Position numbers and translations under genes: made by a program | The notes under the pieces: model-generated | Databases searched by the model: none | What the model saw: only the letters and a program-made list of their open reading frames with translations | Told to the model about the DNA's origin: nothing | NCBI GenBank assembly: GCA_903837285.1 | Contig: CAILUD010000009.1 | Span: forward strand, 3,284-67,283 | Direction: 5' to 3' | DNA from: an uncultured Bacteroidota bacterium | Lineage (GTDB): Bacteria; Bacteroidota; Bacteroidia; Bacteroidales; GWA2-32-17 | DNA length: 64,000 bases | Shown here: positions 1 through 64,000 of the stretch, piece by piece | How positions within the stretch are numbered: position 1 is the stretch's first letter | Layout of the letters: each line of letters starts with the position of its first letter

Positions 1-3000
1 TTGAAGCCAATGCTAAAAATTGATTTACTTTATTAACTGGCACTTGCTCTTTAAACGCGCCTATTTGTACCTTAAAATTAATTGCACTTTTATCAGCAGG
101 TAAATTATTATTTTGTTTTACTTCTACAGTCTGTTCTGGATACTTAACTTCAACCTGCTCTGTATTGGCACCTGGATTTTGCATTTCAATTTTAGTTGCC
201 TCAACTACACTTATTCTTTTACCATTATAATATGCAGACACAAAAGCATCAGGTATTCCAAGTTGAATTATTCTGTTTTTTTCATTATCAGCTTTTTTGA
301 AATCGGAATATTTTCCGGTAGTGTAACGAATAAATCCATAAGCCTGTTCTTCATATATTGGTGAAAGATTTTTTAAATCTTCTGAAGAAACTGGATTTTT
401 ATATACACCTATTTGTACAGTATAAAATAAACCAGAAGTTGTTGATACGTTAGTGGAATTCACTACCTGTTTAACATTATTCTGAGCAGTTGTATTATTT
501 ACCTGATTATTGTTATTATTCTGATTATTTATATTTGCATTCTGATTAACTGCAGCAACTGTTCTATTTTTAACTTTTTCAACCTCAGCTTGAGCCAACA
601 AATTATAATTTTCATTATCTCCACCATCTTTAAGCATTCTGCGGGCATCAAATAACGAAATACGTTTTCCATCTTTATATGCTACAACAAAGGCATCGGT
701 ATAGCCAATTGGCTTAATTTGATTACGAACAATATTTGCAGCATCCTCAGAATAAAATAAGCCTACATAATACCTAACATACTGACTTCCTTCAAGTGTT
801 TCGCCAGTTATTGGATTTAAACCTTTAAAAGCCTCATTTTTAACAGGTGCTTTGAATGCTCCAATTTGAACTTTAAATACTATTCCTTCGGGTAAAGGAA
901 CATTCATAGGAATTGGACTGGTATTGTTATAAGCATTAACTGGAAGTATTGAGAAGCCAAATCCTGTTTTATTTAACGCCTCGGTAATTGACTTATTTGA
1001 AGTGTTATTATCCGGTGGATTAACAAAATTTGTGTTTATATTATTTGTTACATTATTATTTTCAACTACCAGATTAGTTTTTGTAGCAGTATCAACAGGT
1101 GAAACATTATTTATTACTACGTTGTTATTTTGATTATTGTTTTCAATAACTGTATTTTTCACATTGTTAGAAGTATCTACAGGTGTTGTATTATTTTCTA
1201 CAATTAAATTTGTTTTTGTGGTTGTATCAACTGGAGAAATATTATTTATAACTACATTGTTATTTTGATTATTGTTTTCAATAACTGTATTTTTTACTTT
1301 GTTAGCTGTATCGACTGGTGTTGTATTATTTTCTACAATTAAATTTGTTTTTGTGGTTGTATCAACTGGTGTTGTATTGTTTTCGACTACTAAATTTGTT
1401 TTTGTGGTTGTATCTACTGGTGTTGTATTATTTTCAACAATTAAATTTGTTTTGGAGGTTGTATCGACTGGAGTTGTATTATTTTCAACAATTACATTTG
1501 TTTTTGTACTTGTATCAACCGGAGAAATATTATTTACTACTACGTTGTTATTTTGATTATTATTTTCAACAACAGTATTTTTTACCTTGTTAGCAGTATC
1601 TACAGGTGTTGTATTATTTTCTACAATTAAATTTGTTTTTGTGGTTGTATCAACTGGAGAAATATTATTTAAAACTACATTGTTATTTTGATTATTGTTT
1701 TCAATAACTGTATTTTTTACTTTGTTAGCTGTATCGACTGGTGTTGTATTGTTTTCGACTACTAAATTTGTTTTTGTGGTTGTATCGATTTGAGTTTCAA
1801 TATGTGTAATGTCAGCATTAGTTTTAACTATTAAATTATTGTTTTGATTATTATTTTTAGCAGGATGTTTTAATGCATATTCTTTTATTTCATCATCTAA
1901 AGGTTTTAAATTTAGGTAAATTCCATAGGCTCTTTCCTGATCTTCAATTGCTTCTTCTTCAAGCTTTATTGCCTCTAAAGCTATAACATATGCTTTACGA
2001 GCATCTTCTTTCATGAAAGCTTTTTCGGTAAGGGCTTTACCTTTTGAAAATTTTGCATTTGCATCTTTTTCTAATTGTTTACCTTGTCTGGCCTCGTTTG
2101 TATTATCGTTTAAACGGGTTTTCTTGAAATTCTCTTTATATAAATAAAAACGTGCATCATTTATACTTTCGTTAATTTCAACTGAAGTAAACTGACTAGC
2201 AAACATATTCTTTTCAACCTTTGGAATTTGCTTCTCGGCCTTCTTCTTATCTTTTGCGTTTGCAGGTAACTCAACTATTTTTTGCAGACTATCTAATTCA
2301 GCTTTAAATTTATTTGCATCAGCTATTAATTGATTTGAAATAACTCTTTTCTTTTCAACCTCATCTAGCCGAATTAATTCTTCTTCGGTTAAACTAAGTT
2401 TAGAAACAATTCTACTTGTTTTAATTCTTACAATTTCATTAACATCAACAGGCTGATTTAATACATCGAGTCTATCAACCTTTGTTAAGCCATTTGTTGA
2501 AACAAAGAACACGGGATTTACATCTGTTAGCACATCTACAGCATATTCCTGACTAGATAGTGCTTTATTCTCAAAATCTGTTGCACGCTTTAATTCCTCG
2601 ACTTTTAAATTTTTATCTGTAATACTATTTGCATTCTGTTTAATTTTAATGGCTTCGGCAAAATAAAAATCGGCTTCACTTGTATATTGTTTTGCAATTG
2701 ACTTATTATTACCTACATCAGGGGAAGATGCTTGAAACTGTTTTATTTGATTTTGATAAACCCTAAATTTTAAACTATCAGCATTACCATAATACTTGTA
2801 TGCATTAAGCATTTGATCAAGTGCTTTTTGTTCTTTTGCATCAATCCCTTTTAATAGTTGCTGTTTTTCTTTGGTAGAAAAAGTTGCTGCTGCCTGATTT
2901 CTTTTAACTTCAATTTCTGCCAATACCTTTTTTGACTCGGCTAATAAAACATCAGCTTTATGTGTTTCGGTATTATAAGTTTTTAATTGATTCTCTTCGT

Positions 3001-6000
3001 CGGGATTTAAAGTAATCGCAACAGTTCTGGGAACTAAATTAGTGTCGGGAGAAACTGTATTAAAGTTTTTGTTTGCATTTAGATTTGAAACATTGTTAGC
3101 ATTATTAACATTGCTAACATTATTTACAGTTTGATTTTCGGCAGTTAAATTTGTTTGAGACTTTTTAAATAAATCGATAGAATACTTTTGTTTTTGAATT
3201 GCAATTTGCTCAATGTTATCAGCTTTATTATATTCCAATAATACTTCCTCTGGCTTACCTAACAATTCTGCATCTTTGCGGACATTTGCAGCTTTTTCAA
3301 AATAGATTTCTGCTTCTTTATCAAGCATATTTGCTAATCTTATATCTGGATTTGTAAGATCTATTTTTTTATTAGCATCAATTACATCTTTATAAATAGA
3401 TGCTGCATCCTGATTAGATTCCTTTGAAACAGTTGCATATTTTTTAATATACTCATCTTGTTTCTCAAGTTTTAAAATAAGTTCTTTATCTATTTGTTTT
3501 TGAGTTTTTGCATCAGCAGTTTCGCGTTTTTTATTTAAATCGTTGATTTCTGCAGTTATTTCAGAATAATTTTTTTGAACTCCTTTAAGATATTCGCGAT
3601 CATTTTCAACTAAACTCATTATTTGCTTTTGCTCATTACTTAAATTTAATTGACTCTTCATTTTATATTGAGTCGCATTAAGAACTAGCTGTTCATTTGT
3701 TACAGAATTAGTATCTACCTCAGAAACTGCTTCACCACGTAATTTATCTGCATTTAATTTGCTTTGATTTCTGATTTGAGTGTTTTTTTCTACATCTTTA
3801 TTCAATTCAGCAATTTGTTTTTCGATAGATGTTTTCGTAGCCTGATCTGTTGTATTACTCAAACTGTATTTCAACATATCAACTTTGGTTCTTTGGTCCC
3901 TAACTAAATTCTCATAATACTGAGAATTTAAAACTTCCTTTTGATAAGAAACAAGCTTTGAGTCTTTATTTGACGAATTCTCATTATTAAACGGGAAAAC
4001 AGAATTACTATTATAAATATTTGTGTTATTATTTGTTGCAAGAGTTTTATCATTTGCTTTAGCTTGTTTTAACAAATCATCACTTTGCTTACGTTTTAAC
4101 TCTTTTAAATCGTTAAGTTGAGTAATTTCATTATAGGCAGCAGCATGCTTTTTAGGATCGGTTATACTCGCCATTGCCTTCTCTTTTGAAGAAATAACAG
4201 ATTGTAATGAGTCGGCTATTCTACCACTTTTCTCGGCTTGAGTATAAAGATTTTCTGGTTTTGAAGTATTACCAGACTCAATATTATTTGTAACTTTATT
4301 ATTATTTTGAATATTGTTATTTGCAGTAATATTATTATTCTGTAAAACCGTATTTGCATTTTTAACATCTACACTAAGTTCCTTTTCAAATATATCTTTA
4401 TGTAGCTGATCTTTGTTAATACTTTTTGTTAACACCGCTATATCTTGTGTTGATCTATTATCAGAAGTTACATTCGTTTGTAAATTCTTTAGAAACTTTA
4501 TTTCATCCTGTAAATTATCACTGGCTAATTTTGACTTCTCGTAGTTTTCTTCTAATAATGAATCTTTTTCCTGATAGCTTACAAGTTGTTTGTTTTTATT
4601 TTCTAATTGTTTTGACAGTTCAGTTTTCTTTGTATTATCATTTTCGTTATCTATCTGCTGTTTTAAAGTACTTACCTCATCTTCTATACTTGAAATATCA
4701 TTTTTATTAGCATTAAATTCTTTTTCATTTTGCAAAAACTCAACTTGCTTTGTATTTGCAAGGTTAGTTCTGTTTTCAATTTCATTTTCGATTGTTGTAT
4801 ACTTATTCTGGCTGCTACTTAATCGTTCTTTATTTTTATTTACAATATCAACCAGACTTTCATTATTAGAATTATCTGCATTACTTATAGCCTCTTTAAT
4901 GTTTTTAGTTTTAGATGCATCTTTCTCAATATCACTAGCTACCTGATCTAAATTCTTTGCTAAGTTATATGCTGTTACTGCATTATTTTCAAGATTTTCT
5001 GCATCAGTTATTAAATTATAAATCTCTTGTTTTTTCTTTTCTGCTTGGTTTTGATCAGATATTTTATTTAATTCTGTTGTTTTATCGCTTGCAATTTTTC
5101 TTTTGTTATTTGCCTCATTATTTTTTTCGATAGCTGATAAATATGCTAAATCGCTTTGCTTTCTTAAATTATTAGCCTGCTCACTTACTACCTTTTCATC
5201 ATTAGCAACTTCGGCACTTAATTGTTGAGTTGTTACATTTGGAGTATACGAAATAGGCTTAAATTTATATCCAGACTGATTTTGAAGACTATTGTTATTA
5301 GTATTATTTTGAGCTAACACCTGTTTATTTGCAAGTTCATTATGAAAATTTTCAGCTTTCTTAATATCAGCTAAAGTAGACACCTCGAGTTTTGATGTAT
5401 TTATAATTTCGTCAATATTATTAAATTGTCTTTCTATCGGCTTTTTATCAACTACAATTTTATAAACTGAAATGTTGTCGCCCGTAGTTTCACGATTTGA
5501 TGCAAAATAAGCATAAAGTTCATCTTTATCTGTAATAAAAAGATAATCATCGTAAGGAGTATTTGTAGGAAAATCGAGATTTACTGGTTTTGTCCATACT
5601 TTTGCAGTGCTATCATAAACAGATTTAAAAATATCGTATCCTCCCATACTATTATGGCCCTTGGATGAAAAATACAATGTTTTACCATCTGCCTGCAAAA
5701 AAGCATAATCTTCATCATAAGGAGTATTAACTACTGGACCAATATTTTCGGGTTTGCCCCATTTACCGAGGGAATCTTTCTTTATTTTATAAATATCCCG
5801 GCCGTTTACATTTTTATCTCCATAGCTCCCATAAAACACTTCCGTTGCATTATTTGGAAAGAATATAACATTATTTACAGTTTCTAATTTTTTATCAATT
5901 TTAGATTTAAATTCAGGTGGTTTTACAATTAATTTACCTCCAAAATCTTTTAATTCGTATGAGTAATAAAAATTATCACTTTTAATTTTCTTATTGTCTA

Positions 6001-6484
6001 CAACAGCTAAATCGCTTATAAAACGAATTAAATCTTTTCCATTGTTGCACATTGCAATTCTGCTATCAAGCAAATATTTCTTTTTATCTGCAGGCAATGC
6101 TTTTTTGGAATAAATATCATAATTACTTAACGCTTCATCAAACTTATAACTTAAATGAAACGCTCTTCCCAGATAAAACTTAATAAGAGGATTATCGCTT
6201 TTACTATCTGCAAACTGTAAATATTTTATTGCTTTTTCAATTTGCTGGTTTGTTTCAATTAAACATACTGCATAACCAAAATTATAGTTTGGTTCCTTTG
6301 GGAAAAGACTTAATAACTGTGAAAACAAAGGGAGTGCTTCAGGGAAATTTTCAGCTCTAAAAAGAGTATAAGCCTTTTGTTCTAGCTCAGTTTCTTGTGC
6401 CGATTTAGCTTTATCTTGAGCTTGCAAATTAATAACACAAGAAAAAGATAAAAAACAAAATAAAATAACTACTCTAATAATCAT
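1..6484 (-). CDS. Giant envelope protein (>2,161 aa, C-terminus beyond left edge): signal peptide, TPR-like helices, PD40/TolB-like propeller repeats, ~1,200-aa K/E/N/Q-rich helical region, nested tandem repeats, at least 3 SPOR-like domains
   Basis: Absent from the ORF track because it is edge-truncated. Manual reverse-complement translation from ATG 6484..6482 (MIIRVVILFCFLSFSCVINLQAQD...) stays open to position 2. That is 2,161 codons plus 1 nt, so the frame closes exactly. Motifs: DGKTLYFSSKGHNSMGGYDIF (PD40-like); FKVQIGAFKAPV...GYTDAFVVAYKDGKRI, YTVQIGVYKNPV...GIPDAFVSAYYNGKRI and FKVQIGAFKEQVP (SPOR-like). Confidence 0.8.
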   Translation of the reverse strand, partial: MIIRVVILFCFLSFSCVINLQAQDKAKSAQETELEQKAYTLFRAENFPEALPLFSQLLSLFPKEPNYNFGYAVCLIETNQQIEKAIKYLQFADSKSDNPLIKFYLGRAFHLSYKFDEALSNYDIYSKKALPADKKKYLLDSRIAMCNNGKDLIRFISDLAVVDNKKIKSDNFYYSYELKDFGGKLIVKPPEFKSKIDKKLETVNNVIFFPNNATEVFYGSYGDKNVNGRDIYKIKKDSLGKWGKPENIGPVVNTPYDEDYAFLQADGKTLYFSSKGHNSMGGYDIFKSVYDSTAKVWTKPVNLDFPTNTPYDDYLFITDKDELYAYFASNRETTGDNISVYKIVVDKKPIERQFNNIDEIINTSKLEVSTLADIKKAENFHNELANKQVLAQNNTNNNSLQNQSGYKFKPISYTPNVTTQQLSAEVANDEKVVSEQANNLRKQSDLAYLSAIEKNNEANNKRKIASDKTTELNKISDQNQAEKKKQEIYNLITDAENLENNAVTAYNLAKNLDQVASDIEKDASKTKNIKEAISNADNSNNESLVDIVNKNKERLSSSQNKYTTIENEIENRTNLANTKQVEFLQNEKEFNANKNDISSIEDEVSTLKQQIDNENDNTKKTELSKQLENKNKQLVSYQEKDSLLEENYEKSKLASDNLQDEIKFLKNLQTNVTSDNRSTQDIAVLTKSINKDQLHKDIFEKELSVDVKNANTVLQNNNITANNNIQNNNKVTNNIESGNTSKPENLYTQAEKSGRIADSLQSVISSKEKAMASITDPKKHAAAYNEITQLNDLKELKRKQSDDLLKQAKANDKTLATNNNTNIYNSNSVFPFNNENSSNKDSKLVSYQKEVLNSQYYENLVRDQRTKVDMLKYSLSNTTDQATKTSIEKQIAELNKDVEKNTQIRNQSKLNADKLRGEAVSEVDTNSVTNEQLVLNATQYKMKSQLNLSNEQKQIMSLVENDREYLKGVQKNYSEITAEINDLNKKRETADAKTQKQIDKELILKLEKQDEYIKKYATVSKESNQDAASIYKDVIDANKKIDLTNPDIRLANMLDKEAEIYFEKAANVRKDAELLGKPEEVLLEYNKADNIEQIAIQKQKYSIDLFKKSQTNLTAENQTVNNVSNVNNANNVSNLNANKNFNTVSPDTNLVPRTVAITLNPDEENQLKTYNTETHKADVLLAESKKVLAEIEVKRNQAAATFSTKEKQQLLKGIDAKEQKALDQMLNAYKYYGNADSLKFRVYQNQIKQFQASSPDVGNNKSIAKQYTSEADFYFAEAIKIKQNANSITDKNLKVEELKRATDFENKALSSQEYAVDVLTDVNPVFFVSTNGLTKVDRLDVLNQPVDVNEIVRIKTSRIVSKLSLTEEELIRLDEVEKKRVISNQLIADANKFKAELDSLQKIVELPANAKDKKKAEKQIPKVEKNMFASQFTSVEINESINDARFYLYKENFKKTRLNDNTNEARQGKQLEKDANAKFSKGKALTEKAFMKEDARKAYVIALEAIKLEEEAIEDQERAYGIYLNLKPLDDEIKEYALKHPAKNNNQNNNLIVKTNADITHIETQIDTTTKTNLVVENNTTPVDTANKVKNTVIENNNQNNNVVLNNISPVDTTTKTNLIVENNTTPVDTANKVKNTVVENNNQNNNVVVNNISPVDTSTKTNVIVENNTTPVDTTSKTNLIVENNTTPVDTTTKTNLVVENNTTPVDTTTKTNLIVENNTTPVDTANKVKNTVIENNNQNNNVVINNISPVDTTTKTNLIVENNTTPVDTSNNVKNTVIENNNQNNNVVINNVSPVDTATKTNLVVENNNVTNNINTNFVNPPDNNTSNKSITEALNKTGFGFSILPVNAYNNTSPIPMNVPLPEGIVFKVQIGAFKAPVKNEAFKGLNPITGETLEGSQYVRYYVGLFYSEDAANIVRNQIKPIGYTDAFVVAYKDGKRISLFDARRMLKDGGDNENYNLLAQAEVEKVKNRTVAAVNQNANINNQNNNNNQVNNTTAQNNVKQVVNSTNVSTTSGLFYTVQIGVYKNPVSSEDLKNLSPIYEEQAYGFIRYTTGKYSDFKKADNEKNRIIQLGIPDAFVSAYYNGKRISVVEATKIEMQNPGANTEQVEVKYPEQTVEVKQNNNLPADKSAINFKVQIGAFKEQVPVNKVNQFLALAS
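1091..1783 (-). repeat. Nested in-frame tandem repeat inside the giant CDS: 135-nt units x4 and 51-nt units x3, order A-A-B-B-B-A-A
   Basis: Unit boundaries read directly: A 1091-1225, A 1226-1360, B 1361-1411, B 1412-1462, B 1463-1513, A 1514-1648, A 1649-1783. The B unit encodes TTTKTNLIVENNTTPVD. A2 and A4 differ at about 5 of 135 nt. Confidence 0.9.
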
Positions 6485-6705
6485 TATAAATCCTAAATAA
6501 TATAATTCAAGTTTTACATTAAAACTCAAATTTTGTTACGAAATTAAACATTTTTTAATACTAAATATCAATGCATCATATTTTTTAGTTAATAGTGCAG
6601 CAAAAAACAAGCCATTAGCGACCAAAATATTTTCTAGCAAATACAATATATTTAGAATGTTAACTCAATTTTTGATAAATAATATATAATTCAAAATATT
6701 TTACG

Positions 6706-6713
6706 TAAGTTTG
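6706..6713 (+). promoter_or_regulatory. Bacteroidetes-type -7 box TAAGTTTG (TAnnTTTG)
   Basis: Exact consensus match 50 nt upstream of ATG 6763. Confidence 0.4.
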
Positions 6714-6762
6714 AATACATATCAAACAATAATTCATTTAACTTATTTATAATTAATTGCAA

Positions 6763-9648
6763 ATGAAAACCTGGTTAATGTTTTATGTCTTTTTAGGAAT
6801 ACTCTTTATTAATGGAGTTAGTCAAGAGGTTGAATGGAAAAAACCTATAGTTGAAAAATACACTTTAGAAAATGGCTTAACAATTATTTTAAACGAAGAC
6901 CATTCGAGGCCAATGGTATACGGTATCATAGTTACCAAAGCCGGCTCAAAAAATGATCCAGCTGACGCAACAGGAATGGCTCATTATATGGAGCATATGT
7001 TATTTAAAGGCACAGATGTTTTAGGAACAACTGACTGGAGTGCAGAAAAACCATTTATTGATAAAATATTTTCTCTTTATGAAGAATTAGGAAAAACAAC
7101 TGATTCCGAAAAGAGAAAAGAAATTCAACTAAATATAAATCAGGCATCTCTTGAAGCAAACAAATACGCTATCCCCAACGAGATGGATAAAGTTATTAAA
7201 AGCATTGGAGGAATTGATTTAAATGCAAATACTAGTCCAGATAGAACCGTTTATCATAATGCATTTCCATCAAACCAAATAAATAAATGGCTAGAAATAT
7301 ACAGTCAACGTTTTATAAATCCTGTATTTAGAGGGTTTCAATCTGAATTGGAAGTAGTTTATGAAGAGAAAAATCTTTATTCGGACATGTTTCAGTTTAA
7401 GCTTTTTGAGGAGTTCAGTAAAGCTTCATTTAAAAATCATCCATACGGTCAACAAGCACTTATAGGAACAATTGATCATTTAAAAAATCCTTCTTTAAAT
7501 AAAATGTTTAAATTTTTTACAACTTATTATGTTCCAAACAATATGGCACTTGTTTTATCTGGAGATTTCGACACAAAAGAAACTCTTGAGTTGATTAAAG
7601 AAAAATTTGGAAGATGGAAAAAAACTGAATTGCCCGAGAAAAAAGAATGGAAAGAAGTTCCTTTTAATGGACGTGAATTAGTTGAAATGAAATTAACACC
7701 AATTAAAATTGGGATGCTTGGATTTAGAACAGTTCCTGCCGGCGATAAAGAAGAAATTGCCATTCAAATTTGTAACGGAATACTTTCAAATGGCAATCAA
7801 ACTGGATTATTAGATAAATTAACAATTGACAATAAATTACTAGCAGCTCAAATTTTTCCAATGCAATACAATGACTATGGCGAAAATGTAATTTTGATAG
7901 TACCAAAAATATTAGGTCAGAAACTTGAAGATGCTGAAGAACTTGTAATGCAAAAAATTGAAGATTTACGTAACGGAAATTTCGATGAATGGATGGTTGA
8001 TGCTATTAAAGCTGAAATGTACAAAGATTTTATGTTCGAAATGGAAAATGTAGAAAATCGTTCAATGTATTTTGCCGAATTATTTGGCCAAAACCAAGAT
8101 TTTGAATCTGCTTTTTTAATGCCCGAAAAAATTATGTCGATTACAAAACAAGATGTAATAAACACAGCAAAAAAATATTTTGGCAAAGATTATCTTGCTT
8201 TCTATTCTAAAATGGGATTTCCAAAGAAAGAAAAAATTGATAAACCAGGATACAAACCTGTGATTTCAAATACAGATGCAAAATCGGAATTTACAAAACA
8301 CTTAGAAACATTGCCATCAAAACCAATTGAAGAAAGATTTGTTGATTTTAGAACAGATGTTCAACAAAACAGAGTAAAAAAAGGAATAGGTTTTTATCAA
8401 ACCAAAAACCCATACAATGATATTTTCACACTTACCATAAAATATGGAATGGGCGAAACCTACCACCCACTTTTAACAAATGCAACACAACTTGCAAATC
8501 TATCAGGAACAACTGAACTAAAAGTAAACGAACTAAAAAACGAATTCAGTAAAATTGGTTGCACATATAGTATAAGTAGCGACAGGGATTACACAATTGT
8601 TGAATTAGAAGGAAAAGAAAGTCAGATTAAACCCGCACTAATATTATTAGGAAAACTAATACATAACCCTGTTTGCGAACCAGAAAAATTGGACATATTG
8701 TTAGAGGGCGAAAAATCTACCCGTAAAATGGAAGACAAAGAACCTGATAACATTGCAACTGCACTTTTTAGCTGGATAAAATATGGTAACAAATCAAACT
8801 TTATTGATAGGCCAACAGTTAAAGAATTAAAAGGAATTAGCACCGATTCATTATTGTCAGTATTTAAATTAGCTACAAATTTCGAAGCCGATGTGCATTT
8901 TGTTGGAAATTTACCATTTGATGAGATTATCTCTTATTTAAAAAATGATTATCGTTTTGCCGACAGACCATCAAACTCATTAGCCCCATCTAATTTAAGT
9001 GTAACAAAATATAATGAAAACACAATTTTTCTTGTTGACAAACCAAAAGCTCTTCAAAGTAAAATTTATTTTCTTATAAACGAAAAACCATTTTATAACG
9101 ACGATGAACCATATATCGATGCTTTTAATTTATATTTTGGTGGCGATTTTTCGGGGTTAGTTCTTCAGGAAGTGAGAGAATACCGTTCGTTGGCATACTC
9201 TGCTGGTGCTCGTTACTCGGTTCCTAAACAATCTGGAAAAGAAAGTCTTTTCTATGGTTTTATTGGAACACAAAGCGACAAAACACTTGAAGCTGTTAGT
9301 TTATTCGACTCACTTGTTAGAAAAATGCCTTTAAAACCAGAAAGAATAAATATGATAAAAGAATATTTAGCTCAGTCGTCTGTTGCCGAACATCCCGACT
9401 TTAGAAATGTAAGTCAATCAATTGCAAGCTGGAAATTATTAGGTTATAAAGAAGATCCTGCCAGGGTTAAAATTCCCGTTTATTACGAATTAACTTTTGA
9501 TGATATTAAAAAATTCTCCGACGATAATTTAAAAACTAAACCAATGGTTATTGGTATTGTTGGCGACGCCAAAAGAATAGACCAGAAAGAACTTACTAAA
9601 TACGGTAAAGTTGTAGTAATTAAACAAAAATCTCTTTTTAGGAATTAA
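6763..9648 (+). CDS. M16 (pitrilysin/insulinase) family zinc peptidase, double-module, secreted
   Basis: Inverted zinc motif HxxEH in GMAHYMEHMLFKGT and an N-terminal signal peptide. The ORF track starts at TTG 6757; ATG 6763 (MKTWLMFYVFLG) is preferred. Confidence 0.85.
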   Translation: MKTWLMFYVFLGILFINGVSQEVEWKKPIVEKYTLENGLTIILNEDHSRPMVYGIIVTKAGSKNDPADATGMAHYMEHMLFKGTDVLGTTDWSAEKPFIDKIFSLYEELGKTTDSEKRKEIQLNINQASLEANKYAIPNEMDKVIKSIGGIDLNANTSPDRTVYHNAFPSNQINKWLEIYSQRFINPVFRGFQSELEVVYEEKNLYSDMFQFKLFEEFSKASFKNHPYGQQALIGTIDHLKNPSLNKMFKFFTTYYVPNNMALVLSGDFDTKETLELIKEKFGRWKKTELPEKKEWKEVPFNGRELVEMKLTPIKIGMLGFRTVPAGDKEEIAIQICNGILSNGNQTGLLDKLTIDNKLLAAQIFPMQYNDYGENVILIVPKILGQKLEDAEELVMQKIEDLRNGNFDEWMVDAIKAEMYKDFMFEMENVENRSMYFAELFGQNQDFESAFLMPEKIMSITKQDVINTAKKYFGKDYLAFYSKMGFPKKEKIDKPGYKPVISNTDAKSEFTKHLETLPSKPIEERFVDFRTDVQQNRVKKGIGFYQTKNPYNDIFTLTIKYGMGETYHPLLTNATQLANLSGTTELKVNELKNEFSKIGCTYSISSDRDYTIVELEGKESQIKPALILLGKLIHNPVCEPEKLDILLEGEKSTRKMEDKEPDNIATALFSWIKYGNKSNFIDRPTVKELKGISTDSLLSVFKLATNFEADVHFVGNLPFDEIISYLKNDYRFADRPSNSLAPSNLSVTKYNENTIFLVDKPKALQSKIYFLINEKPFYNDDEPYIDAFNLYFGGDFSGLVLQEVREYRSLAYSAGARYSVPKQSGKESLFYGFIGTQSDKTLEAVSLFDSLVRKMPLKPERINMIKEYLAQSSVAEHPDFRNVSQSIASWKLLGYKEDPARVKIPVYYELTFDDIKKFSDDNLKTKPMVIGIVGDAKRIDQKELTKYGKVVVIKQKSLFRN

Positions 9649-9650
9649 AC

Positions 9651-9695
9651 AAATTTAAACCTAACAGGTTTTAGAAACCTGTTAGGTTTAAATTT
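9651..9695. terminator. Bidirectional hairpin between convergent genes
   Basis: Perfect 21-bp inverted repeat, aaatttaaacctaacaggttt / aaacctgttaggtttaaattt, around a 3-nt centre, with A/T runs on both sides. Confidence 0.7.
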
Positions 9696-10581
9696 ATTTA
9701 ACCTTTTCGTCCTCAGCTTGCAAAACCTCATTATTTGAGCTCTTATAAACAAAAGCCACAATTTTAAGGTTTTTATGCTTAAAATCTTTTTGTTTTAAAT
9801 TATAGAAATATGATTTAACAATTGAACTATCTTTATCTGTTTTAGTTGGATCTATTGTTACACCTAAATTTCCATTTAATCCATCTCTGTATACATGCAT
9901 ATGATTATAACTTGGAATTTCATTTGGGGTAACATCATAACTTTTCTGTGGTTTAATAATACTATCTTCAGTTATGCAACAATAGAACAATAAAGGTTCG
10001 GTAATATTTTCAAGAAAAGTGAGCTTAACATGAGTACAAAATGAACTATCGGTGCTGTTGTAATTATTAATTATTTGCATTCCAATTTTTGGTGATGTAT
10101 TAATAACAGATTGCACAACGGTTTCCCAAGAATTCCATGGAACAACCACACTTCCATTATAATTAATTCTGTTAATCATTCCCTGAGGTAATCCTAAATC
10201 AGAAATATGAAATGCTTGATCGACAAATGTTCCTTCATCGGTTCTAAAATCATAAGTAAATAAACCATTTACATCAGGTGAAGCATAAAAATCGCTTACA
10301 TGCATTGCATAAGAAACAATCGTATCGTCGCCGTATGTTGAAATTAGGTCATGTAATTTCACATGCGCTCTTGGACAATAACCACATTTATGACCTGTGA
10401 AATCTTCTACTAATACTTTTCGATAAACAATTCCAAGTGCCGGAAATTCTGGAACTGGACATTGCAATGGAATTACTTCTTCATTTTCGGTATAAGGACC
10501 TTCAATTTTATCGCAGCTAACAATAATCACCATTAGACTTAACCCTAACAATAAAAAAATATTCTGTATAATGTTTTTCAT
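9694..10581 (-). CDS. Lipoprotein with thioredoxin-like CGYC motif (Omp28-related type)
   Basis: Signal peptide plus lipobox (VIIVSC). Motif EDFTGHKCGYCPRAH, with C66-x-x-C69 at nt 10375..10386. The module is paralogous to the N-terminus of the 12842..14815 protein. Confidence 0.6.
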   Translation of the reverse strand: MKNIIQNIFLLLGLSLMVIIVSCDKIEGPYTENEEVIPLQCPVPEFPALGIVYRKVLVEDFTGHKCGYCPRAHVKLHDLISTYGDDTIVSYAMHVSDFYASPDVNGLFTYDFRTDEGTFVDQAFHISDLGLPQGMINRINYNGSVVVPWNSWETVVQSVINTSPKIGMQIINNYNSTDSSFCTHVKLTFLENITEPLLFYCCITEDSIIKPQKSYDVTPNEIPSYNHMHVYRDGLNGNLGVTIDPTKTDKDSSIVKSYFYNLKQKDFKHKNLKIVAFVYKSSNNEVLQAEDEKVK

Positions 10582-10593
10582 AAATATTCTTTT

Positions 10594-12234
10594 TTAAAAA
10601 CTTGAACTTAATGCTAAAATAAATCCGTTTGATGCAGGCACACTTCTGCAAACTCCTCCCACACACATTATCCCCTGACGTTGTCTGCCATATCCAATTT
10701 GAATGCGATTACTACCTTTTGCATATGTAATAGCAGCAGTATAATAATGGAGTTGCATTTCTTTGTCTTCATTTCCATAATTATATTGATCAGATAATGA
10801 GAAAAACCATTTTGGTGCTATAGAATATTCTGCCTGTAACATTAGCCAGTTTCCCATATCCTGTTCGGTAAAAAGTGCTCCTAATTCAATATGAATGGCA
10901 TTTTTATCATTTATTTTATAAAGCATATCTGCAATACCTGCATTTCCATAAACAGTGCCATGCCCTTTTCTTAACACATAAGAATTATAAATCAGGTTTT
11001 GATAAATAAAATTTCCACTAAATCTTTTCGAGAATTTTTTATTTATTTCAATATTAAAATCCTGAAAATATAATTCGTTTCCTGGCGTAAAAAATTCTGA
11101 TTCATAACCTAAAGTTCCGGATACACCAATTACAGAAGTATCTGAAGGAGCCGATTTATCAATACTATTTAATCTGCTAAAGTTTATAGAAATATTTGTT
11201 CCGTATTTACCACCTAACAAAGTTGTTTTTTTAAATTTATACATTAGTTCTGCTCCACCACCCATTTCGCCGTTTGACTGAGTTGCATAAGGATAAAAAT
11301 TCAAAAAAGAATAGGTATAAGATTTTGTAAGTATTGGTAAATAATTAATATTCAAGTCAATTAAACCAGCATTTCTATTTGACCGAAAAGCCATATTATC
11401 AACTCTTTTAGCATTAAGCAAAACTCCAAAACCTTTTTTTGAAAAACTTGTACTAATTAATAATGCTTCGCCTGGTTTATATATGTATAGATTATCGGCT
11501 GACGGGTCATTTATTTTGTATGCGTACTCGGTGTTAAAATTAATTGCACCTCTTGTAATATTCATTCTTGCTGCCCATGCGCCAACATTTTCGGGAAGTT
11601 TATACAATGGATCTTTATCGGCTTGATATTTACTTACAAAACTACCACCCAAAATAATCTGAGTTTTACTTTCGCTCATAAACTGCAATAATTCATTTGT
11701 ATTTATTTCGCCATCAACTCCCCTAACAATGCCAGGGCCTTTATCAAAAAAGAATCTTTGTTTCCCTACTAATCCTTTTACAGAAACCCCTTTATAAATT
11801 TGATATTTAACTCTTACTCCATCAAAAGCATTATCATATCCCAATCCTTTTTCTTCATATGCTCTAAGAATTAATCCATTTCCAAACTGATCGTAAAAAC
11901 TTCCGGCAGTCACTTCAAGTTCATCAGCCTTGTAAGTTAAAAAACGATATGGAATGCCATTTCCATTGTATCTGGAATCGTATCCTGACAATGTATTCAT
12001 ATATGCTTCGTATCTTATTCCGGCAGTAAAATTACCTTTAGAATAAGTTAAGTTAGCATAGGCATTAAGAAGCATTTTTTCAGGGATTTTTGGTGCACTA
12101 ATTAAACTATCTTCTTTATAAGTTTGCATGTCAACCTGAAAATTTCCATGCAATTGACCTTCGTTATTTGTTTGTGCCTGAGAATAAATAGAAATTAAAA
12201 TAAAAACAGGAACAAAAATATTTTTAAATCGCAT
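10594..12234 (-). CDS. Predicted outer-membrane beta-barrel (porin-like) protein
   Basis: Signal peptide (FILISIYSQAQ), aromatic/Gly-rich alternating strand pattern throughout, and a C-terminal ...LALSSSF ending in Phe as is typical of OMPs. Confidence 0.55.
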   Translation of the reverse strand: MRFKNIFVPVFILISIYSQAQTNNEGQLHGNFQVDMQTYKEDSLISAPKIPEKMLLNAYANLTYSKGNFTAGIRYEAYMNTLSGYDSRYNGNGIPYRFLTYKADELEVTAGSFYDQFGNGLILRAYEEKGLGYDNAFDGVRVKYQIYKGVSVKGLVGKQRFFFDKGPGIVRGVDGEINTNELLQFMSESKTQIILGGSFVSKYQADKDPLYKLPENVGAWAARMNITRGAINFNTEYAYKINDPSADNLYIYKPGEALLISTSFSKKGFGVLLNAKRVDNMAFRSNRNAGLIDLNINYLPILTKSYTYSFLNFYPYATQSNGEMGGGAELMYKFKKTTLLGGKYGTNISINFSRLNSIDKSAPSDTSVIGVSGTLGYESEFFTPGNELYFQDFNIEINKKFSKRFSGNFIYQNLIYNSYVLRKGHGTVYGNAGIADMLYKINDKNAIHIELGALFTEQDMGNWLMLQAEYSIAPKWFFSLSDQYNYGNEDKEMQLHYYTAAITYAKGSNRIQIGYGRQRQGIMCVGGVCRSVPASNGFILALSSSF

Positions 12235-12242
12235 TTGAAAAA

Positions 12243-12758
12243 TTATTCGTTAATTTTTTCTCCTTTTGCAAGCTTCTTAATTTTCTCATAAATAAGATCT
12301 TCATCTCCTTCTGCATATGTTGTGTGCTGATAAACCACATTTCCTGAGGCATCAATTAAAAAAGTATGTGGTACATTAATTACATTAATTGCACGCTTAA
12401 AATCGCTGTTTGCATCTAATAATACAACATATTCCCAACCTTTTCCATTAACAAAAGGTGATACTCTGTTCATACTTTTCGAATCGTCGATTGAAACTGC
12501 ATAAAGTTTTACACCAGTTTCGGTTTGCCAATCCTGATATTTTTCTGCAATTGCAGAAAGTTCCATTACACAAGGCTTACACCATGTTGCCCAAAAGCTT
12601 ATTATTATTGGCTTTCCGTCATTTTTTATTTCTGATGTATTAAACTTTTTACCATCCATTGTTTTAACATCAACATTTGGTAATTTAAATTCATTTGTTT
12701 GAGCAATAGAATAATTAACAACAAACAAGGCAAATAAAGCAAAAAAGATTGTTTTCAT
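12243..12758 (-). CDS. TlpA/ResA-like periplasmic thiol-disulfide oxidoreductase
   Basis: Signal peptide and thioredoxin motif FWATWCKPC. Confidence 0.85.
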   Translation of the reverse strand: MKTIFFALFALFVVNYSIAQTNEFKLPNVDVKTMDGKKFNTSEIKNDGKPIIISFWATWCKPCVMELSAIAEKYQDWQTETGVKLYAVSIDDSKSMNRVSPFVNGKGWEYVVLLDANSDFKRAINVINVPHTFLIDASGNVVYQHTTYAEGDEDLIYEKIKKLAKGEKINE

Positions 12759-12774
12759 AGTATTATTTTAAAAA

Positions 12775-12820
12775 GAAATCAGTAACCCGGTGGCAAAGAT
12801 TGCTCCAAATTACTGATTTC
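12775..12820 (-). terminator. Intra-cluster stem-loop followed by a T-run (possible partial terminator or processing site)
   Basis: Perfect 11-bp stem gaaatcagtaa / ttactgatttc with a 24-nt loop. On the minus strand it is followed by TTTTT, 17 nt before the tlpA-like start. Confidence 0.4.
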
Positions 12821-12841
12821 AAAAATTAAAGAACTAAAAAA

Positions 12842-14815
12842 TTATCTTGCTAAAACAATATTTCTAGTAGCAACATTATTTTCATTAGTTATTCTTGCAA
12901 AATAACTACCATTTGCTAATGAAGAAAGGTCTAATTGTTCATTATTAGAAACAATAGATTTTGAGTACACTAAATTACCTAGCATGTCAAAAATTTCAAT
13001 TGAAGAATTTTCTGCGTTTGTTAGATACATTGTTCCATTTGATGGATTTGGAAATAAATTAATTGCAGCATCTCTCGTTGGATTTTCAAAGCCAGTAATA
13101 TTTCCTGTTACATTAATATCATCAACAAAAGCATTATTTCCATAATCACTTGTTGCTCTGATACGGATCAGAACATCTGTTAAACCATTATAAGCAGCTA
13201 AATCAACAGTTTCTTGTCTCCATTCCGTAGATGTTGGAGTTGTAAATGCTGCTGTTCCCATTGCAGCACCTGTAGTAAGAGCAGATCCTGATTTAACCCA
13301 TTTTTGAATCCATGTTGTACCGCAATTAGTTGAAACATCTACTTCTAATTTGTCAAGTTCTGCAGTAGCACTATATGCTCTATGTGCCACCCAAAATGTC
13401 ATTGTTGAACCAGTTGTATTTGTAAAATCAGCTTTTGGCAAAATTAAATCATCAATTTTTCCTGAAGCAATGTTATAAAAATCTATAAATGCAGAACCAG
13501 CTGCTGTATGACCAGCTGTTCTTCTAGCCCAGTTTAAACCATCAGCAGAAGCATCAACTATTGCATAGTTTAATGGAGGGAAAGTTGTGCTAGTAAAGTT
13601 TTGAGTTAAAGGAGTAACTGTTGAACTTGAAAATACCGCAAAACTACTTGAATAAGAGTCATTTAACAAATTCCAATCAGTATTACCATTTGGAACACTT
13701 GAAGAAATTGTTAAAGTATGAGATCCATTCCCTGTAGAAGTTACAGAAGGAAGAGCTACAGTTGCTGTTGCACCTGTTGCTAAAGAACCAGTCCAGTTAT
13801 ACGTTGCAGGAGTTCCGCCATCAACACTATAAGAAATAGTTGCAGATGTAAGAGTTGTGGTTCCTGCATTTTTTAAAGTAGCAGTTGGAGCAAAAGTGCC
13901 AGTACAAGTATAAACAGGTACACCAGTAATTGCAGTAACAGAGGCATCAAATGAAGGCTGATTTACTGCCTTAGCATCTGCACTTAATACTTCTTGATTT
14001 CCTTCTGTTACAAAAGCAACAATTTCCAATTGTGGTATTTCAACACCAACACTTGTGTAACCAGCCGGTAAGGTATATGTAAAAGTTTGAGTAAAAAAAG
14101 TTCCTGCAGTAGTAGTTGGTATAGAAATTCCCCATTGACCAGTTATTAAATGCCTTAACATATGTTGATGTAAATATTTTCCATCAGAAGTAACCATTGT
14201 AGGGTTAAAAACAGAACCATTTGATTGTGGTCCTTTTACATTATTTTGACAAATAGCAACATTTAATTTATTTGTTGTTGCAGTGCTGTTTGCAGTATAA
14301 TACACTTCTACTAAAACTGTTAATACACGTGTTGTATAATCAACTGTAGGGTTAATAGCAACGTTAACACATGATGTTTGACCTAAGATTGTTGCAGCAT
14401 CTGCATCCCAGAAATTTCTTGCTAATGCAGTATTAGTTCCATTATCACCAGATGCAGTCATTCCATGACCAAAAGCATGTCTATTAATAGTTCCTGCTGG
14501 ATAAGCAGGTACAACTGCCTGTGTAGAAAGAGCAGTACCAAATGATGTTCTGTAGTCAGGTTGACCTGAATTTGGTGCTGCAAAAGAACCTTCGTGTATT
14601 GCAATTGGAAAAAAGACTCCAGGATGAGCTACTTGAATATCATGAGCTATTTTATGTCCATCTGGACAATAGCCACAATTAATACCTGTATACTCTTCAA
14701 GAACAACCCTTTTATTCATAGGAGTTGTGCTAACAATTGTTTGAGCAATTATTCCAGTTGTGCTGAAAATCGTAGCCCCAAGAATTAAACTTTTAATTAC
14801 GTTGATTTTTTTCAT
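12842..14815 (-). CDS. T9SS-secreted surface protein: thioredoxin-like CGYC module, T/S/A-rich beta domains, type A sorting domain
   Basis: Motif EEYTGINCGYCPDGH (CGYC at nt 14666..14677). The C-terminus NLFPNPSNGTMYL...GSYFARI...NIVLAR is a T9SS CTD. ATG 14815 (MKKINVIKSLILG) is preferred over the track start at 14842. Confidence 0.7.
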   Translation of the reverse strand: MKKINVIKSLILGATIFSTTGIIAQTIVSTTPMNKRVVLEEYTGINCGYCPDGHKIAHDIQVAHPGVFFPIAIHEGSFAAPNSGQPDYRTSFGTALSTQAVVPAYPAGTINRHAFGHGMTASGDNGTNTALARNFWDADAATILGQTSCVNVAINPTVDYTTRVLTVLVEVYYTANSTATTNKLNVAICQNNVKGPQSNGSVFNPTMVTSDGKYLHQHMLRHLITGQWGISIPTTTAGTFFTQTFTYTLPAGYTSVGVEIPQLEIVAFVTEGNQEVLSADAKAVNQPSFDASVTAITGVPVYTCTGTFAPTATLKNAGTTTLTSATISYSVDGGTPATYNWTGSLATGATATVALPSVTSTGNGSHTLTISSSVPNGNTDWNLLNDSYSSSFAVFSSSTVTPLTQNFTSTTFPPLNYAIVDASADGLNWARRTAGHTAAGSAFIDFYNIASGKIDDLILPKADFTNTTGSTMTFWVAHRAYSATAELDKLEVDVSTNCGTTWIQKWVKSGSALTTGAAMGTAAFTTPTSTEWRQETVDLAAYNGLTDVLIRIRATSDYGNNAFVDDINVTGNITGFENPTRDAAINLFPNPSNGTMYLTNAENSSIEIFDMLGNLVYSKSIVSNNEQLDLSSLANGSYFARITNENNVATRNIVLAR

Positions 14816-14859
14816 AAGGTAAATCGATTTAGTGTGGTACAAATATAAAAATATTTTAG

Positions 14860-14867
14860 TAACTTTG
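14860..14867 (+). promoter_or_regulatory. -7 box TAACTTTG
   Basis: Exact TAnnTTTG match 83 nt upstream of ATG 14950. Confidence 0.35.
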
Positions 14868-14949
14868 TAAAGTAAAAATAAATATTTTGAAGTTTAAATC
14901 AAAATAATTATGAACATTAATAAATTGAAATTTTTTAAAACCACATAAT

Positions 14950-15684
14950 ATGAAAAAAGTTATACTCTCGTTATGTTTTGTTATAATTGGGTTATCGGTT
15001 TTTTCGCAAAGTCTTCGATTTTCAGTTGGAAGTGGAAGTCATTGTACTTTATTAAATTATGGTGATACTGTAATTGTACAGGATTCAGCACATTTTGGTG
15101 AAATAATTGCTGGTGTAAATGTAAAAAATACATCTTCGAATAGTTTAAATGTAATTTGCAGAAAAAGATATGTTTACAATGTACCAGGTACTGAAAATTA
15201 TTTTTGCTGGGCAGGAGGTTGCTTTCAACCTTCAACAATGGTATCACCATCTGCTTTTGCAATGGCAGCAGGAGATAGCACTACTGAGTTTACTTCTCAT
15301 TACAGTCCTAATGGCAATGGAGGAATAACGGTAGTTAGATTTACTTTTTATGATTCACACACAACAAGCGATAGCGGGTATTTCTTTATTAAATATATTG
15401 GAGTATTAGGTGTAAATGACAATATTTTAGCGTATTCCATCTCTTCACCATATCCAAATCCAGCTAAAGATATTACACATATTAAATATAATGTGAATGT
15501 AAATTCTAAAGCATATATTCAAATTTATAACATCTGTGGTAAAATCGAGAAACAGGTTTATTTAACTGACAATAACGGAATTCTTGATTTGAATGTATCA
15601 AACTTACCTTCAGGAATTTATTTCTGCTCCTTAAACATTAACGGTAAAGCAGTAAGAACAAATAAACTGATAGTTTCACATTAA
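14950..15684 (+). CDS. Small T9SS cargo protein of unknown function
   Basis: Signal peptide and C-terminal sorting domain YPNPAKDITHIKY...LPSGIYFCSLNINGKAVRTNKLIVSH. Confidence 0.7.
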   Translation: MKKVILSLCFVIIGLSVFSQSLRFSVGSGSHCTLLNYGDTVIVQDSAHFGEIIAGVNVKNTSSNSLNVICRKRYVYNVPGTENYFCWAGGCFQPSTMVSPSAFAMAAGDSTTEFTSHYSPNGNGGITVVRFTFYDSHTTSDSGYFFIKYIGVLGVNDNILAYSISSPYPNPAKDITHIKYNVNVNSKAYIQIYNICGKIEKQVYLTDNNGILDLNVSNLPSGIYFCSLNINGKAVRTNKLIVSH

Positions 15685-16367
15685 TATTTTTGTGATATCA
15701 ATATTTCAGCCAGCCTGGTAACCCCAGTGCTGGCTTTTTCTTTTATAATAGTTACTTTTCTATAACAATTAACATCATTCGGATCAATTAAAAAGATTGG
15801 GATATTTGGCTTAACATAATTTAATAAACCGGCAGCAGGATAAACATTTAAAGAAGTTCCAACTACAGCAAGAATATCTGCTTTTTCAGTTATTCTTATT
15901 GCTTGTTCCATCATAGGAACTGCTTCGCCAAACCAAACAATAAATGGTCTAAGTTGAAAACCTTTTTCGCATAAATCGCCTTTTTTTAAATCCCAGCTTT
16001 CCATTTTATAAACTAGAGAAGAATCTCCTGTACTCATCGATTTATTAAGCTCGCCATGTAAATGAAGAATATTTTTACTACCCGCACGCTCATGCAAATC
16101 ATCAACATTTTGAGTAATAATTTGAATATCATAATCTTTTTCGAGTTCAGCTAATTTATAATGTGCTTCGTTAGGTTTACATTCCAATAACTGCTTTCGG
16201 CGCTGATTGTAGAAATCTAAAACTAATTCCATATTATTTTCCCATCCCTGCGGGCTAGCCACTTCTTCGATATCGTATTCTTCCCACAAACCACCCATAT
16301 CGCGAAAAGTCTTAATACCACTTTCGGCACTTATACCAGCTCCGGTTAGAACCACAAGTTTTTTCAT
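15681..16367 (-). CDS. cobB: Sir2-family NAD-dependent protein deacylase
   Basis: Motifs GAGISAESGIKTFRD, QNVDDLHERAG, HLHGE and VVGTS. Confidence 0.85.
   Translation of the reverse strand: MKKLVVLTGAGISAESGIKTFRDMGGLWEEYDIEEVASPQGWENNMELVLDFYNQRRKQLLECKPNEAHYKLAELEKDYDIQIITQNVDDLHERAGSKNILHLHGELNKSMSTGDSSLVYKMESWDLKKGDLCEKGFQLRPFIVWFGEAVPMMEQAIRITEKADILAVVGTSLNVYPAAGLLNYVKPNIPIFLIDPNDVNCYRKVTIIKEKASTGVTRLAEILISQKY
15708..15740 (+). terminator. Intrinsic terminator of the 14950 gene, embedded in the 3' coding end of the convergent sirtuin gene
   Basis: 7-bp GC-rich stem agccagc / gctggct (15708-14 / 15729-35) with the T-run tttttcttttat. Confidence 0.5.
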
Positions 16368-16484
16368 CTTTATATATTAATTTAGTTAGTTAATTTGATT
16401 TTTATTCAACCAGAGAATAAATTGAACTACCTAGAAATAAGCACACTACAGACAAACAATCTTAAAACATAGATTCTTCACTTC

Positions 16485-16498
16485 TCCGCCGCGGCGGA
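16485..16498. repeat. Perfect 14-nt GC palindrome TCCGCCGCGGCGGA in an AT-rich divergent intergenic region
   Basis: Read directly. The flanks ttc / gaa extend the pairing with a 2-nt bulge. Confidence 0.9.
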
Positions 16499-16586
16499 CA
16501 GAATGACAAAATGTAATGAATTTTAAAATTAATGATTTTGTTAATTAGTTTATACGAAAATTCTTTATTCTACATTTTAGTTTTAA

Positions 16587-16594
16587 TACTTTTG
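16587..16594 (+). promoter_or_regulatory. -7 box TACTTTTG
   Basis: Exact match 21 nt upstream of the dnaG TTG start. Confidence 0.4.
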
Positions 16595-16614
16595 AAGTAT
16601 AAAAAAAATAAGCA

Positions 16615-18579
16615 TTGATTGACGAAATTACCATACAACGAATTATTGATACATCGCGCATAGACGAGGTAGTTTCGGAATTTGTAAACCTAAAAAAACG
16701 TGGTTCAAATTATATTGGATTATGCCCATTTCATAACGAAAAATCTCCTTCATTTTCTGTCTCGCCGGTAAAAGGAATTTACAAATGCTTTGGTTGTGGA
16801 AAAGCTGGAAATGCAGTAAATTTTTTGATGGATCATGATCACATGCTTTATCCTGATGCATTAAGATGGCTGGCAAAAAAATACAATATTGAAATTCACG
16901 AAAAAGAAATTTCTGTTGAGGAAATTGCAAAACGTGACGAACGCGAAAGCTTATTTGTAGCCACAACATTTGCTCATGAATTTTTCACAAACACAATACA
17001 AAAAACTGAGGAAGGTAAAGCTGTTGGGCTAGCTTATTTTCATGAAAGAAATTTTCGTGATGATATTATTAAAAAATTCGAACTTGGATATTCGCCGGAT
17101 AAAGCCACAACATTCTACAATCATGCAATAAAAAGCGGCTATAAACCAGAATTTCTTTTAAAAGCAGGGTTAATAAACAAAGGAAATTTTGATTCATTTA
17201 GCGGAAGAGTAATTTTTCCAATTCATAATTTAAGTGGAAGAGTTGTTGGATTTACAGGTAGAATTTTAAATAAAGAAAAAAGTCCTGCAAAATATTATAA
17301 CAGTCCAGAATCTGAGATTTTTCACAAAGGGAAAATTCTATTTGGGCTGTACCTGGCAAAAAAATCAATTGCCGAAAAAGATAGATGCTATTTAGTTGAA
17401 GGCAACGCAGATGTTGTATCAATGCACCAATCGGGTATTGAAAATTGCGTAGCCTCCTCAGGAACAGCTCTTTCTGTAGATCAAATTGCACTTATTAAGC
17501 GATTCACAAAAAACATAACATTACTTTACGATAGCGACCCGGCTGGAATAAAAGCTGCAATAAGAGGTATTGATTTGCTATTAGAAGAAGGAATGCATAT
17601 TAAAGTTGTATTACTTCCCGAAGGTGAAGACCCCGATTCTTTTGCACAATCACATAGCCAGGCCGAGCTTTTTGAATTTTTAAATAAAGAAGAAAAAGAT
17701 TTTTTCGCATTTAAAACTACCGTTTTATTAAAAGACGCCGGGAAAGATCCTGTAAAAAGAAGTGAAGTATTAAATGATATAGTTAAAAGTCTTGCACTTA
17801 TACCAGATAATATTTTACGATCGCTATACATTAAAGATTGTAGCAGGCTTTTAAAAATTGAAGAACAACTTTTACACAGTGAGGTTGCAAAAAGAATTAT
17901 TGGAAAAAGAACCGAATACTCTTCAAACGTCAGACCATCAGATATAATTGGCAATAGCCCTGAGACTCCAAAAATTTCTTCAATTATCGACGATTTTTAT
18001 GCAGAGGAACAAGAATTTGAAATACTTAGATTAATTTTCTTATACGGAAACAGAGTTATTTATAAAGAGAAACAAGAAGATGATGAAATTGAGCAAACCG
18101 TAGTTAAATACGTTATTCAGGAACTAGTTAACGATGAATTAGAATTAAAAAACCTTGTAAATCATCGGATTTTCGAAATATTTTGTGAACAACTTAAAAG
18201 CTATGGATATATTGAACCCAAAGAATTAATATATCACACCGATGATGTTATTCAGGAACTTGCAGCCGACAGACTTAACACTCCATATTACAGAGCACAA
18301 ATTAAAGGTCAAAGCGACTTACTGTCAAAATATTACAAAAGAATTGGCATTCTTGTAAAAACCGAAGATGCTAAATTAAAAGATAGTTTACCAAGAGTAA
18401 TAATAAGATATAAAATAAAAATACTTGAACTTGTAAACAAAGACATCATCGACAAGCTATCAATGGCACAGGAAGTAAATGCCAGTCAGGAAATTATTGA
18501 TGATTTATTATTACAACACAACGAAAACAGAAAGATATTACAAGAGATGTATTCCATTTACGGGCAAGTTGTTAGGTAA
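16615..18579 (+). CDS. dnaG: DNA primase
   Basis: Zinc finger CPFHNEKSPSFSVSPVKGIYKCFGCG and a Toprim region (YLVEGNADV, LLYDSDPAG). The start codon is TTG. Confidence 0.95.
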   Translation: MIDEITIQRIIDTSRIDEVVSEFVNLKKRGSNYIGLCPFHNEKSPSFSVSPVKGIYKCFGCGKAGNAVNFLMDHDHMLYPDALRWLAKKYNIEIHEKEISVEEIAKRDERESLFVATTFAHEFFTNTIQKTEEGKAVGLAYFHERNFRDDIIKKFELGYSPDKATTFYNHAIKSGYKPEFLLKAGLINKGNFDSFSGRVIFPIHNLSGRVVGFTGRILNKEKSPAKYYNSPESEIFHKGKILFGLYLAKKSIAEKDRCYLVEGNADVVSMHQSGIENCVASSGTALSVDQIALIKRFTKNITLLYDSDPAGIKAAIRGIDLLLEEGMHIKVVLLPEGEDPDSFAQSHSQAELFEFLNKEEKDFFAFKTTVLLKDAGKDPVKRSEVLNDIVKSLALIPDNILRSLYIKDCSRLLKIEEQLLHSEVAKRIIGKRTEYSSNVRPSDIIGNSPETPKISSIIDDFYAEEQEFEILRLIFLYGNRVIYKEKQEDDEIEQTVVKYVIQELVNDELELKNLVNHRIFEIFCEQLKSYGYIEPKELIYHTDDVIQELAADRLNTPYYRAQIKGQSDLLSKYYKRIGILVKTEDAKLKDSLPRVIIRYKIKILELVNKDIIDKLSMAQEVNASQEIIDDLLLQHNENRKILQEMYSIYGQVVR

Positions 18580-18643
18580 CAACGATTACTGATTATAAAT
18601 TAAAAATTCAAGCTTTTAACTTTATAGCTTTCTTACTTAAAAC

Positions 18644-20479
18644 TTATTCTACAGTTACTGATTTCGCTAAATTTCTTGGCTGATCTACATTACAACCTCT
18701 TAACACTGCAATATAATATGATAATAACTGCAAAGGTATAACAGCTAGCAAAGGAGTAAGAGCTTCATCGGTTAATGGCACTTCCATAACATGATCTGCC
18801 AGACCTTTTATTACTGTATCGCCTTCAGATACTACTGCAATTACAATTCCTTTACGAGCCTTAACTTCCTGAATATTCGAAACAATTTTTTCGTAGGATT
18901 TATCTTTCGTTGCAAGAACAAATACAGGCATATTTTGATCGATAAGTGCAATTGGTCCGTGTTTCATTTCTGCAGCAGGATAACCCTCAGCATGTATATA
19001 TGAAATTTCTTTTAATTTAAGTGCACCTTCTAATGCCACTGGAAATAAAAATCCTCTGCCAAGATACAAGCAGTTATTAGAGTTTTTATATAAATCTGCA
19101 ATTTTTTGAATTTCAGAAATATCCTTAAGAATAATGTCAATTTTACTTGGAATTTCGATTAAAGCCGAAACCAAACTCTGATATTCACTTTCAGAAATCA
19201 CTTTTCTCTCATGTCCCAAGAGCATTGCTATCATTGACAAAACAGTAACTTGAGCAGTAAATGCTTTTGTACTTGCAACTCCAATTTCTGGTCCAGCATG
19301 AGTGTATACACCAGCATGAGTTTCACGAGGAATACTTGAGCCTACAACATTACAAATTCCTATTACAGTTGCTCCCTGTTCTTTTGCAAGTTTTATTGCA
19401 GCTAATGTATCTGCAGTTTCACCACTTTGACTAATTGCTACAACAACATCATCAGGTAAAATTACAGGATTTCTATATCGAAACTCTGATGCATATTCAA
19501 CTTCAACAGGAATTCTGGCAAGCTCCTCAAATAAGTATTCGCCAACTAATCCAGCATGCCAAGAGGTTCCACAACCAATTATTATAATTCTTTTTGCATT
19601 AATAAGTTTATCCATTACATGAAATAAACCTCCAAGATGAATATTAAATGGGTTATGCGAAATTCGTCCTCTGAATGTATCTTCAATTGCTCTTGATTGT
19701 TCGAAAATTTCTTTTAGCATGAAATGATCAAAACCACCTTTTTCTATTTCACCAATATCTAAGTCTAAATTCTGAATAATAGGTGTAATTTTTACATTCA
19801 TTACTGTTTTGAATGTTATTTCATCACGACGAACTATTGCAACATCATTATCATTTAAATAAACTACTCTATTGGTATGTTCGATTATCGGAGTTGCATC
19901 GCTAGCAAAAAAATATTCTCCATCACCAACTCCTACAACCAAAGGACTACCTTTGCGAGCAGCAATTATCATATCTTCTTCATCTTTGCAGGTTACTAAA
20001 ATACCATACGCTCCAATTACTTTTGTAAGAGCTAACCTAACGGCTATTTCGGCAGTAACCTGACCTTTCATGTAAATGTACTCAATTAAATTTACAAGAA
20101 CTTCGGTATCAGTATCGCTAGTAAAAGTATATCCACGATCTTCTAGTTTACGTTTTAATCGCGAATAATTTTCAATTATACCATTATGAATTATAATAAA
20201 TAATCCATTCATCGAAACATGCGGGTGAGCATTTATATCGTTAGGTTCGCCATGGGTTGCCCACCTTGTATGGCCAATACCCACAGTTCCCGAAATATCC
20301 TTACCAATTACATAATTTTCTAAATCAGATACTTTTCCTTTGCATTTATAAACTCTGCTTTCGCCATTTAAAAGAGCAATTCCAGCAGAATCATAACCTC
20401 TGTATTCTAATCTTTTTAATCCTGCCAAAAGAATTGGATATGCATTTTTAGGTCCTATGTAGCCAACTATTCCGCACAT
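18644..20479 (-). CDS. glmS: Glutamine--fructose-6-phosphate aminotransferase
   Basis: N-terminal MCGIVGYIG, two SIS domains and C-terminal ...NLAKSVTVE. Confidence 0.95.
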   Translation of the reverse strand: MCGIVGYIGPKNAYPILLAGLKRLEYRGYDSAGIALLNGESRVYKCKGKVSDLENYVIGKDISGTVGIGHTRWATHGEPNDINAHPHVSMNGLFIIIHNGIIENYSRLKRKLEDRGYTFTSDTDTEVLVNLIEYIYMKGQVTAEIAVRLALTKVIGAYGILVTCKDEEDMIIAARKGSPLVVGVGDGEYFFASDATPIIEHTNRVVYLNDNDVAIVRRDEITFKTVMNVKITPIIQNLDLDIGEIEKGGFDHFMLKEIFEQSRAIEDTFRGRISHNPFNIHLGGLFHVMDKLINAKRIIIIGCGTSWHAGLVGEYLFEELARIPVEVEYASEFRYRNPVILPDDVVVAISQSGETADTLAAIKLAKEQGATVIGICNVVGSSIPRETHAGVYTHAGPEIGVASTKAFTAQVTVLSMIAMLLGHERKVISESEYQSLVSALIEIPSKIDIILKDISEIQKIADLYKNSNNCLYLGRGFLFPVALEGALKLKEISYIHAEGYPAAEMKHGPIALIDQNMPVFVLATKDKSYEKIVSNIQEVKARKGIVIAVVSEGDTVIKGLADHVMEVPLTDEALTPLLAVIPLQLLSYYIAVLRGCNVDQPRNLAKSVTVE

Positions 20480-20489
20480 AATAATAATA

Positions 20490-21773
20490 TTAAGGTTTCA
20501 AGTATGTTATGGATAATCTCATGCCATTATTTACACATTTTGGTCCTTTTACAATTAATCTATTTGCACTTACTCTGTTATCGCTAACAAATAGTGCTAA
20601 ACCAAAATCGGTTCTTGTTTGATCAACAAGCTGCTGAGCATATCTGGAAATATTAAATCTGTATGTTTTATCACTTTCGTTATAACTTCCGCCAAAATAT
20701 GAACTACCTACAAAATAATCAAGTAAAAAATCATAAGTACCAGATGAATTATAGCTAACTAAAAGTAATTTTGCGGGAGTTTTATACATTGTTGCGTCAA
20801 AATAATTTTCAACAGGAATAATTAATTCAGCTTTAACAATTGCAATTGTAGCTGAATCCTTTAAAGTTGAAAGGTACGGAATTTTAATTTTTGCCATTAA
20901 CCCCGACATACCCTGTAAATATAACAATGTATCTGAACTCAAAGAATCTCCAATGGAAGTACTTAATGATGGAACAACAGTGCTATAATTATGTTTAAAT
21001 AAATTTACTCTGGCACAATTCGAATTAATTGGGAAATCGAATTTTAAACTAGTAGTATCACTATTAGCATGATAATACATTGTAATTTTTGAATTTATGC
21101 TTAACAAATCGTAATAAATTATTGCACCACCTGATGATATACTATCTGTTTTAATATATAGACCTTTAAAAAATTTTATAAATTCTTCGTTTGTAGATAA
21201 ATTAGTTGAAGTTGCAGCAAAAAACTTATTAGCAAGACTACTATCTAACTTTATAGCAAGCGGTTCGCCACTTGGCTTAGGATTATAGCTTTTTGTTGCT
21301 AACAATGTATTATTAAGAATATACTGAGACGGATTTAAATTAGAATAATAAGAAGAATCTATATAAAGATCTTTATCCATTTCATATACAGAAATTGTTT
21401 GGGTGGTATTAGTATCTCCATAATAACTTCTATAGTTCACATATAAAACTATTGAATCTGCAAAAGGTGCAGTTCCAAAACTCACATTTGAAGTAGAAAG
21501 GCGAATCTGAGTCATAAAAGCTGCATCGCTTCTACCAAATAAAGGATCTGTATAAGAGCCTAACAGAGCATAAGTTCTTTCATCTGTAGAAAGAGAATCT
21601 TCCCTAACAAAATATGCTTTAATAGTTGAAGTATCTAATGAGATTCCGTTAATTTTATCACTATCGGGTTGTAAATCTAAACCCAAAGTGGTTGGATCTT
21701 TTTGGCATGAAAAAAACAAAACCGCTAATAAACTAAAACCCAATGCTAATTTGCTGTTCAGTATTGATTTCAA
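20490..21773 (-). CDS. Lipoprotein of unknown function (possibly the DUF4270 type usually found between glmS and the short glycogen-synthase gene in Bacteroidota)
   Basis: Lipobox LFFSCQKD and a TTG start. The family assignment comes from recalled synteny only and is unverified. Confidence 0.4.
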   Translation of the reverse strand: MKSILNSKLALGFSLLAVLFFSCQKDPTTLGLDLQPDSDKINGISLDTSTIKAYFVREDSLSTDERTYALLGSYTDPLFGRSDAAFMTQIRLSTSNVSFGTAPFADSIVLYVNYRSYYGDTNTTQTISVYEMDKDLYIDSSYYSNLNPSQYILNNTLLATKSYNPKPSGEPLAIKLDSSLANKFFAATSTNLSTNEEFIKFFKGLYIKTDSISSGGAIIYYDLLSINSKITMYYHANSDTTSLKFDFPINSNCARVNLFKHNYSTVVPSLSTSIGDSLSSDTLLYLQGMSGLMAKIKIPYLSTLKDSATIAIVKAELIIPVENYFDATMYKTPAKLLLVSYNSSGTYDFLLDYFVGSSYFGGSYNESDKTYRFNISRYAQQLVDQTRTDFGLALFVSDNRVSANRLIVKGPKCVNNGMRLSITYLKP

Positions 21774-21783
21774 CTTGATTTAT

Positions 21784-22608
21784 TTATAGTTCGACACAAT
21801 TAGGAGCTAATACACTATCGTAAAAATCAGAATATGAATCAATGTAATGTTCGGGGTCTTTATACTCGAGTATGGGTTTTTCGGCTGTTTTAAGATATTC
21901 TAATACTTTAGCGTTAATTTTTTGACTTCCAAGAATTACTCCATCAGAAAGATTAATTGCAAGTTTCATTAAATTAACATAATCCAATGAAGACATTACC
22001 TGCATATCTTTTTCTGAAACACCATCAATTATAGCTTTTTTCTTAAAATCTTTTGACAAATTTCCCTTAAATTCATCATCGTAAATAGAAAAAACTACTT
22101 TAGTATCGTTAAATAATGGGTCTTCGCGAAATGCTTTTTTAATGTAAAGAGGTACAAGTGAAGTAAACCAACCTTGGCAATGCACAAGATGTGGTGCCCA
22201 ACGAAGTTTTTTTACAGTTTCTAAAACTCCTCTTGCAAAAAATATTGCTCTCTCGTCATTATCAGCATAAAAACTGCCATTTTCATCACAAACAGTGCAT
22301 TTTCTTTGAAAGAAATCTTCGTTATCTATAAAATACACTTGCATTCTGGCCGATTGAATAGATGCTACTTTTATAATCAGCGGATGATCAGTATCATTTA
22401 TAATAAGATTCATTCCAGAAAGACGAATAACCTCATGTAATTGATTTCGTCGCTCGTTAATATTACCAAAACGTGGCATGAAGGTACGTATTTCACGACC
22501 TTTTTCTTGAATTCCTTGCGGAAGGTAGCGTCCAATAGTGGACATTGGGGTTTCAGGTAAGTAAGGGGTAATTTCCTGAGCTACAAACAACACTCTCTCT
22601 TTTTCCAT
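21784..22608 (-). CDS. Short glycogen/starch synthase-like protein (N-terminal GT5 Rossmann domain only)
   Basis: RVLFVAQEITPY..., HCQGWFTSLVPLYIK and 274 aa in total. Confidence 0.6.
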   Translation of the reverse strand: MEKERVLFVAQEITPYLPETPMSTIGRYLPQGIQEKGREIRTFMPRFGNINERRNQLHEVIRLSGMNLIINDTDHPLIIKVASIQSARMQVYFIDNEDFFQRKCTVCDENGSFYADNDERAIFFARGVLETVKKLRWAPHLVHCQGWFTSLVPLYIKKAFREDPLFNDTKVVFSIYDDEFKGNLSKDFKKKAIIDGVSEKDMQVMSSLDYVNLMKLAINLSDGVILGSQKINAKVLEYLKTAEKPILEYKDPEHYIDSYSDFYDSVLAPNCVEL

Positions 22609-22636
22609 GTGCAGCTTAAAAGGTATTAATTAAATG

Positions 22637-22644
22637 CAAAGTTA
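22637..22644 (-). promoter_or_regulatory. -7 box TAACTTTG (minus strand)
   Basis: The plus strand reads CAAAGTTA, 28 nt upstream of ATG 22608. Confidence 0.4.
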
Positions 22645-22753
22645 AGCAAAATAATGATTTTAATCAATTCTATTATCATTTAAACTAAAAATGATTGATT
22701 TTATTTTGAAAGTAATTAAACTTTAGACTTATTTTGCACCCTCAAATTTTATA

Positions 22754-23599
22754 ATGAAAGTAATAAATAACATTTCAGAAATTACTTCTTACTTAAACGG
22801 TTTTATAAGTACAGGTAAAAAAATTGGTTTTGTACCAACAATGGGCGCGCTTCATTTTGGACATTTAACTTTAGTAAACATTTCAAAAGAACAAAATGAT
22901 ATTACCGTTGTAAGTATTTTTGTAAACCCCACACAGTTTAATGATAAGCAAGACTTTGAAAAATATCCAAGAAATACTGAAGAAGATCTAAAAAAACTAA
23001 GTGAAACCGGTTGTGATTTAGTTTTTATGCCAAACGAAAAAGAGATGTATCCCGAAAAAGAATTTAAAAAATTTAATTTGGGTAAAATAGAAGAAGTAAT
23101 GGAGGGCAGATTCAGACCAGGACATTTTCAAGGTGTGGCAATAATTGTAAATAAACTTTTTGAAATTGTGAAACCTAACAACGCATATTTTGGTCAAAAA
23201 GATTTTCAACAATTAGCAATAATTAAAAGATTAGTTATAATAACAAACTCAACTGTAAATATTATTTCATGTCCTATAATTAGAGAAAGTAATGGTTTGG
23301 CTATGAGTTCGAGAAATAGCAGGCTTTCAAAAACAGAATTCGATAATGCATCCATTATTTACTCTACAATAAAGCAATTATCTGACTTTATCGAAAACAA
23401 TAAATTTTCTGAATTTAAATCATGGGCATTAAATAATATTAATGCAAACAACTTATTTAAAACTGAATATATCGAAATTGTTGATTCTAAGAATTTAGAA
23501 ATCGTTACAAATTTAAAAAATCACGAATCAATAACTTGCTGTATAGCTGTTTTTTGCGGACAGGTAAGACTAATAGATAATATTCAGATTAATTTGTAA
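22754..23599 (+). CDS. panC: Pantoate--beta-alanine ligase
   Basis: Motifs PTMGALHFGHLTLV, YFGQKDFQQ and MSSRN. Confidence 0.95.
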   Translation: MKVINNISEITSYLNGFISTGKKIGFVPTMGALHFGHLTLVNISKEQNDITVVSIFVNPTQFNDKQDFEKYPRNTEEDLKKLSETGCDLVFMPNEKEMYPEKEFKKFNLGKIEEVMEGRFRPGHFQGVAIIVNKLFEIVKPNNAYFGQKDFQQLAIIKRLVIITNSTVNIISCPIIRESNGLAMSSRNSRLSKTEFDNASIIYSTIKQLSDFIENNKFSEFKSWALNNINANNLFKTEYIEIVDSKNLEIVTNLKNHESITCCIAVFCGQVRLIDNIQINL

Positions 23600-23604
23600 T
23601 TTTG
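23597..23604 (+). promoter_or_regulatory. -7 box TAATTTTG overlapping the panC stop
   Basis: Exact match 40 nt upstream of the panD ATG. Confidence 0.3.
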
Positions 23605-23643
23605 TGCGCTTTTAAAAAAGACAGTTAAATTAAAAACTTTGCG

Positions 23644-23994
23644 ATGAAAATCGAAGTATTAAAATCAAAAATTCATAGAGTTTCTGTAACAGAAGCCAAT
23701 CTACAATACGTTGGGAGTGTCACTATTGACGAAGCATTACTCGAAGCATCTAACATTATTGAAAACGAAAAAGTTCAAGTTATAAACCTAAATAACGGTG
23801 AAAGAATTGAAACATACGTAATAAAGGGAGAAAAAAATTCGGGTGTAATCTGTTTAAACGGACCAGCTGCAAGAAAATTTTACGTTGGCGATGTTGTTAT
23901 TATCATATCATATTGTAGTCTTGATTTTGATGAAGCAAAAACATTTAAACCATGGTTAGTTTTCCCTGATACTTCCTCAAATCGCTTATTATAA
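23644..23994 (+). CDS. panD: Aspartate 1-decarboxylase
   Basis: [23 protein letters not shown] carries the Gly-Ser self-cleavage site. Confidence 0.95.
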
Positions 23995-23998
23995 TATT

Positions 23999-25018
23999 TT
24001 GAAAAAAACATTCAAAATAATTCTAAACTTCGTTGTTTTCCCTTCTATCGGAATTCTTCTTCTTTATTTAGCGTTTAAAAATGTTGATATTGAAAAACTT
24101 TGGAACCAGCTTAAAGGAGCCAATTTTTATTGGGTAGGTTTATCTTTAGTATTAGCAGTTACAGGTTTTTACAGCAGAGCATTAAGGTGGAAAATTTTAA
24201 TAGAACCTTTAGGTTATAACCCTTCTAATAAAAATACATTTTTAGCAGTGTTTATTGCTTACTTTGCTAATATTGGGATGCCTCGTTTAGGGGAAATAAC
24301 ACGTTGTGGCTCACTTAACAAAACCGATAATATTCCGGTTGACAAACTTTTTGGAACAGTAATTACCGAAAGAGTTATTGATTTTCTTTGTTTGCTAATT
24401 ATTATCGCATTTGTGCTAGTTGTTAAATTTAAACAAGTTAGTGGATTTTTTATCGACAATATTTTCAATCCCTTATTTAATAATTATTTTTCATCTCCAA
24501 AATTTTGGATAATTTTTATTATATCTACAGTAACATTAATTGCTTTATTGCTGTTATTCAGAAAAAAGTTATTAAAAGTATCATTAATAAAAAAAATGGT
24601 TAGTTTTTTTACTGGGTTGACTTCTGGTTTAAAATCTGTATTTAAAATGAAAAAAGTTGGATTATTCTTTTTTCATACAATTTTAATATGGGCAATGTAT
24701 ATTCTAATGACTTATGTTGCATTTTTTTCAATAAAAGAAACATCTAATTTAAGCTTCTTGGATTCAATTTTTATTCTTACAATAGGAGGCTTGGGTATGT
24801 CGGTGCCAGTAACTAATGGATTTGGCGCATATCATTGGATTGTAGCACTAGGTATTAATATGTTACTTGGCATTCAACTAACAGACATATCTAATTCACC
24901 TGGATTATTATTTGCTACAATTTGTCATGAGTCTCAAACACTTATGGTATTACTACTTGGGCCAATAGCTTTATTTATGGTGTTTTTTGCAAAAAAGAAG
25001 AAAACCTCTAGTATTTAA
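23999..25018 (+). CDS. Polytopic membrane protein, LPG-synthase-TM / flippase-like (UPF0104-type)
   Basis: About 8 hydrophobic segments, GMPRLGEITRC and a TTG start. The family is assigned by recall. Confidence 0.45.
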   Translation: MKKTFKIILNFVVFPSIGILLLYLAFKNVDIEKLWNQLKGANFYWVGLSLVLAVTGFYSRALRWKILIEPLGYNPSNKNTFLAVFIAYFANIGMPRLGEITRCGSLNKTDNIPVDKLFGTVITERVIDFLCLLIIIAFVLVVKFKQVSGFFIDNIFNPLFNNYFSSPKFWIIFIISTVTLIALLLLFRKKLLKVSLIKKMVSFFTGLTSGLKSVFKMKKVGLFFFHTILIWAMYILMTYVAFFSIKETSNLSFLDSIFILTIGGLGMSVPVTNGFGAYHWIVALGINMLLGIQLTDISNSPGLLFATICHESQTLMVLLLGPIALFMVFFAKKKKTSSI

Positions 25019-25027
25019 AACTTAATT

Positions 25028-25519
25028 ATGGAAAAACTTGACATAATAAAATCGAAAATATATAGCAGTTATACCGATATAGAATTCTTAAAAATGCTTG
25101 CTTTTTTAAATTTTAAAAACAAAAATATTGTATTTACAAATGGTTGTTTTGATATAATTCACCGTGGTCATATTGAGTATTTAGCACAATCGGCACAACT
25201 TGGCGACAGTTTAATTATTGGTTTAAATAGCGATGAATCTGTTACTAAATTAAAAGGCACTAACCGACCAATTCAAGACCAACAAAGCAGAGCTTTAATA
25301 TTAGCTTCAATGCAATTTGTTTCAGCTGTAGTAATCTTTTCAGAAGAAACACCTTATGAATTAATTAATGTAATTAAACCCAAATTTCTTATAAAAGGAA
25401 GCGACTACTCTATTGAAAATATTGTTGGAAATGATATTGTAATTGCAAACGGAGGCGAAGTAAGAACTATTGATTTTATTGAAGGATATTCCTCGTCTTC
25501 AATTATTAATAAAATATAA
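25028..25519 (+). CDS. Cytidylyltransferase-fold adenylyltransferase (RfaE domain II-like, D-beta-D-heptose-1-P adenylyltransferase)
   Basis: Motif FTNGCFDIIHRGHIEYL and 163 aa in total. Confidence 0.75.
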   Translation: MEKLDIIKSKIYSSYTDIEFLKMLAFLNFKNKNIVFTNGCFDIIHRGHIEYLAQSAQLGDSLIIGLNSDESVTKLKGTNRPIQDQQSRALILASMQFVSAVVIFSEETPYELINVIKPKFLIKGSDYSIENIVGNDIVIANGGEVRTIDFIEGYSSSSIINKI

Positions 25520-25613
25520 ACAACTTCAATTAATCCTTAAATTTAAAATTAATGAATTTAAAATTTTGTGGATTTAACAAAAAAATGTAGATTTGTTTAA
25601 AATTCAAAAAGTC

Positions 25614-25979
25614 ATGAGAGTTAGAATTTTATTTATCTGTTTAATAATTGCTTCTTTTACATTTTTGGGATGTAAAAAATCGAAACAAAATAAGCTTACA
25701 GGCTCATGGGAGTTATTACCACAAACTGAAGCTCAACAAAATCAAAAGATTATTTACAAATTTGATTCAGACAATAAATTATATAGAACAAACGATACAA
25801 TTGTAGATACCGCTGATTATGAACTTAAATCTGATTTTACTAAATATTATGTAGTTATTAGAAACTTAGATGAATGGTCAGACGCTAACTACTATATTGA
25901 AAAATTAAACAGAAAAATTCTTGTTTTGCAATGTCAATCACCATATTTGCGCAAAGAATTTGTTCGTCATGAGGAATAA
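25614..25979 (+). CDS. Small lipoprotein, paralog 1
   Basis: Lipobox FTFLGCKK and KLTGSWELLP. The start is moved to ATG 25614. Confidence 0.6.
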   Translation: MRVRILFICLIIASFTFLGCKKSKQNKLTGSWELLPQTEAQQNQKIIYKFDSDNKLYRTNDTIVDTADYELKSDFTKYYVVIRNLDEWSDANYYIEKLNRKILVLQCQSPYLRKEFVRHEE

Positions 25980-25984
25980 TACTT

Positions 25985-26383
25985 ATGAATCGTTATTTAT
26001 TATTTATTGCATTACTCATTAATTTTTCTTTATTTTTTTTTAGTTGTCAAAAGAAAAAGGAAGAAAAAATAACAGGAAATTGGCAATATATTTATTTAAC
26101 AAATACAAATAACACTATACAGAACTGGACTTTTATTGATAATAACAAGTTTATTAAAACAATAAAAACAGATACTATAATTTCCGATACTGCAGACTGG
26201 AAACTCACAGCCGATGCACTGTCTGCAACAAAGCTTAAAATTACCGGAATTAACGAATGGACTGATGGCACTTACGAAATACTTACATTAAATAAAAAAT
26301 ATCTTATAATTCAAAGAATATCGCTTAGTAGTGGCAGTTCTGATGGTGCTTTTAACAGGATGGAATTTGTAAAGTCGAATTAA
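25985..26383 (+). CDS. Small lipoprotein, paralog 2
   Basis: Lipobox FFFSCQKK and KITGNWQYIY. It shares ...DTADW/YELK... and the WSD/WTDG...L..K.L.(I/L)Q pattern with paralog 1. Confidence 0.6.
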   Translation: MNRYLLFIALLINFSLFFFSCQKKKEEKITGNWQYIYLTNTNNTIQNWTFIDNNKFIKTIKTDTIISDTADWKLTADALSATKLKITGINEWTDGTYEILTLNKKYLIIQRISLSSGSSDGAFNRMEFVKSN

Positions 26384-27742
26384 ATGGCTAAACAAAAAAC
26401 AGCTTTTTTTTGCACTAATTGCGGTGTTGAATCTACTAAGTGGATTGGCAAATGCCCCTCTTGTGGCGAATGGAATTCATACGTTGAAGAACCGATTATA
26501 AAAGCAGTAAAATCAGCAACCGGAAAAACAAGAGAAGCACCAATTCCAAAACTGGTTACCGAAATTAATATTGCAAAAGAACCAAGGTTAAACACAAAAA
26601 GTGTAGAATTAAACCGTGTTTTAGGTGGTGGTCTAGTACCTGGCTCTGTTATTCTTATTGGCGGAGAACCCGGAATTGGAAAATCAACTTTAATGTTACA
26701 GTTTTCGCTTAGAGTTAGTTCATATAAAATAATGTATGTTTCGGGCGAAGAAAGCGAGCAACAACTTAAACTAAGAGCCGAAAGAATTGGCGGAAAAGGC
26801 GAAAACTGTTTTGTTTATTGTGAAAGTATTTTAGAAAATATTTTATTGCAATTTGATAAACTTAATCCTGATATTATAATTATTGACTCAATTCAAACCA
26901 TTCAATCAGAAAGAATTGATTCTTCACCGGGAACTGTAGTTCAAGTTCGTGAGTGTACTGCCTCGTTATTAAAGTATGCTAAAGAAAATAACAAACCAAT
27001 ATTTTTAATCGGACATATAAATAAAGAAGGAAGTATTGCTGGACCAAAAGTTCTGGAACACATGGTGGATACTGTTCTTGCGTTTGAAGGCGACTTAAAT
27101 AATTTATATAGAATACTTCGTTCTACAAAGAATCGTTTTGGATCTACCAGTGAAATAGGTATTTTCGAGATGCAAAGTACAGGACTTAAAGAAGTGCCAA
27201 ATCCTTCTGATATATTGTTATCACATACCGACGAAATTTTAAGCGGAACTGTTGTTGCTGCAACTATTGAAGGAATAAGACCAATATTAATTGAAGTACA
27301 AGCATTGGTTAGCTCAGCAGCATATGGAAACCCTCAACGGTCATCAATGGGTTTCGACTTACGAAGATTGGGCATGTTGTTAGCGGTTCTTGAAAAAAGA
27401 GCCGGATTCCGTCTTTCTGCAAAAGATGTATTTTTAAATATTGCCGGAGGATTAAAAGTTAGTGATCCTGCAATCGATTTAGCCGTTATAGCCGCTGTAC
27501 TTTCTTCGGATTTAGACAGACCTGTACCAAAAGATATTTGCATAGCAGGCGAAATTGGTCTAACAGGCGAAGTAAGACCGGTATCTCGCGTTGAGCAACG
27601 CATCGGAGAAGCAGAAAAACTTGGATTTAAAAAAATGCTTATCTCTAAATACGGTTTAAAAGGGATTGATTTAACAAAGTATAAAATTCAGGTATTTACA
27701 GTTGCCAAAGTTGAAGAGGCATTTAAAATTCTTTTTCATTAA
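26384..27742 (+). CDS. radA: DNA repair protein RadA/Sms
   Basis: Zinc finger CTNCGVESTKWIGKCPSCGEWNS, Walker A GGEPGIGKST, KNRFG and a Lon-like C-terminal domain. Confidence 0.95.
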   Translation: MAKQKTAFFCTNCGVESTKWIGKCPSCGEWNSYVEEPIIKAVKSATGKTREAPIPKLVTEINIAKEPRLNTKSVELNRVLGGGLVPGSVILIGGEPGIGKSTLMLQFSLRVSSYKIMYVSGEESEQQLKLRAERIGGKGENCFVYCESILENILLQFDKLNPDIIIIDSIQTIQSERIDSSPGTVVQVRECTASLLKYAKENNKPIFLIGHINKEGSIAGPKVLEHMVDTVLAFEGDLNNLYRILRSTKNRFGSTSEIGIFEMQSTGLKEVPNPSDILLSHTDEILSGTVVAATIEGIRPILIEVQALVSSAAYGNPQRSSMGFDLRRLGMLLAVLEKRAGFRLSAKDVFLNIAGGLKVSDPAIDLAVIAAVLSSDLDRPVPKDICIAGEIGLTGEVRPVSRVEQRIGEAEKLGFKKMLISKYGLKGIDLTKYKIQVFTVAKVEEAFKILFH

Positions 27743-27754
27743 AAAACATATTAC

Positions 27755-28258
27755 ATGAAAACATTTTTAATATTTTTACTAATGTTATTTTCACTTTTTG
27801 GCTATAGTCAACAAGCTGAAAAGAACATGTATGCCAAATCATTTATAGATCAAAAAGCTCCTGAGTTTAACGTTACCAAATGGCTAACAAAACAACCTGT
27901 AACAAAGGGTAAATTTATTTTAATTGACTTTTGGGCAACCTGGTGCGGACCATGTAAAAAAGCAATTCCAGAGCTAAACGAATTCAGTAAAAAATTCTCT
28001 AAAGAATTGGTGGTAATAGGAATTTCTGGAGAAAAAGAAGAAGTAGTTTTAAAAATGAAATCTCCAAAAATAGAATATTTTTCTGCAATCGACTCAATGC
28101 GAACAATGGAAAGAACTCTTGAAGTAAAAGGAATTCCACATGTTATTTTAATTGACCCAAATGGAATTGTACGTTGGCAAGGTTTTCCTTTGTTAGAAGG
28201 ATTTGAATTAACAGAAAAAGTAATTGAAGATATTATTCTTAAATACGGGAAAAAATAG
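27755..28258 (+). CDS. TlpA-like thioredoxin-fold protein
   Basis: Signal peptide and FWATWCGPC. Confidence 0.85.
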   Translation: MKTFLIFLLMLFSLFGYSQQAEKNMYAKSFIDQKAPEFNVTKWLTKQPVTKGKFILIDFWATWCGPCKKAIPELNEFSKKFSKELVVIGISGEKEEVVLKMKSPKIEYFSAIDSMRTMERTLEVKGIPHVILIDPNGIVRWQGFPLLEGFELTEKVIEDIILKYGKK

Positions 28259-28353
28259 TTTGAGATTAATTTCTGTTTTGTCTTTGCCTCCCCACTCCAA
28301 CTTATAAGCCACTAAAACGAACTTAATAACTTTGAACTTTTAAACTTTACAAC

Positions 28354-30696
28354 TTAAAGATCCACCCCTTCTATAATATCTCCACCAGGTTGTTCTTCAT
28401 CTTTTGATTTACTACAATCTGCATTTACTTTCATGCTTTTTGGTTTATCAAATGTTTCTTTTGTTGAATAGCCAAGTTTTTTATCGGCATATACTTTTTC
28501 CATATAATAAGCCCATATTGGAAGAGCCATGCTTGCACCCTGTCCGTTTTCGGTACTTGCAAAGTGAACACCTCTATCCTCACCGCCTACCCATACACCA
28601 GTTGCTAATCGCGGAGTTAAACCAACATACCAACCATCAGAGTTATTTTGTGTTGTACCTGTTTTTGCAGCAATATCGCCTTCAATTTTATATTTTCCTT
28701 TAACACGCCAGCTGGTACCAAAAGCAACAACACCTCTTAATAATTCAATCATTAAATAAGAAGTTTCTTCACTGAATGCCTCTGTTCTTGTTGGTTTAAA
28801 TGTTGAAAGCACATTTCCGTTTTTATCTGTAATCCTTGTTACAAATATTGGTTGCGTGTAAATTCCACGATTCGAAAAAGTACTAAATGCTCCAATCATT
28901 TCTGCTAAACTTAATTCTGGTGTTCCCAAACAAATTGAAGGAACAGCATCAATGCGACTTCTTACTCCCATTTTCCTTGCAACATTTATTACAGCATCCG
29001 GACTATAACGTTTCATTAACCAGGCAGAAATATAGTTTACAGAATTTGCTAATGCCCATTTTAAAGTTACCATTTGCCCATCCTTTTTTGTTGTTCCACT
29101 ATTTTTTGCAGTCCATGAAGTTCCATCTGGTAATTCAAAGGTTACTGGTATAAGCGGAACTTCATAACAAGGCGAATAACCTTCCTGCATAGCCAATGCA
29201 TATAAAAAAGGTTTAAATGTTGAACCTACCTGGCGTTTTCCCGACTCAACCATATCATACTGAAAATGTTTAAAATTCATTCCACCAACATAGGCCTTAA
29301 CAAAACCTGTCTGCTGATCAACCGACATTAAGCCTGCCCTTAAATAATATTTATAATATTTTATAGAATCCCATGGAGTCATAATAGTATCTATATCGCC
29401 TTTCCAAGAGAATACAGACATTTGAGTTTGCTGATGAAATGTTTTTTCAATTTCCTCTTTTGAAAGTCCTTGCGATTTTAAAACCCTGTATCTTTCACTT
29501 CGTCTTACCGATTGATTCATTACTTCTTCAATCTGATCTTTACTCATATTCCATGCATAAGGAGCTTTTTCTCTACCTTTTTGCTCTTTAAAAAATTTAG
29601 GCTGAATCTCTTCTTTTAAGTGACGGGTCATTGCATATTCAGCATATTTCTGCATCCTGTAATTAATTGTTGAATAAATTTTTAACCCATCTTTGTATAT
29701 ATCATAAGGTGTTCCATCTGGTTTTAAATTCTTATTACACCAACCATACAATGGATTTGTTTCCCAATTTAAAGAATCTTCGTAATATTTTTGTTTATCA
29801 ATATAATTATCTTCAATAGGTTCCTTTGCGTCCATTACTATTCTCAAATACTCTCTAAAATAAGTTGCAATACCTTCTTTATGATCTGCTCTTTGGAATT
29901 CTATTTCTAATGGCAATAACTTTAGAGAATCGTATTGATTTGAAGTTATATAATCATATTTTTTCATCTGTCCCAAAACTGTATTGCGTCGTTGCATAGT
30001 TAAATCGGGGCGACGAATTGGATTATACAAAGAAGGATTTTTTGCCATCCCAACAAGCATTGCAGCCTGCTCAATTTTAAGTGAATCAGGTTCAGAATTA
30101 AAATATACTCTTGCTGCTGATTTTACACCAACTGCTAAATTCAAAAAATCGAACTTATTAAAGTACATTGTAATAATTTCTTCTTTAGTATAACGCTTTT
30201 CTAATTTTACAGCCATTACCCATTCTCTTAATTTTCTAATAATCTTTGAAAAGAAGTTTGAAAAATTTTCTCGCGGAAAAAGCATTTTTGCTAATTGCTG
30301 AGAAATTGTACTGCCTCCACCTTTACTTCCAATTCCAGTTACTGCTCTAGCAATTGCTTTTATATCCACTCCCGAATGTGAATAAAACCGAACATCTTCG
30401 GTCGCTATCAACGCTTTAACGAGATATGGCGAAAGATTTTCAAATTTAACACTCGATCGATTCTCTAAAAAATAATTTCCCAGAACAATTCCATCGCTTG
30501 AAATCACCTCAGAAGCTTGATTGTTTTTTGGGTTTTCCATCTCAGGAAAGCTCGGCATGTATCCAAAATATCCTTCAGAAATAAAAAAGAATAAAATGAA
30601 AATTGATAAAATTGGAAAAATAAAAATAAACCATAATATTTTTATATATTTCTTAAATGCCTTTTTATCAGTATTATTAACCGGACTTTTCTCCAT
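28354..30696 (-). CDS. Class A penicillin-binding protein (PBP1A family)
   Basis: Glycosyltransferase motifs EDVRFYSHSGVD and GGSTISQQLAK. Transpeptidase motifs STFK, SVN and KTGTT. Confidence 0.9.
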   Translation of the reverse strand: MEKSPVNNTDKKAFKKYIKILWFIFIFPILSIFILFFFISEGYFGYMPSFPEMENPKNNQASEVISSDGIVLGNYFLENRSSVKFENLSPYLVKALIATEDVRFYSHSGVDIKAIARAVTGIGSKGGGSTISQQLAKMLFPRENFSNFFSKIIRKLREWVMAVKLEKRYTKEEIITMYFNKFDFLNLAVGVKSAARVYFNSEPDSLKIEQAAMLVGMAKNPSLYNPIRRPDLTMQRRNTVLGQMKKYDYITSNQYDSLKLLPLEIEFQRADHKEGIATYFREYLRIVMDAKEPIEDNYIDKQKYYEDSLNWETNPLYGWCNKNLKPDGTPYDIYKDGLKIYSTINYRMQKYAEYAMTRHLKEEIQPKFFKEQKGREKAPYAWNMSKDQIEEVMNQSVRRSERYRVLKSQGLSKEEIEKTFHQQTQMSVFSWKGDIDTIMTPWDSIKYYKYYLRAGLMSVDQQTGFVKAYVGGMNFKHFQYDMVESGKRQVGSTFKPFLYALAMQEGYSPCYEVPLIPVTFELPDGTSWTAKNSGTTKKDGQMVTLKWALANSVNYISAWLMKRYSPDAVINVARKMGVRSRIDAVPSICLGTPELSLAEMIGAFSTFSNRGIYTQPIFVTRITDKNGNVLSTFKPTRTEAFSEETSYLMIELLRGVVAFGTSWRVKGKYKIEGDIAAKTGTTQNNSDGWYVGLTPRLATGVWVGGEDRGVHFASTENGQGASMALPIWAYYMEKVYADKKLGYSTKETFDKPKSMKVNADCSKSKDEEQPGGDIIEGVDL

Positions 30697-30777
30697 AATT
30701 ATTCCTAAATATTTATTAAATTACTATTAAAAAAAGGATAAAAGTAATCCTAAAAATAAAATTTTTAAATTGCACCC

Positions 30778-30785
30778 CAAAATTA
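30778..30785 (-). promoter_or_regulatory. -7 box TAATTTTG (minus strand)
   Basis: The plus strand reads CAAAATTA, 81 nt upstream of the PBP1A start. Confidence 0.25.
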
Positions 30786-30795
30786 CAAAAAATAG

Positions 30796-33228
30796 ATGGA
30801 AGAAAATTTAGTCATAGTAGAATCTCCTGCAAAGGCCAAAACTATTGAGAAATTCCTTGGAAAAGGGTACCTTGTAAAATCAAGTTTTGGACACATCCGC
30901 GACTTATCAAAAAAGAAACTTGGCGTTGACATCGACGATAACTTCAAACCAAATTACGAAGTTCCTGAAGATAAAGTTAAAACCGTTAACGAATTAAAAA
31001 AACTTGCAAAAGCAGCTAAGTTTGTATGGCTAGCATCTGATGAAGACCGCGAAGGAGAAGCTATTTCATGGCATCTTTTCGAGACTTTAGAATTAAAAGA
31101 AGCAAATACAAGAAGAATTGTTTTTCATGAAATTACTAAGGAAGCAATAAACAATGCTATTCAAAATCCAAGAAGCATTGACTATAATCTAGTTAACGCA
31201 CAACAGGCGCGTAGAATACTTGACAGATTAGTAGGATTTGAGCTTTCGCCATTATTATGGAAAAAAATCCGTCCAAGCTTATCAGCAGGTAGGGTTCAAT
31301 CTGTAGCAGTGAGACTTATTGTTGAAAGAGAACGCGAAATATTTGCTTTTACAGCAGTATCACAATATAAAGTATCAGGAATTTTTATCATTACAGATAA
31401 AGACGGAAAAAAATATGAACTAAAAGCAGATATTCAGAAAGGATTTATTACAAAAAAAGAAGCTCTGGCATTTCTTGAAAAATGCAAAGGATCATCTTTT
31501 ACTATTTCAGATATTCAAACAAAACCTTCTACAAAATCTCCAGCTCCACCATTCACTACCTCAACACTTCAACAGGAAGCAAGTAGAAAATTAAGTTTTT
31601 CGGTTGCTCAAACAATGGCTTTAGCTCAAAAACTTTATGAAGCTGGTCATATTACTTATATGAGAACCGATTCAGTTCATTTATCGAACTTAGCAATTGG
31701 AGCGTCAAAAAAAGAAATAGAAGAAAAGTACGGAAAAGAATATTCTAAAACACGTCAGTTCAGCACAAAATCAAAAGGCGCACAAGAAGCACATGAAGCA
31801 ATAAGACCTACATATTTTAGCAATAGTACTGTTGCAGTTGCCGTTAACGAAAAAAGGCTTTACGAACTTATTTGGAAAAGAGCAATAGCCTCTCAAATGA
31901 GTGAAGCTCAAATAGAAAGAACTATAGTAACAATAAATTCATCAAATGCCTCCGAAAATTTTATTGCAACAGGTGAAGTAATTAAATTTGATGGTTTTCT
32001 TGCAGTATATTTGGAATCGACCGACGACGAAAACGAAGACGAAGTTGGATCATTACTTCCTCCAATGCAGAAAAATCAGAAAATTGAAATGAAAAATATT
32101 TCAGCTTTCGAAAAATTTAATCATCATTTACCTAGATATTCTGAAGCAAGTTTAGTTAGAAAATTAGAAGAATTGGGAATTGGTCGTCCATCTACATATG
32201 CACCAACAATTTCTACTGTTCAAAACAGAGGTTATGTAATTAAAGAGGACAGAGCAGGAAGCGAAAGAAATGTTGTTGTAATTACATTAATCGATAACAA
32301 CATTTCCGAACAATCTAAAAAAGAGAATTTTAACTACGAAAAATCAAAATTATTCCCTACAGATACAGGTATAATTGTTAATGATTTTCTGTTAGAAAAT
32401 TTCTCGGATATACTTGATTTTAATTTTACTGCATCTGTAGAACTTCAATTTGACGAAATTGCTGAAGGAAATCAAGACTGGGCTAAAATGATTAAAACAT
32501 TTTACAAAAATTTCCACAGTAAAGTAGTTGAAAGCACTAGCAATAGTCAAAGAAATGTAAGTGAAAGATTATTAGGTACAGATCCTGTTTCAGGAAAACC
32601 AGTTTATGTAAAATTCGGAAAATATGGTCCACTTGCACAGTTAGGTGAGAATAAAGAAGACGAAAAACCTCGTTATTCAAGTTTACAGAAAAGTCAATAT
32701 TTAGAAACAATAACTTTAGACGAAGCTCTTGCACTATTTATTTTACCTAGAAAATTAGGTTTATATAATGGCAAAGAAATTTCTGTAAATATTGGAAGAT
32801 TCGGACCTTATGTTTTACACGACAGTAAATTTTGCTCATTAAAGAAAGGTATTGACGATCCTTATACTATTGTTTTAGAGAGAGCAATCGAAGTTATTAT
32901 TGAAAAACAAAACCAAGCTGCTGCTGCTGCTTTACGTGACTTTAAAGAAGATCCAGATTTACATATTATAAAAGGCAGATACGGAGCATATATTAAGTAT
33001 AAAGATGAAAATTATCGCATCCCATCTAAAACAGAATGGAATACTTTAACTTATCAGGATTTTATTGAAATAATAAAACAAAGCCCCGAAAAGAAACCAA
33101 AACCTCAGAAAAAGGGTAGTACACCAAAAAAAGCAGCTGATACTAAAAAAACTGTTAAAGTAAAAAAATCTACTCCCAAAAAAACAACTGTTAAAAAGAA
33201 AGCTGCAGTAAAAAAGAAAACCAAGTAA
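30796..33228 (+). CDS. topA: DNA topoisomerase I with lysine-rich C-terminal tail
   Basis: Toprim VIVESPAKAKTIEKFLG, active-site Tyr in ITYMRTDS and a 45-aa K/T/P-rich tail. Confidence 0.95.
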   Translation: MEENLVIVESPAKAKTIEKFLGKGYLVKSSFGHIRDLSKKKLGVDIDDNFKPNYEVPEDKVKTVNELKKLAKAAKFVWLASDEDREGEAISWHLFETLELKEANTRRIVFHEITKEAINNAIQNPRSIDYNLVNAQQARRILDRLVGFELSPLLWKKIRPSLSAGRVQSVAVRLIVEREREIFAFTAVSQYKVSGIFIITDKDGKKYELKADIQKGFITKKEALAFLEKCKGSSFTISDIQTKPSTKSPAPPFTTSTLQQEASRKLSFSVAQTMALAQKLYEAGHITYMRTDSVHLSNLAIGASKKEIEEKYGKEYSKTRQFSTKSKGAQEAHEAIRPTYFSNSTVAVAVNEKRLYELIWKRAIASQMSEAQIERTIVTINSSNASENFIATGEVIKFDGFLAVYLESTDDENEDEVGSLLPPMQKNQKIEMKNISAFEKFNHHLPRYSEASLVRKLEELGIGRPSTYAPTISTVQNRGYVIKEDRAGSERNVVVITLIDNNISEQSKKENFNYEKSKLFPTDTGIIVNDFLLENFSDILDFNFTASVELQFDEIAEGNQDWAKMIKTFYKNFHSKVVESTSNSQRNVSERLLGTDPVSGKPVYVKFGKYGPLAQLGENKEDEKPRYSSLQKSQYLETITLDEALALFILPRKLGLYNGKEISVNIGRFGPYVLHDSKFCSLKKGIDDPYTIVLERAIEVIIEKQNQAAAAALRDFKEDPDLHIIKGRYGAYIKYKDENYRIPSKTEWNTLTYQDFIEIIKQSPEKKPKPQKKGSTPKKAADTKKTVKVKKSTPKKTTVKKKAAVKKKTK

Positions 33229-33234
33229 TTTGCA

Positions 33235-34371
33235 ATGCATCATTTACAAGATTTTTTTGATCCAATAAATGTTAACAATATAGTTGATGAAGACTATATC
33301 GAAAAATCTCGTTTTGCTAATAGGATTTTAATTAATTCTATAAAAAATCCGTTATCAGATCTTGGAAAAGCAAAAATTGCAATATTTGGAGTTTCAAAAA
33401 ATAATAAAGGAGAATTAAATCCGGCAGATTTAGTCAGAAAGTTTTTATACTCTTTTTTTACACCATTTAATGTTAATATTATTGATTTAGGAAATTTAAA
33501 AAAAGGTAAAAATATTAATGATAATTTATATGGTGTTAGGGAAGTAATAAGTTACTTACATTCAAAAAAAATAATTTCAATAATATTAGGCGATAACAAT
33601 AATCTGCCTTTTGCTAGTTATCTTTCTTTTGAAGAAATAAAAAATCCTGTAAACATTGTTTCAATAGATTCTGCAATTTCGTTAAAACAAAAAGAAATAA
33701 AAGAACAAGACATACATTATCTTCCTAAAATTGTACTAAGAAATAACAATAGTCTATTTAATTTCTCATTGCTAGGTTATCAATCTTATTTAGTTTCACC
33801 AGATGACATAAATACTTTAAATCGTTTATTTTTTGATGCAATTAGATTAGGTGTTGTTAAATCAAATATATCCGAAATTGAACCTTTGTTGAGAGATGCA
33901 AATATCGTTGCAATACATTTAAATTCAATACAGGGAAATTTTAACCCTGAAGAAAATTTAATTTCACCAAATGGATTGGATGGACGAGAAATTTGTCAAT
34001 TAGCTAGATATGCAGGTGCCGGAGAAAGAACTTCCAGTTTCGGACTGTACGGCTTAAAAAACAATAATAGTGAAGCAATTCTTACTGCACAGGCAATCTG
34101 GTATTTTTTGGAAGGTTTTTCGCAACGAACAAATGAAATTCCTTCAAAAAAAGCAAAATCAATATTAAAATTTCATGTCGAAGTAGGAAAAGACACTTCA
34201 ATAACTTTCTTTAAAAGTTCAAAATCCGAAAGATGGTGGATGGAAGTTCCATACCCGAAATCAGGTTTTTCAAAAAGCTTAATTATATCTTGCTCATACT
34301 CAGACTATCAAAAAGCCTGCAATGGTGAAGTTCCGGATAGATGGTGGAAATTTTTTCAAAAAATATGCTGA
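33235..34371 (+). CDS. Arginase/formiminoglutamase-fold protein with substituted metal ligands, plus a W-rich C-terminal extension
   Basis: The spacing of ILGDNNNL (GGDHS position), VSIDSAIS (DAHxD position) and VAIHLNSIQ (SxDxD position) fits the ureohydrolase fold, but the ligand residues are replaced. Confidence 0.45.
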   Translation: MHHLQDFFDPINVNNIVDEDYIEKSRFANRILINSIKNPLSDLGKAKIAIFGVSKNNKGELNPADLVRKFLYSFFTPFNVNIIDLGNLKKGKNINDNLYGVREVISYLHSKKIISIILGDNNNLPFASYLSFEEIKNPVNIVSIDSAISLKQKEIKEQDIHYLPKIVLRNNNSLFNFSLLGYQSYLVSPDDINTLNRLFFDAIRLGVVKSNISEIEPLLRDANIVAIHLNSIQGNFNPEENLISPNGLDGREICQLARYAGAGERTSSFGLYGLKNNNSEAILTAQAIWYFLEGFSQRTNEIPSKKAKSILKFHVEVGKDTSITFFKSSKSERWWMEVPYPKSGFSKSLIISCSYSDYQKACNGEVPDRWWKFFQKIC

Positions 34372-34665
34372 AAAACAAAAATTAGCACAACATTTGAAAA
34401 CATTCTTGCGTTAATAATTCAGAATTTTATTAAAAGTTCTTAAAAAATATTAATAATCAAATAAAAATATTTTAATTAAAAAAAAACAGATAAATGCCAA
34501 CAAAACAAAACCTTTCTAAACTCTTCACGTACAAAGTTGAAAATTTTAGTGAGTTATTAACTTAAAAGTGTTGGTAATATTTGGTTGTAAAGAATATTTT
34601 TATTTACTTTACCAAGTGATAAAGTGAACATTAAACATAACAAACAGAGAAGTAAATATTTGAAT

Positions 34666-35613
34666 ATGAGGAAATTATTTTCTCTTTTTATCTTAGTTTT
34701 TGCGGGTTTTAGCCTGTTAGCACAGCAAGATCCCCAATTAAGCTTAAATAAATACAATATTTTACCGGTAAATCCAGGATTCGCTGGTAGTAACGAAGCT
34801 ATTTGTGCATCAATGCTATATCGTCAGCAATGGATGGGTTTTGATGGCGCACCTAAAACAATGATTTTTAGTGGCGACATGGCCATTCCAAGCATTAGTA
34901 GTGGCGTTGGTATAAACATAATGAACGATAAGCTTGGTTTCGAGAAGAATACATATTTAAACTTGTCATACGCATATAGATTACAAATTGGTGATGGTTC
35001 TTTAGGAATTGGCTTAGGATTAGGTTTTTTAAATAAATCTTTAGATGGAGAATGGATTACACCTGATCAACTTAGTAATCCAGGAACCAACCCTTATTTA
35101 GATCCTTTAATTCCTCATTCAGAAAACAAATTTGTACTGGATGCAAATTTTGGACTTTTTTATCGTGCAAAAGGTGATAAAATATACGGTGGTATTTCTT
35201 CAACTCACCTTACCCAACCAGATTTAAAATATTCAGCAGGTAAAATGCCTTTTGTGGCAAGACATTATTATGTTATTGTTGGTTCTTTTATACAATTACC
35301 TGATAAAAACTGGGGTTTAATTCCATCAGCTTTTATTAAATCAGATGGTAGAACTAATCAATATGACATAAATGCTATGATAGAATACCGCAAACAATTT
35401 AGAGGCGGCATTTCTTATCGCTTTGGCGATGCTATTATAGCAATGGTAGGTTTTACAACACAATCAAATATTACTTTTGCTCTTGCTTATGATATAACTA
35501 CTTCTAAACTTAAATCATATTCAAGTGGGTCAATTGAGTTTATGGCAAAATATTGCTTTAATCTTAAAAAACCTAATGGTAGAGGTAAATATGGTAGTGT
35601 TAGATTTTTATAA
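34666..35613 (+). CDS. porP: PorP/SprF-family T9SS outer-membrane protein
   Basis: LLAQQDPQLS...NPGFAG signature and its position directly upstream of gldK. ATG 34666 is preferred over the track start at 34624. Confidence 0.85.
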   Translation: MRKLFSLFILVFAGFSLLAQQDPQLSLNKYNILPVNPGFAGSNEAICASMLYRQQWMGFDGAPKTMIFSGDMAIPSISSGVGINIMNDKLGFEKNTYLNLSYAYRLQIGDGSLGIGLGLGFLNKSLDGEWITPDQLSNPGTNPYLDPLIPHSENKFVLDANFGLFYRAKGDKIYGGISSTHLTQPDLKYSAGKMPFVARHYYVIVGSFIQLPDKNWGLIPSAFIKSDGRTNQYDINAMIEYRKQFRGGISYRFGDAIIAMVGFTTQSNITFALAYDITTSKLKSYSSGSIEFMAKYCFNLKKPNGRGKYGSVRFL

Positions 35614-35656
35614 ATTTTAATGAAAATTATAAGTTCTCATAATTAATAAATGTCCT

Positions 35657-37066
35657 ATGAAAACTTTATTGTTAATCTTGTTTCTTTTCCTTGCAGTAGT
35701 TGGTCTAAACAGTTGCTCCAATACCGGTAACGGCGAATTAGTTGGAGTACCCAATCGCGTGGACTGGTTTGAACCGCAACCATATGGTATGCTGTTCTGC
35801 CAAGCTGGTAGTTATAACATGGGTCCTGATGATCAGGATGTTCCATGGGCTATGACTGCCGAAACTAAAACAGTTTCTATTGCTCCATTTTGGATGGACG
35901 AAACCGAAATCACAAACAACGAATATCGTCAGTTTGTTAATTGGGTTCGCGATTCTATTGCTGCAAAGCTACTTGGAACTCAAATAGAAGAGTTTTTAAT
36001 CACTGAAAATGAATACGGCGAAGAAGTAAATCCTCCATTTATTAATTGGGAAGAACAAATTAAATGGAAAGATCCTGAACAACGCGAAATTCTTAACGAA
36101 ATGTTCTTACCAGAACACGAACGTTTTTATCGTCGTAAAGAACTTGATACCAGAAAATTAAATTTCGAATATTTCTGGATAGATTTAAGGCAGGCTTCAA
36201 AGAAGTTTGATTTTAATAGCGAAGCTCGTCGTGCCTGGAATGCTGATGAAAATAAATATGATGGTCAGGTAACCGATTACAACTACAAAAGTGCGACAAA
36301 AGGTCAAAATATTGATGTTAAAGATCGTTCATCATATATCGTTCGCGATGTTGTAAATGTATACCCAGATACACTCTGTTGGTTAAGTGATTTTACATAT
36401 TCGTTTAATGAGCCTATGGCAAATTATTTCTGGCATCCTGCTTATGACAATTATCCTGTTGTTGGAGTTACATGGAGACAAGCCCGTGCATTCTGTACTT
36501 GGAGAACTCAATTATTAAATAGTTTCTTTCTTGAGTCAATGGGTGAACCATTTGTTCAGGATTATAGACTTCCAACTGAATCAGAATGGGAATATGCTTC
36601 AAGAGGTGGATTAAAAGGTGCAATGTATCCTTGGGGAGGTTACTATACTCAAAATTATAAAGGTTGCTATATTGCAAACTTTAAACCAATGCGTGGTAAT
36701 TACACAGCTGATGGTGGAATTTATCCATTAGTTGTTGCGAGTAATGATCCTAACGAATGGGGATTATATGATATGGGAGGTAATGTTTCTGAATGGACTA
36801 ACAATGCCTTTGATGAATCAGCATATAGCTGGACAGATGACTTAAATCCAGATTATCAATATGAAGCATTACCTGATGATCCACCTGTACGTAAACGTAA
36901 AATTATTCGTGGTGGTTCATGGAAAGACATTTCATATTATATGCAATGTGGTACACGTTCTTACGAATATCAGGATTCTGCAAAATCATATATAGGTTTC
37001 CGTTGCGTACGTCATTATTTAGGACGCGACTTTAACGATGCAGGTTCAGGCTCACAAGTATATTAA
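35657..37066 (+). CDS. gldK: T9SS/gliding lipoprotein GldK (PorK)
   Basis: Lipobox GLNSCSN and FGE/SUMF1-like motifs RGGSWKD and GFRCV. Confidence 0.9.
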   Translation: MKTLLLILFLFLAVVGLNSCSNTGNGELVGVPNRVDWFEPQPYGMLFCQAGSYNMGPDDQDVPWAMTAETKTVSIAPFWMDETEITNNEYRQFVNWVRDSIAAKLLGTQIEEFLITENEYGEEVNPPFINWEEQIKWKDPEQREILNEMFLPEHERFYRRKELDTRKLNFEYFWIDLRQASKKFDFNSEARRAWNADENKYDGQVTDYNYKSATKGQNIDVKDRSSYIVRDVVNVYPDTLCWLSDFTYSFNEPMANYFWHPAYDNYPVVGVTWRQARAFCTWRTQLLNSFFLESMGEPFVQDYRLPTESEWEYASRGGLKGAMYPWGGYYTQNYKGCYIANFKPMRGNYTADGGIYPLVVASNDPNEWGLYDMGGNVSEWTNNAFDESAYSWTDDLNPDYQYEALPDDPPVRKRKIIRGGSWKDISYYMQCGTRSYEYQDSAKSYIGFRCVRHYLGRDFNDAGSGSQVY

Positions 37067-37124
37067 TTAAATTTGGCTGTAAAATAAATAATAAATATTG
37101 TCTAAACTTTAAAACTTTAACACT

Positions 37125-38123
37125 ATGGGATTTAGTATTGGCGAATTGGTTCAAACCAGAGGTTGGAAAAACTTCATGTCGAAAGTTTATGGCTTTGGTG
37201 CTGCAGTAGTACTAGTTGGAGCTATGTTTAAAATTATGCACTGGCCTGGTTCAGGTACTATGCTTGTAATCGGACTAAGTGTTGAAGCATTTATATTTTT
37301 CACTTCGGCTTTTGAGCCACTTCACTCAGAATGGGATTGGAGTTTAGCATATCCAGAATTAGCGGGTATGCATGACGATATTGAAGATCATGATTTAAAA
37401 AACAAAGGCGTTGATTCTAAAAAAACAGCTCTTGAAAAATTTGATGCATTAATTAATAATGCAGAAATTACACCTGAGTTATTCGAAAAATTAGGTAACG
37501 GACTTCGTTCATTGAATGAAACTACAGAGAAACTTTCAGATGTTTCTGAAGCTTCTGTAGCAACAAATAATTATGTAGCTAGCTTTGAAAAAGCTTCTAA
37601 TAAAGTAAATGAGTTTGCAGACCTATATGGTAAATCTGCTCAGGATTTAAATAACTCAGCAAGTGGCTTAGCTAAATCTTATGAAAAATCTGCCGAAATT
37701 GTTGCTGGTTCAGTTGGAACATTTGCAGATACAATGTCACAAAGTGGAACAAAAGTAGCTGTAATGATTACTGAGTCTGGAAAAAATTTATCAGAATCAT
37801 ATGGCAGACTTGCTGATGCAATGAATGCTGAGTTTGAAAACACAAAATCAGGCTCAAAAAATTATGGTGAGCAATTGGTAGTAATGTCAAAAAATCTTAC
37901 AGCATTAAATTCAGTATACGAATTACAACTTCAAGGTACAAACGAACATCTCGAATCCGCAAAAACATTATTTAGCGGTATGGAAGATATTATGATTAAC
38001 ATGAAAAATTCAGCTGACGATGTTAAAAAATATCGTGAAGAAATTTCTAAGTTAGGCCAAAATCTAACAGCTATGAACACAATTTATGGCAATATGCTTT
38101 CTGCTATGAATTTTTCAAAATAA
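37125..38123 (+). CDS. gldL: T9SS/gliding motor protein GldL (PorL)
   Basis: Two N-terminal TM helices with GAMFKIMHWPG, followed by a long helical cytoplasmic region. Confidence 0.9.
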   Translation: MGFSIGELVQTRGWKNFMSKVYGFGAAVVLVGAMFKIMHWPGSGTMLVIGLSVEAFIFFTSAFEPLHSEWDWSLAYPELAGMHDDIEDHDLKNKGVDSKKTALEKFDALINNAEITPELFEKLGNGLRSLNETTEKLSDVSEASVATNNYVASFEKASNKVNEFADLYGKSAQDLNNSASGLAKSYEKSAEIVAGSVGTFADTMSQSGTKVAVMITESGKNLSESYGRLADAMNAEFENTKSGSKNYGEQLVVMSKNLTALNSVYELQLQGTNEHLESAKTLFSGMEDIMINMKNSADDVKKYREEISKLGQNLTAMNTIYGNMLSAMNFSK

Positions 38124-38168
38124 TTTTTTATAAACAGAGTTGTAATTGATATAAAAGAATATTAGAAT

Positions 38169-39836
38169 ATGGGTGCAACAAATTGTCCGGAAACCCCGAG
38201 GCAGAAAATGATAGGAATGATGTATCTCTTTTTAACGGCTATGCTTGCATTGAACGTTTCAAAGGAAATTCTTAACGCTTTCGTTATTGTAAACAAAGGA
38301 CTTCAGCAAACAAATGCGAATTTTACACAACGAAATGGTTTTACTTATCAAGCCTTAGCTTTTGCAAAAGGTAATGATGCTAAAAAAGTAACTCCATACT
38401 ATGATGCTGCTAATGTTGTTAAAAAACTTTCCGAAGATTTAGATATTTACATTAGAGATTTAAAAGTAAAAATAATTGTAGATGCTGATGGCGTTTCTAA
38501 TGATTCAGCATTAGCATTTGAAAAAGATCTTATAAAGCTTTCAGCAAAGGATTCCAGAGAAGCTGGACAACGAGTAATGCTTAGCGATGCAAGTGATGGT
38601 TCTAAAGGTGAAGCCAGAATTTTAAAAGGTAAATTAAATGATTTTAAAAAGAAAGCTTTAGAATTACTAAAAGATCCTAAAATTATTTTAGATAAAAAAG
38701 ATACCATTATTTCTAAATTGGGTAATTTAGGTATAAGTACAGAGGATTCTGAATTTAATCCGGATAAACCAGATGAAAAATTTTGGGAAAATAGATTATT
38801 TTCAGAATTACCTTGTGCTGCAACCATAACTCTTTTAACTCAAATTCAAAATCAGGTTAAAAATGCAGAAGCTGCTGTAATTCAAACTTTATATGGTGGT
38901 ATTGGTTCTACAGATATTAAATTTGACGTTGTAGCTCCACGTGTAATACCAAAAAGTAATTATATAATTCAGGGCGACTCATATGAAGCCGAACTATTTA
39001 TTGCTGCTTATAGTTCTACCGATACTACATCGCAAGTTATAATTGGAGAATCTTACGATTCTGTAAAAAATGTAATTAATAATCCATCGGCTACTATTAA
39101 TTTTAAAGATGGTATTGGTAAATACATTGTTCCAAATGCAGGTGGCGGTGCACATTCTTATGCTGCTATGATTAAAGTATTTAATGCTACAACCGGAGTT
39201 ATGACAAGCTACCCTGTAAAATCAGGTGGAAAATATAGTATTGAATATAACGTAGCACCTCCTATGGCGGTAGTTTCGCCAACCAAAATGAATGTTCTTT
39301 ATATTGGTGTTGACAATCCACTTGAAATTTCTGTTCCTGGTTTTAGAGACGATCAGGTATCAGCAAGTTGCTCGGGTGGTTCTCTTTCTAAATCTGGAAA
39401 AGGTTGGGTTGCAAGGGTTACTAAAGTAGGAAAATGTAATATTTCAGTTCAGGCAAAAGATGATAAAGGTGGTTCAAAATCTATGGGTTCTAAAGAATTT
39501 AGAGTAAAAAGAGTTCCTTTACCAGTTCCTACATGTAATAAACAAAAAAGTGGTACTATATCTAGAGGTATGCTACAAGCTCAATCGGGACCAATGGCAA
39601 CACTTGAAAATTTTGACTTCGAATTAAAATATACTGTTGTTAGCTTTACTGTTTCAGCAAATATTGGTGGATTTGAGCAAAATCCAGCTTCTCAGAGCGG
39701 AAAATTTACTCCACAACAGCTTGATTTAATCGGTAAAGTTCCAAAAGGTAAAAAAGTTTATATTGAAAACGTAAGAGCTAAAGGACCTGATGGAACAGTA
39801 AGTGATATTGGCACAATTTCATTTAAAATACAATAG
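38169..39836 (+). CDS. gldM: T9SS/gliding protein GldM (PorM)
   Basis: N-terminal MIGMMYLFLTAMLALNVSKEIL and a periplasmic multi-domain body. Confidence 0.9.
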   Translation: MGATNCPETPRQKMIGMMYLFLTAMLALNVSKEILNAFVIVNKGLQQTNANFTQRNGFTYQALAFAKGNDAKKVTPYYDAANVVKKLSEDLDIYIRDLKVKIIVDADGVSNDSALAFEKDLIKLSAKDSREAGQRVMLSDASDGSKGEARILKGKLNDFKKKALELLKDPKIILDKKDTIISKLGNLGISTEDSEFNPDKPDEKFWENRLFSELPCAATITLLTQIQNQVKNAEAAVIQTLYGGIGSTDIKFDVVAPRVIPKSNYIIQGDSYEAELFIAAYSSTDTTSQVIIGESYDSVKNVINNPSATINFKDGIGKYIVPNAGGGAHSYAAMIKVFNATTGVMTSYPVKSGGKYSIEYNVAPPMAVVSPTKMNVLYIGVDNPLEISVPGFRDDQVSASCSGGSLSKSGKGWVARVTKVGKCNISVQAKDDKGGSKSMGSKEFRVKRVPLPVPTCNKQKSGTISRGMLQAQSGPMATLENFDFELKYTVVSFTVSANIGGFEQNPASQSGKFTPQQLDLIGKVPKGKKVYIENVRAKGPDGTVSDIGTISFKIQ

Positions 39837-39840
39837 GGTT

Positions 39841-40719
39841 ATGAAAAAAGTAATTTTAGCTCTAACAATTGCCGTATTTTTTGCTCCTTTTGCCAAAGCA
39901 CAAGTGAGCGATGTATTAGACGGAGTTTATGTAAAGGAACATGTTCCTGCGCGTAAACCAGTACCATACCATCATTTACGTGAAGCGGATATGATGTGGT
40001 CGAAAAAAATATGGAGGATGTTGGATCTACGGGAAAAAATTAATCACCCTCTTTATTATCCTACAGCTAAAATGGATGATAGATACAGTTTGATTGATTT
40101 ATTAATATATGGTGTAGAATCAGAAGGATTAGTTGTATATAACACTAGTGACGATGAGTTTACAACTCCAATGACTTCTAAAGAAATTGATGATAACTTT
40201 GGAGTTAAAGTTGATACCGTTTATATTGACAACGAAGAAACAGGTGGTCAAGATATGAAGGTAATAGACAATCCTAGAACCACATCCGAGGTTACAAGAT
40301 TACTAATTAAAGAAGTTTGGTATTTTGATAAACAACGAGCTATGCTTGAAGTTAGAATTGTAGGTTTATGTCCTATTAGAATGTATGAAAAACAAGCAAC
40401 AGTTGTAGAAACGGCTCCTGATGAAGGCGAAGGAGAAGAAAAAGAATTAACTGCTAAACAAATTTTTTGGGTATATTTCCCTTCTGCACGCCCTTTACTT
40501 GCTAATCATGAGGTATTTAATTCAAATTCAGATTCTGAACGAAGAACTTTTGATGATATTTTCTTTAAACGTCGTTTTAGCAGTTATATATATCAAGAAA
40601 CCAACGTTTATGACAACCGCCGTATTGGTGAATTTAAATATGGACTAGATGCTTTAACTGAGTCAGATAACATTAAAGATTTTGTTTTCAAATTCGAACA
40701 CGACTTGTGGGAGTACTAA
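39841..40719 (+). CDS. gldN: T9SS/gliding periplasmic ring protein GldN (PorN)
   Basis: Signal peptide MKKVILALTIAVFFAPFAKAQ and READMMWSKKIWRMLDLREKINHPLYYP. The track start at 39802 overlaps gldM and is rejected. Confidence 0.9.
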   Translation: MKKVILALTIAVFFAPFAKAQVSDVLDGVYVKEHVPARKPVPYHHLREADMMWSKKIWRMLDLREKINHPLYYPTAKMDDRYSLIDLLIYGVESEGLVVYNTSDDEFTTPMTSKEIDDNFGVKVDTVYIDNEETGGQDMKVIDNPRTTSEVTRLLIKEVWYFDKQRAMLEVRIVGLCPIRMYEKQATVVETAPDEGEGEEKELTAKQIFWVYFPSARPLLANHEVFNSNSDSERRTFDDIFFKRRFSSYIYQETNVYDNRRIGEFKYGLDALTESDNIKDFVFKFEHDLWEY

Positions 40720-40732
40720 AAATATTTTAAAT

Positions 40733-40762
40733 AAAAAAACCGCTCTAAGTAGCGGTTTTTTT
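40733..40762. terminator. Bidirectional intrinsic terminator
   Basis: aaaaaaaCCGCTctaagtAGCGGttttttt lies between convergent gldN and the guanylyltransferase gene. Confidence 0.75.
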
Positions 40763-40785
40763 ATTTAAATTAATACTTATAATTG

Positions 40786-41871
40786 CTAAATATAGCTCTC
40801 CCCTTTTTGTATTTTAATATCAGTTACAATTTGCCTGATATGTTGCTCATCATCTTTTTTACATATTAAAAGAGTATCATTAGTATCAACAACGATATAG
40901 CCTGACAAACCATTTAAAACAACCAATTTATTATCTGGTGCATTAATTATACAATTATCAGTATTATAAGTAACAGCATTTTCACCTTTAATAACGTTTT
41001 GATGTTCATCTTTAGGAAGATTTTCATATAAAGAACCCCAAGTTCCAAGATCAGACCATCCGAAATCTGCAGATATAACATAAACATTATTAGCTTTTTC
41101 CATCACGCCATAGTCAATAGAAATATTTTTGCATTCAGAATAAATTGACGAAACAGCATAATCTTCTTTATAAGTAGAAAAATGATGGAATGCTTCTTTA
41201 AATAATATATCAACTTCCTGAAGATGATCTTCAAAAGCCTTCATTATCGATTTTAAACTCCATATAAATATTCCGCTATTCCAGAAAAACTCACCACTTT
41301 CGCAAAAAACTTTAGCCATTTGTAAATTTGGTTTTTCGGTAAAGGTTTTAACCTTTAACAAGCCACCCTCTATTTTCTCGTCATTATTTATTTGAATATA
41401 GCCATAACCAGTTTCTGGTCTTAATGGTTTTATTCCTATAGTAAGTAATGCATTGTTTTTATCTGTAAATTCTAATGCTTTAAGTATTGTTCTTTTAAAT
41501 TCTTGGGTATTTAAAATTAAGTGATCAGAAGGAGCTACAACAATATTTGCATTTGGGTTTCTCTTTAAAATTGTATAATTAGCATATGCAATACAAGGAG
41601 CAGTATTTTTTCGCTGAGGCTCAAGTAAAATTTGTTCAGAAGTTAGTTGAGGAAGCTGTTCTAATACTAGATCTTTATAATCCTTATTTGTTACAATATA
41701 AATATTCTCAACGGGACAAATCTCATTAAAACGATCAAAAGTAGCTTGTAAAAATGTTCTACCAGTATTTAAAATATCTAGAAATTGCTTTGGTTTAGAA
41801 GTACGGCTTAATGGCCAGAATCGGCTACCGATTCCCCCAGCCATAATTACACAATAGTTGTTAATATTCAT
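40786..41871 (-). CDS. Mannose-1-phosphate guanylyltransferase-like nucleotidyltransferase
   Basis: VIMAGGIGSRFWPLSR (GGxGxRxxPL) and 361 aa in total. Confidence 0.8.
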   Translation of the reverse strand: MNINNYCVIMAGGIGSRFWPLSRTSKPKQFLDILNTGRTFLQATFDRFNEICPVENIYIVTNKDYKDLVLEQLPQLTSEQILLEPQRKNTAPCIAYANYTILKRNPNANIVVAPSDHLILNTQEFKRTILKALEFTDKNNALLTIGIKPLRPETGYGYIQINNDEKIEGGLLKVKTFTEKPNLQMAKVFCESGEFFWNSGIFIWSLKSIMKAFEDHLQEVDILFKEAFHHFSTYKEDYAVSSIYSECKNISIDYGVMEKANNVYVISADFGWSDLGTWGSLYENLPKDEHQNVIKGENAVTYNTDNCIINAPDNKLVVLNGLSGYIVVDTNDTLLICKKDDEQHIRQIVTDIKIQKGESYI

Positions 41872-41906
41872 ATAGTTGCGTGTATTGTAATGTTTTTTTT
41901 GGTAGG

Positions 41907-41914
41907 CAAAAGTA
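41907..41914 (-). promoter_or_regulatory. -7 box TACTTTTG (minus strand)
   Basis: The plus strand reads CAAAAGTA, 35 nt upstream of ATG 41871. Confidence 0.4.
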
Positions 41915-42022
41915 TAAAAATATAACTATAAAATCGCCCATTGTTAATTAAAAGTGGGGCAAAATAATATTAATTTAAATACTAAAAATAATTTATAATG
42001 CTAATCAAAAACTTAGCTTTAT

Positions 42023-42325
42023 AATATTCTGCTAACTGATGGAGATAACTCCAAAAGGGGCGATAGATTCTATTTAAAACGCTCTTGCACGATAACAATA
42101 ATGAAACATCTACAATGCTTTAATACCCTATTTTAATTATTTGTTTTACAATAATATATCATCTACGATGATATGTCTGTAATTTCTTCTATATGTTGGA
42201 GATAACTCTAATAAGGGCGAAAAACTCCATTACCTCTTATTTCTCACAGAGTCTCCTGAAAGGGACTCTTTGCAAACATGAAATATTATGCTAAGCTGTT
42301 TGATATAAATCCAACAGGGGCGATA
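42023..42325 (+). repeat. Three dispersed direct copies of a ~29-43-nt element in a 474-nt non-coding region
   Basis: Cores at 42037-42065, 42194-42222 and 42297-42325, with 24/29 identity each versus copy 1. Consensus TGnTGGAGATAAcTCcAAnAGGGGCGAtA. Copies 1 and 3 also share the left flank AATATTnTGCTAA. Confidence 0.8.
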
Positions 42326-42345
42326 AAAAAGTAGAGGCGATTTAT

Positions 42346-42975
42346 TTATTCAATAATACTTTCAACTTCTGCCTCTTTATTCACTAAATACATTTTATTA
42401 CTGGATAAGTCTTTACATAAATATCTTGTTCTACGCTTTTCAATAATTTTTACTGTCATTCCGATAGTTAAGTTTAAACAAGAATTAATCGGAAAAGCTT
42501 CTAATCTTGTAGGAATTAGTATGTTTAAACTAAAATTTATTCTGTCAACAATTTTACTTCTTGATCTAGAAGAATAATCATTTTTAACAACATAATAATA
42601 ATGTACTACTTCAGCAATATCTTTAGGAAATAATTCATTTTTAATTGCAGAAACTAAATAACTCGAAAAAGTATTCTTCCACTCAATGCCATGAGGTTTT
42701 ATTCTTCTACCATAGTCATCAAATGCTTTCAGATGCGCAAGTTCGTGTAATAAAGTAATTAAGAATGAATATTTATCCAGATTTCCGTTAACAGTAATTC
42801 TTTGCTTTTTGCCATGAAAAGATTCCATGTAATCGCCATACTTGGTTTGCCTTGACTTTGTGACCTTTAGATGAAATACTAATCCTCTGGTTTCACTTTC
42901 AACAAAAATTGCGGCACTATCACCAATATATTTGGCTAAATTTTTTTGAAAACTTATATCCTCTTCAGCAGCCAT
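42346..42975 (-). CDS. SprT-like zinc-metalloprotease-domain protein
   Basis: LLHELAHL (HExxH) followed by HGIEW. Confidence 0.7.
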   Translation of the reverse strand: MAAEEDISFQKNLAKYIGDSAAIFVESETRGLVFHLKVTKSRQTKYGDYMESFHGKKQRITVNGNLDKYSFLITLLHELAHLKAFDDYGRRIKPHGIEWKNTFSSYLVSAIKNELFPKDIAEVVHYYYVVKNDYSSRSRSKIVDRINFSLNILIPTRLEAFPINSCLNLTIGMTVKIIEKRRTRYLCKDLSSNKMYLVNKEAEVESIIE

Positions 42976-43011
42976 TAATATTTAAGACGTATTTTTTTGT
43001 AATTTAGCCAT

Positions 43012-43019
43012 CAAATATA
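43012..43019 (-). promoter_or_regulatory. -7 box TATATTTG (minus strand)
   Basis: The plus strand reads CAAATATA, 36 nt upstream of ATG 42975. Confidence 0.35.
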
Positions 43020-43026
43020 CTAATTA

Positions 43027-43770
43027 ATGAAATTGTTTTTTCATCTTGGAAGGTACACTAAATTAATGGGAAAGGTTTTTTCGAGACCTGGAAAAGCAAG
43101 TATTTTCTTCAAACAAATTCTTAAAGAAATTGATTCTCTAGGTATAAATTCACTAGGAATTGTAATTATTATTGCATTTTTTATGGGTGTTGTTATTACC
43201 CTGCAAACTGCATATAACATCGAAAATCCTTTTATCCCCCTTTATTTAATCGGCTTAGGAACAAGAGATTCTATGATATTAGAATTTTCTTCAACTATAT
43301 GCGGATTAATTTTAGCTGGAAAAGTAGGTTCAAGTATAGCTTCTGAAATTGGCACAATGAGAGTTACCGAACAAATTGATGCTCTTGAAGTAATGGGAAT
43401 TAATTCTGCTAATCATTTAATATTACCAAAAATCATTGCCGCTGTTTTTATTAATCCATTTCTAACAATAATAAGTATTTTCATTGGAATTTTTGGAGGC
43501 TGGCTTGCCGGTGTTTTATCGGGTGCAGTTTCTAGCGAAAATTATATTTATGGTGTACAATATGCATTTGAACCATTTTATGTTACATACTCTTTAATAA
43601 AAACATTATTTTTCGCTTTCATTATTACATCAGTTTCATCGTACGAAGGCTTTTATTGCACAGGGGGTGCTTTAGAAGTTGGAAAAGCCAGCACTAAAGC
43701 TGTTGTTTATAGTAGTCTTATGATTTTATTATTTAATGTTATTCTAACTCAATTATTATTAACACACTAA
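43027..43770 (+). CDS. mlaE: MlaE-family ABC transporter permease
   Basis: Polytopic, with the signature EIGTMRVTEQIDALEVMGI. Confidence 0.85.
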   Translation: MKLFFHLGRYTKLMGKVFSRPGKASIFFKQILKEIDSLGINSLGIVIIIAFFMGVVITLQTAYNIENPFIPLYLIGLGTRDSMILEFSSTICGLILAGKVGSSIASEIGTMRVTEQIDALEVMGINSANHLILPKIIAAVFINPFLTIISIFIGIFGGWLAGVLSGAVSSENYIYGVQYAFEPFYVTYSLIKTLFFAFIITSVSSYEGFYCTGGALEVGKASTKAVVYSSLMILLFNVILTQLLLTH

Positions 43771-43773
43771 AAA

Positions 43774-44532
43774 ATGATTGAGGTAAAAAATATAAGCAAA
43801 CAATTTGAGGACGGATATAAAGTTCTTGACGATATTAATATTGTTTTTGAAACTGGTAAAACAAATTTAGTAATTGGTCAGAGTGGTTCGGGAAAAACAG
43901 TTCTGCTTAAAACCCTTGTAGGCTTGCACGAAGTTGATGAAGGAAGTATAAATTTTGACGATCGCAACTTTACTACTATGAATTTTACTGAAAGAAAATT
44001 AGTTCGTCAGGAGTTCGGAATGGTATTTCAGGGAGGTGCTTTATTCGATTCTTTATCAGTTATTCAGAATGTTATGTTTCCATTGCAAATGTTTTCTCAT
44101 TTAACTCACGCCGAAAAATTAGAAAGAGCAAATTTCTGCTTAAAAAGAGTAGATTTAATAAATAAAAATCGCCTTTTCCCTTCCGAAATCAGTGGTGGTA
44201 TGAAAAAGAGAGTTGCAATTGCAAGAGCTATTGCTTTAAATCCCAAATACCTTTTTTGCGACGAACCAAACTCAGGACTTGACCCCGTAACTTCAATATT
44301 AATTGATAATCTAATTAAGGAGATTACCGAGGAGTATCAAATTACTACTATAGTAAATACTCACGATATGAACTCAGTAATGGAGATAGGAGATAAAGTA
44401 ATATACATTTACAAAGGTCATAAATGGTGGGAAGGCAATAAAACTCAAATTTTTGATACAGATAACACGGAACTTAACGAGTTTATCTTTGCTTCGGAAT
44501 TAACAAAAATGATTAAACACAAACGTGGTTAA
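43774..44532 (+). CDS. mlaF: MlaF-like ABC transporter ATP-binding protein
   Basis: Walker A GQSGSGKT, signature ISGGMKKR and Walker B LFCDEPNSGLD. Confidence 0.85.
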   Translation: MIEVKNISKQFEDGYKVLDDINIVFETGKTNLVIGQSGSGKTVLLKTLVGLHEVDEGSINFDDRNFTTMNFTERKLVRQEFGMVFQGGALFDSLSVIQNVMFPLQMFSHLTHAEKLERANFCLKRVDLINKNRLFPSEISGGMKKRVAIARAIALNPKYLFCDEPNSGLDPVTSILIDNLIKEITEEYQITTIVNTHDMNSVMEIGDKVIYIYKGHKWWEGNKTQIFDTDNTELNEFIFASELTKMIKHKRG

Positions 44533-44534
44533 TA

Positions 44535-45224
44535 TTAATTAAAATTAGCTAAAATAGATTCAAAAATAATTTTTCCATCAGTATTTGAAAGCTCAGTATC
44601 CGATGCTCTTTCTGGGTGAGGCATCATACCAAAAACATTTTTCTTTGCATTACAAATACCTGCAATATTTTCTATTGAACCATTTGGATTAGCATCACAT
44701 CCAATATTCCCATTTTCGTCGCAATATCTAAAAAGAATTTGCTCATTTAAGCGCATAGTTTTTAATGTCTCACTATCTGCAAAATACCTTCCTTCACCAT
44801 GAGCAATAGGAATTTTTAGGGCAGTATCTTTTTTAATTAATTTAGTTATTGCACTGTTACTATTACTTGCTTTAATATATGTGTTTTTACAAATAAATTT
44901 TTGATTTGTATTAGCCAAAAGTGCTCCTGGTAATAAATGTGTTTCGCAAAGAATTTGAAATCCATTACAAACACCAAATACTAACCCACCTTTTTCTGCA
45001 AAAGCAATTACTTTTTCCATAATTGGCGAAAAACGTGCAATAGCACCCGAACGAAGATAATCTCCAAATGAAAAACCACCAGGAAATATTACAGCATCAA
45101 CATTTTTAAGACTTGTATCTTTATGCCAAAGTTCAGTAACATCTTGCTTCATAATATCTTTTAAAACATAAATCATATCATGATCACAATTAGATCCCGG
45201 AAAAATAACTACTCCAAATTTCAT
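44535..45224 (-). CDS. purQ: Phosphoribosylformylglycinamidine synthase subunit PurQ
   Basis: MKFGVVIFPGSNCD, GVCNGFQIL (catalytic Cys) and MMPHPER. The GTG 45272 extension is rejected because a -7 box lies inside it. Confidence 0.9.
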   Translation of the reverse strand: MKFGVVIFPGSNCDHDMIYVLKDIMKQDVTELWHKDTSLKNVDAVIFPGGFSFGDYLRSGAIARFSPIMEKVIAFAEKGGLVFGVCNGFQILCETHLLPGALLANTNQKFICKNTYIKASNSNSAITKLIKKDTALKIPIAHGEGRYFADSETLKTMRLNEQILFRYCDENGNIGCDANPNGSIENIAGICNAKKNVFGMMPHPERASDTELSNTDGKIIFESILANFN

Positions 45225-45247
45225 GTAATTCGTTTTTTGCTTTGTTT

Positions 45248-45255
45248 CAAAGATA
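45248..45255 (-). promoter_or_regulatory. -7 box TATCTTTG (minus strand)
   Basis: The plus strand reads CAAAGATA, 23 nt upstream of ATG 45224. Confidence 0.4.
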
Positions 45256-45407
45256 GAAAAATTTTTAGCCACTATTTTTATTTGATTTTAAGTTTAAGCC
45301 ATTTTTATAAAAAAATATTTAACTGCCTAAATAGCTGGTTTAGTTGATAAAAACCAAATTACTTAAAAAGATATTAATGTAATTGTATAGAGTTTACTTT
45401 TAAATTG

Positions 45408-45415
45408 TAATTTTG
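45408..45415 (+). promoter_or_regulatory. -7 box TAATTTTG for the cheR-like operon
   Basis: Exact match 19 nt upstream of ATG 45435. Confidence 0.4.
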
Positions 45416-45434
45416 AAGTGTTAAATGTTTTTCA

Positions 45435-46274
45435 ATGGATATACACGACGAAGAAATAAAAGAATTTATAGAAATTTTTGCTTCACTTTCTACTTATAAT
45501 TTTTCTGACTACTCCGAGAAATCTTTTAGGAGGCGAATGGAGAAAATTGTAAATGATAATAATTGTTCGCTCTCTGATATTATTAAAAAAGCTAAAAACA
45601 ATACTACGTTTTTAGAAAAAATTGTTCGCGATATTACTGTTAATACAACAGAACTTTTTAGAGATCCTAAAGTCTGGCTCGAAATTCAAAAAGAAATTAT
45701 TCCCAAATTAAAAGAATTAGATACAATAAACTTATGGCATGCAGGATGTTCTTCTGGTCAAGAACTATATTCTATGCTAATGTTTATGAATGAAAATGGC
45801 TTATTAGAAAAAACCAGAACAATTGGCACAGATATTAATACTGAAATTTTGGAAGAAGCAGCAAAAGGAAATTATAAATACCGTTTTAATGTTGAATATC
45901 TTCCAAATTTTGATCAGGTATTAAACGTTATTCAAGAGAAAGAAAAAATTCCATATTCAAAATATATGGATATTGACCAATCAAAAGATTCAATAAAAAT
46001 AAAGCCTTTCTTATTAAATAAAGCTGAGTTTTTGAAACACGATTTAGTTAAAGATAAAAATGTTTTCGGAAGAAAATTCGATTTTATAATATGTCGTAAT
46101 GTGCTAATATATTTCAACAACAACTTACAGAATAAAATCTTTGATATGTTTTGGGATAATTTAAATGAAGGAGGATTTTTGGTTATTGGTCTTCACGAAA
46201 GCATTATGGGCTCAACATCGGCTAAATTTATAAAAAAAGGACAGTGCTACATTAAAAAATCAGCAAACGGGTAA
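45435..46274 (+). CDS. cheR: CheR-type protein-glutamate O-methyltransferase
   Basis: CheR N-domain followed by TELFRDPKVW, LWHAGCSSGQELYS and FDFIICRNVLIYFN. Confidence 0.85.
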   Translation: MDIHDEEIKEFIEIFASLSTYNFSDYSEKSFRRRMEKIVNDNNCSLSDIIKKAKNNTTFLEKIVRDITVNTTELFRDPKVWLEIQKEIIPKLKELDTINLWHAGCSSGQELYSMLMFMNENGLLEKTRTIGTDINTEILEEAAKGNYKYRFNVEYLPNFDQVLNVIQEKEKIPYSKYMDIDQSKDSIKIKPFLLNKAEFLKHDLVKDKNVFGRKFDFIICRNVLIYFNNNLQNKIFDMFWDNLNEGGFLVIGLHESIMGSTSAKFIKKGQCYIKKSANG

Positions 46275-46282
46275 GCGCAAAT

Positions 46283-47134
46283 ATGTTAAAAAACTTCACT
46301 CACACAACTCCAAGTATTATTGAAGAAAACACAGCGCAAAGAATAAAAGAAATTATATCGAACGAGTTTTCAGTTGATTTAACACATATCGAAAATTTTG
46401 TATTTAGAAGAAGAATCTCTGTTGCTTTATCTTTTCTTAAAATTATACCCGAAAAGTTAATTGAAAATACTCAGAAATTAGACAAAAATAAAGTTGATAT
46501 TTTAATGCATTTTTTATATCCCGGCGAAAATGAATTATTTCGCGACACCGAAACATGGATTTTTTTACGGGATAAAATATTAACTGAATTAATAAATAAT
46601 AACAAGCCAAAAGTATTATTTTATAACACTACTTCAGGCGAGGATATTTATAGTTTTTTAATTTTAATAAATGAATTTTTTCCGAATAACAATATCGAAT
46701 TAACAATTTTAAGCCCATCAGAGTATTCTTTAAAAAATATTGCTGAAGGAAAACTTGCTCAACCCAAAAATCGATCATCTCATTTAAATTTCAAAGTAAT
46801 ATTATCTAATAATGAAATATCTAAATACCTTGATTTAAATAACAACGTATTATCGTTTAAAAAGAATTATTTAAATAACATTATATACACATTACACACA
46901 GACCAACAAGCCATAAACATTTCCGACTTCGATATAGTAATGTGCAGAAATAAATCATTACCATTTGCAACAGATAGCATTAACTTGATTTTTAATGAAA
47001 TTATTTCAATACTAAAACCAAAAGGTTATTTAGTAATTGGGATTAACGAAAATTTACCAAAAGAATTTTTAAATTTATTTAATGTAGTTTCTAAAAACGA
47101 AAAGGTTTTCATAAAAAAGCTAAATGACAAATAA
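46283..47134 (+). CDS. Divergent CheR-like paralog with degenerate SAM-binding motifs
   Basis: ELFRDTETW is retained. The AGCSxGxE position reads YNTTSGEDIYS, and CRNVLIYF reads CRNKSLPF. Confidence 0.65.
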   Translation: MLKNFTHTTPSIIEENTAQRIKEIISNEFSVDLTHIENFVFRRRISVALSFLKIIPEKLIENTQKLDKNKVDILMHFLYPGENELFRDTETWIFLRDKILTELINNNKPKVLFYNTTSGEDIYSFLILINEFFPNNNIELTILSPSEYSLKNIAEGKLAQPKNRSSHLNFKVILSNNEISKYLDLNNNVLSFKKNYLNNIIYTLHTDQQAINISDFDIVMCRNKSLPFATDSINLIFNEIISILKPKGYLVIGINENLPKEFLNLFNVVSKNEKVFIKKLNDK

Positions 47135-47696
47135 AGCAATTGTTATAGGTGGATCGGCAGGAAGTTTTAAAATTGTAATGAAAATTATTTCATTACTTCC
47201 TAAAAAAATTGATATCCCTATTTTTATTTGTTTACATAGATTGCGTTCTGCCAGAAAAGGTTTTGCAGAAACACTGCAGATTAATTCATCAATAAAAATC
47301 ATCGAACCTACTGACAAAGAAATTATTGAATCTAACAATATATATATTGCTCCAGCAAACTATCACATGTACATTTTACAAAATGGAAGAATTGGCTTAT
47401 CAATAGAAGAAGAATTAAATCATTCCAGACCATCTATTGATTTAACCTTTATAACTGCGGCAGAATATTATAAAGAAAATTTACTTGGCATAATCTTATC
47501 AGGCGCAAATGATGATGGTGCCGATGGTTTTAAGAAAATAAAAAGGAATAATGGTAAAACAATAGCTCAAGATCCTCAAGAATGCGAAGTTTCTGTAATG
47601 CCATTATCTTGCATAAAGAATAATAGCACAGATAAAATATTAACTATTAAAGAAATAATTAAAGAGATACAATTTTTTATATCCTTTAACATTTGA
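47124..47696 (+). CDS. cheB: CheB-type methylesterase catalytic domain, no receiver domain
   Basis: AIVIGGSAGS, ICLHRL, RPSIDLTF and ILSGANDDGADG...TIAQDPQECEVSVMP. There is an 11-nt overlap with the upstream ORF. Confidence 0.85.
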   Translation: MTNKAIVIGGSAGSFKIVMKIISLLPKKIDIPIFICLHRLRSARKGFAETLQINSSIKIIEPTDKEIIESNNIYIAPANYHMYILQNGRIGLSIEEELNHSRPSIDLTFITAAEYYKENLLGIILSGANDDGADGFKKIKRNNGKTIAQDPQECEVSVMPLSCIKNNSTDKILTIKEIIKEIQFFISFNI

Positions 47697-47748
47697 TTAC
47701 TATTTTTAAAAACTTTTCCATAACTTTAAGCCAAAATTAAATGAAAAG

Positions 47749-48324
47749 ATGGCAGTTGTAACGTCTAACCAACTTTCTTTTCTCTCTTTGCTAAAGGAAT
47801 TTGAACCTACAGTTCTTATTTCTAACACTATTTTATATTATGAAGGCGAAGTAAACCATGAAGTTACTAAAGCTCTTACTTATACTTCAGAAAAACACTT
47901 AAGTGAAAATGAAGAGAACAGAATGGTTCAAAAGAAATTGTTTAATGTAATGATTGAATGCCTTCAAAATATTGACAAACATGCTCTTGAGTTTGCAATT
48001 TCAGGTAATTACATTACTAAAAAAGGTGCTATTTTAGTTGCTGAGTACAGTGATTCTTATTGCATTTTAGCCGGAAATCCTGTCGACAAAAAACAAATGG
48101 ACGCATTAACTTTGATAATCAATAATTTACAGTTCAGGAAAAAAGAAGACCTTCGTCATTTATATAAAAAACAACTCGAAAATGGTATGCTTTCAGAAAA
48201 AGGTGGAGCGGGTTTAGGTTTTATTGATATGGCTCGCAAAACTGGTAATCCTTTACATTTTTCATTTTTCCCATTAGAAGGCGATTTATCATTTTTTGCA
48301 TTAAAAATTCGAATAACTAAATGA
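47749..48324 (+). CDS. SiaB-like / anti-sigma-factor-type GHKL Ser/Thr kinase
   Basis: N-box-like ECLQNIDKHA and G2-box-like EKGGAGLGFIDMARKTG, in about 190 aa. Confidence 0.6.
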   Translation: MAVVTSNQLSFLSLLKEFEPTVLISNTILYYEGEVNHEVTKALTYTSEKHLSENEENRMVQKKLFNVMIECLQNIDKHALEFAISGNYITKKGAILVAEYSDSYCILAGNPVDKKQMDALTLIINNLQFRKKEDLRHLYKKQLENGMLSEKGGAGLGFIDMARKTGNPLHFSFFPLEGDLSFFALKIRITK

Positions 48325-48330
48325 TTAACT

Positions 48331-48717
48331 ATGGAAGCAATTAATATTAATTTCACAAACGATACCCCTCAAATCATTCTTAATAAAGACAATAATCAAT
48401 TTGAGATTACTGGTAAAAGCTTACCCGAAGATGTTAATTCATTTTATGAGCCAGTATTTAAATGGTTTGAAAATTACTTCCAAAACCCCAATCCAAAAAC
48501 AGTATTGGTTTTCAATCTTGATTACCTTAATACAGCATCATCAAAATCACTTCTTTCGCTTTTTTTAATTTTAGAAAATGCCATTGTAGCTGGCCACCAG
48601 GTTGAAGTTGTATGGCAATATCTTGTTGACGACGAAGATATGTTTGATGTAGGCGAAGAATATTCAGAAATAATAAAAGTACCATTTAGTTTTGTTCCCT
48701 TAGAAGTAGAAGACTAA
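48331..48717 (+). CDS. SiaC-like (DUF1987-type) regulatory phosphoprotein
   Basis: 128 aa, with PQIILNKDNNQFEITGKSLPEDV...FYEP and LDYLNTASSKSLL. It lies 6 nt after the kinase gene. Confidence 0.6.
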   Translation: MEAININFTNDTPQIILNKDNNQFEITGKSLPEDVNSFYEPVFKWFENYFQNPNPKTVLVFNLDYLNTASSKSLLSLFLILENAIVAGHQVEVVWQYLVDDEDMFDVGEEYSEIIKVPFSFVPLEVED

Positions 48718-48770
48718 TTAACTTTTTTTTCGCCTAAAAATTCATTTTATTATTATTTAAAACATAATTT

Positions 48771-49829
48771 ATGTTACTAAAAACTATAGAAATAGAACCT
48801 ATGGAAAATATTAATTGGGGTACATTACCTTTTGGGTATTTAAAAACTGACTTTAATGTTAGGGCTGTATACAAGAATGGATCGTGGAGTAAGCTAGAAG
48901 TTTCTGATTCTGAATATATGCCTGTTCATATTTCTGCTACCGGCTTACATTACGGACAAGAAGCATTTGAAGGAATGAAGGCATATATGGGAAAAGACGG
49001 GAAAGTGCGTATTTTTAGATGGATAGAAAATGCAAAACGTATGCAACGTTCAGCTAAAGGCACATTTATGGCTGAAGTACCAGACGAAATTTTTCATGAA
49101 GCTGTAGTAAAAGCCATTAAATTAAATAAAAGATTTATTCCACCATACGGCACTGGGGCTGCACTTTACATTAGACCTTTGCTTTTTGGCTCTGGTGGCG
49201 AAATTGGTGTAAAACCTTCTTCAGAATATACTTTTATAGTTTTTGTTAGTCCAGTGGGACCATACTTTAAAGAAGGGTTTAATCCAGTAAAAATTGCAAT
49301 AGTTAGAGATAGCGATAGAGCGGCTCCACAAGGAACAGGAACTTTAAAGGTTGGTGGAAACTATGCTGCTAGCCTAAGAGGAATTGCCAAAGCTCATGAT
49401 TTAGGATGTAGTTCACCTTTATATCTTGATTCTAAAGAAAAAAAATATATTGACGAAATTGGTGCTGCAAATTTCTTTGCTATAAAAGACAATACATACA
49501 TTACATCAAAATCTGAATCAATTTTGCCATCTATAACAAACATGAGTTTAATAGATTTAGCAAATGATATTGGACTAAAAACTATTCGCCGGCCAATTGA
49601 TATAAACGAATTAGATTCTTTTGAAGAAGTTGGTGCATGTGGAACAGCAGCTATAATCACTCCAATTGGTGAGATTAAAGATCCTGATTATAATAAATCA
49701 TATAATTATTGTAAAGATGGAAAACCTGGACCAGTGTCATTAAAACTTTACGAAACACTTGTAGGGATTCAATACGGTGAAGTAGCTGACAAACACAATT
49801 GGACAGAAATTATTGAATTTGAATCTTAA
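48771..49829 (+). CDS. ilvE: Branched-chain amino acid aminotransferase (class IV)
   Basis: LHYGQEAFEGMKAY, GTLKVGGNYAASL and GTAAIITPI. The start may instead be the internal ATG at 48801. Confidence 0.9.
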   Translation: MLLKTIEIEPMENINWGTLPFGYLKTDFNVRAVYKNGSWSKLEVSDSEYMPVHISATGLHYGQEAFEGMKAYMGKDGKVRIFRWIENAKRMQRSAKGTFMAEVPDEIFHEAVVKAIKLNKRFIPPYGTGAALYIRPLLFGSGGEIGVKPSSEYTFIVFVSPVGPYFKEGFNPVKIAIVRDSDRAAPQGTGTLKVGGNYAASLRGIAKAHDLGCSSPLYLDSKEKKYIDEIGAANFFAIKDNTYITSKSESILPSITNMSLIDLANDIGLKTIRRPIDINELDSFEEVGACGTAAIITPIGEIKDPDYNKSYNYCKDGKPGPVSLKLYETLVGIQYGEVADKHNWTEIIEFES

Positions 49830-49847
49830 TTTATAGACTTGCTTTAG

Positions 49848-49880
49848 TTTAAACAAAATAAGATTTATATTTTGTTTAAA
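49848..49880 (+). terminator. Weak AT-only hairpin after ilvE
   Basis: 13-bp stem tttaaacaaaata / tattttgtttaaa with a 7-nt loop and no clean T-run. Confidence 0.3.
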
Positions 49881-49945
49881 TTAAAGTTTCTGATTTAATA
49901 ATAAAATCGTGATTTTTTAGTTATTCGTAAATTAAATCAGTTAAC

Positions 49946-52270
49946 ATGCGAACTCTAATTTGTGCTTTATTAATATTTTATACTTTTCAAGGAAAAAGTC
50001 AAGTTCCAGTTGGTAAATGGCGTGCGCACTTACCATATTCCACAGGAATTAATGTAGAACAAGCTGGCGATAGAACTTATTGCTTGTCTACTGGTGGCCT
50101 ATTTGTTTATTCTACTTCTGATAATTCAGCAACTACACTAACTAAAATTAACGGATTATCGGACGTTGTTATAAGCGCATTACAATTTATACCAGAAAAA
50201 AACACATTAGTTATTGGATATGAAAATGGAAATATTGATTTAATAAAAAACAATACTATTTATAATATCTCTGATATTTATAGAAAACAGTTAACTGGCA
50301 ATAAAGCTATTAATAACATTAACTTTATTAATGGCATTACATATTTATCTTGCGGTTTTGGAATAGTAATTTTAGATATAGATAAAAATGAAATTAAAGA
50401 CACATATTTTATTGGGCTAAATGGAACCTATTTAGATGTTTTGGAAATTTGCTCTGATAACGTAAACCTTTATGCTGCAACATCTACAGGTATTTACAAA
50501 GCTCTAGAAAGCAATGAGAATCTAGTAAACTTTGCAAATTGGTCTTTAATAACTGATATTCCAAATTATAACAAAAATTTCAATCACATTGTTTTTTTTG
50601 ATAACCATATTATAACAACGTATAGCAACAGTGCATGGAACAAAGACACAGCCTATATTTATAATAATTCATATTGGGCGAAATTTGATACGAGTATGAA
50701 ACAGATTAATAATATGATTGTTTCTGGCAATAAATTAATTATTATTAGCGAAAATTCTTTTAAAACATATAGCTCTTTTTCAGATTTAACCGGAGCAGTT
50801 TATTATGGTTTTTCTTCAGCTGGTTCGGCACCAAGAGACGCTGAATTTTCAAGTGATGGTACTTTATGGATTGCAGATAATATATCAGGATTAGTTTGGT
50901 TAAAACCTGGCGCATACATTTATGAATTCACTTCACCGAACGGACCTGCACAAACAAGCGCTAAAAGTGTTGTAGCAACAAAAGACGAAGTTATTATAGT
51001 CCCAGGCGGGCGTGATCCTTCATGGAATAATTTATGGAATTCTGGTGCAATTTATTGGTTCAAAAATCAAAAATGGACAAATCTTTCTGCTAGTCAGGTT
51101 CCTGAATTAGAAACGCTAAAAAGTCCAGATATATGCGAAATTGCAGTAAACCCAGTAAATTCAAAACAAGTATTTTTTGGCTCGTATGGCGGTGGAGTTC
51201 TTGAATTTAATAACGGAAGCTATACAGCACACTTTACCGAAACTAATAGTAGCTTACAAAATATTTTCCCAGGAAGTCCATATTTAAGAATTGGCGGCAT
51301 TGCAGTTGATGAAGACGAAAACTTATGGGTAACATGTTGTGGAGTTCAAAATTCAGTATCAGTTAAAAATAAAAATGGAACATGGAAAGGTTTTGCTCTT
51401 GGCAATGACATGGGAGTATCTGATATTGGAAAAATAATTTGCGCTAAAAATGGCATTAAATGGATTATATTACCCAGAGGTAGAGGACTTTTTGCATTTA
51501 ACGAAAATGAAACCATTGATAATACAAGCGATGACAAAAAGAAATATGTTAGCGTTATGGATGAAAATGGTGATGTTATTGCAAATGATATTCATGCAAT
51601 TGCTGAAGATAAAGAAGGCTTAATATGGGTTGGAACAAATAAAGGTATAGTATTTTATTATAATCCCGAAAATGTTTTTGAAAGCACTGCTTTCTATGCT
51701 CAGCAAATTAAAATTCCTAATGAAAATCCAGGGCAGGCAAATTTTCTTCTCGAAGCAGAAACTGTTACTGCCATTGCAATTGACGGTGCAAATCATAAAT
51801 GGTTTGGAACCGAAAATGGTGGAGTATTTATGATGTCGGCAGATGCTACAAAAGAACTTTTGCACTTTACTAAAGAAAATAGTCCTTTATTATCTAATTC
51901 TATTCTTGGTATAACAATAGAACCAAATTCAGGCGAAGTATTTTTTGCAACAGATAAAGGTGTTATTTCATACAGATCAACAACTACCGAAGGTGAGGAA
52001 TCTTTTCATAATGTATATGCGTTTCCAAACCCAGTAAAACCAGGCTACGAAGGTCTAATTGCAATCACTGGATTGGTAACTGACGCAGATATTAAAATTT
52101 CTGACATAGCAGGTAATGTTGTATATCAAACAAAAGCTGAGGGCGGACAAGCAACATGGAATGGGAGAAAATTCAGTGGCGAAAAAGTGCAGACCGGAGT
52201 GTATTTGGTTTTTTGTAGTAATGATGATGGATCGAAAACCTATATCACCAAAATATTATTTATCAATTAA
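49946..52270 (+). CDS. PorZ-like T9SS protein: double beta-propeller (two-component-regulator propeller type) plus C-terminal sorting domain
   Basis: 774 aa with a signal peptide and repeated ...GL..(F/Y)... propeller blades. The C-terminus reads VYAFPNPVKPGYEGLIAITGL...TGVYLVFCSNDDGSKTYITKILFIN. Confidence 0.55.
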   Translation: MRTLICALLIFYTFQGKSQVPVGKWRAHLPYSTGINVEQAGDRTYCLSTGGLFVYSTSDNSATTLTKINGLSDVVISALQFIPEKNTLVIGYENGNIDLIKNNTIYNISDIYRKQLTGNKAINNINFINGITYLSCGFGIVILDIDKNEIKDTYFIGLNGTYLDVLEICSDNVNLYAATSTGIYKALESNENLVNFANWSLITDIPNYNKNFNHIVFFDNHIITTYSNSAWNKDTAYIYNNSYWAKFDTSMKQINNMIVSGNKLIIISENSFKTYSSFSDLTGAVYYGFSSAGSAPRDAEFSSDGTLWIADNISGLVWLKPGAYIYEFTSPNGPAQTSAKSVVATKDEVIIVPGGRDPSWNNLWNSGAIYWFKNQKWTNLSASQVPELETLKSPDICEIAVNPVNSKQVFFGSYGGGVLEFNNGSYTAHFTETNSSLQNIFPGSPYLRIGGIAVDEDENLWVTCCGVQNSVSVKNKNGTWKGFALGNDMGVSDIGKIICAKNGIKWIILPRGRGLFAFNENETIDNTSDDKKKYVSVMDENGDVIANDIHAIAEDKEGLIWVGTNKGIVFYYNPENVFESTAFYAQQIKIPNENPGQANFLLEAETVTAIAIDGANHKWFGTENGGVFMMSADATKELLHFTKENSPLLSNSILGITIEPNSGEVFFATDKGVISYRSTTTEGEESFHNVYAFPNPVKPGYEGLIAITGLVTDADIKISDIAGNVVYQTKAEGGQATWNGRKFSGEKVQTGVYLVFCSNDDGSKTYITKILFIN

Positions 52271-52284
52271 ACTTGAATAACAAA

Positions 52285-54798
52285 TTAGAATTTAAACTGC
52301 ATACTTACCCTAATTCCCCATTTGGCAATATTTGGGTTTTTTAAGTATGAAAATCTCCAAACACCATCAATACGAATAATTTTAAAGATATTTTCTATCC
52401 CTATTCCACCTTCAACATAAGGTTTTAAATTCTTAATATTTTGGCTTCCATCTAATGTTCCTAAGCCATCAGGAAATGCCATTACATCAAGATTTTTTCT
52501 TTCAATACTTCCAATTAATCCTTTACCCCACGCTACTTCTCTCCATTTTAGTTTACGTAGTAATGGAAATTTATTTAATAACAAACCATCAAAATAATGA
52601 GTCCATGTTAAGCTAAGCCATTGGTCACTTACAAATTCATAATAGTTCATCAAATTAAATGAATATTCATCGTAAAAATAAGTCTGATTTCCTTCATGCA
52701 GTTTTAAAAGTGGATAAGGCAAAGTACCAAATATTTTACCTCCTTCTAAAACATACTTAGAATATCCAAATGGATATATATTAAACCAATGATCAATTGT
52801 AAGTATTAATTTATGATATGGAAATGTATTATTCCAAACACCATCCAAACCATATGAATAATTAACATTAAACACAGGATATTTCGTACCTAAACTAATT
52901 CTATCAAACTCTCCCATAACAAATTTCTCATGATAAGCAAAACGAATGTTAATGATGAAATCACTAGTGTACAATATTTTTTTATGAATAATTTCATTCC
53001 CACTTTTTATATTAAACGTATCACCGGGTATTGGTAACATTTCTCGATGTTTAAATATAAAATTATTTGAAAAACCCTGAAACCACTCGTGTTCATAATT
53101 AACTTTATATTCCTGAACCATCGATAGCTTATCGCTCGATCCTCTTCTCAATGCAGATGCAAGAATATTATCTTCTTTAAATGCATTAACAGATTGCCCT
53201 AATTGCTCTAAATCGTGTTTATAAGCAAGCGTGATACCTCGTCTAGGGTTTTTGTTAAACATATAAATTAACTTCCCGCTATATTTTAATCTCTCGTCTT
53301 TTGTACCATACGCAGTATATGCCTCGAGCATGATTTTTTTACTAAATGTATTACTTGTTCTTGCACCAATTCTAAATCTATTTCCTTCAATTGTATTAAA
53401 ACTATAGGCTGTAAAATAGGGACCAAGTTCAAACTTACCCCAAACATAATAAGAAGTAATAAATGCATTTAATATATCATAATAAGTTCTAAACGCTCTA
53501 ATAGTTTTAATGGTATCTACCATTTTAAAAATTCCTTTTTCTTTTTCAGTAAGTTCCTCGTGTCTGGCATTATTCCAAAATGCAGTATCTTTATTTCCAG
53601 CTTCTTCATCAACTAAGATATCAGTAGTAGAGGCATAAAAAGCATCATCCTTGGGAATATTTATTTTATGATTTCTAAAAGTTGTGGTTTTATTTCCAAA
53701 AAATCCCATTGTATTATTAGGATTTTCGAATAAGTTAAAATCAACAACCATAGTTTCTTTATTTAGCAACCAAGCAGTTGTATCGATAAGGTTAAATTCC
53801 TGACTAATATTTACACTATTAATAAAATTAATATTTACAGATTTATCAATCTTGATTTCAATTTTCTTTATTGCAAAAGTTGTATCGGCAATCCAAAAAT
53901 CACCATTAAAAACATTTTCTTCTTTAATTCTAGGATGAAATACCATATGATAACACCAGTTATTATCAACAAATCCGCTATCAACTAAAAAATATTTATA
54001 GTACATTCTACCAATACCCGCAACCGGACTAATAAAACCTTTACCAAAAATATCTATGTAGTTATCATATAAATTCATTTTGATAAACATATTACCCATT
54101 AGCTGATTTATACTCTGATTTTGTATACCTGAAGCATGTGAAGCTTTTATAAACTCACGTTCTGCCTTTGGCTGTTTTCTATAATAGAAGTCGGCTACCG
54201 ACTCAATTATAAATACAGGCAAATATGGTTTTCCATTAACAGTAGATGTATCTATATATTGAAAAACAAACTTAAAAGGTTTTAATACCCGTCTGTTTTT
54301 AAATTCTTCTGTAATATTATTTAAATCGAATTCAATTTTATTATAAGTCTCATACTCATAATAGTCCAGCTTCTCTGTATTATTTTTATCCTTATACTCT
54401 AATATTTTATCTAGAAGAACTAATGCTAGTTCATCTTTTGTTCTGGAACGTTTTTTTACCGCGACAACAACTTCCTCTAATTCAAGAGATGATGGAGTTA
54501 ATTCGAAATTTACAGTTTGAAATTTATTTCTTATAATCTTTTTGGCACTTCTCTTATAACCTATATATGATGCTGCTATAGAATCAACTGGCAAAGTTGT
54601 TTCAAGTTTAAAATTTCCATTATAATCAGTAATTGCTCCTTTTTTTGTCCCGACAAAAGATACACTTACAAAAGGTAATGATTCTTTTGTTTTTGCATCA
54701 CTAACATGTCCCATAAGCTTAGTGACTTGAGCTTGTGACAATTGCCAACAAAAAAATAAAAATATTGAGAGTGAAAATATCTTAAAAAATCTATTCAT
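52285..54798 (-). CDS. Large outer-membrane protein with N-terminal carboxypeptidase-regulatory-like domain (DUF5686-like by recall)
   Basis: Signal peptide, GHVSDAKTKESLPFVSVSFVGTKKGAITDYNGNFKL, an aromatic-rich beta body and a C-terminal ...VSMQFKF. Confidence 0.55.
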   Translation of the reverse strand: MNRFFKIFSLSIFLFFCWQLSQAQVTKLMGHVSDAKTKESLPFVSVSFVGTKKGAITDYNGNFKLETTLPVDSIAASYIGYKRSAKKIIRNKFQTVNFELTPSSLELEEVVVAVKKRSRTKDELALVLLDKILEYKDKNNTEKLDYYEYETYNKIEFDLNNITEEFKNRRVLKPFKFVFQYIDTSTVNGKPYLPVFIIESVADFYYRKQPKAEREFIKASHASGIQNQSINQLMGNMFIKMNLYDNYIDIFGKGFISPVAGIGRMYYKYFLVDSGFVDNNWCYHMVFHPRIKEENVFNGDFWIADTTFAIKKIEIKIDKSVNINFINSVNISQEFNLIDTTAWLLNKETMVVDFNLFENPNNTMGFFGNKTTTFRNHKINIPKDDAFYASTTDILVDEEAGNKDTAFWNNARHEELTEKEKGIFKMVDTIKTIRAFRTYYDILNAFITSYYVWGKFELGPYFTAYSFNTIEGNRFRIGARTSNTFSKKIMLEAYTAYGTKDERLKYSGKLIYMFNKNPRRGITLAYKHDLEQLGQSVNAFKEDNILASALRRGSSDKLSMVQEYKVNYEHEWFQGFSNNFIFKHREMLPIPGDTFNIKSGNEIIHKKILYTSDFIINIRFAYHEKFVMGEFDRISLGTKYPVFNVNYSYGLDGVWNNTFPYHKLILTIDHWFNIYPFGYSKYVLEGGKIFGTLPYPLLKLHEGNQTYFYDEYSFNLMNYYEFVSDQWLSLTWTHYFDGLLLNKFPLLRKLKWREVAWGKGLIGSIERKNLDVMAFPDGLGTLDGSQNIKNLKPYVEGGIGIENIFKIIRIDGVWRFSYLKNPNIAKWGIRVSMQFKF

Positions 54799-54808
54799 AA
54801 TAAGTTAT

Positions 54809-54816
54809 CAAAGATA
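54809..54816 (-). promoter_or_regulatory. -7 box TATCTTTG (minus strand), very close to the start
   Basis: The plus strand reads CAAAGATA, only 10 nt upstream of ATG 54798. Confidence 0.25.
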
Positions 54817-54848
54817 ACGAAAGAGAATTTAAAAATATACTATAACAA

Positions 54849-54877
54849 AAAAGCTGCCTTAATTTAAGGCAGCTTTT
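54849..54877 (-). terminator. Intrinsic terminator of the 54902..56659 gene
   Basis: Stem aaaagctgcctta / taaggcagctttt. On the minus strand GCTGCCTTAAATTAAGGCAGC is followed by TTTTTTG. Confidence 0.65.
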
Positions 54878-54901
54878 AAGAATTATTATTTTTTCAGTTT
54901 A

Positions 54902-56659
54902 TTATTTTACAACTGATTTAAATGTATCGTCGTTAAAATATTTTGCAAATTCCATATCAGTTTTTGCATCGTTTGCAAGCTTAGCATTTTTGCTAATTGC
55001 TGCGCGTAAACTGTTATACATTAAATCTGTGTTTGAAGAACGTGCGCCAATGATTGCTTTTAAATAATACATCATATCACGATCTTTATCTTCAGCGCAA
55101 TCAATTGCTTTATTAGCAGCATCTGTATTTGCAGTAAGTAATTTTGCTAAAGCAGCATTAAATGTGCAATATGAACCAAAATATGTAACTGCACCATTAT
55201 AATCAGCTTTTTTAACTGCACAAATTCCTAAGTTATAATTAACTTCTGAACCTGCACCACCTGCTGATTTAAAATATTCTTCAGCTTTTACAAAGTCACC
55301 ATCACGTAATGAACTTGCACCAAGGTTGTTTAAAACGATAGTATTTCCAGCATCTAATGATTTTGCTTTTTCGAATTGAGCTTTTGCATCAGCATTTTTA
55401 TCTTGTTGAATTAATACAGCACCAGCGTTATTAAAGCCTCTCCAATCGTTTGGATTTTGTGTTGCAGTAGTTTGATAAATTGATAACTGACGGTTTAAGT
55501 CTTTTGTTAAAGTTGCAGTAAAAAGTAATTCTTCTATTGAAAGAACTGAAGGGTTTGCATTAAAAGTAGAATCTAATTCTTTATCTGAACGACCAATACT
55601 ATCAACGTTTACAGTTAAAACTGATCTTCTTAATTTTGGTAAAACTTTATCAGCTACCTGTGTATATGCTTTACTTATGTTTTTAATTTCTTTTTCGCGT
55701 TGAATAGGATCTGAATACATAGAAAGAACGCGAACAATAAGATCTTTATCAGCTATATCAGAAGCACCCATCAAACTTTGGAAACCATCCCAATCTTCAG
55801 CTGTTGCTTTTTCGGTAAAGAATCCTTGAGTTTTTGCTTTTTCGTATTTTTTAAATTCACCTTTTATAGCAGTTGTTCCACTTGTACCACGATTTGTAGA
55901 TAATTTAGCGTTTAACTCTTCTGTTCCATCTGGTGATGAATATGAAGAAACAAAAACACCTTTAATATCTTTTCTAGGGTTTGTTTGAGCATTAGCTAAA
56001 TATTTTTTCAAAGCTTTCATTTCGTCTTTTGACATTTCACCTGGACGAACTCCTGACTGATTGATAACATACATAATGTTAGCTTCTCTTGTTTCAGGGA
56101 TAATGCGAACAAATTTGTCTTTGCCAAAAATAGCTTTTGAATCTTTTTCAAGTAAACCAGGAGTAGCGATAGTTCCTTTTCCAACGTTTACAGGTTCAAA
56201 ATCAACGAATTTTTTCTTAACAACTGCATGAATTTTTACATTCACATCGCAAATACGCATATCTTGTGTATAAGCAACTTTATCTGTATATGAAAAACCT
56301 CCACCAGCAAGCAAATTAATAACAGCATTATTATCCTGAACTTTTTCGCCCTGAACTTTTATTGTTTTTAAAGCAACCTCGGTTCCACTTGCAGATTTAA
56401 GTACCGGAGTAATTTCACAAGTAACTTTTTTCTTGTAGTATTTTTCAGGGAATTTACCTGTAACATTTACTACAACGCTGTCAGCGTGCATTTCTAATGG
56501 ATTTGGTGCAAGGGTGTAAGTAATTACTCCTTGTTTTTTTTTCATCTTTTTCAATCCGGTACAGCTACTGAATGCAAAAGCCACTACCATAATGGATGCA
56601 AGATAAATGAAACTGCTTCTTTTCATAAATATCTGATAATTTAATTGTTTTGTTTTCAA
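54902..56659 (-). CDS. Lipoprotein with degenerate OmpA-like segment and C-terminal TPR-like repeats
   Basis: Lipobox AFAFSSCTG; SSYSSPDGTEELNAKLSTNRG resembles the OmpA-C TD..G....N..LS..RA motif; the tail is helical and A/N/K-rich. An alternative start is ATG 56626. Confidence 0.5.
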   Translation of the reverse strand: MKTKQLNYQIFMKRSSFIYLASIMVVAFAFSSCTGLKKMKKKQGVITYTLAPNPLEMHADSVVVNVTGKFPEKYYKKKVTCEITPVLKSASGTEVALKTIKVQGEKVQDNNAVINLLAGGGFSYTDKVAYTQDMRICDVNVKIHAVVKKKFVDFEPVNVGKGTIATPGLLEKDSKAIFGKDKFVRIIPETREANIMYVINQSGVRPGEMSKDEMKALKKYLANAQTNPRKDIKGVFVSSYSSPDGTEELNAKLSTNRGTSGTTAIKGEFKKYEKAKTQGFFTEKATAEDWDGFQSLMGASDIADKDLIVRVLSMYSDPIQREKEIKNISKAYTQVADKVLPKLRRSVLTVNVDSIGRSDKELDSTFNANPSVLSIEELLFTATLTKDLNRQLSIYQTTATQNPNDWRGFNNAGAVLIQQDKNADAKAQFEKAKSLDAGNTIVLNNLGASSLRDGDFVKAEEYFKSAGGAGSEVNYNLGICAVKKADYNGAVTYFGSYCTFNAALAKLLTANTDAANKAIDCAEDKDRDMMYYLKAIIGARSSNTDLMYNSLRAAISKNAKLANDAKTDMEFAKYFNDDTFKSVVK

Positions 56660-56678
56660 TTCTATGAATTTAAAGGTA

Positions 56679-56686
56679 CAAAATTA
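56679..56686 (-). promoter_or_regulatory. -7 box TAATTTTG (minus strand)
   Basis: The plus strand reads CAAAATTA, 19 nt upstream of ATG 56659. Confidence 0.35.
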
Positions 56687-56732
56687 TAAATGTTTTGTAA
56701 ATAAAAAACAGTTTCTTAACATAAAAAACTAT

Positions 56733-57371
56733 TTAGTGAATAATTGTAGTTGAGCCCGGCTCGTAATCGTTGTGGAATATAGCGTTGGTGATCTTTTGAT
56801 AATGTTCTGGATTGTTCACAAAATTTAAATTATTTGCATCAATTATTAAAGTGGTTAACTGTGACTGATGCTTTATAAACTCCAGATAGCTTCCATGAAT
56901 CTTCTCAAGATACTCACCTGTAATATTTTGCTCATATGCTCTTCCTCTTAAATTTATTTGATATAAGAGTCGCTCCGTTGACATGCTCAAATAAACAAAA
57001 AGATCGGGTTTGGGTAACGATTTATGAATAATGTCGAATAATTGACGATAAAGATTAAACTCATCATCAGACAGAGTCTGTTTGCTAAATATTAAAGATT
57101 TCATAAAATAATAATCAGCAATTGTAATTGGCCTGAATAAATCGGGATTTGTTAACTCTTCTTTTAGCTGATGATATCTATCAGCCAGAAAAGATAATTC
57201 TACCGGAAAAGCATACCGCTCTTGGTTTTCGTAAAATTTGGGAAGAAATGGATTTTCAGCAAATCGCTCCAAAATAAGTTTAGCGTTATAATCGGCTGCA
57301 ATTTTTTTGGATAAGGTTGTTTTTCCTACTCCAATATTACCTTCGATAACTATAAATCTTAATTTAGACAT
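56733..57371 (-). CDS. Deoxynucleoside kinase
   Basis: P-loop IEGNIGVGKTTL, ERFAENPFLPKFY and FLADRYH. Confidence 0.85.
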   Translation of the reverse strand: MSKLRFIVIEGNIGVGKTTLSKKIAADYNAKLILERFAENPFLPKFYENQERYAFPVELSFLADRYHQLKEELTNPDLFRPITIADYYFMKSLIFSKQTLSDDEFNLYRQLFDIIHKSLPKPDLFVYLSMSTERLLYQINLRGRAYEQNITGEYLEKIHGSYLEFIKHQSQLTTLIIDANNLNFVNNPEHYQKITNAIFHNDYEPGSTTIIH

Positions 57372-57379
57372 GTCTTACA

Positions 57380-57410
57380 ACTTTAGACACTTTAGTCACT
57401 TTAGTCACTT
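57380..57410 (-). repeat. 9-nt tandem repeat (about 3.4 copies), GTGACTAAA on the minus strand
   Basis: The plus strand reads actttagac actttagtc actttagtc actt. It fills most of the 42-nt gap between the peptidase stop and the kinase ATG. Confidence 0.85.
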
Positions 57411-57413
57411 CTT

Positions 57414-59534
57414 TTAATACTTTGGTGTTATCCCCATGTTTTTAAAAATAAACGAATAAATATCCACCGACTCATCAATTTGCTTTGAAGTTGGTTTACC
57501 TGCTCCATGTCCGGCGCTTGTTTCAATTCTTATAAGTACCGGATTTGAGCCTTTATACTTTTCCTGAAGAGTAGCAATATATTTAAATGAATGTGCAGGA
57601 ACAACCCTATCATCATGATCGGCTGTTGTTACCATTATTGCTGGATATTCAGCTTTATCGCTAATATTATGTATTGGTGAATACTTATAAATATATTCAA
57701 ATTCTTCTTTGTTATCACTGTTACCATAATCAGTAACCCAACTCCAGCCTATTGTAAACTTATGGTAACGAAGCATATCCATAACACCAACTGCAGGTAA
57801 GGCAACTTTAAAAAGATCTGGACGTTGATTAGCAACTGCTCCAACTAACAATCCACCATTTGATCCACCTTGAATTGCAAGATAATCTGGTGAAGTATAT
57901 TTTTCTTTTATAAGATATTCTGCTGCAGCTATAAAATCATCAAAAACATTTTGCTTTTTAAGCTTTGTTCCTGCCAAATGCCATTCTTCACCATATTCGC
58001 CACCACCTCTTAGATTTGCAACTGCGTATACTCCTCCATTTTCTAACCAAATAACCCTGCTTGTACTAAAACCAGGTGTTAAACTAATATTAAAACCGCC
58101 ATAACCATATAATAATGTTGGATTATTTCCGTCAAGTGTAATTCCTTTTTTTGAAACAATAAACATTGAAATTTTTGTTTTGTCTTTACTTTCATAAAAC
58201 ACTTGCTTTACTTCGTATGCACTTCCATCAAAATCAATTGCAGGTTTAAAATATTCTTTACTCTCTCCCGTTTTATAATCGTACTGAAAAACCGTAGTTG
58301 GATAATTATAAGATGTAAAATCATAAAACGCTTCTGCATCATTTTTTCCTGAATTAAAAGTATTTACAGTTCCTAAAGCAGGAAGGTTTAAATTATTCAG
58401 AAACTTTCCGGAATAATCATAAATCATTATTTCTGAATGAGCATCCTTCATGTATGTGGCAACTAGAGTATTCCCACAAAAAGAAACAGATGAAAGTACA
58501 TCTTTTGTTTCGGGAAGAATATCAATTGCATTTGAAATATTAGGTGTTGAAATATCAACTTTAATTAATTTATATTTTTTTGCAGCTAAATTTGTACGGA
58601 TATATAACTCTGAACCAACATTATCTACTACTCCAAACTCAGTATCAAAGCCAGGCACTAAAGTGATAATTTTAGAATTTGGTTTTGATAAATCATAAAT
58701 ATGTAATGCATTTCCCAACGAACCAACATTTTCCTCGCTAATAACTAAATACTTTTGATCCTCTGTTACTGAGGCATAGAAATTTCTAAGAGGTTCTTTT
58801 TTATCTTCAATTACTATTTTATCTGCACTTTGTTCAGTACCTAATTTATGATAGTATAATTTATGATATTCGTTTTTCTGAGATAACTCTTTTCCTTTTG
58901 AAGGTGGAGTATAACCACTATAATAAATACCTTCATTAAACCAGCCAATGCCTGAAAATTTCACCCATTCCAAATGATCTGAAAGTAATTTTCCGGTTTC
59001 AATATTCATAAAATATATTTCATTCCAATCGGAGCCACCACGTGCAATTGCGTATGCAAGAAGCTTACCATCAGGAGAAATATCCATTGAAGCTAGAGAA
59101 ACAGTGCCATCATCTGAAAGCGTATTAGGATCTAATAATACTCTTGCACTATCAGTTAACGAATTCATAATATAGAGTATACTTTGATTCTGCAATCCAT
59201 TATTTTTATAACAAAAAAACTTATCGCCTTTTTTAAATGGAGCCGATTGCTTTGGAAAATTCCACATTGAAGTAAGCCTTTCTTTCATTTTTTCGCGAAA
59301 AGGAATCTGATTCAAATAATCAAAAGTTACTTTATTTTCAGCTATTACCCATTCTGCAACATCTTTAGCTGTATCATTTTCGAGCCAACGGTATGGATCT
59401 GCGACTTTTGTCCCAAAATAAGTATCAACTGAATCAACCTTTTTAGAAACAGGATAAATTAATCCGTTTTTATTTTCATTACAACCTAAAATTAACATAA
59501 TAGAACTGGCAATTAAAAGAATAGAATATTTCAT
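57414..59534 (-). CDS. Prolyl oligopeptidase (S9A family), exported
   Basis: Lipoprotein-like leader (LILGCNE), catalytic GGSNGGLL, DHDDRV and SAGHGAGKP. Confidence 0.9.
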   Translation of the reverse strand: MKYSILLIASSIMLILGCNENKNGLIYPVSKKVDSVDTYFGTKVADPYRWLENDTAKDVAEWVIAENKVTFDYLNQIPFREKMKERLTSMWNFPKQSAPFKKGDKFFCYKNNGLQNQSILYIMNSLTDSARVLLDPNTLSDDGTVSLASMDISPDGKLLAYAIARGGSDWNEIYFMNIETGKLLSDHLEWVKFSGIGWFNEGIYYSGYTPPSKGKELSQKNEYHKLYYHKLGTEQSADKIVIEDKKEPLRNFYASVTEDQKYLVISEENVGSLGNALHIYDLSKPNSKIITLVPGFDTEFGVVDNVGSELYIRTNLAAKKYKLIKVDISTPNISNAIDILPETKDVLSSVSFCGNTLVATYMKDAHSEIMIYDYSGKFLNNLNLPALGTVNTFNSGKNDAEAFYDFTSYNYPTTVFQYDYKTGESKEYFKPAIDFDGSAYEVKQVFYESKDKTKISMFIVSKKGITLDGNNPTLLYGYGGFNISLTPGFSTSRVIWLENGGVYAVANLRGGGEYGEEWHLAGTKLKKQNVFDDFIAAAEYLIKEKYTSPDYLAIQGGSNGGLLVGAVANQRPDLFKVALPAVGVMDMLRYHKFTIGWSWVTDYGNSDNKEEFEYIYKYSPIHNISDKAEYPAIMVTTADHDDRVVPAHSFKYIATLQEKYKGSNPVLIRIETSAGHGAGKPTSKQIDESVDIYSFIFKNMGITPKY

Positions 59535-59555
59535 AATCTAAGTTTTTGATAAAAT

Positions 59556-59563
59556 CAAAAGTA
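59556..59563 (-). promoter_or_regulatory. -7 box TACTTTTG (minus strand)
   Basis: The plus strand reads CAAAAGTA, 21 nt upstream of ATG 59534. Confidence 0.4.
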
Positions 59564-59665
59564 TAAAAATTAATCAACACAAAGCAACCTTTAGCTATTG
59601 AATTAAGTCATAATCCAAGAAACAATTTTGAATTTTTTAAATACTGTATAATGTTATGATTTTCA

Positions 59666-59751
59666 ACATTTACCCCGCCCTAAAGAGTGTGCCGAAAATC
59701 AATTTACTCCCTTTAGGGTTGGGGCAAATAAATTGATTTTATGGTAAATGT
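59666..59751 (+). promoter_or_regulatory. Candidate structured leader element: three interleaved helices (A/A', B/B', C/C')
   Basis: A 59666-74 pairs with 59743-51 (9 bp). B 59673-85 pairs with 59711-24 (13 pairs including one G-U, with a 1-nt bulge). C 59695-706 pairs with 59729-40 (12 bp, perfect). The order B-C-B'-C' means the helices cross. Confidence 0.35.
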
Positions 59752-59900
59752 ATTTATCATCATGTTAACTTGGTTTAAAATTCAAAACATAATCTAAATC
59801 GTTTTAAAAATAAAAATATTCTTTGATTTTAAATTAAAACAATTAATTATTCTGTAACTTTACAATGAAAAAGGAATTACATTTTAATAATATATTTACT

Positions 59901-62900
59901 ATGAGGAAAATAATTTTTACTCTTGCATTTGCAATTATGGCTTCTGGTCTTTTTGCTCAAAAAGTTCATACTATATCTTTATTAAATTCTACTAATGAAT
60001 TTTCGGTTATAAAAAATGAACCCTTGCAATTTAAATTCAAATCTTCGTTTTCTTCTTTAAAAACCAAGGAAATTGTAACCAAAGAAGGTTTTTTTATCCA
60101 AATAAACACAGAAGAGCTTGTTAACGAAGGAGAAAACGGTTCACCTTCTCTACCTGTCTTAAAAAGGTTAATTGAAGTTCCATTCAATTCTGATGTAAAA
60201 GTAAATATTGTAAGTTTTGACGAAGAAATAATTTCTTTAAATGACCTTGGAATAATTTATAAAATTATACCTCAACAGCCATCAGTAAGAAAAGATCAAA
60301 ATGTTGCCGATTTACCTTTCCATTATAATCAGCAAATTTATTCTACAAACGATTTTATTGAAAATGCTATTGGAGAATATCAACCAGTAGGAATTATGCG
60401 TGGTGTAAATATTGGGAGAATTGTTATAAGACCTGTTCAATATAACCCTGCACAAAACACGATTAGAATTTTAAAAAATATTGTAGTAGAAGTTACTTTC
60501 AAAAATGCTGATTTAGTAAAAACTGAAAGCATGAGAACTAAATACTATTCTCCAATGTTTGAGAGCAGTTGCAAGATGTTAGCAAACTACAATAAATCTA
60601 CAGCAAAAGATAATATTACTATTTATCCTGTAAAATATTTAATTATCAGTCATCGTATGTTTGAAGCGCAGATTCAACCTTTTATTCAATGGAAAACACG
60701 TAAAGGTTTTAAAGTTACTGTTGCATATACTGATGTTATTGGAACCACAACAACTGCAATAAAAAGTTATATAACTGCTCAATATACCGGAGGTACACCA
60801 ACCAACCCTGCTCCTAGTTATATTTTACTTATTGGGGATGTTGCTCAAATTCCTGCATTTACTGGCTCTGCTCTTGCTGCAGCTAGTCCAACCGATTTAT
60901 ATTATGGCGAAATGGATGGAGGCTCTGATGTAATTCCAGATATTTATTATGGTAGATTTTCTGCTCAAAATGCAGATCAGCTTGCGCCACAACTTGCAAA
61001 AACATTACAATACGAACAATACACAATGCCAGATCCAAGCTTTTTACAATATTCTGTTTTAGTTGCGGGTGTTGATGGATCAAATGCTGCGACATACGGT
61101 AACGGACAAATTAATTACGCAAATTTATATACTAATGCCTCAAACGGAATTACCCCAATTAATTACCTTTATGGTTCAGGGTCACCAATAATATCTAACA
61201 GTACCGCTGCCGCACCTGCAATTCATCAAAACGTAAGCGATGGCGCTGGCTTTGTAAATTATACTGCACATTGTGGCTCAGATGGCTGGTCGGATCCTAG
61301 CTTTAATACATCTCATGTAGCGGCTCTAACTAATCAGGATAAATATTGCTTTATGATTGGCAATTGCTGTCAGAGTAATATGTTTTCTGTTGCAGAATGT
61401 TTTGGCGAAGCTATACTTCGCGCCCCGAATAAAGGTGCAGTAGGATATATAGGCGCTTCCGATTTTTCTTACTGGAATGAAGATTACTATTTTGCAGTAG
61501 GTTTTAAAACAGTAATTTCAAATCCTGTTTACGATGCAAGTAAGTTAGGATTTTACGATAAATTATTTCATTCAAATGGCGAAGCTGAAACTGACTGGCA
61601 TGTAAGCGCCGGTCAATTAATGCATGGAGGAAATTTAGCCGTTACACAAGGAGGAACTAGTGTAACATATTACTGGGAAGAATATCATCTTATGGGCGAT
61701 CCATCACTTATGCCATATTTAGGAGTTCCAACAACTTTATCGGCAACTTATCTTACTTCTGTCCCAATGGGCGTAACATCAGTTGCTGTTGCAACAGAAC
61801 CTTATGCATATGTTGGACTATCACTAAACAATGTATGGATTGATGCTAAATACACTGGTGCTTCGGGAAATATCAGTTTAGATTTAACAACAATTGCAGC
61901 ACCTTGCACATTAGATGTTGTAATTACTAAACAAAACCGCCAGCCAAATATTGGAACTATTGTTATTGTTCCAAATAGTGCACCTTATGTGGTTTATAAC
62001 ACACATGTTTTACACGATGCTGGAGTTACAGTAAATGGTAACGTAGAATATTCTGAAACTGTAAACATGGATTTAACTTTAAGAAATGTTGGTAGTGTAA
62101 ATGCCACCGGAGTAAATGCAGCACTTTCAACAACTAACACAAATATTAATATTACAGATAATTATCAACCATTCGGGAATATTAATGCAACTGCTACAGC
62201 AACCCAAAACAATTCTTTTGCATTTAATGTTGCTAATGTAATTCCCGACCAACAAATTGTACAATTTGTAGTTACTGCAACAGACGCTACAGCAAATACA
62301 TGGACAACTAATTTTAATGTAACTTTAAATGCTCCTGTTTTGCAAGCAACAACAGTAGTTATTGATGACGTTGCAACTGGAAACGGAAACGGAAGACTTG
62401 ATCCTGGCGAAACTGTAACAATAAAAATATTAACATTAAACAATGGACATGCTGTTTCACCATCTGCAAATACTACTTTAACATTAAATAGTGGAGCAGT
62501 TTCAATTCCATCAAACACTCAAAATATTGGTGCCATTGTTGCCAGTGGAAGTGTTCAGGCTATTTATACTGTAAATGTTAATGCCGGCGCAACTGTTGGT
62601 TCTACTGCTTCATTTACCTTTGATGTTAATGCCGGAGGTTATACTGCTACAAAATCATTTGTATTAACAATCGGATTAATTGTTGAAGATTTTGAATCGA
62701 ATACTTTTACCGAATACCCATGGAATTTGACACAAATCGGAAATGCACCTTGGACTATTATTAACAGTGGTAGTATATATGAAGGAGCTTATTCTGCCCG
62801 TTCAGGAATAATTGGCAACATTGCAACATCTGAACTAACAATGCAAATTAATGTTTTATCTGCTGACAGCATTTCGTTTTATAAAAAGGTAAACAGCGAA

Positions 62901-63392
62901 CAAGATTATGACTTCTTAAAATTTTATATTGATGGAATTGAACAAGATCAATGGAGTGGCATAATTGACTGGAGTCGTGAAGCATATATGATGGCTACCG
63001 GAATACACACAATTAAGTGGATTTATTCTAAGGATTATTCTGTTGCTCCAACTGGTGATGGATCATGGGTAGATTTTGTTATATTCCCTCCTATTAACTT
63101 GCCTTTAACTCAAGCTGAAATCAATAACAATCTACAATATTTCAGCTCATATCCTAATCCATTTAATTCTGAATCAATAATTTCTTATAGTCTAATTAAA
63201 TCTGATAACATTGCAATCAGCTTAATTAATACTTTAGGCGAAACCGTTAAATCTATTTTACCAAAACAAAATATGTCACAAGGCAGTCATCAAATTCAAT
63301 TATCAAGTGAAGGACTTGCTTCAGGAATATATTTATGTAAAATGGAAACTAGCACAGAAACTAAAATGATTAAAATTATTTTATCAAAATAA
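59901..63392 (+). CDS. C25 (gingipain-like) cysteine peptidase with propeptide, Ig-like/adhesin domains and T9SS sorting domain
   Basis: Propeptide-like GSPSLPVLKRLIEVP...; candidate catalytic His in NYTAHCGSDGW and Cys in FMIGNCCQSN; C-terminal YPNPFNSESIISY...ASGIYLCKM...IKIILSK. ATG 59901 (MRKIIFTLAF) is preferred over 59865. Confidence 0.8.
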   Translation: MRKIIFTLAFAIMASGLFAQKVHTISLLNSTNEFSVIKNEPLQFKFKSSFSSLKTKEIVTKEGFFIQINTEELVNEGENGSPSLPVLKRLIEVPFNSDVKVNIVSFDEEIISLNDLGIIYKIIPQQPSVRKDQNVADLPFHYNQQIYSTNDFIENAIGEYQPVGIMRGVNIGRIVIRPVQYNPAQNTIRILKNIVVEVTFKNADLVKTESMRTKYYSPMFESSCKMLANYNKSTAKDNITIYPVKYLIISHRMFEAQIQPFIQWKTRKGFKVTVAYTDVIGTTTTAIKSYITAQYTGGTPTNPAPSYILLIGDVAQIPAFTGSALAAASPTDLYYGEMDGGSDVIPDIYYGRFSAQNADQLAPQLAKTLQYEQYTMPDPSFLQYSVLVAGVDGSNAATYGNGQINYANLYTNASNGITPINYLYGSGSPIISNSTAAAPAIHQNVSDGAGFVNYTAHCGSDGWSDPSFNTSHVAALTNQDKYCFMIGNCCQSNMFSVAECFGEAILRAPNKGAVGYIGASDFSYWNEDYYFAVGFKTVISNPVYDASKLGFYDKLFHSNGEAETDWHVSAGQLMHGGNLAVTQGGTSVTYYWEEYHLMGDPSLMPYLGVPTTLSATYLTSVPMGVTSVAVATEPYAYVGLSLNNVWIDAKYTGASGNISLDLTTIAAPCTLDVVITKQNRQPNIGTIVIVPNSAPYVVYNTHVLHDAGVTVNGNVEYSETVNMDLTLRNVGSVNATGVNAALSTTNTNINITDNYQPFGNINATATATQNNSFAFNVANVIPDQQIVQFVVTATDATANTWTTNFNVTLNAPVLQATTVVIDDVATGNGNGRLDPGETVTIKILTLNNGHAVSPSANTTLTLNSGAVSIPSNTQNIGAIVASGSVQAIYTVNVNAGATVGSTASFTFDVNAGGYTATKSFVLTIGLIVEDFESNTFTEYPWNLTQIGNAPWTIINSGSIYEGAYSARSGIIGNIATSELTMQINVLSADSISFYKKVNSEQDYDFLKFYIDGIEQDQWSGIIDWSREAYMMATGIHTIKWIYSKDYSVAPTGDGSWVDFVIFPPINLPLTQAEINNNLQYFSSYPNPFNSESIISYSLIKSDNIAISLINTLGETVKSILPKQNMSQGSHQIQLSSEGLASGIYLCKMETSTETKMIKIILSK

Positions 63393-63402
63393 CAGGCTTA
63401 TA

Positions 63403-64000
63403 ATGAGAAATATAAATTTATTTTTGGCGTGGCTGACAATCTCTTTGTCAGCTACTGCTGTTTTTGGGCAACAGCATTCATGGATACAAATTGGTAATTC
63501 TACAAAAACAGAATCGGAAATCAAGCTTGTTTCTTCTTCAAATAACGAAACTGTTATAAGTTTTAACTTGAATGCTTATGAGCTTAAAAAAATATCGACA
63601 AATAATGGCAAAGCAATAATTGTTGATGCTCCAAATTCAGCAAAAATATTAAAATCGGGTGCACCCGATTTACCTTGTTTTGCTACATCAGTTATAATTC
63701 CCGATTTTGATGAAATGACTGTTGAAATAATAAATTCAAATTTTATTGAGATTAATAACATTAACATTGCTCCTTCTAAAGGTAATTTGTTAAGAATTGT
63801 TGACCCTACAACTATTCCTTATACTTTTGGAACAGAATATCAAAAAAATGCATTCTATCCTTCTGATATTTCGTATTTAAGAGAGCCTTTTATTTTTAGA
63901 GACTATAGAGGACAGTCAGTAGTTATTCAACCATTTTTATATAATCCTGTAACAAAGGTATTGAGAATTTATACCGAACTAAAATTAATAGTTAAATCAA
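63403..64000 (+). CDS. Second C25-family peptidase, N-terminal part only (runs off the right edge)
   Basis: Absent from the ORF track because it is edge-truncated. Manual translation gives MRNINLFLAWLTISLSATAVFGQQ...SGAPDLPCFATSVIIPD...YRGQSVVIQPFLYNPVTKVLRIYTELKLIV (C25 propeptide pattern), open to the window end. Confidence 0.7.
   Translation, partial: MRNINLFLAWLTISLSATAVFGQQHSWIQIGNSTKTESEIKLVSSSNNETVISFNLNAYELKKISTNNGKAIIVDAPNSAKILKSGAPDLPCFATSVIIPDFDEMTVEIINSNFIEINNINIAPSKGNLLRIVDPTTIPYTFGTEYQKNAFYPSDISYLREPFIFRDYRGQSVVIQPFLYNPVTKVLRIYTELKLIVKS

What the first reader, a model, noticed from the sequence alone, without database searches (positions are those of the whole stretch)
1..6484. 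Largest gene in the window is missing from the ORF track: a >2,161-aa TPR/PD40/helical/SPOR protein
The minus strand is open from ATG 6484 to the left edge. The N-terminal third resembles the TPR plus PD40 (TolB-like) module that usually precedes an OmpA-C domain in Bacteroidota envelope proteins. Here that module is followed by three further parts:
- about 1,200 aa of K/E/N/Q-rich sequence that looks helical or coiled-coil-like (nt ~5470 down to ~1800);
- a nested repeat block;
- at least three SPOR-like peptidoglycan-binding modules (~885-640, ~430-190 and 80-1) in place of OmpA-C.
At 0.15 nm rise per helical residue, a continuous helix of that length would be far longer than a periplasm is wide. 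The region must therefore fold back or be partly extracellular. The combination suggests a peptidoglycan- or septum-anchored spacer or scaffold.
Basis: partly seen in the sequence, partly recalled or inferred. Interest (0 to 1): 0.55.

Follow-up and report, generated by a model that had tools for sequence, protein, structure and literature searches.

The report
Giant periplasmic wall-anchored tether protein
The left end of the window holds a real gene of about 2,225 codons for an uncharacterised Bacteroidota envelope protein: a partner-binding head, a long jointed helical rod made partly of a previously undescribed repeat, a floppy variable linker, and three cell-wall-binding SPOR domains. It most likely ties a conserved partner to the cell wall at division sites.

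Summary
The minus strand is open for 2,161 codons from ATG 6484 to the window edge (chance about 1e-88). An ortholog shows only about 64 residues are missing. The gene is absent from the ORF list only because it runs off the edge.

Architecture:
- Sec/SPI signal peptide with an invariant Gln after the cleavage site.
- A 3-TPR domain, then a PD40-type beta module of about 3 blades.
- About 1,100 aa of confident (AlphaFold pLDDT 80) folded-back helical bundles of 21-58-residue helices, joined by Asn-rich flexible segments. They include three tandem copies of a new four-helix "U" unit with no Pfam or PDB match.
- A hypervariable N/T-rich repeat linker (34-362 aa across the family).
- Three mutually homologous SPOR domains, each with the glycan-contacting Gln conserved in at least 109 of 111 relatives.

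The family has thousands of sequences, all from uncultured Bacteroidota, none characterised. Shorter relatives (signal peptide, U, linker, SPOR) show that U plus SPOR is the conserved core.

Best reading: a periplasmic tether anchored to denuded-glycan peptidoglycan whose PorE-like head holds a conserved partner. The architecture is shown; the function is inferred. It fails membership tests for PorE (no OmpA_C, CRD or lipobox) and for FtsN/DamX (no membrane anchor). Verdict: new variant of a known kind, moderately interesting.

The parts
1..6484 (-). Whole gene as held in the window: 2,161 codons, with the 3' end cut by the window edge. About 64 codons are missing, judged from the ortholog L001:4996-11706.
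6419..6484 (-). Signal peptide, residues 1-22. Cleavage is predicted at LQA|Q, and Gln23 is invariant in the 49-sequence family alignment (Bacteroidota Q-rule). The two Cys inside the signal peptide are not conserved, so there is no lipobox.
   Evidence: PMC5837995
6020..6400 (-). Three-repeat TPR domain with capping helix, residues 29-155. Contains the invariant C74.
   Evidence: Pfam TPR_19 and TPR_16. AlphaFold pLDDT 94-97. Foldseek TM 0.7-0.8 to CHIP, SycD and PcrH TPR domains.
5435..6019 (-). Beta module, residues 156-350: an N-terminal beta-hairpin region followed by about three PD40-like repeats of about 54 residues. This is the most conserved part of the protein.
   Evidence: Pfam PD40 at 25.7-31.4 bits against a cut-off of 20.9. 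12 strands in the model. Internal repeat HHalign 96-97%. Conservation profile.
4328..5230 (-). Helical block D1, residues 419-719: five to six long helices (49-58 residues) with short turns.
   Evidence: AlphaFold model m884b6a024134, pLDDT mostly 80-93
3668..4258 (-). Helical blocks D2 and D3a, residues 743-939. These are helical hairpins related to the first half of the U unit and are flanked by Asn-rich segments of low confidence.
3134..3637 (-). U1, residues 950-1117: first copy of the four-helix U unit.
   Evidence: HHalign U1-U2 98.8% and U1-U3 99.6%; reversed-profile controls at most 3%
2525..3004 (-). U2, residues 1161-1320: second copy of the U unit.
1850..2386 (-). U3, residues 1367-1545: third and best-conserved copy of the U unit. 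It is shared with the short U-SPOR relatives.
935..1849 (-). Hypervariable N/T-rich linker, residues 1546-1850. It holds the nested tandem repeat (17, 45 and 141 aa units; nt 1054-1836).
   Evidence: TRF. Family occupancy 0.2-0.6; length 34-362 aa with lineage-specific repeats.
635..889 (-). SPOR module 1, residues 1866-1950. Key Gln is Q1873.
   Evidence: Pfam SPOR at 24-33 bits against a cut-off of 21. Gln present in 111/111 members.
170..436 (-). SPOR module 2, residues 2017-2105. Key Gln is Q2024.
   Evidence: HHalign to module 1 at 99.9%, E 6e-31. Gln present in 110/111 members.
1..88 (-). SPOR module 3, residues 2133-2161, cut by the window edge. Key Gln is Q2140.
   Evidence: HHalign at 99.7% using the family alignment and the full L001 ortholog. 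Gln present in 109/111 members.

Best explanation
The gene encodes a protein of about 2,225 aa. It is exported by Sec, cleaved by signal peptidase I, and stays in the periplasm as a peptidoglycan-anchored tether.

**Proposed mechanism.**
1. The three C-terminal SPOR domains bind glycan strands that amidases have stripped of peptides. These are enriched at the septum and at new poles. Three domains on flexible linkers would give avid, multivalent anchoring.
2. A hypervariable disordered N/T-rich linker connects the anchor to a jointed rod of about 1,100 aa. The rod is built of folded-back helical bundles, including three tandem copies of a new four-helix "U" unit that elsewhere always travels with SPOR.
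3. At the far end, a very conserved head (a 3-TPR domain plus a PD40-type beta module, the same domain pair that in PorE contacts the outer-membrane barrel PorP) holds a conserved partner. That partner is probably an outer-membrane protein or lipoprotein.
4. The protein would thereby couple that partner to septal or denuded wall at a set reach.

**Shown:** the open frame, the domain content, the fold-back helical structure, the internal repeats, family conservation, and the SPOR signature Gln.

**Inferred:** periplasmic location, denuded-glycan binding, the identity of the partner, and the tethering role.
For: **Real, conserved gene.**
- More than 1,520 homologs at E<=1e-5, and 3,789 at E<=1e-10 with the family profile. 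The listed best hits are 1,486-2,694 aa.
- The head and the SPOR region are the most conserved parts. The middle is alignable at 0.8-1.0 occupancy.

**Export.**
- All sampled members have a signal peptide ending A/S-Q, and Gln23 is invariant in the 49-sequence alignment. This fits the Q-rule for SPI substrates (PMC5837995).
- There is no conserved lipobox Cys.
- No T9SS C-terminal domain and no OmpA hit.

**Wall anchor.**
- Pfam SPOR is above its cut-off.
- The three modules are homologous at 99.7-99.9%.
- The one residue conserved across SPOR domains, which contacts the glycan (RlpA Q270, HMM position 8; PMC6895207), is present in 111, 110 and 109 of 111 members.
- A Bacteroidota SPOR domain (CHU2221) binds denuded glycan at 0.8 uM and goes to septa in E. 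coli (bioRxiv 10.1101/2022.07.01.498525).

**Rod.**
- AlphaFold pLDDT 80.2, 77% helix, 22 helices of 21-58 residues with short turns.
- U1, U2 and U3 are homologous at E 1e-17 to 1e-24, with clean reversed-profile controls.

**U travels with SPOR.**
- 319 representative clusters carry U.
- 9 of 10 sampled non-giant carriers show a C-terminal SPOR match, 6 of them above Pfam's cut-off.
- The short relatives L002 and L003 carry a U3-like unit plus three SPOR domains.

**Head.**
- TPR fold at TM 0.7-0.8 to peptide-binding 3-TPR domains.
- The PorE WD40 domain is needed for PorP binding, and its OmpA_C domain for wall binding (PMC12773672).
Against: - There is no experimental datum for any family member, and all relatives found are from uncultured organisms.
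- No conserved gene neighbourhood points to a partner or process.
- Only one PD40 repeat passes Pfam, and a closed propeller was not shown. Neither the beta module nor the U unit has a PDB relative.
- The CHIP-type carboxylate-clamp residues are not conserved in the TPR, as read from the alignment. The ligand type is therefore unknown.
- The C-terminal region was not modelled, so the SPOR fold of modules 2 and 3 rests on sequence only.
Confidence: 0.5

Rival explanations
1. A PorE-like accessory of the type IX secretion or gliding machinery. The head binds a PorP/SprF-type outer-membrane barrel, and the SPOR tail replaces OmpA_C as the wall anchor. The long rod lets the complex reach or move relative to the wall.
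For: - The head has the same TPR plus PD40/WD40 order as PorE, whose WD40 domain is needed for PorP binding (PMC12773672).
- Gliding Bacteroidota have several PorE homologs, most of them not lipoproteins (PMC12773672).
- The organism has a T9SS: PorZ-like and PorU-like genes and several CTD proteins are in the window.
- An invariant Cys sits in the head, in a phylum where periplasmic disulfides link outer-membrane proteins to the track (PMC12635249).
Against: - There is no OmpA_C, no CRD and no lipobox.
- The gene is never seen next to T9SS core genes in the five neighbourhoods read.
- No direct sequence comparison with PorE could be made.
- C74 aligns with a Cys that is also present in CHIP's TPR, so it may be purely structural.
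- SPOR targets denuded glycan rather than general wall.
Confidence: 0.17
2. A dedicated cell-division protein, functionally analogous to FtsN, DamX or DedD. It would be recruited by SPOR domains to the septum, where the rod and head regulate or organise septal wall synthesis, hydrolysis or outer-membrane constriction, in the manner of Tol-Pal and CpoB.
For: - All characterised SPOR domains target division sites (PMC6895207; bioRxiv 10.1101/2022.07.01.498525).
- The domain types echo the Tol-Pal set: TPR as in CpoB, PD40 as in TolB, a long helical segment as in TolA, and a wall binder as in Pal. This comparison is from my own knowledge, not from a test here.
- JGI's automatic annotation named one mid-sized U-SPOR relative "cell division protein FtsN".
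Against: - There is no membrane anchor and no cytoplasmic or FtsN-type essential region. A cleavable signal peptide is present instead.
- The gene is not in a division and cell-wall gene cluster in any locus read.
- The "FtsN" name rests on SPOR alone.
- RlpA-type SPOR proteins show that SPOR does not imply a regulatory divisome role.
Confidence: 0.15
3. A self-assembling periplasmic structural element: a fibre, lattice or spacing "ruler". The helical bundles would polymerise or set the distance between the wall and the outer membrane. The SPOR domains would simply fix it to the wall.
For: - Total length is tightly held across the 120 best hits (5th-95th percentile 1,876-2,330 aa). Among the aligned members, the helical part has a coefficient of variation of 0.10.
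- The rod is built of repeated bundle units joined by flexible hinges.
- Foldseek's weak best hits are F-BAR, talin or vinculin type bundles and designed helical building blocks.
Against: - The Foldseek hits are not significant (best E 0.09).
- AlphaFold places the helices in intramolecular bundles with high confidence, leaving no evident free coiled-coil surface.
- The linker next to the anchor varies ten-fold in length, which is odd for a precise ruler.
- The strongly conserved head argues for a specific partner.
Confidence: 0.1
4. Not a functional gene: a chance open frame, a low-complexity artefact, a pseudogene, or a surface or secreted adhesin mis-read as periplasmic.
For: - The sequence is AT-rich and Asn-rich, with tandem repeats.
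- Pfam scores are only just above the cut-offs on the full-length protein.
Against: - The chance of an open frame this long is about 1e-88.
- There are thousands of full-length homologs with conserved domain order.
- AlphaFold models are confident for 1,661 residues.
- There is no T9SS C-terminal domain and no lipobox.
Confidence: 0.03

Closest known systems
PorE (PG1058) of Porphyromonas gingivalis, and the Bacteroidota TPR-PD40-OmpA_C "Pal-like" proteins such as Cytophaga hutchinsonii CHU_0125
   Same: - An N-terminal TPR domain is followed by a PD40/WD40-type beta module.
- A C-terminal peptidoglycan-binding region is present.
- The protein is periplasmic and Bacteroidota-specific.
- In PorE the beta module contacts an outer-membrane partner and the tail binds the wall (PMC12773672, PMC7192894, PMC5891637).
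   Different: - The wall binder is three SPOR domains, not OmpA_C.
- There is no CRD domain and no lipid anchor.
- About 1,500 extra residues (helical rod plus variable linker) lie between head and tail.
- It is about 2,225 aa, against 656 aa for CHU_0125.
- Only about 3 PD40-like repeats were detected.
SPOR-domain division-site proteins: E. coli FtsN, DamX, DedD and RlpA; C. hutchinsonii CHU2221
   Same: - C-terminal SPOR with the conserved glycan-contacting Gln.
- A low-complexity or disordered linker precedes the SPOR domain, as is typical for the class (PMC6895207).
   Different: - These proteins have one SPOR domain each; this one has three in tandem.
- FtsN, DamX and DedD are anchored in the inner membrane by an N-terminal helix, and RlpA is a lipoprotein with an enzyme domain. 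This protein has a cleavable signal peptide, a TPR/PD40 head and a 1,100-aa helical rod.
Short U-SPOR proteins of uncultured Bacteroidota (for example L002, 803 aa; P0195, 331 aa; P0176, 454 aa). All are uncharacterised.
   Same: - They share the U four-helix unit (HHalign 95.6-96% to U3), the N/T-rich linker and the same SPOR subtype.
- They have the same A/S-Q signal-peptide ends.
   Different: - They lack the TPR/PD40 head and the D1-D3 helical blocks.
- They carry 1-3 U units and 1-3 SPOR domains.
- The window protein is the most elaborate member of this series.
Tol-Pal/CpoB envelope system of Proteobacteria (a functional analogy only)
   Same: The set of module types is the same: TPR (CpoB), PD40 propeller (TolB), a long helical periplasmic segment (TolA domain II) and a wall binder (Pal). 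The system acts at the septum. This comparison is from my own knowledge and was not tested here.
   Different: - Here the modules sit on one polypeptide rather than on separate proteins.
- No sequence or structural match to TolA, TolB or Pal was found.
- There is no link to an inner-membrane motor.

Membership tests
SPOR domain (Pfam PF05036) | The profile HMM match reaches the curated cut-off. | tested here: met
   Module 1 scores 24.0 bits on the whole protein and 33.2 bits on the C-terminal fragment, against a cut-off of 21. The L001 ortholog scores 39.5 bits with two stretches. Modules 2 and 3 do not pass alone in the window protein, but they are homologous to module 1 at HHalign 99.7-99.9%.
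SPOR domain (Pfam PF05036) | A conserved glutamine in strand beta1 (HMM position 8; RlpA Q270) that bonds the denuded glycan. | tested here: met
   Q1873, Q2024 and Q2140 lie in the motif (F/Y)(K/T)VQIG. They are present in 111, 110 and 109 of 111 family members. The definition comes from PMC6895207.
SPOR domain (Pfam PF05036) | An RNP-like fold: a four-stranded antiparallel sheet backed by two helices. | not tested
The C-terminal region was not modelled.
SPOR domain (Pfam PF05036) | Binds denuded glycan strands and localises to the septum. | not testable with these tools
   This needs ITC or pull-down with amidase-treated sacculi, and GFP-fusion localisation.
PorE / Bacteroidota TPR-PD40-OmpA_C envelope proteins | An N-terminal TPR domain followed by a WD40/PD40 beta-propeller. 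| tested here: inconclusive
   The TPR is clearly present. One PD40 repeat is above the cut-off, and there are about three internal repeats of about 54 aa. A closed propeller was not shown. No PorE sequence was available for direct comparison.
PorE / Bacteroidota TPR-PD40-OmpA_C envelope proteins | [quoted passage not shown] | tested here: not met
   There is no OmpA hit at E<=1 on the whole protein, nor at E<=5 on the C-terminal fragment. The C-terminus is three SPOR domains.
PorE / Bacteroidota TPR-PD40-OmpA_C envelope proteins | A carboxypeptidase-regulatory-like (CRD) domain between the propeller and OmpA_C. | tested here: not met
   There is no CarboxypepD_reg hit. The region after the beta module is helical.
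PorE / Bacteroidota TPR-PD40-OmpA_C envelope proteins | An outer-membrane lipoprotein, meaning a lipobox Cys at the signal-peptide end (true of P. gingivalis PorE). | tested here: not met
   The Cys residues in the signal peptide (C10, C16) are not conserved. All members end in A/S-Q.
FtsN/DamX/DedD-type bitopic SPOR division proteins | An N-terminal transmembrane anchor with a cytoplasmic tail, and a single C-terminal SPOR domain. | tested here: not met
   The N-terminus is a short cleavable-type signal peptide with an invariant Gln after the cleavage site. There are three SPOR domains.
TolB | An N-terminal alpha/beta domain plus a six-bladed PD40 propeller (definition from my own knowledge). 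| tested here: not met
   The beta module is only 195 residues with about three repeats. There is no TolB hit in PDB sequence searches with the single sequence or the family profile.
Classical two-stranded or multi-stranded coiled coil | Long uninterrupted heptad-repeat helices that pair between chains. | tested here: inconclusive
   AlphaFold gives helices of at most 58 residues that turn back after 3-6 residues, with high confidence as a monomer. No dedicated coiled-coil predictor or multimer model was run.

The most novel reading that the evidence does not exclude
The family is a new class of Bacteroidota envelope connector. It would be a jointed helical rod with a reach of tens of nanometres, fixed by triple SPOR domains to denuded (septal or new-pole) peptidoglycan. 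Its PorE-like head would capture an outer-membrane PorP/SprF-type protein, possibly through the invariant Cys74. This would position or restrain secretion or gliding machinery, or outer-membrane constriction, relative to division sites. The "U" four-helix unit would be a new SPOR-partner domain with its own activity, such as glycan or amidase-product sensing.
Probability: 0.12. Interest if true: 0.75.

Novelty: new variant of a known kind. Interest (0 to 1): 0.5.

Why it matters
SPOR domains and PorE-type heads are each known, but they had not been described on one polypeptide. Nor had they been seen separated by a conserved helical rod of about 1,100 residues.

- If the tether model is right, many uncultured Bacteroidota link an envelope partner to amidase-processed wall through a single giant protein. 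That would be a new solution to coupling the outer membrane, or machines within it, to the division site in a phylum whose Tol-Pal and FtsN equivalents are poorly defined.
- The U unit is an undescribed domain family: 319 representative clusters, with no Pfam or PDB match. It almost always accompanies SPOR, which gives a concrete handle for domain annotation and for asking what else SPOR proteins need.
- The practical limit is that every carrier found so far is uncultured.

Tried and rejected
1. **PDB sequence searches.** The head, the C-terminal region, the beta-module profile and the U profile gave only generic TPR hits and noise.
2. **Foldseek on the 1,181-residue rod.** No hit at E<=1e-3. 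For the head model the TPR hits crowded out the beta module. Models cannot be subdivided, so the fold of the beta module stays unclassified.
3. **Gene neighbourhoods.** I read the window, L001, L005, L006, L007, L002, L003, L008 and L009. There is no conserved partner gene and no division or T9SS core cluster next to the gene.
4. **Search for a cultured or named carrier.** Both the single-sequence and the profile searches listed only MAG proteins. The small U-SPOR query found 3 proteins.
5. **Whole-rod self-comparison.** It gave long off-diagonal alignments that could be compositional. I trusted only the unit-by-unit comparison with reversed-profile controls.
6. **Pfam HC2 hit in the L001 ortholog.** Rejected as a compositional match to the (IADKQ)n repeat.
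7. **The weak NCBIfam SycD/LcrH hit.** 22.8 bits against a cut-off of 104.8. It reflects the TPR fold only.
8. **Idea that C74 forms an intermolecular disulfide.** Downgraded, because it aligns with a Cys in CHIP's TPR. It is not excluded.
9. **Idea that the ORF-free 4.7 kb upstream of the L001 ortholog is an rRNA operon.** Rejected: there is no Rfam hit and the stretch is not N-masked.
10. **Sigma-70 promoter scan upstream of ATG 6484.** No better than shuffled sequence, and not the right model for Bacteroidota promoters.

Full report
**1. The observation**

Translating window:1-6484 on the minus strand gives 2,161 codons without a stop. The other five frames over the same span contain 101-363 stops. 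With the strand's base composition (stop probability 0.089 per codon), the chance of such an open frame is about 1e-88. An in-frame stop lies 18 codons upstream of ATG 6484.

The gene is missing from the mechanical ORF list only because that list omits ORFs that run off the source. The longest complete ORF elsewhere in the window is 1,175 aa, so this is the largest gene in the window.

A genome-collection scan found a 66%-identical ortholog over residues 1-2161 in "Bacteroidetes bacterium GWA2_32_17" (L001). That ORF ends 64 residues after the point where the window stops. The window therefore holds about 97% of a protein of about 2,225 aa.

**2. Anatomy**

*(a) Signal peptide, residues 1-22.* All sampled relatives have a hydrophobic N-terminus ending A/S-Q, and Gln23 is invariant in the 49-sequence alignment. 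This is the Bacteroidota "Q-rule" signature of signal peptidase I substrates (PMC5837995, PMC10653852). The two Cys inside the signal peptide are not conserved, so the protein is not a lipoprotein. No T9SS C-terminal domain and no OmpA domain is detected.

*(b) TPR domain, residues 29-155.*
- Pfam TPR_19 and TPR_16 match.
- AlphaFold gives pLDDT 94-97 here.
- Foldseek matches three-repeat peptide-binding TPR domains (CHIP, SycD, PcrH) at TM 0.7-0.8.
- In the CHIP alignment the carboxylate-clamp positions are not conserved, so the ligand type is open.

*(c) Beta module, residues 156-350.*
- The model shows twelve strands.
- One PD40 repeat is above the Pfam cut-off (31.4 bits against 20.9).
- Internal repeats of about 54 residues are detected at HHalign 96-97%, which means about three PD40-like blades.
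- This is the most conserved part of the protein. It has no PDB relative by sequence, even with a family profile.

*(d) Helical rod, residues about 419-1545.*
- AlphaFold with a 49-sequence alignment gives mean pLDDT 80.2 and pTM 0.57. 985 of 1,181 residues score at least 70.
- The region is 77% helix: 22 helices of 21-58 residues (at most 8.7 nm), joined by 3-6 residue turns.
- The low-confidence breaks are Asn-rich low-complexity segments at 717-741, 815-840 and 1113-1152. The rod is therefore a chain of folded-back bundles with flexible joints. It is neither one long helix nor an obvious coiled coil.
- Three successive blocks share the same helix-length pattern (about 39, 47, 27 and 30-40 residues): U1 at 950-1117, U2 at 1161-1320 and U3 at 1367-1545.
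- These blocks are homologous. HHalign gives 98.8-99.6% with E 1e-17 to 1e-24, while reversed-profile controls give at most 3%. D2 and D3a resemble the first half of the unit.
- Nothing known matches. Pfam finds nothing in residues 380-1560. Foldseek finds no PDB hit at E<=1e-3. The U profile finds nothing in PDB sequences.

*(e) Variable linker, residues 1546-1850.*
- The nested tandem repeat is real, with periods of 51, 135 and 423 nt and 17-aa units ending in PVDT.
- Across 111 relatives this segment ranges from 34 to 362 aa, is N/T-rich, and carries lineage-specific repeats. The L001 ortholog has about 30 copies of IADKQ plus an extra insert instead.
- It behaves as a fast-evolving disordered tether.

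*(f) Three SPOR modules.*
- Module 1 passes Pfam SPOR.
- The three modules are mutually homologous at HHalign 99.7-99.9%.
- Structural work on RlpA identified one residue conserved across SPOR domains: a Gln at HMM position 8 that hydrogen-bonds the denuded glycan (PMC6895207).
- Here it is Q1873, Q2024 and Q2140, present in 111, 110 and 109 of 111 relatives, together with conserved basic residues.
- A Bacteroidota SPOR domain (Cytophaga CHU2221) binds denuded glycan at 0.8 uM and localises to septa in E. coli (bioRxiv 10.1101/2022.07.01.498525).

**3. The family**

- The single-sequence search scored more than 1,520 proteins at E<=1e-5. The family profile scored 3,789 at E<=1e-10. Each is a lower bound from 8,000 candidates.
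- The 120 best hits are 1,486-2,694 aa, with a median of 2,072.
- Every named hit is a MAG of Bacteroidales, Bacteroidia or Bacteroidota, called "hypothetical" or "PD40 domain-containing". No cultured organism appeared.
- No paper in the searchable library combines SPOR with this architecture.
- Conservation is highest in the head and the SPOR modules, moderate but alignable in the rod, and lost in the linker.
- Head and SPOR lengths are almost fixed (CV 0.01-0.04). The rod has CV 0.10 and the linker CV 0.43.
- Gene neighbourhoods differ in every locus read.

An exhaustive profile search with U3 against 1.84 billion representatives found 319 clusters, 128 of them at E<=1e-10. They fall in three size classes:

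| Class | Length | U stretches |
|---|---|---|
| Giant | about 1,900-2,600 aa | 2-7 |
| Mid-sized | about 600-930 aa | 1-3 |
| Small | about 305-480 aa | 1, starting near residue 40 |

Of ten non-giant carriers sampled, nine show a C-terminal SPOR match and six of those are above Pfam's cut-off. Their sequences read signal peptide (A/S-Q), U, N/T/E-rich linker, then one to three SPOR domains.

L002 (803 aa) and L003 carry a U3-like unit (HHalign 95.6-96%, E 1e-8) plus three SPOR domains. So U plus SPOR is the conserved core. The window protein is the most elaborate form, with extra helical blocks and a TPR/PD40 head.

**4. How it most likely works**

*Shown:* an exported, non-lipidated protein without outer-membrane or surface sorting signals. 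Its C-terminus carries three domains with the SPOR signature, its N-terminus carries a highly conserved protein-interaction head, and the two are separated by a folded helical rod and a variable disordered tether.

*Inferred:*
- The protein stays in the periplasm.
- The SPOR triple anchors it with avidity to denuded glycan, which is enriched at septa and new poles.
- The head holds a conserved partner.

The best analogy for the head is PorE. In PorE the WD40 domain is needed for binding the outer-membrane barrel PorP, and the OmpA_C tail must bind the wall for function (PMC12773672). CHU_0125 shows the same TPR-PD40-OmpA_C layout in Cytophaga (PMC5891637).

From helix lengths alone, the bundles are about 4-9 nm each. 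Placed end to end, the five or six blocks would span several tens of nanometres.

I put 0.5 on this tether model. Three narrower or alternative readings follow.
- **PorE-like T9SS or gliding accessory (0.17).** The window does encode PorZ-like and PorU-like proteins and several CTD cargos.
- **Dedicated divisome protein (0.15).**
- **Self-assembling structural element or ruler (0.10).**

Artefact, chance ORF or surface adhesin is essentially excluded (0.03).

**5. Comparison with known families**

- The three C-terminal modules qualify as SPOR by profile score, internal homology and the key Gln. Their fold and their binding remain untested.
- The protein fails three defining features of PorE: OmpA_C, CRD and lipid anchor.
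- It also fails the defining membrane anchor of FtsN, DamX and DedD.
- It should not be filed under PorE or under FtsN/DamX/DedD, although it may work like a PorE with a different anchor and a very long body.
- A TolB-type six-bladed propeller is not supported.
- The U unit and the rod as a whole have no described counterpart.

**6. Novelty and verdict**

The sequences exist in public databases by the thousands, but only as unnamed MAG proteins. The architecture, the triple SPOR, and the U domain with its consistent pairing with SPOR appear undescribed in the literature I could search.

I rate it a new variant of a known kind (a SPOR-anchored envelope protein), with interest 0.5. The case is real, well defined and somewhat surprising in scale and composition. 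Its function is inferred only, and so far it is confined to uncultured organisms.

Noticed in passing
L001:1-4700 (MENF01000200.1, upstream of the ortholog): About 4.7 kb with 38-48% G+C, against about 29% for the gene. It has no ORF over 71 aa on either strand, no Rfam family at gathering score, and is not N-masked. It could be a chimeric assembly or a large non-coding element. It remains unexplained.
   Followed up: partly
L001:about 9,900-10,600 (the variable linker of the ortholog): In place of the window's NNTTPVDT-type repeats, the ortholog has an extra beta-rich insert of about 120 aa (VFCYRQIIRETDG...FYIDNEG) and about 30 tandem copies of IADKQ. Other relatives have their own repeat types. 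This linker is a hot spot for repeat turnover.
   Followed up: partly
window 6263-6265 (codon of Cys74) and 6047-6049 (Cys146): The mature protein of about 2,140 aa has only two cysteines. C74 is invariant in 111/111 relatives, even where C146 is Ala (20/111). It aligns with a Cys in CHIP's TPR, so it may be structural. A partner disulfide, as recently shown for SprF/PorG-GldK, is not excluded.
   Followed up: partly
window 9694-14842 (minus strand): A cluster of Omp28-like (295 aa), DUF6029 (546 aa, 614 bits), AhpC/thioredoxin-like (171 aa) and an Omp28-like protein with a T9SS C-terminal sorting domain (666 aa). It looks like a conserved outer-membrane and redox module of unknown role.
   Followed up: no
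window 49946-52270 (+) and 59865-63392 (+): There is a PorZ-like protein (N-terminal beta-propeller, 140 bits). There is also a C25-family peptidase with propeptide, Ig-like domain and T9SS sorting domain, which is PorU-like or gingipain-like. The organism therefore has a type IX secretion system. A class A PBP lies at 28354-30696 (-).
   Followed up: no
L008:6761-9089 and L009:6761-9089: The small U-SPOR gene (P0243, 362 aa) lies directly downstream of a second 393-aa gene with a faint SPOR hit. Both follow a sigma-70 family gene, so they may be a tandem pair of SPOR paralogs.
   Followed up: no
Proteins P0183 (2,164 aa; U at 1920-2088) and P0241 (2,641 aa; U at 1265-1429): These two giant proteins carry the U unit at positions unlike the main family, which suggests further architectures built on this domain.
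   Followed up: no

Follow-up and report, generated by a model that had tools for sequence, protein, structure and literature searches.

Decayed REP elements probably account for a long, lineage-specific intergenic spacer in an uncultured member of the Bacteroidia

The window, by which we mean the whole 64-kb stretch of DNA analyzed, has its longest stretch outside open reading frames (ORFs) of at least 110 aa between a SprT-like gene and a ManC-like gene (Table 1), as the first-pass annotation had stated; this spacer measures 474 nt, and the second-ranking such stretch, at 16368 to 16827, measures 460 nt; a simple hairpin scan found nothing in the latter. The window is AT-rich, with a G+C content of about 31%, and its host is an uncultured member of the Bacteroidia: gldL, gldM, and gldN (gliding/T9SS) adjoin the locus, and the nearest named homologs belong to Bacteroidia or Bacteroidales MAGs. 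Because the SprT-like protein has the same length as its relatives, the SprT-like gene is undamaged. The -7 box of the ManC promoter, TACTTTTG at 41907 to 41914 on the minus strand, is present as described before and is conserved across all relatives examined. A scan for tRNA and tmRNA genes found nothing.

Table 1. Features of the spacer, of its counterparts in relatives, and of the RAYT-like loci flanked by the same repeat
Feature	Sequence	Coordinates	Strand	Remarks
ManC-like mannose-1-phosphate guanylyltransferase gene	window	40786-41871	-	downstream of spacer
SprT-like/ManC spacer	window	41872-42345		474 nt
Ancestral spacer with ManC promoter	window	41872-42019	-	promoter-proximal ~60 nt aligns to relatives; weak similarity beyond
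Lineage-specific segment, ~320 nt, with all three REP copies and both hairpins	window	42020-42345 (approximate)		absent from five relatives' spacers
REP copy 1: CTGATGGAG-ATAA-CTCCAAAAG hairpin, 7/9 pairs, GGGGCGATA tail	window	42036-42065	+	nhmmer 30.9 bits (family HMM)
Hairpin ATATCATC-TAC-GATGATAT	window	42156-42174		read from sequence
REP copy 2: ATGTTGGAG-ATAA-CTCTAATAA hairpin, two G-T pairs, GGGCGAAA tail	window	42193-42222	+	nhmmer 35.0 bits
Second palindromic repeat family, AAGAGTCCCTTTCAGGAGACTCTGTGA (minus strand)	window	42243-42270	-	between copies 2 and 3; second hairpin of the first-pass annotation
REP copy 3: CTGTTTGAT-ATAA-ATCCAACAG hairpin, 8/9 pairs, GGGGCGATA tail	window	42296-42325	+	nhmmer 29.9 bits
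SprT-like gene	window	42346-42975	-	upstream of spacer; intact, 209 aa as in relatives; Pfam PF10263 precomputed for homologs
SprT-like/ManC spacer	L003			146 nt; ManC 88% identity
SprT-like/ManC spacer	L004, L005, L006			258 nt; ManC 80% identity
SprT-like/ManC spacer	L008			96 nt; ManC 75% identity
SprT-like/ManC spacer	L027			173 nt; SprT-like 79% identity
SprT-like/ManC spacer	L028, L029			202 nt; SprT-like 77% identity
RAYT-like gene	L031	1844-2365		repeat copies 1770-1797(-), 2387-2415(+)
RAYT-like gene	L035	2621-3145		repeat copies 2560-2594(-), 3153-3178(+)
RAYT-like gene	L037 = L038 (one locus, two samples)	2587-3111		repeat copies 2516-2543(-), 3116-3149(+)
Two RAYT-like paralogs	L039 (Mucilaginibacter sp. 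X4EP1)			repeat copies with loop variant ACAA

The spacer does contain, as first proposed, three direct copies of a motif (30 nt as delimited here), spaced 157 and 103 nt apart; identity to copy 1 is 80% for copy 2 and 83% for copy 3. When up to three mismatches are allowed, a 26-nt consensus matches exactly three sites in the 64-kb window and none in 100 dinucleotide-preserving shuffles, and neither this consensus nor nhmmer with the family HMM found a further copy in the window. The first-pass annotation missed the palindromic nature of every copy, CTGnTGGAG-ATAA-CTCCAnCAG with GGGGCGA(T/A)A behind it; the 9-bp stem is imperfect, with 7 to 8 of its 9 positions paired and one or two mismatches in each copy. 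The loop-closing pair of copy 3 has changed from G-C to T-A. Copies 1 and 3 share the left flank AATATTnTGCTAA, as had been seen before, and copies 1 and 2 have about 48 nt in common; such shared flanks suggest that part of the three-copy count may stem from duplication in place, with a unit larger than the hairpin, and not from separate insertions. A hammerhead-like reading of CUGAUGGAG...GAAA in copy 1 was discarded, CUGAUGA being absent from the family consensus. The inverted partial copy ATCGCCC reported at 41931 is present, but it lies in the promoter-proximal segment common to relatives, where L003 reads GGTCGG, and so probably does not belong to the repeat cluster.

Both hairpins that had been reported between the copies, at 42156 to 42174 and 42248 to 42269, are present, and the second belongs to a palindromic repeat family of its own. 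The stretch at 42243 to 42270 is 27/27 identical to L026 986-1012 and 96% identical to L022 6801-6828, L022 7031-7058, and L026 932-958. These two loci come from one other MAG, LJ_bin-1023, in which the second-family repeat adjoins the main motif, the two being oppositely oriented relative to each other. The window has a single occurrence, with 0 expected by chance. The hairpin at 42156 to 42174 has nothing similar in any fetched locus and no family match. The spacer is a BIME-like mosaic of at least two palindromic repeat families. In one of two loci from the same strain that are identical over the region (L001 and L002), positions 1-55 of L002 are unrelated G+C-rich sequence joined to the window sequence near 42150, by the hairpin at 42156 to 42174; this junction is probably an assembly chimera at a repeat.

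Orthologous loci were fetched via ManC and SprT-like homologs, and the SprT-like/ManC gene pair is kept in every one compared. Only the promoter-proximal part, including the -7 box, aligns between the window and its relatives, with 85% identity to L003 and L027 over 41894 to 41954. The family HMM (nhmmer) found no motif in the orthologous spacers of L003, L004/5, L008, L027, and L028/29. Since the relatives' spacers are 96 to 258 nt long and lack the repeats, about 320 nt of the window spacer, roughly 42020 to 42345, is lineage-specific and absent from all these orthologous spacers. Closer strains, in which ManC is 95% identical (P0263 to P0265, P0269 to P0274, and P0001), have about 185 to 210 nt of spacer ahead of ManC. 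The spacer of L004 has a long inverted repeat of its own at 2690-2765, TTGTTTACCCCGTTGGATA...TATCCAACGGGGTAAACAA (L005 is the same), the core of which resembles the window motif ATCCAACAGGGGCGATA. Palindromic repeats may insert recurrently in the SprT-like/ManC spacer.

A degenerate pattern of 22 nt that all three copies satisfy was scanned over 596 Gb comprising one genome per species, for which its information content leads one to expect only a handful of chance matches. It matched 18 stretches, all 18 of them in Bacteroidota. Eleven lie in one Cytophagales MAG (JAAFJE01), several with 2 to 4 copies; this MAG holds 17 exact-pattern matches, and the family HMM finds more copies. The remaining matches are in Arcicella gelida, a Mucilaginibacter MAG, Bacteroidetes bacterium GWA2_32_17, and the MAGs LJ_bin-1023 and SZAS-12, and a weaker match in Flavobacterium cellulosilyticum is probably due to chance. 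The representative genome of the nearest relative, GCA_016218155.1, is not among the matches to the strict 22-nt pattern. A scan of JGI metagenomes added six loci, while an IMG/VR scan and consensus BLAST searches against plasmid and phage collections returned no matches; as far as those collections go, the element is chromosomal. The earlier suggestion of a genome-wide repeat family was thus right in kind, with many copies of a REP-type element in other Bacteroidota, although within the 64-kb window the element forms this cluster only.

The sequence common to the copies of the Cytophagales MAG is the perfect palindrome CTTGTTGGAGATAACTCCAACAAGGGCGAAA, and the intact form of the family is CTTGTTGGAG-ATAA-CTCCAACAAG-GGCGAAA, that is, a hairpin of 9 to 10 bp, (C)TTGTTGGAG-ATAA-CTCCAACAA(G), with an unpaired conserved foot, GGCGA(A/T)A. 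L019 (LJ_bin-1023) carries CTGTTGGAGATAACTCCAACAGGGGCGATAAAA, which equals the window copies minus their mismatches; copy 1 is identical to the L019 copy at 29 of 31 positions and copy 3 at 30 of 33, and copy 2 matches copies in the Cytophagales MAG, LJ_bin-1023, and others at 29 of 31. Canonical REP foot nucleotides are GTAG/GTGG; the foot here, GGCGA 3' of the hairpin, reads TCGCC 5' on the other strand and is not GTAG. Inverted doublets with variable interiors, in which the motif forms one arm as in REPINs, occur at L014 3855-3995, L016 ~5345-5470, L031 ~4330-4390, and L036 2057-2179. A MITE with target-site duplication was considered and set aside, no duplication being found at the doublets inspected (L014, L031, and L036), as was a resemblance to an integron attC site (CTCCAAC...GTTGGAG), which does not fit single 30-nt hairpins.

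In an alignment of 30 distinct family copies, 89% of stem cells are paired and 5 of the 10 pairs show compensatory changes, with two-sided changes such as CTTG/CAAG, CTCG/CGAG, and TTCG/CGAA. The covariation score of the stem exceeds that of all 500 shuffles, and the register is better than every slid control. This palindromic conservation contradicts the suggestion that the copies are what remains of a gene for a repeated short peptide (EITPKGAID and the like) and, equally, the reading as a degenerate CRISPR-like array, for which the repeat length of about 30 nt would be suitable. Each copy does lie in a small ATG-started ORF (12, 33, and 18 aa) in the same frame relative to the motif, but the flanks, starts, and stops are unconserved in other genomes, and it is the pairing, with its compensatory substitutions, that is retained. 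As for an array, the spacing is irregular, at 103 and 157 nt here and 68 to 1136 nt elsewhere, and does not form repeat-spacer units; in other genomes the sequences separating the copies are repetitive too, and no cas gene was found among the flanking ORFs inspected. Of all the readings weighed here, a peptide gene or a CRISPR relic is the one to which we give the least credence.

Another proposal was a small-RNA locus or a functional 3' UTR, with the repeated hairpin as an RNA module, either in one or several sibling small RNAs or in a structured UTR of the SprT-like gene. The region folds better than shuffles (z = -4.0 for the plus strand and -2.8 for the minus strand), although any palindrome cluster is expected to fold well. 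On the plus strand, the stem of copy 2 is kept by two G-T pairs; across the family, however, stem mismatches comprise 12 G-T cells and 12 A-C cells, so that neither strand is preferred, as expected of a DNA palindrome and not of a strand-specific RNA, and from genome to genome the copies lie in either orientation relative to neighboring genes. A hairpin and a T-run that resemble a terminator come after the motif in LJ_bin-1023. The window region has no terminator-like site. Its sigma-70-type promoter-like sites number 8, close to the shuffle expectation of 4.8 +/- 2.0, and the sole TAnnTTTG match in 41872 to 42345 is the -7 box of ManC. In the Rfam scan that the first-pass annotation had envisaged, no family reached its gathering score, whether in the window or among 15 related loci, and with E values of up to 10 allowed for the region, the best subthreshold match had an E value of 0.11, with snoRNA and GcvB at chance level. 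REPs in 3' UTRs do stabilize upstream mRNA in E. coli (PMC6006769). The segment in question is missing from all relatives examined. A functional RNA at this spacer is, on balance, improbable.

Other repeats and genes are found beside the family copies in several genomes. In the Cytophagales MAG, at L016 5750-5990 and L014 3040-3250, a unit of about 62 nt (GTTGCAGGAGCAAAACATCGTGTGATGCAACCTTCCTGCAA) is repeated head to tail beside the REP clusters; this is another repeat family. A segment of about 620 nt with an ORF for a membrane protein of 115 to 117 aa is shared at 93% identity by L016 4731-5347 and L025 198-820 and has inverted REP copies at its ends. At L019 3300-3668, a Bro-N-like ORF (...IQSIPSPKAEPFKL) runs into a REP copy and ends there, as if truncated by the repeat, and about 60 nt of promoter-like sequence recur on either side of this ORF. 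Other palindromes, of the GTCATGCTGAACTTGATTCAGCATC and GTCATGCCGAACTTGTTTCGGCATC types, lie near REP copies in two unrelated genomes (L024 ~7100-7135; L036 ~2185-2215 and 2310-2345).

The motif flanks five RAYT-like genes at four independent loci (Table 1), within 60 nt on each side and as inverted copies. The encoded proteins, of 173 to 175 aa, have the HUH motif PNH[IL]H and the tyrosine motif YIH[AH]NP, and those of L031 and L035 are 56% identical. They match the full profile of NCBIfam NF047646 (REP-associated tyrosine transposase) with E values of 2e-22 and 8e-19, the scores of 79.4 and 68 bits lying just below its cutoff of 80, and match Pfam Y1_Tnp weakly, at 22.4 and 17.2 bits, just below the cutoff of 23. 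The clade numbers 427 homologs at an E value of at most 1e-20; every named one is from Bacteroidota, and several have been named RayT by JGI or NCBI. No RAYT gene was found in the 64-kb window by tblastn. The L037/L038 locus (RAYT P0145) has 30% G+C and comes from three ENA sample series that also yielded contigs of the window organism or of its closest relative, an overlap that is suggestive only of a link to the window organism. Direct repeats of about 47 nt, AAAGGTTTTTGTTATTTTAAAATGATGAATCAATTAAAAAGAATTTT, at 2488-2562 and 3186-3232, stand on either side of the REP-RAYT-REP unit of L035, which looks as if it had been inserted as a whole with, or into, a duplicated target. The Cytophagales MAG has a second RAYT-like gene (L014 2058-2747; 229 aa, NHFH...YIHQNP) with a hairpin, AACGTCGGGGAGGTTTTAAACCTCCCCGACGTT, at 1960-2010 and 2750-2800; a copy of this hairpin is inserted in frame within the gene, in agreement with published subclass 2.4. 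We rejected this gene as the source of the cognate enzyme because its hairpin is different and it has nothing but the catalytic motifs in common with the L031/L035 clade.

The distribution of the motif weighs against the proposal that the repeats are regulator binding sites, the palindromes then serving as operators through which a dimeric transcription factor would control the SprT-like gene or ManC. Each copy does have a common operator layout, 9+9 palindromic around a center of 4 nt, and the copies do lie upstream of the ManC promoter. Some 120 nt, however, separate the -7 box from the copy nearest to it, stem mismatches occur in the copies, and relatives have no copies upstream of ManC even though the promoter itself is conserved. 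In other genomes, moreover, the motif occurs in unrelated contexts and orientations: beside unrelated genes, as inverted doublets, and around transposase genes. We regard operators as very unlikely, more so than a functional RNA.

Our combined results are best explained, with a probability that we put at roughly 85%, by a decayed, BIME-like cluster of REP elements from a Bacteroidota REP/RAYT family, which is lineage-specific and most likely consists of inert relics. By analogy with REP/RAYT and IS200/IS605 systems, for which the handling of hairpins by the transposase is reviewed as background in PMC6006769, the RAYT would recognize the folded hairpin together with its foot on single-stranded DNA and would disperse the element, as a rule in the form of inverted doublets (REPINs). 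The segment of about 320 nt was added in this lineage alone, between the stop codon of the SprT-like gene and the ManC promoter, and the window copies have since gained their stem mismatches. It is these mismatches, the exclusively direct orientation, and the absence of a RAYT within 64 kb that lead us to read the copies as inactive. The cluster probably has no dedicated function at this spacer; at most, it might incidentally affect the SprT-like transcript at its 3' end, since the hairpin of copy 3 ends 28 nt downstream from the stop codon. For the biology of the locus, a cluster of decayed REPs is of little import: the longest noncoding stretch of the window would be explained as mobile-DNA debris, and the spacer can be removed from the list of candidate RNA genes and regulatory regions. 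The hairpin-plus-foot motif and the RAYT clade could, in turn, provide a quick masking marker for scans for structured RNAs in Bacteroidota intergenic regions.

REPs are usually described as species-specific. In this family the core TTGTTGGAG-AYAA-CTCCAACAA and GGCGA are nearly unchanged in Cytophagales, Mucilaginibacter (Sphingobacteriales), and several unclassified Bacteroidota MAGs, while the RAYTs flanked by this core are only 52 to 56% identical. We speculate, tentatively and with more doubt than conviction, that either the RAYT-hairpin interface is under unusually strong constraint or the REP-RAYT unit has spread horizontally and repeatedly within the Bacteroidota; the 47-nt direct repeat of L035 hints that a whole REP-RAYT-REP cassette can move. 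A core that is nearly identical across distant Bacteroidota could be of interest for studies of REP/RAYT coevolution.

Enterobacterial BIMEs typically alternate REP orientation, whereas the main-family copies in the window are direct repeats, and their sequences are unrelated to those of BIMEs; the resemblance is that a single spacer downstream of a gene contains several REP-type palindromes belonging to more than one kind. The CGTC-tagged REPs reported in Bacteroidetes, for which no associated transposase was found (Di Nocera et al. 2013, PMC3733652), are similar in having a stem of 8 to 9 bp that opens with A/T pairs, a loop of 4 to 5 nt, and a four-base tag by the foot, but the tag here is CGCC and not CGTC (or TGTC/CCTC), and the present family flanks RAYT-like genes. 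Searching the literature for the hairpin sequence as text found no relevant paper.

The closest system is REP/REPIN-RAYT of subclass 2.6, whose tnpA_REP genes occur mostly in Bacteroidetes and have 'atypical secondary structures' at their flanks (Quentin et al. 2018, PMC6006769). Table S1 of that study gives GCCG-GTTGTTGGTG-TTAT-CACCAACAAC beside the subclass 2.6 tnpA_REP AEI49282.1 of Runella slithyformis, a hairpin that has the same loop as our family and, apart from a compensated change of 2 nt in the stem, matches the family consensus; the same GGTG/CACC stem variant is present in L012. The foot, CGCC/GCCG here as against GTAG in canonical REPs, fits the 'atypical' class and the GCCG foot of Runella subclass 2.6. 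The Y and W motifs of our proteins, YIH[AH]NP and FWE/LWK, differ slightly from the published subclass 2.6 signature of YIH[QN]NP and WQ. From these motif signatures and the matching published hairpin, rather than from a tree, we infer that the RAYT clade corresponds to subclass 2.6. Like known members of such systems, the family combines a short palindrome with a compensated stem (9 to 10 bp, 4-nt loop) and a conserved, though non-GTAG, unpaired foot, has many extragenic copies in some genomes (JAAFJE01), forms inverted doublets, and lies on both sides of a single small gene for an HUH/Y1 transposase that has NH[IL]H and YIHxNP motifs. The window copies depart from this pattern as decayed head-to-tail singlets with neither an inverted doublet nor a cognate RAYT in their 64 kb, where the family is represented by just this cluster. 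The family itself is a REP family with its RAYT, already on record in kind through the Runella slithyformis hairpin.

Follow-up and report, generated by a model that had tools for sequence, protein, structure and literature searches.

The five genes at positions 45435-48717 of the window (the whole 64-kb stretch of uncultured Bacteroidota DNA that was analyzed) are real, conserved, and under selection. Judged by gene content and order, they are the minimal form of a cluster that is widespread in Bacteroidales yet undescribed, as far as a non-exhaustive literature search shows. The reading we favor, with a probability of about 0.5, is that this minimal cluster is functional and selected, and that its CheRa and CheB enzymes would methylate the helices of sensor proteins, which would here be unlinked. 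A preliminary description had singled out the operon for joining its two modules with no canonical substrates nearby. It is not an isolated oddity; the fuller Bacteroidales clusters contain a PP2C phosphatase and GAF/PAS sensors.

Operon layout and conservation

The five plus-strand ORFs are tightly packed, with an 8-nt gap, an 11-nt overlap, a 52-nt gap, and a 6-nt gap at the successive junctions from ORF1 to ORF5 (Table 1). All of the coordinates and spacings of the preliminary description were recovered, and the motifs quoted there are present and align to functional residues of 5FTW, 3SFT, and 6KKO (SiaB and SiaC).

Table 1. Features of the candidate signaling operon, numbered from the first nucleotide of the window
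Feature	Position	Strand	Basis
TAATTTTG, candidate Bacteroidetes-type -7 promoter box	45408..45415	+	20 nt upstream of ORF1 ATG; putative function
CheRa (ORF1), predicted intact CheR-type glutamate O-methyltransferase, 279 aa	45435..46274	+	Pfam CheR, 5FTW alignment
CheRb (ORF2), degenerate CheR paralog, 283 aa	46283..47134	+	Pfam CheR, motif loss
CheB (ORF3), catalytic domain alone, predicted methylesterase/deamidase, 190 aa	47124..47696	+	Pfam CheB_methylest, 3SFT alignment
SiaB-family GHKL Ser/Thr protein kinase (ORF4), predicted, 191 aa	47749..48324	+	SiaB_fam_kinase, DUF6272, 6KKO_A alignment
SiaC-family (DUF1987) phosphoprotein (ORF5), predicted, 128 aa, Thr68 in YLNT	48331..48717	+	Pfam SiaC, 6KKO_C/6K4F alignment

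The proposed -7 box is present, and a TAnnTTTG box recurs 24 to 30 nt upstream of the initial ATG at six orthologous loci (including L005, L006, L008, L011, and L013). This recurrence of position supports the prediction that TAATTTTG is a real promoter, although, taken by itself, the motif shows no enrichment across the window (103 matches versus about 120 expected). Terminator, sigma-70 promoter, and Rfam scans of the sequence returned no matches. The flanking genes are, as first described, purQ on one side and an ilvE-type aminotransferase gene, followed by PorZ, on the other, and the remaining window genes are housekeeping and T9SS/gliding genes. The reported absence of substrates, phosphatase, and output was confirmed by a domain search of the 64 kb, which found no MCP, CheA/W, receiver, PP2C, GAF, PAS, or GGDEF gene and no kinase besides ORF4. 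A 322-aa "SiaB-SiaC fusion" (P0135) proved to be the window sequence, in which the TGA stop of ORF4 had been translated as Trp, and was rejected as a gene-calling artifact.

The five-gene order recurs in at least 7 related Bacteroidia lineages (including L005, L006, L008, L009, L011, and L013), a conservation that the preliminary description had required of its reading, and in L006 it persists despite a different upstream flank. Intact ORFs with retained catalytic residues were found in at least 7 lineages, at identities as low as 51-70%. Purifying selection acts on all five genes, with dN/dS values at unsaturated dS of 0.01-0.06 in four genes and 0.14 in CheRb.

Predicted methylation enzymes

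ORF1 matches Pfam CheR (PF01739; 132.4 bits against a threshold of 27; E value, 1.7e-38) and can be aligned from residue 17 to residue 259 with Bacillus subtilis CheR (5FTW); AGCSSGQE, GTDIN, and CRNVLIYF are kept. The N-terminal all-alpha domain scores below the CheR_N cut-off (15.6 bits against 27), and the phmmer alignment to 5FTW, which starts at 17/13, spans this domain. The protein also lies below the cut-off of the chemotaxis CheR equivalog NF007902 of NCBIfam (75 bits against 435). Purifying selection on it is strong, as its dN/dS is 0.035 for the L005-L008 pair and 0.03-0.06 for pairs that include the window, whose dS is saturated. We predict that ORF1 is a catalytically intact CheR enzyme.

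ORF2 also matches Pfam CheR (57.3 bits against a threshold of 27; E value, 1.9e-15). Its motif I reads NTTSGED where an intact CheR has AGCSxGxE, the acidic residue of TDIN is lost, and the protein is probably not SAM dependent. Its initial assignment as a degenerate CheR paralog was correct, but the degeneracy is family-wide and not specific to the window, as the loss of the SAM motifs is common to minimal and full clusters (61 full-cluster orthologs). CheRb is the fastest-evolving gene (55% identity where its neighbors have 85-90%; dN/dS of 0.14-0.27, with 0.14 at unsaturated dS), and a word search retrieved only 7 close homologs. ORF1 and ORF2 are orthologs of the first and second CheR genes, respectively, of the 7- to 8-gene clusters described below. 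At L007, the first CheR is broken into two ORFs.

The CheB_methylest domain of ORF3 (PF01339; 163.8 bits; E value, 4.3e-48) fills residues 6-182 of the 190-aa protein, and no receiver domain was detected in it. The Ser (GGSAGS), His (LHRL), and Asp (NDDG) residues align to the triad positions of 3SFT and are kept in the minimal and full clades. The protein scores below both NCBIfam CheB cut-offs, and its dN/dS is 0.05-0.09. The domain coverage and triad alignment agree with the original reading of a CheB catalytic domain without a receiver, and we predict that the enzyme is catalytically intact.

SiaB-family kinase and SiaC-family phosphoprotein

Profile searches placed ORF4 and ORF5 in the SiaB and SiaC families, as had been proposed. 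ORF4 matches Pfam DUF6272 (E value, 1.5e-35) and NCBIfam SiaB_fam_kinase (145.4 bits against a cut-off of 85) and aligns to Pseudomonas aeruginosa SiaB (6KKO_A); across 20 homologs, neither N-box residues E70 and N74 nor the G2 box KGGAGLGF varies. In the 6KKO_A alignment, E70 lies opposite the Glu in the IEMTQNI motif of SiaB, which we infer to be Glu61, the predicted catalytic residue of SiaB (PMC7647112). ORF5 matches Pfam SiaC/DUF1987 (127.8 bits against 24.5; E value, 2.3e-37) and aligns to SiaC (6KKO_C/6K4F) with YLNT matched and its T68 over T68 of SiaC, which lies in the phosphorylated peptide LLYLNTSSIK (PMC7647112). Its dN/dS is 0.01-0.05. Both proteins fall below the equivalog cut-offs for P. 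aeruginosa SiaB (NF038264; 75.2 bits against 225) and SiaC (NF038265; 83.8 bits against 150). The prediction that ORF4 is a SiaB-type kinase and ORF5 its SiaC-type substrate, with Thr68, is supported by these family and structure alignments.

A fuller cluster in Bacteroidales

Besides the window, the comparison covered 20-kb neighborhoods, and the GTDB sample contained 60 informative species loci, defined as those with enough upstream sequence. The cluster comprises 7-8 genes in the order CheRa-[TM-HAMP-GAF-helix-PAS]-CheRb-CheB-[TM-GAF]-[TM-GAF-helix-PAS-PP2C]-SiaB-SiaC, in which the three bracketed proteins are designated S, G, and P, respectively, and SiaB and SiaC are designated K and C. 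CheRa, CheRb, and CheB are linked to G-P-K-C in one plus-strand cluster at 57 of the 60 informative loci, the S sensor is also present at 46 of these 57, and PP2C lies directly upstream of K in 57/60 related GTDB loci. The fuller clusters are usually followed by a TerB-ABC transporter and two unknown genes. The upstream neighbor is purQ in minimal loci and in 18 full loci.

Two lineages, the window clade and L057, have CheR/CheB and SiaB/SiaC without any sensor, and P-K-C occurs without adjacent CheR/CheB at L081 and L085. Both minimal forms are basal in a neighbor-joining tree that is midpoint-rooted only; the minimal form is either reduced or ancestral, and we do not claim a deletion of sensor genes. 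A search of Bacteroidota for a linked phosphatase or cyclase had been suggested. The former exists as the PP2C of the fuller clusters, whereas neither the annotation of the window nor the Pfam-annotated neighborhoods include a GGDEF (SiaD-type) cyclase. Our literature search, which was not exhaustive, found no description of the Bacteroidales cluster, of DUF1987 with CheR, or of SiaC in Bacteroidetes.

Candidate methylation helix and proposed circuit

P and S proteins share a near-invariant helix after the GAF domain, ENEE(E/Q)LRQNAEEMRATQEEL or EQEEEMRQNMEELKATQEE, whose Glu pairs are heptad-spaced and match the MCP methylation consensus EExxA(S/T). Among P proteins, 61/69 contain the pattern EE[LMIV][RKQ][AST][ST], as do 46/48 S proteins but 0/69 G proteins, and outside P and S it occurs in only one ORF (69 aa) among the 93 loci and the window. 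One heptad position is occupied by E in 36 and Q in 30 proteins, an alternation expected if CheB deamidates Gln. No candidate methylation site is conserved in the SiaB-like, SiaC-like, or TM-GAF proteins, and the relaxed pattern EE..[AST][ST] is not a conserved site in the SiaB-like (2/93), SiaC-like (1/92), or CheRb (4/76) proteins. The methylation target had been left between the kinase/phosphoprotein pair and a sensor encoded elsewhere; the helix makes the sensor much the better supported of the two.

In the circuit that we propose for the fuller clusters, the membrane GAF-PAS-PP2C phosphatase would be a SiaA analogue that opposes the kinase. CheRa and CheB would reversibly methylate or deamidate the heptad Glu pairs in the post-GAF helix of this phosphatase, and the paralogous HAMP-GAF-PAS sensor would be a second target through the same helix. 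Methylation of the helix would tune the SiaC phospho-switch by setting its gain or adaptation, and CheRb may be a non-catalytic adaptor. Because the window has no sensors, no phosphatase, and none of the downstream TerB-ABC genes, its methylation enzymes would most likely act in trans on GAF/signaling-helix sensors encoded elsewhere, with SiaC~P presumably reset by an unlinked phosphatase. In favor of this reading, the GAF/EE-helix genes of L093 and L094 and the P-K-C genes of L081 and L085 stand apart from CheR/CheB. More tentatively, and at somewhat less than even odds, Bacteroidales may have a pathway without MCP or CheA in which CheR and a receiver-less CheB adapt GAF/PAS sensors that drive SiaB/SiaC, with the window core serving unlinked sensors. 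The output of such a pathway would not be a cyclase and could be the linked TerB-ABC transporter.

If true, the circuit would bring adaptation by reversible methylation into Ser/Thr phospho-switch signaling. In dozens of Bacteroidales species, the cluster unites CheR and CheB with MCP-like helices, a SiaB/SiaC switch, and a sensor phosphatase, and the defined candidate sites (the EE pairs and one E/Q position) make the idea directly testable. The window operon would be a natural dissection of the system, retaining the parts that stay together without sensors, phosphatase, and transporter.

Alternative explanations

Targets inside the operon are an unlikely alternative, in which the SiaB-like kinase, the SiaC-like phosphoprotein, or CheRb is methylated and the two modifications converge on the partner switch. 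CheR/CheB remain linked to SiaB/SiaC in the two sensor-less lineages, where the enzymes could act on the kinase or phosphoprotein instead, and CheR methylates the non-MCP protein PhoP in Salmonella at consecutive acidic residues (PMC8546571). The scarcity of the EE..[AST][ST] pattern in K, C, and CheRb argues against such targets, as does the Glu-rich loop SENEEN of the kinase, which varies even among members of the minimal clade. The SiaC-like proteins do have a conserved acidic C-terminal segment (DDEDM..GEEY), but it looks structural, because GEEY corresponds to AEEF in P. aeruginosa SiaC, whose siaABCD operon has no CheR/CheB.

We consider it quite unlikely that CheRa and CheB act on another class of substrate, the sensor helix being a mere coiled coil and the gene linkage co-regulation. 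The EE helix could be a structural feature independent of methylation, because P proteins carry it even at loci without adjacent CheR/CheB. The motif persists as well in GAF-helix genes at two unrelated loci (L093 and L094) with no CheR/CheB nearby, both of which are broken genes. When the 43-residue helix was used as a profile, the search yielded no domain architectures, just 32 short fragments (29-76 aa), two of which were traced to these broken genes. Against this explanation, the motif is essentially confined, across 93 loci, to the two sensor families interleaved with CheR/CheB, the helix fits MCP methylation sites in both consensus and spacing and alternates between E and Q, and the RsbK precedent discussed below points to an enzyme-substrate relationship.

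That the operon is a decaying remnant which no longer signals after loss of its sensor, phosphatase, and transporter genes is very improbable: three sensor genes and three downstream genes of most relatives are missing, CheRb has about four times the evolutionary rate of its neighbors, and the first CheR of L007 is split, but the low dN/dS of all five genes, the intact ORFs and catalytic residues, and the conserved promoter box all speak against decay.

Relation to known systems

The closest described precedent, by analogy, is the RsbM/RsbK-RsbY-RsbV/W system of Bacillus cereus, so the earlier statement that the operon matches no described circuit stands, within the literature searched, for the cluster itself but not entirely for its logic. 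RsbM is a methyltransferase that methylates the signaling helix of the CHASE3-HAMP-GAF sensor kinase RsbK, which has been found genomically associated with CheR and controls a PP2C/partner switch (PMC4574943, PMC12848376). Both systems combine a methyltransferase and a non-MCP sensor, a methylated (here, candidate) helix directly after HAMP-GAF, a PP2C phosphatase, and a kinase/phosphoprotein partner switch. A methyltransferase gene beside a HAMP/GAF sensor with a signaling helix is absent from the window and present in the related loci, whose S and P genes are interspersed with CheRa and CheRb. Unlike the B. cereus system, the Bacteroidales clusters fuse PP2C to a GAF-helix-PAS sensor, always include CheB whereas RsbM has no paired esterase, carry two CheR paralogs, one of them degenerate, and use SiaB/SiaC (DUF6272/DUF1987) rather than RsbW/RsbV, with no sigma factor; the window itself lacks sensor and phosphatase. 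RsbM/RsbK, without an esterase, was the only characterized case of sensor signaling-helix methylation outside chemoreceptor arrays found in our non-exhaustive search.

The likeness to SiaABCD lies in the homology of ORF4 and ORF5 to SiaB and SiaC, with a Thr aligned to T68, and in the membrane PP2C gene that precedes the kinase and phosphoprotein genes in the fuller clusters, the order implied by the operon name. The differences are the absence of a SiaD cyclase from any locus, the sub-cut-off equivalog scores of both proteins, the GAF, helix, and PAS modules of the relatives' phosphatase, the interleaved CheR/CheB genes, and, in the window, the missing phosphatase.

CheR/CheB adaptation is textbook knowledge for chemoreceptor arrays, and Bacteroidota, to our knowledge, largely lack chemotaxis systems. 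CheR and CheB form the standard pair for adaptation, and genomes often have their MCP genes dispersed, but it is highly improbable that these enzymes serve ordinary MCP/CheA/CheW arrays encoded elsewhere, as CheB lacks the receiver domain that couples to CheA, the scores of both fall far short of the NCBIfam cut-offs for canonical CheR (equivalog) and CheB (subfamily), no MCP, CheA, or CheW occurs in the window or the annotated neighborhoods of L005, L006, L008, L009, and L012, and the enzymes of relatives are embedded among GAF sensors. The Bacteroidales clusters and the window differ from canonical chemotaxis in having no MCP signaling domain, CheA, or CheW, no phosphorylation feedback on the receiver-less CheB, and GAF/PAS sensors and a phosphatase as presumed substrates, but they share its enzyme families, and in the fuller clusters the candidate helix has EExxA(S/T) sites at 7-residue intervals, with an alternation of E and Q like that of Tsr/Tar.

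The five-gene operon of the window

The operon of the window is real, conserved, and unusual, and represents the minimal version of a more extensive Bacteroidales signaling cluster. Profile searches bore out all five domain calls of the preliminary description, whose coordinates on the plus strand and intergenic spacings (8, −11, 52, and 6 nt) were exact. The catalytic domain of the CheB protein fills nearly all of ORF3, which therefore has no receiver domain. All five products fall below the NCBIfam models of canonical CheR, CheB, SiaB, and SiaC (equivalog models; subfamily for CheB), and thus belong to these families without being orthologs of the characterized proteins.

Features of the window operon (positions in the window) and sensor genes of the fuller clusters
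Feature	Assignment	Position	Strand	Evidence
TAATTTTG box	Candidate −7 promoter box upstream of ORF1	45408-45415	+	
ORF1 (CheRa)	CheR	45435-46274	+	Profile search, CheR 1.7e-38
ORF2 (CheRb)	Weak CheR	46283-47134	+	Profile search, CheR 1.9e-15
ORF3 (CheB)	CheB catalytic domain, 190 aa	47124-47696	+	Profile search, domain at residues 6-182
ORF4 (K)	SiaB-family kinase	47749-48324	+	DUF6272; NCBIfam SiaB_fam_kinase, 145 bits versus cutoff of 85
ORF5 (C)	SiaC	48331-48717	+	Pfam SiaC 2.3e-37
S	TM-HAMP-GAF-helix-PAS-PAS, without output domain			Pfam; TM segments by eye
G	TM-GAF			Pfam; TM segment by eye
P	TM-GAF-helix-PAS-PAS-SpoIIE/PP2C			Pfam; TM segments by eye

The functional residues are retained in four of the proteins. 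ORF1 keeps AGCSSGQE, TDIN, and CRNVLIYF when aligned to Bacillus subtilis CheR (5FTW), and the alignment of ORF3 to 3SFT shows Ser, His, and Asp in place. Residue E70 of ORF4 pairs with the Glu of the IEMTQNI motif of SiaB (alignment to SiaB in 6KKO). The predicted catalytic residue of SiaB is Glu61 (PMC7647112), which would be the Glu of this motif and hence the counterpart of E70. Thr68 of ORF5, within YLNT, aligns to T68 of SiaC, the residue phosphorylated in the peptide LLYLNTSSIK (PMC7647112). A 322-aa "SiaB-SiaC fusion" from a Logan contig (P0135 of the protein collection) was rejected as a gene-calling artifact: its sequence is that of the window, in which the TGA ending ORF4 had been read as Trp (ITK-W-LT-MEAIN; junction at 48322-48330), and it also joined both proteins in one 90% cluster.

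The second CheR, CheRb, is the outlier of the operon, being 55% identical where its neighbors are 85 to 90% identical. CheRb lacks motif I as well as the acidic residue that follows strand 2, both in the window (NTTSGED and ILSPS) and in 61 full-cluster orthologs; CheRa has these two features everywhere. We infer that CheRb is a noncatalytic paralog, possibly an adaptor; its additional relaxation in the minimal clade fits a loss of cluster-encoded partners.

The TAnnTTTG motif is not enriched across the AT-rich window, and six orthologous loci carry such a box 24 to 30 nt ahead of the start codon. No terminator-like site was found 3′ of ORF5. Two TAnnTTTG boxes lie in the 3′ end of ORF5 (48639-48694, plus strand), 77 to 132 nt ahead of the ilvE-type gene. 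Transcription of that gene may therefore start from a separate promoter and not depend on read-through from the operon.

Conservation of gene order in relatives, on which the preliminary description had made its reading depend, was found in six loci of uncultured Bacteroidia (L005, L006, L008, L009, L011, and L013), with identity of the SiaB-like protein to that of the window ranging from 89% down to 51%. The upstream flank differs in L006. Other carriers of the minimal cluster are GCA_016218155.1 and the MAGs JAVHRE01 and MEOH01. The unsaturated pair L005/L008 gave dN/dS values of 0.035 for CheRa, 0.144 for CheRb, 0.048 for CheB, 0.058 for the kinase, and 0.011 for the phosphoprotein; these low values in all five genes indicate that the operon is maintained by selection. 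In the metagenome contig L007 (6352-7214), two overlapping ORFs (200 and 103 aa) stand in place of the first CheR, which is intact in the near-identical contig L006; the split is a frameshift error or else a pseudogene of recent origin.

A larger signaling cluster in the Bacteroidales

A SiaB-like protein only 41% identical to that of the window is located in a longer cluster (L012). A scan of one genome per GTDB species with the SiaB-family alignment as the query matched at least 594 loci, of which the best 80 were kept and their ORFs classified by phmmer seeds. Among the 60 of these 80 with sufficient upstream sequence, the order CheRa-S-CheRb-CheB-G-P-K-C was present in 46 and the same cluster without S in 11; P-K-C alone occurred in 2, and the minimal, window-like form in 1 (L057). 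The minimal-type L013 belongs to the 80 and, its upstream sequence being too short, not to the 60. ORF1 and ORF2 are orthologous to the first and second CheR of the fuller clusters, respectively, and purQ adjoins upstream in the minimal loci as well as in 18 full loci, which places both forms at the same chromosomal locus.

The phosphatase gene P lies directly upstream of K and C. The preliminary description had noted the lack of a phosphatase, which holds for the 64-kb window but not for the fuller clusters of relatives. The minimal form may be either reduced or ancestral: a midpoint-rooted neighbor-joining tree of CheRa, CheB, K, and C placed the window clade and L057 in basal positions, and the order PP2C-K-C, which Pseudomonas apparently has as well, speaks for loss. 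L057 (7003-10961; Bacteroidetes bacterium GWF2_38_335) is a second minimal-type cluster, CheRa-CheRb-CheB-K-C, which branches basally to the full-cluster clade; its kinase is 40 to 42% identical to that of the window, and its flanks are unrelated (upstream, an amino acid permease; downstream, a C10 peptidase carrying a T9SS tail).

Full clusters at about 70 loci are followed by a TerB-ABC_tran-ABC2_membrane protein of about 1,020 aa and then by two proteins, one of about 305 aa and one of about 150 aa, neither with a Pfam match, as in L012 (11045-15531). This trio is a candidate output of the SiaC-like switch.

Candidate methylation sites and the target in the window

Sensors P and S share a near-invariant helix directly after the GAF domain. 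In P the consensus reads ESQQMTeELqENEEELRQNAEEMRATQEELEKSNE; that of S is KSQqQAqEMAEQEEEMRQNMEELKATQEES. Rikenella microfusus is one species whose P and S proteins contain the helix. We found the pattern EE[LMIV][RKQ][AST][ST] in 61 of the 69 P proteins, in 46 of the 48 S proteins, and in none of the 69 G proteins; outside P and S it turned up in a single ORF (69 aa) across 93 loci and the 64-kb window. A looser pattern reaches 1.0 to 1.3 per 1,000 residues in P and S against a background of about 0.07. Glutamates form stripes every 7 residues (columns 12, 19, 26, 33, and 40 and columns 25, 32, and 39 of a 63-column helix window), and the Tsr sites 297, 304, and 311 are likewise spaced by 7 residues (PMC1079850). 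Column 26 is Glu in 36 and Gln in 30 orthologs, an alternation that would be expected for CheB deamidation of an encoded Gln. On sequence grounds, the P and S helices are candidate CheR/CheB substrates. Two JGI entries (P0148 and P0153) are short, broken S-type helix fragments (QEEEMRQNMEE...) annotated as "methyl-accepting chemotaxis protein," which suggests that automatic pipelines had already picked up the MCP-like similarity of the helix.

The strong constraint on CheRa and CheB implies that these enzymes must have a substrate, and the best-supported option is that they would act on sensors encoded elsewhere. Sensor genes can be unlinked, as seen in two sets of loci. L081 and L085 (a Draconibacterium orientale MAG and a Bacteroidetes MAG) hold only PP2C-SiaB-SiaC at 7229-10960, lack CheR and CheB in the 7 kb upstream, and have the helix intact, with EEMRAT retained in the phosphatase; L093 and L094 carry GAF-helix genes with no CheR, CheB, PP2C, K, or C within 8 to 10 kb. 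The preliminary description had named both a sensor encoded elsewhere and the kinase/phosphoprotein pair as possible targets. The action of CheR on PhoP (PMC8546571) is a precedent for direct methylation of the kinase or phosphoprotein, but neither protein has a conserved site: in the kinase, the Glu-rich loop differs among members of the minimal clade, the GEEY segment of ORF5 is AEEF in Pseudomonas SiaC, and the described siaABCD operon has no CheR or CheB. The cluster context thus makes signaling-helix sensors, rather than the SiaB/SiaC pair, the likely methyl-acceptors. The original observation is confirmed, and its interpretation is supported in part.

Relation to described systems

Among described systems, the nearest in logic is that of Bacillus cereus, in which RsbM methylates the S-helix of RsbK, a CHASE3-HAMP-GAF hybrid kinase that controls the PP2C phosphatase RsbY and the RsbV/RsbW switch; a genomic association of RsbK with CheR was found, and RsbM is regarded by the authors as an orphan methyltransferase without a paired methylesterase (PMC4574943, PMC12848376). 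With Pseudomonas SiaABCD, the Bacteroidales cluster shares a SiaB/SiaC-type kinase and phosphoprotein pair (PMC7647112) and the position of the phosphatase immediately upstream, as the operon name implies for SiaA, whereas a SiaD-like cyclase is absent from every locus. Unlike both systems, it has two CheR paralogs, a phosphatase fused directly to a GAF-helix-PAS sensor, and a dedicated receiver-less CheB, which makes the methylation putatively reversible. We found no description of the cluster in the literature searched, whose incomplete coverage makes this absence of evidence only; the cluster is apparently undescribed.

Remainder of the window

The other genes of the window are housekeeping and T9SS/gliding genes. 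No signaling genes of any kind were found in the remainder of the window, and GAF, PP2C, and helix-bearing proteins, S, G, P, and the transporter trio are absent from the whole 64 kb. The T9SS/gliding genes and cargo (12842-15684, 34624-40719, 49946-52270, and 59865-63392) include a block of PorP/SprF, GldK-like (FGE-sulfatase), GldL, GldM, and GldN, PorZ directly downstream of the operon, and a set of proteins with Por_Secre_tail sorting domains, among them Omp28 and a peptidase of the C25 (gingipain) type. The gldLMN-to-PorZ synteny surrounding the operon is retained in L005, L008, and L009. A 378-aa ORF between the topoisomerase and porP/sprF genes (33235-34371, plus strand) has neither a Pfam match nor a recorded gene product identical to it. 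At the left end, an ORF of at least 2,176 aa (1-6529, minus strand) extends past the window. It has only weak TPR, PD40, and SPOR matches and contains DNA repeats in tandem (135, 51, and 423 nt) at 1054-1836; this gene explains why the AT skew is strongly negative over the first 6 kb.
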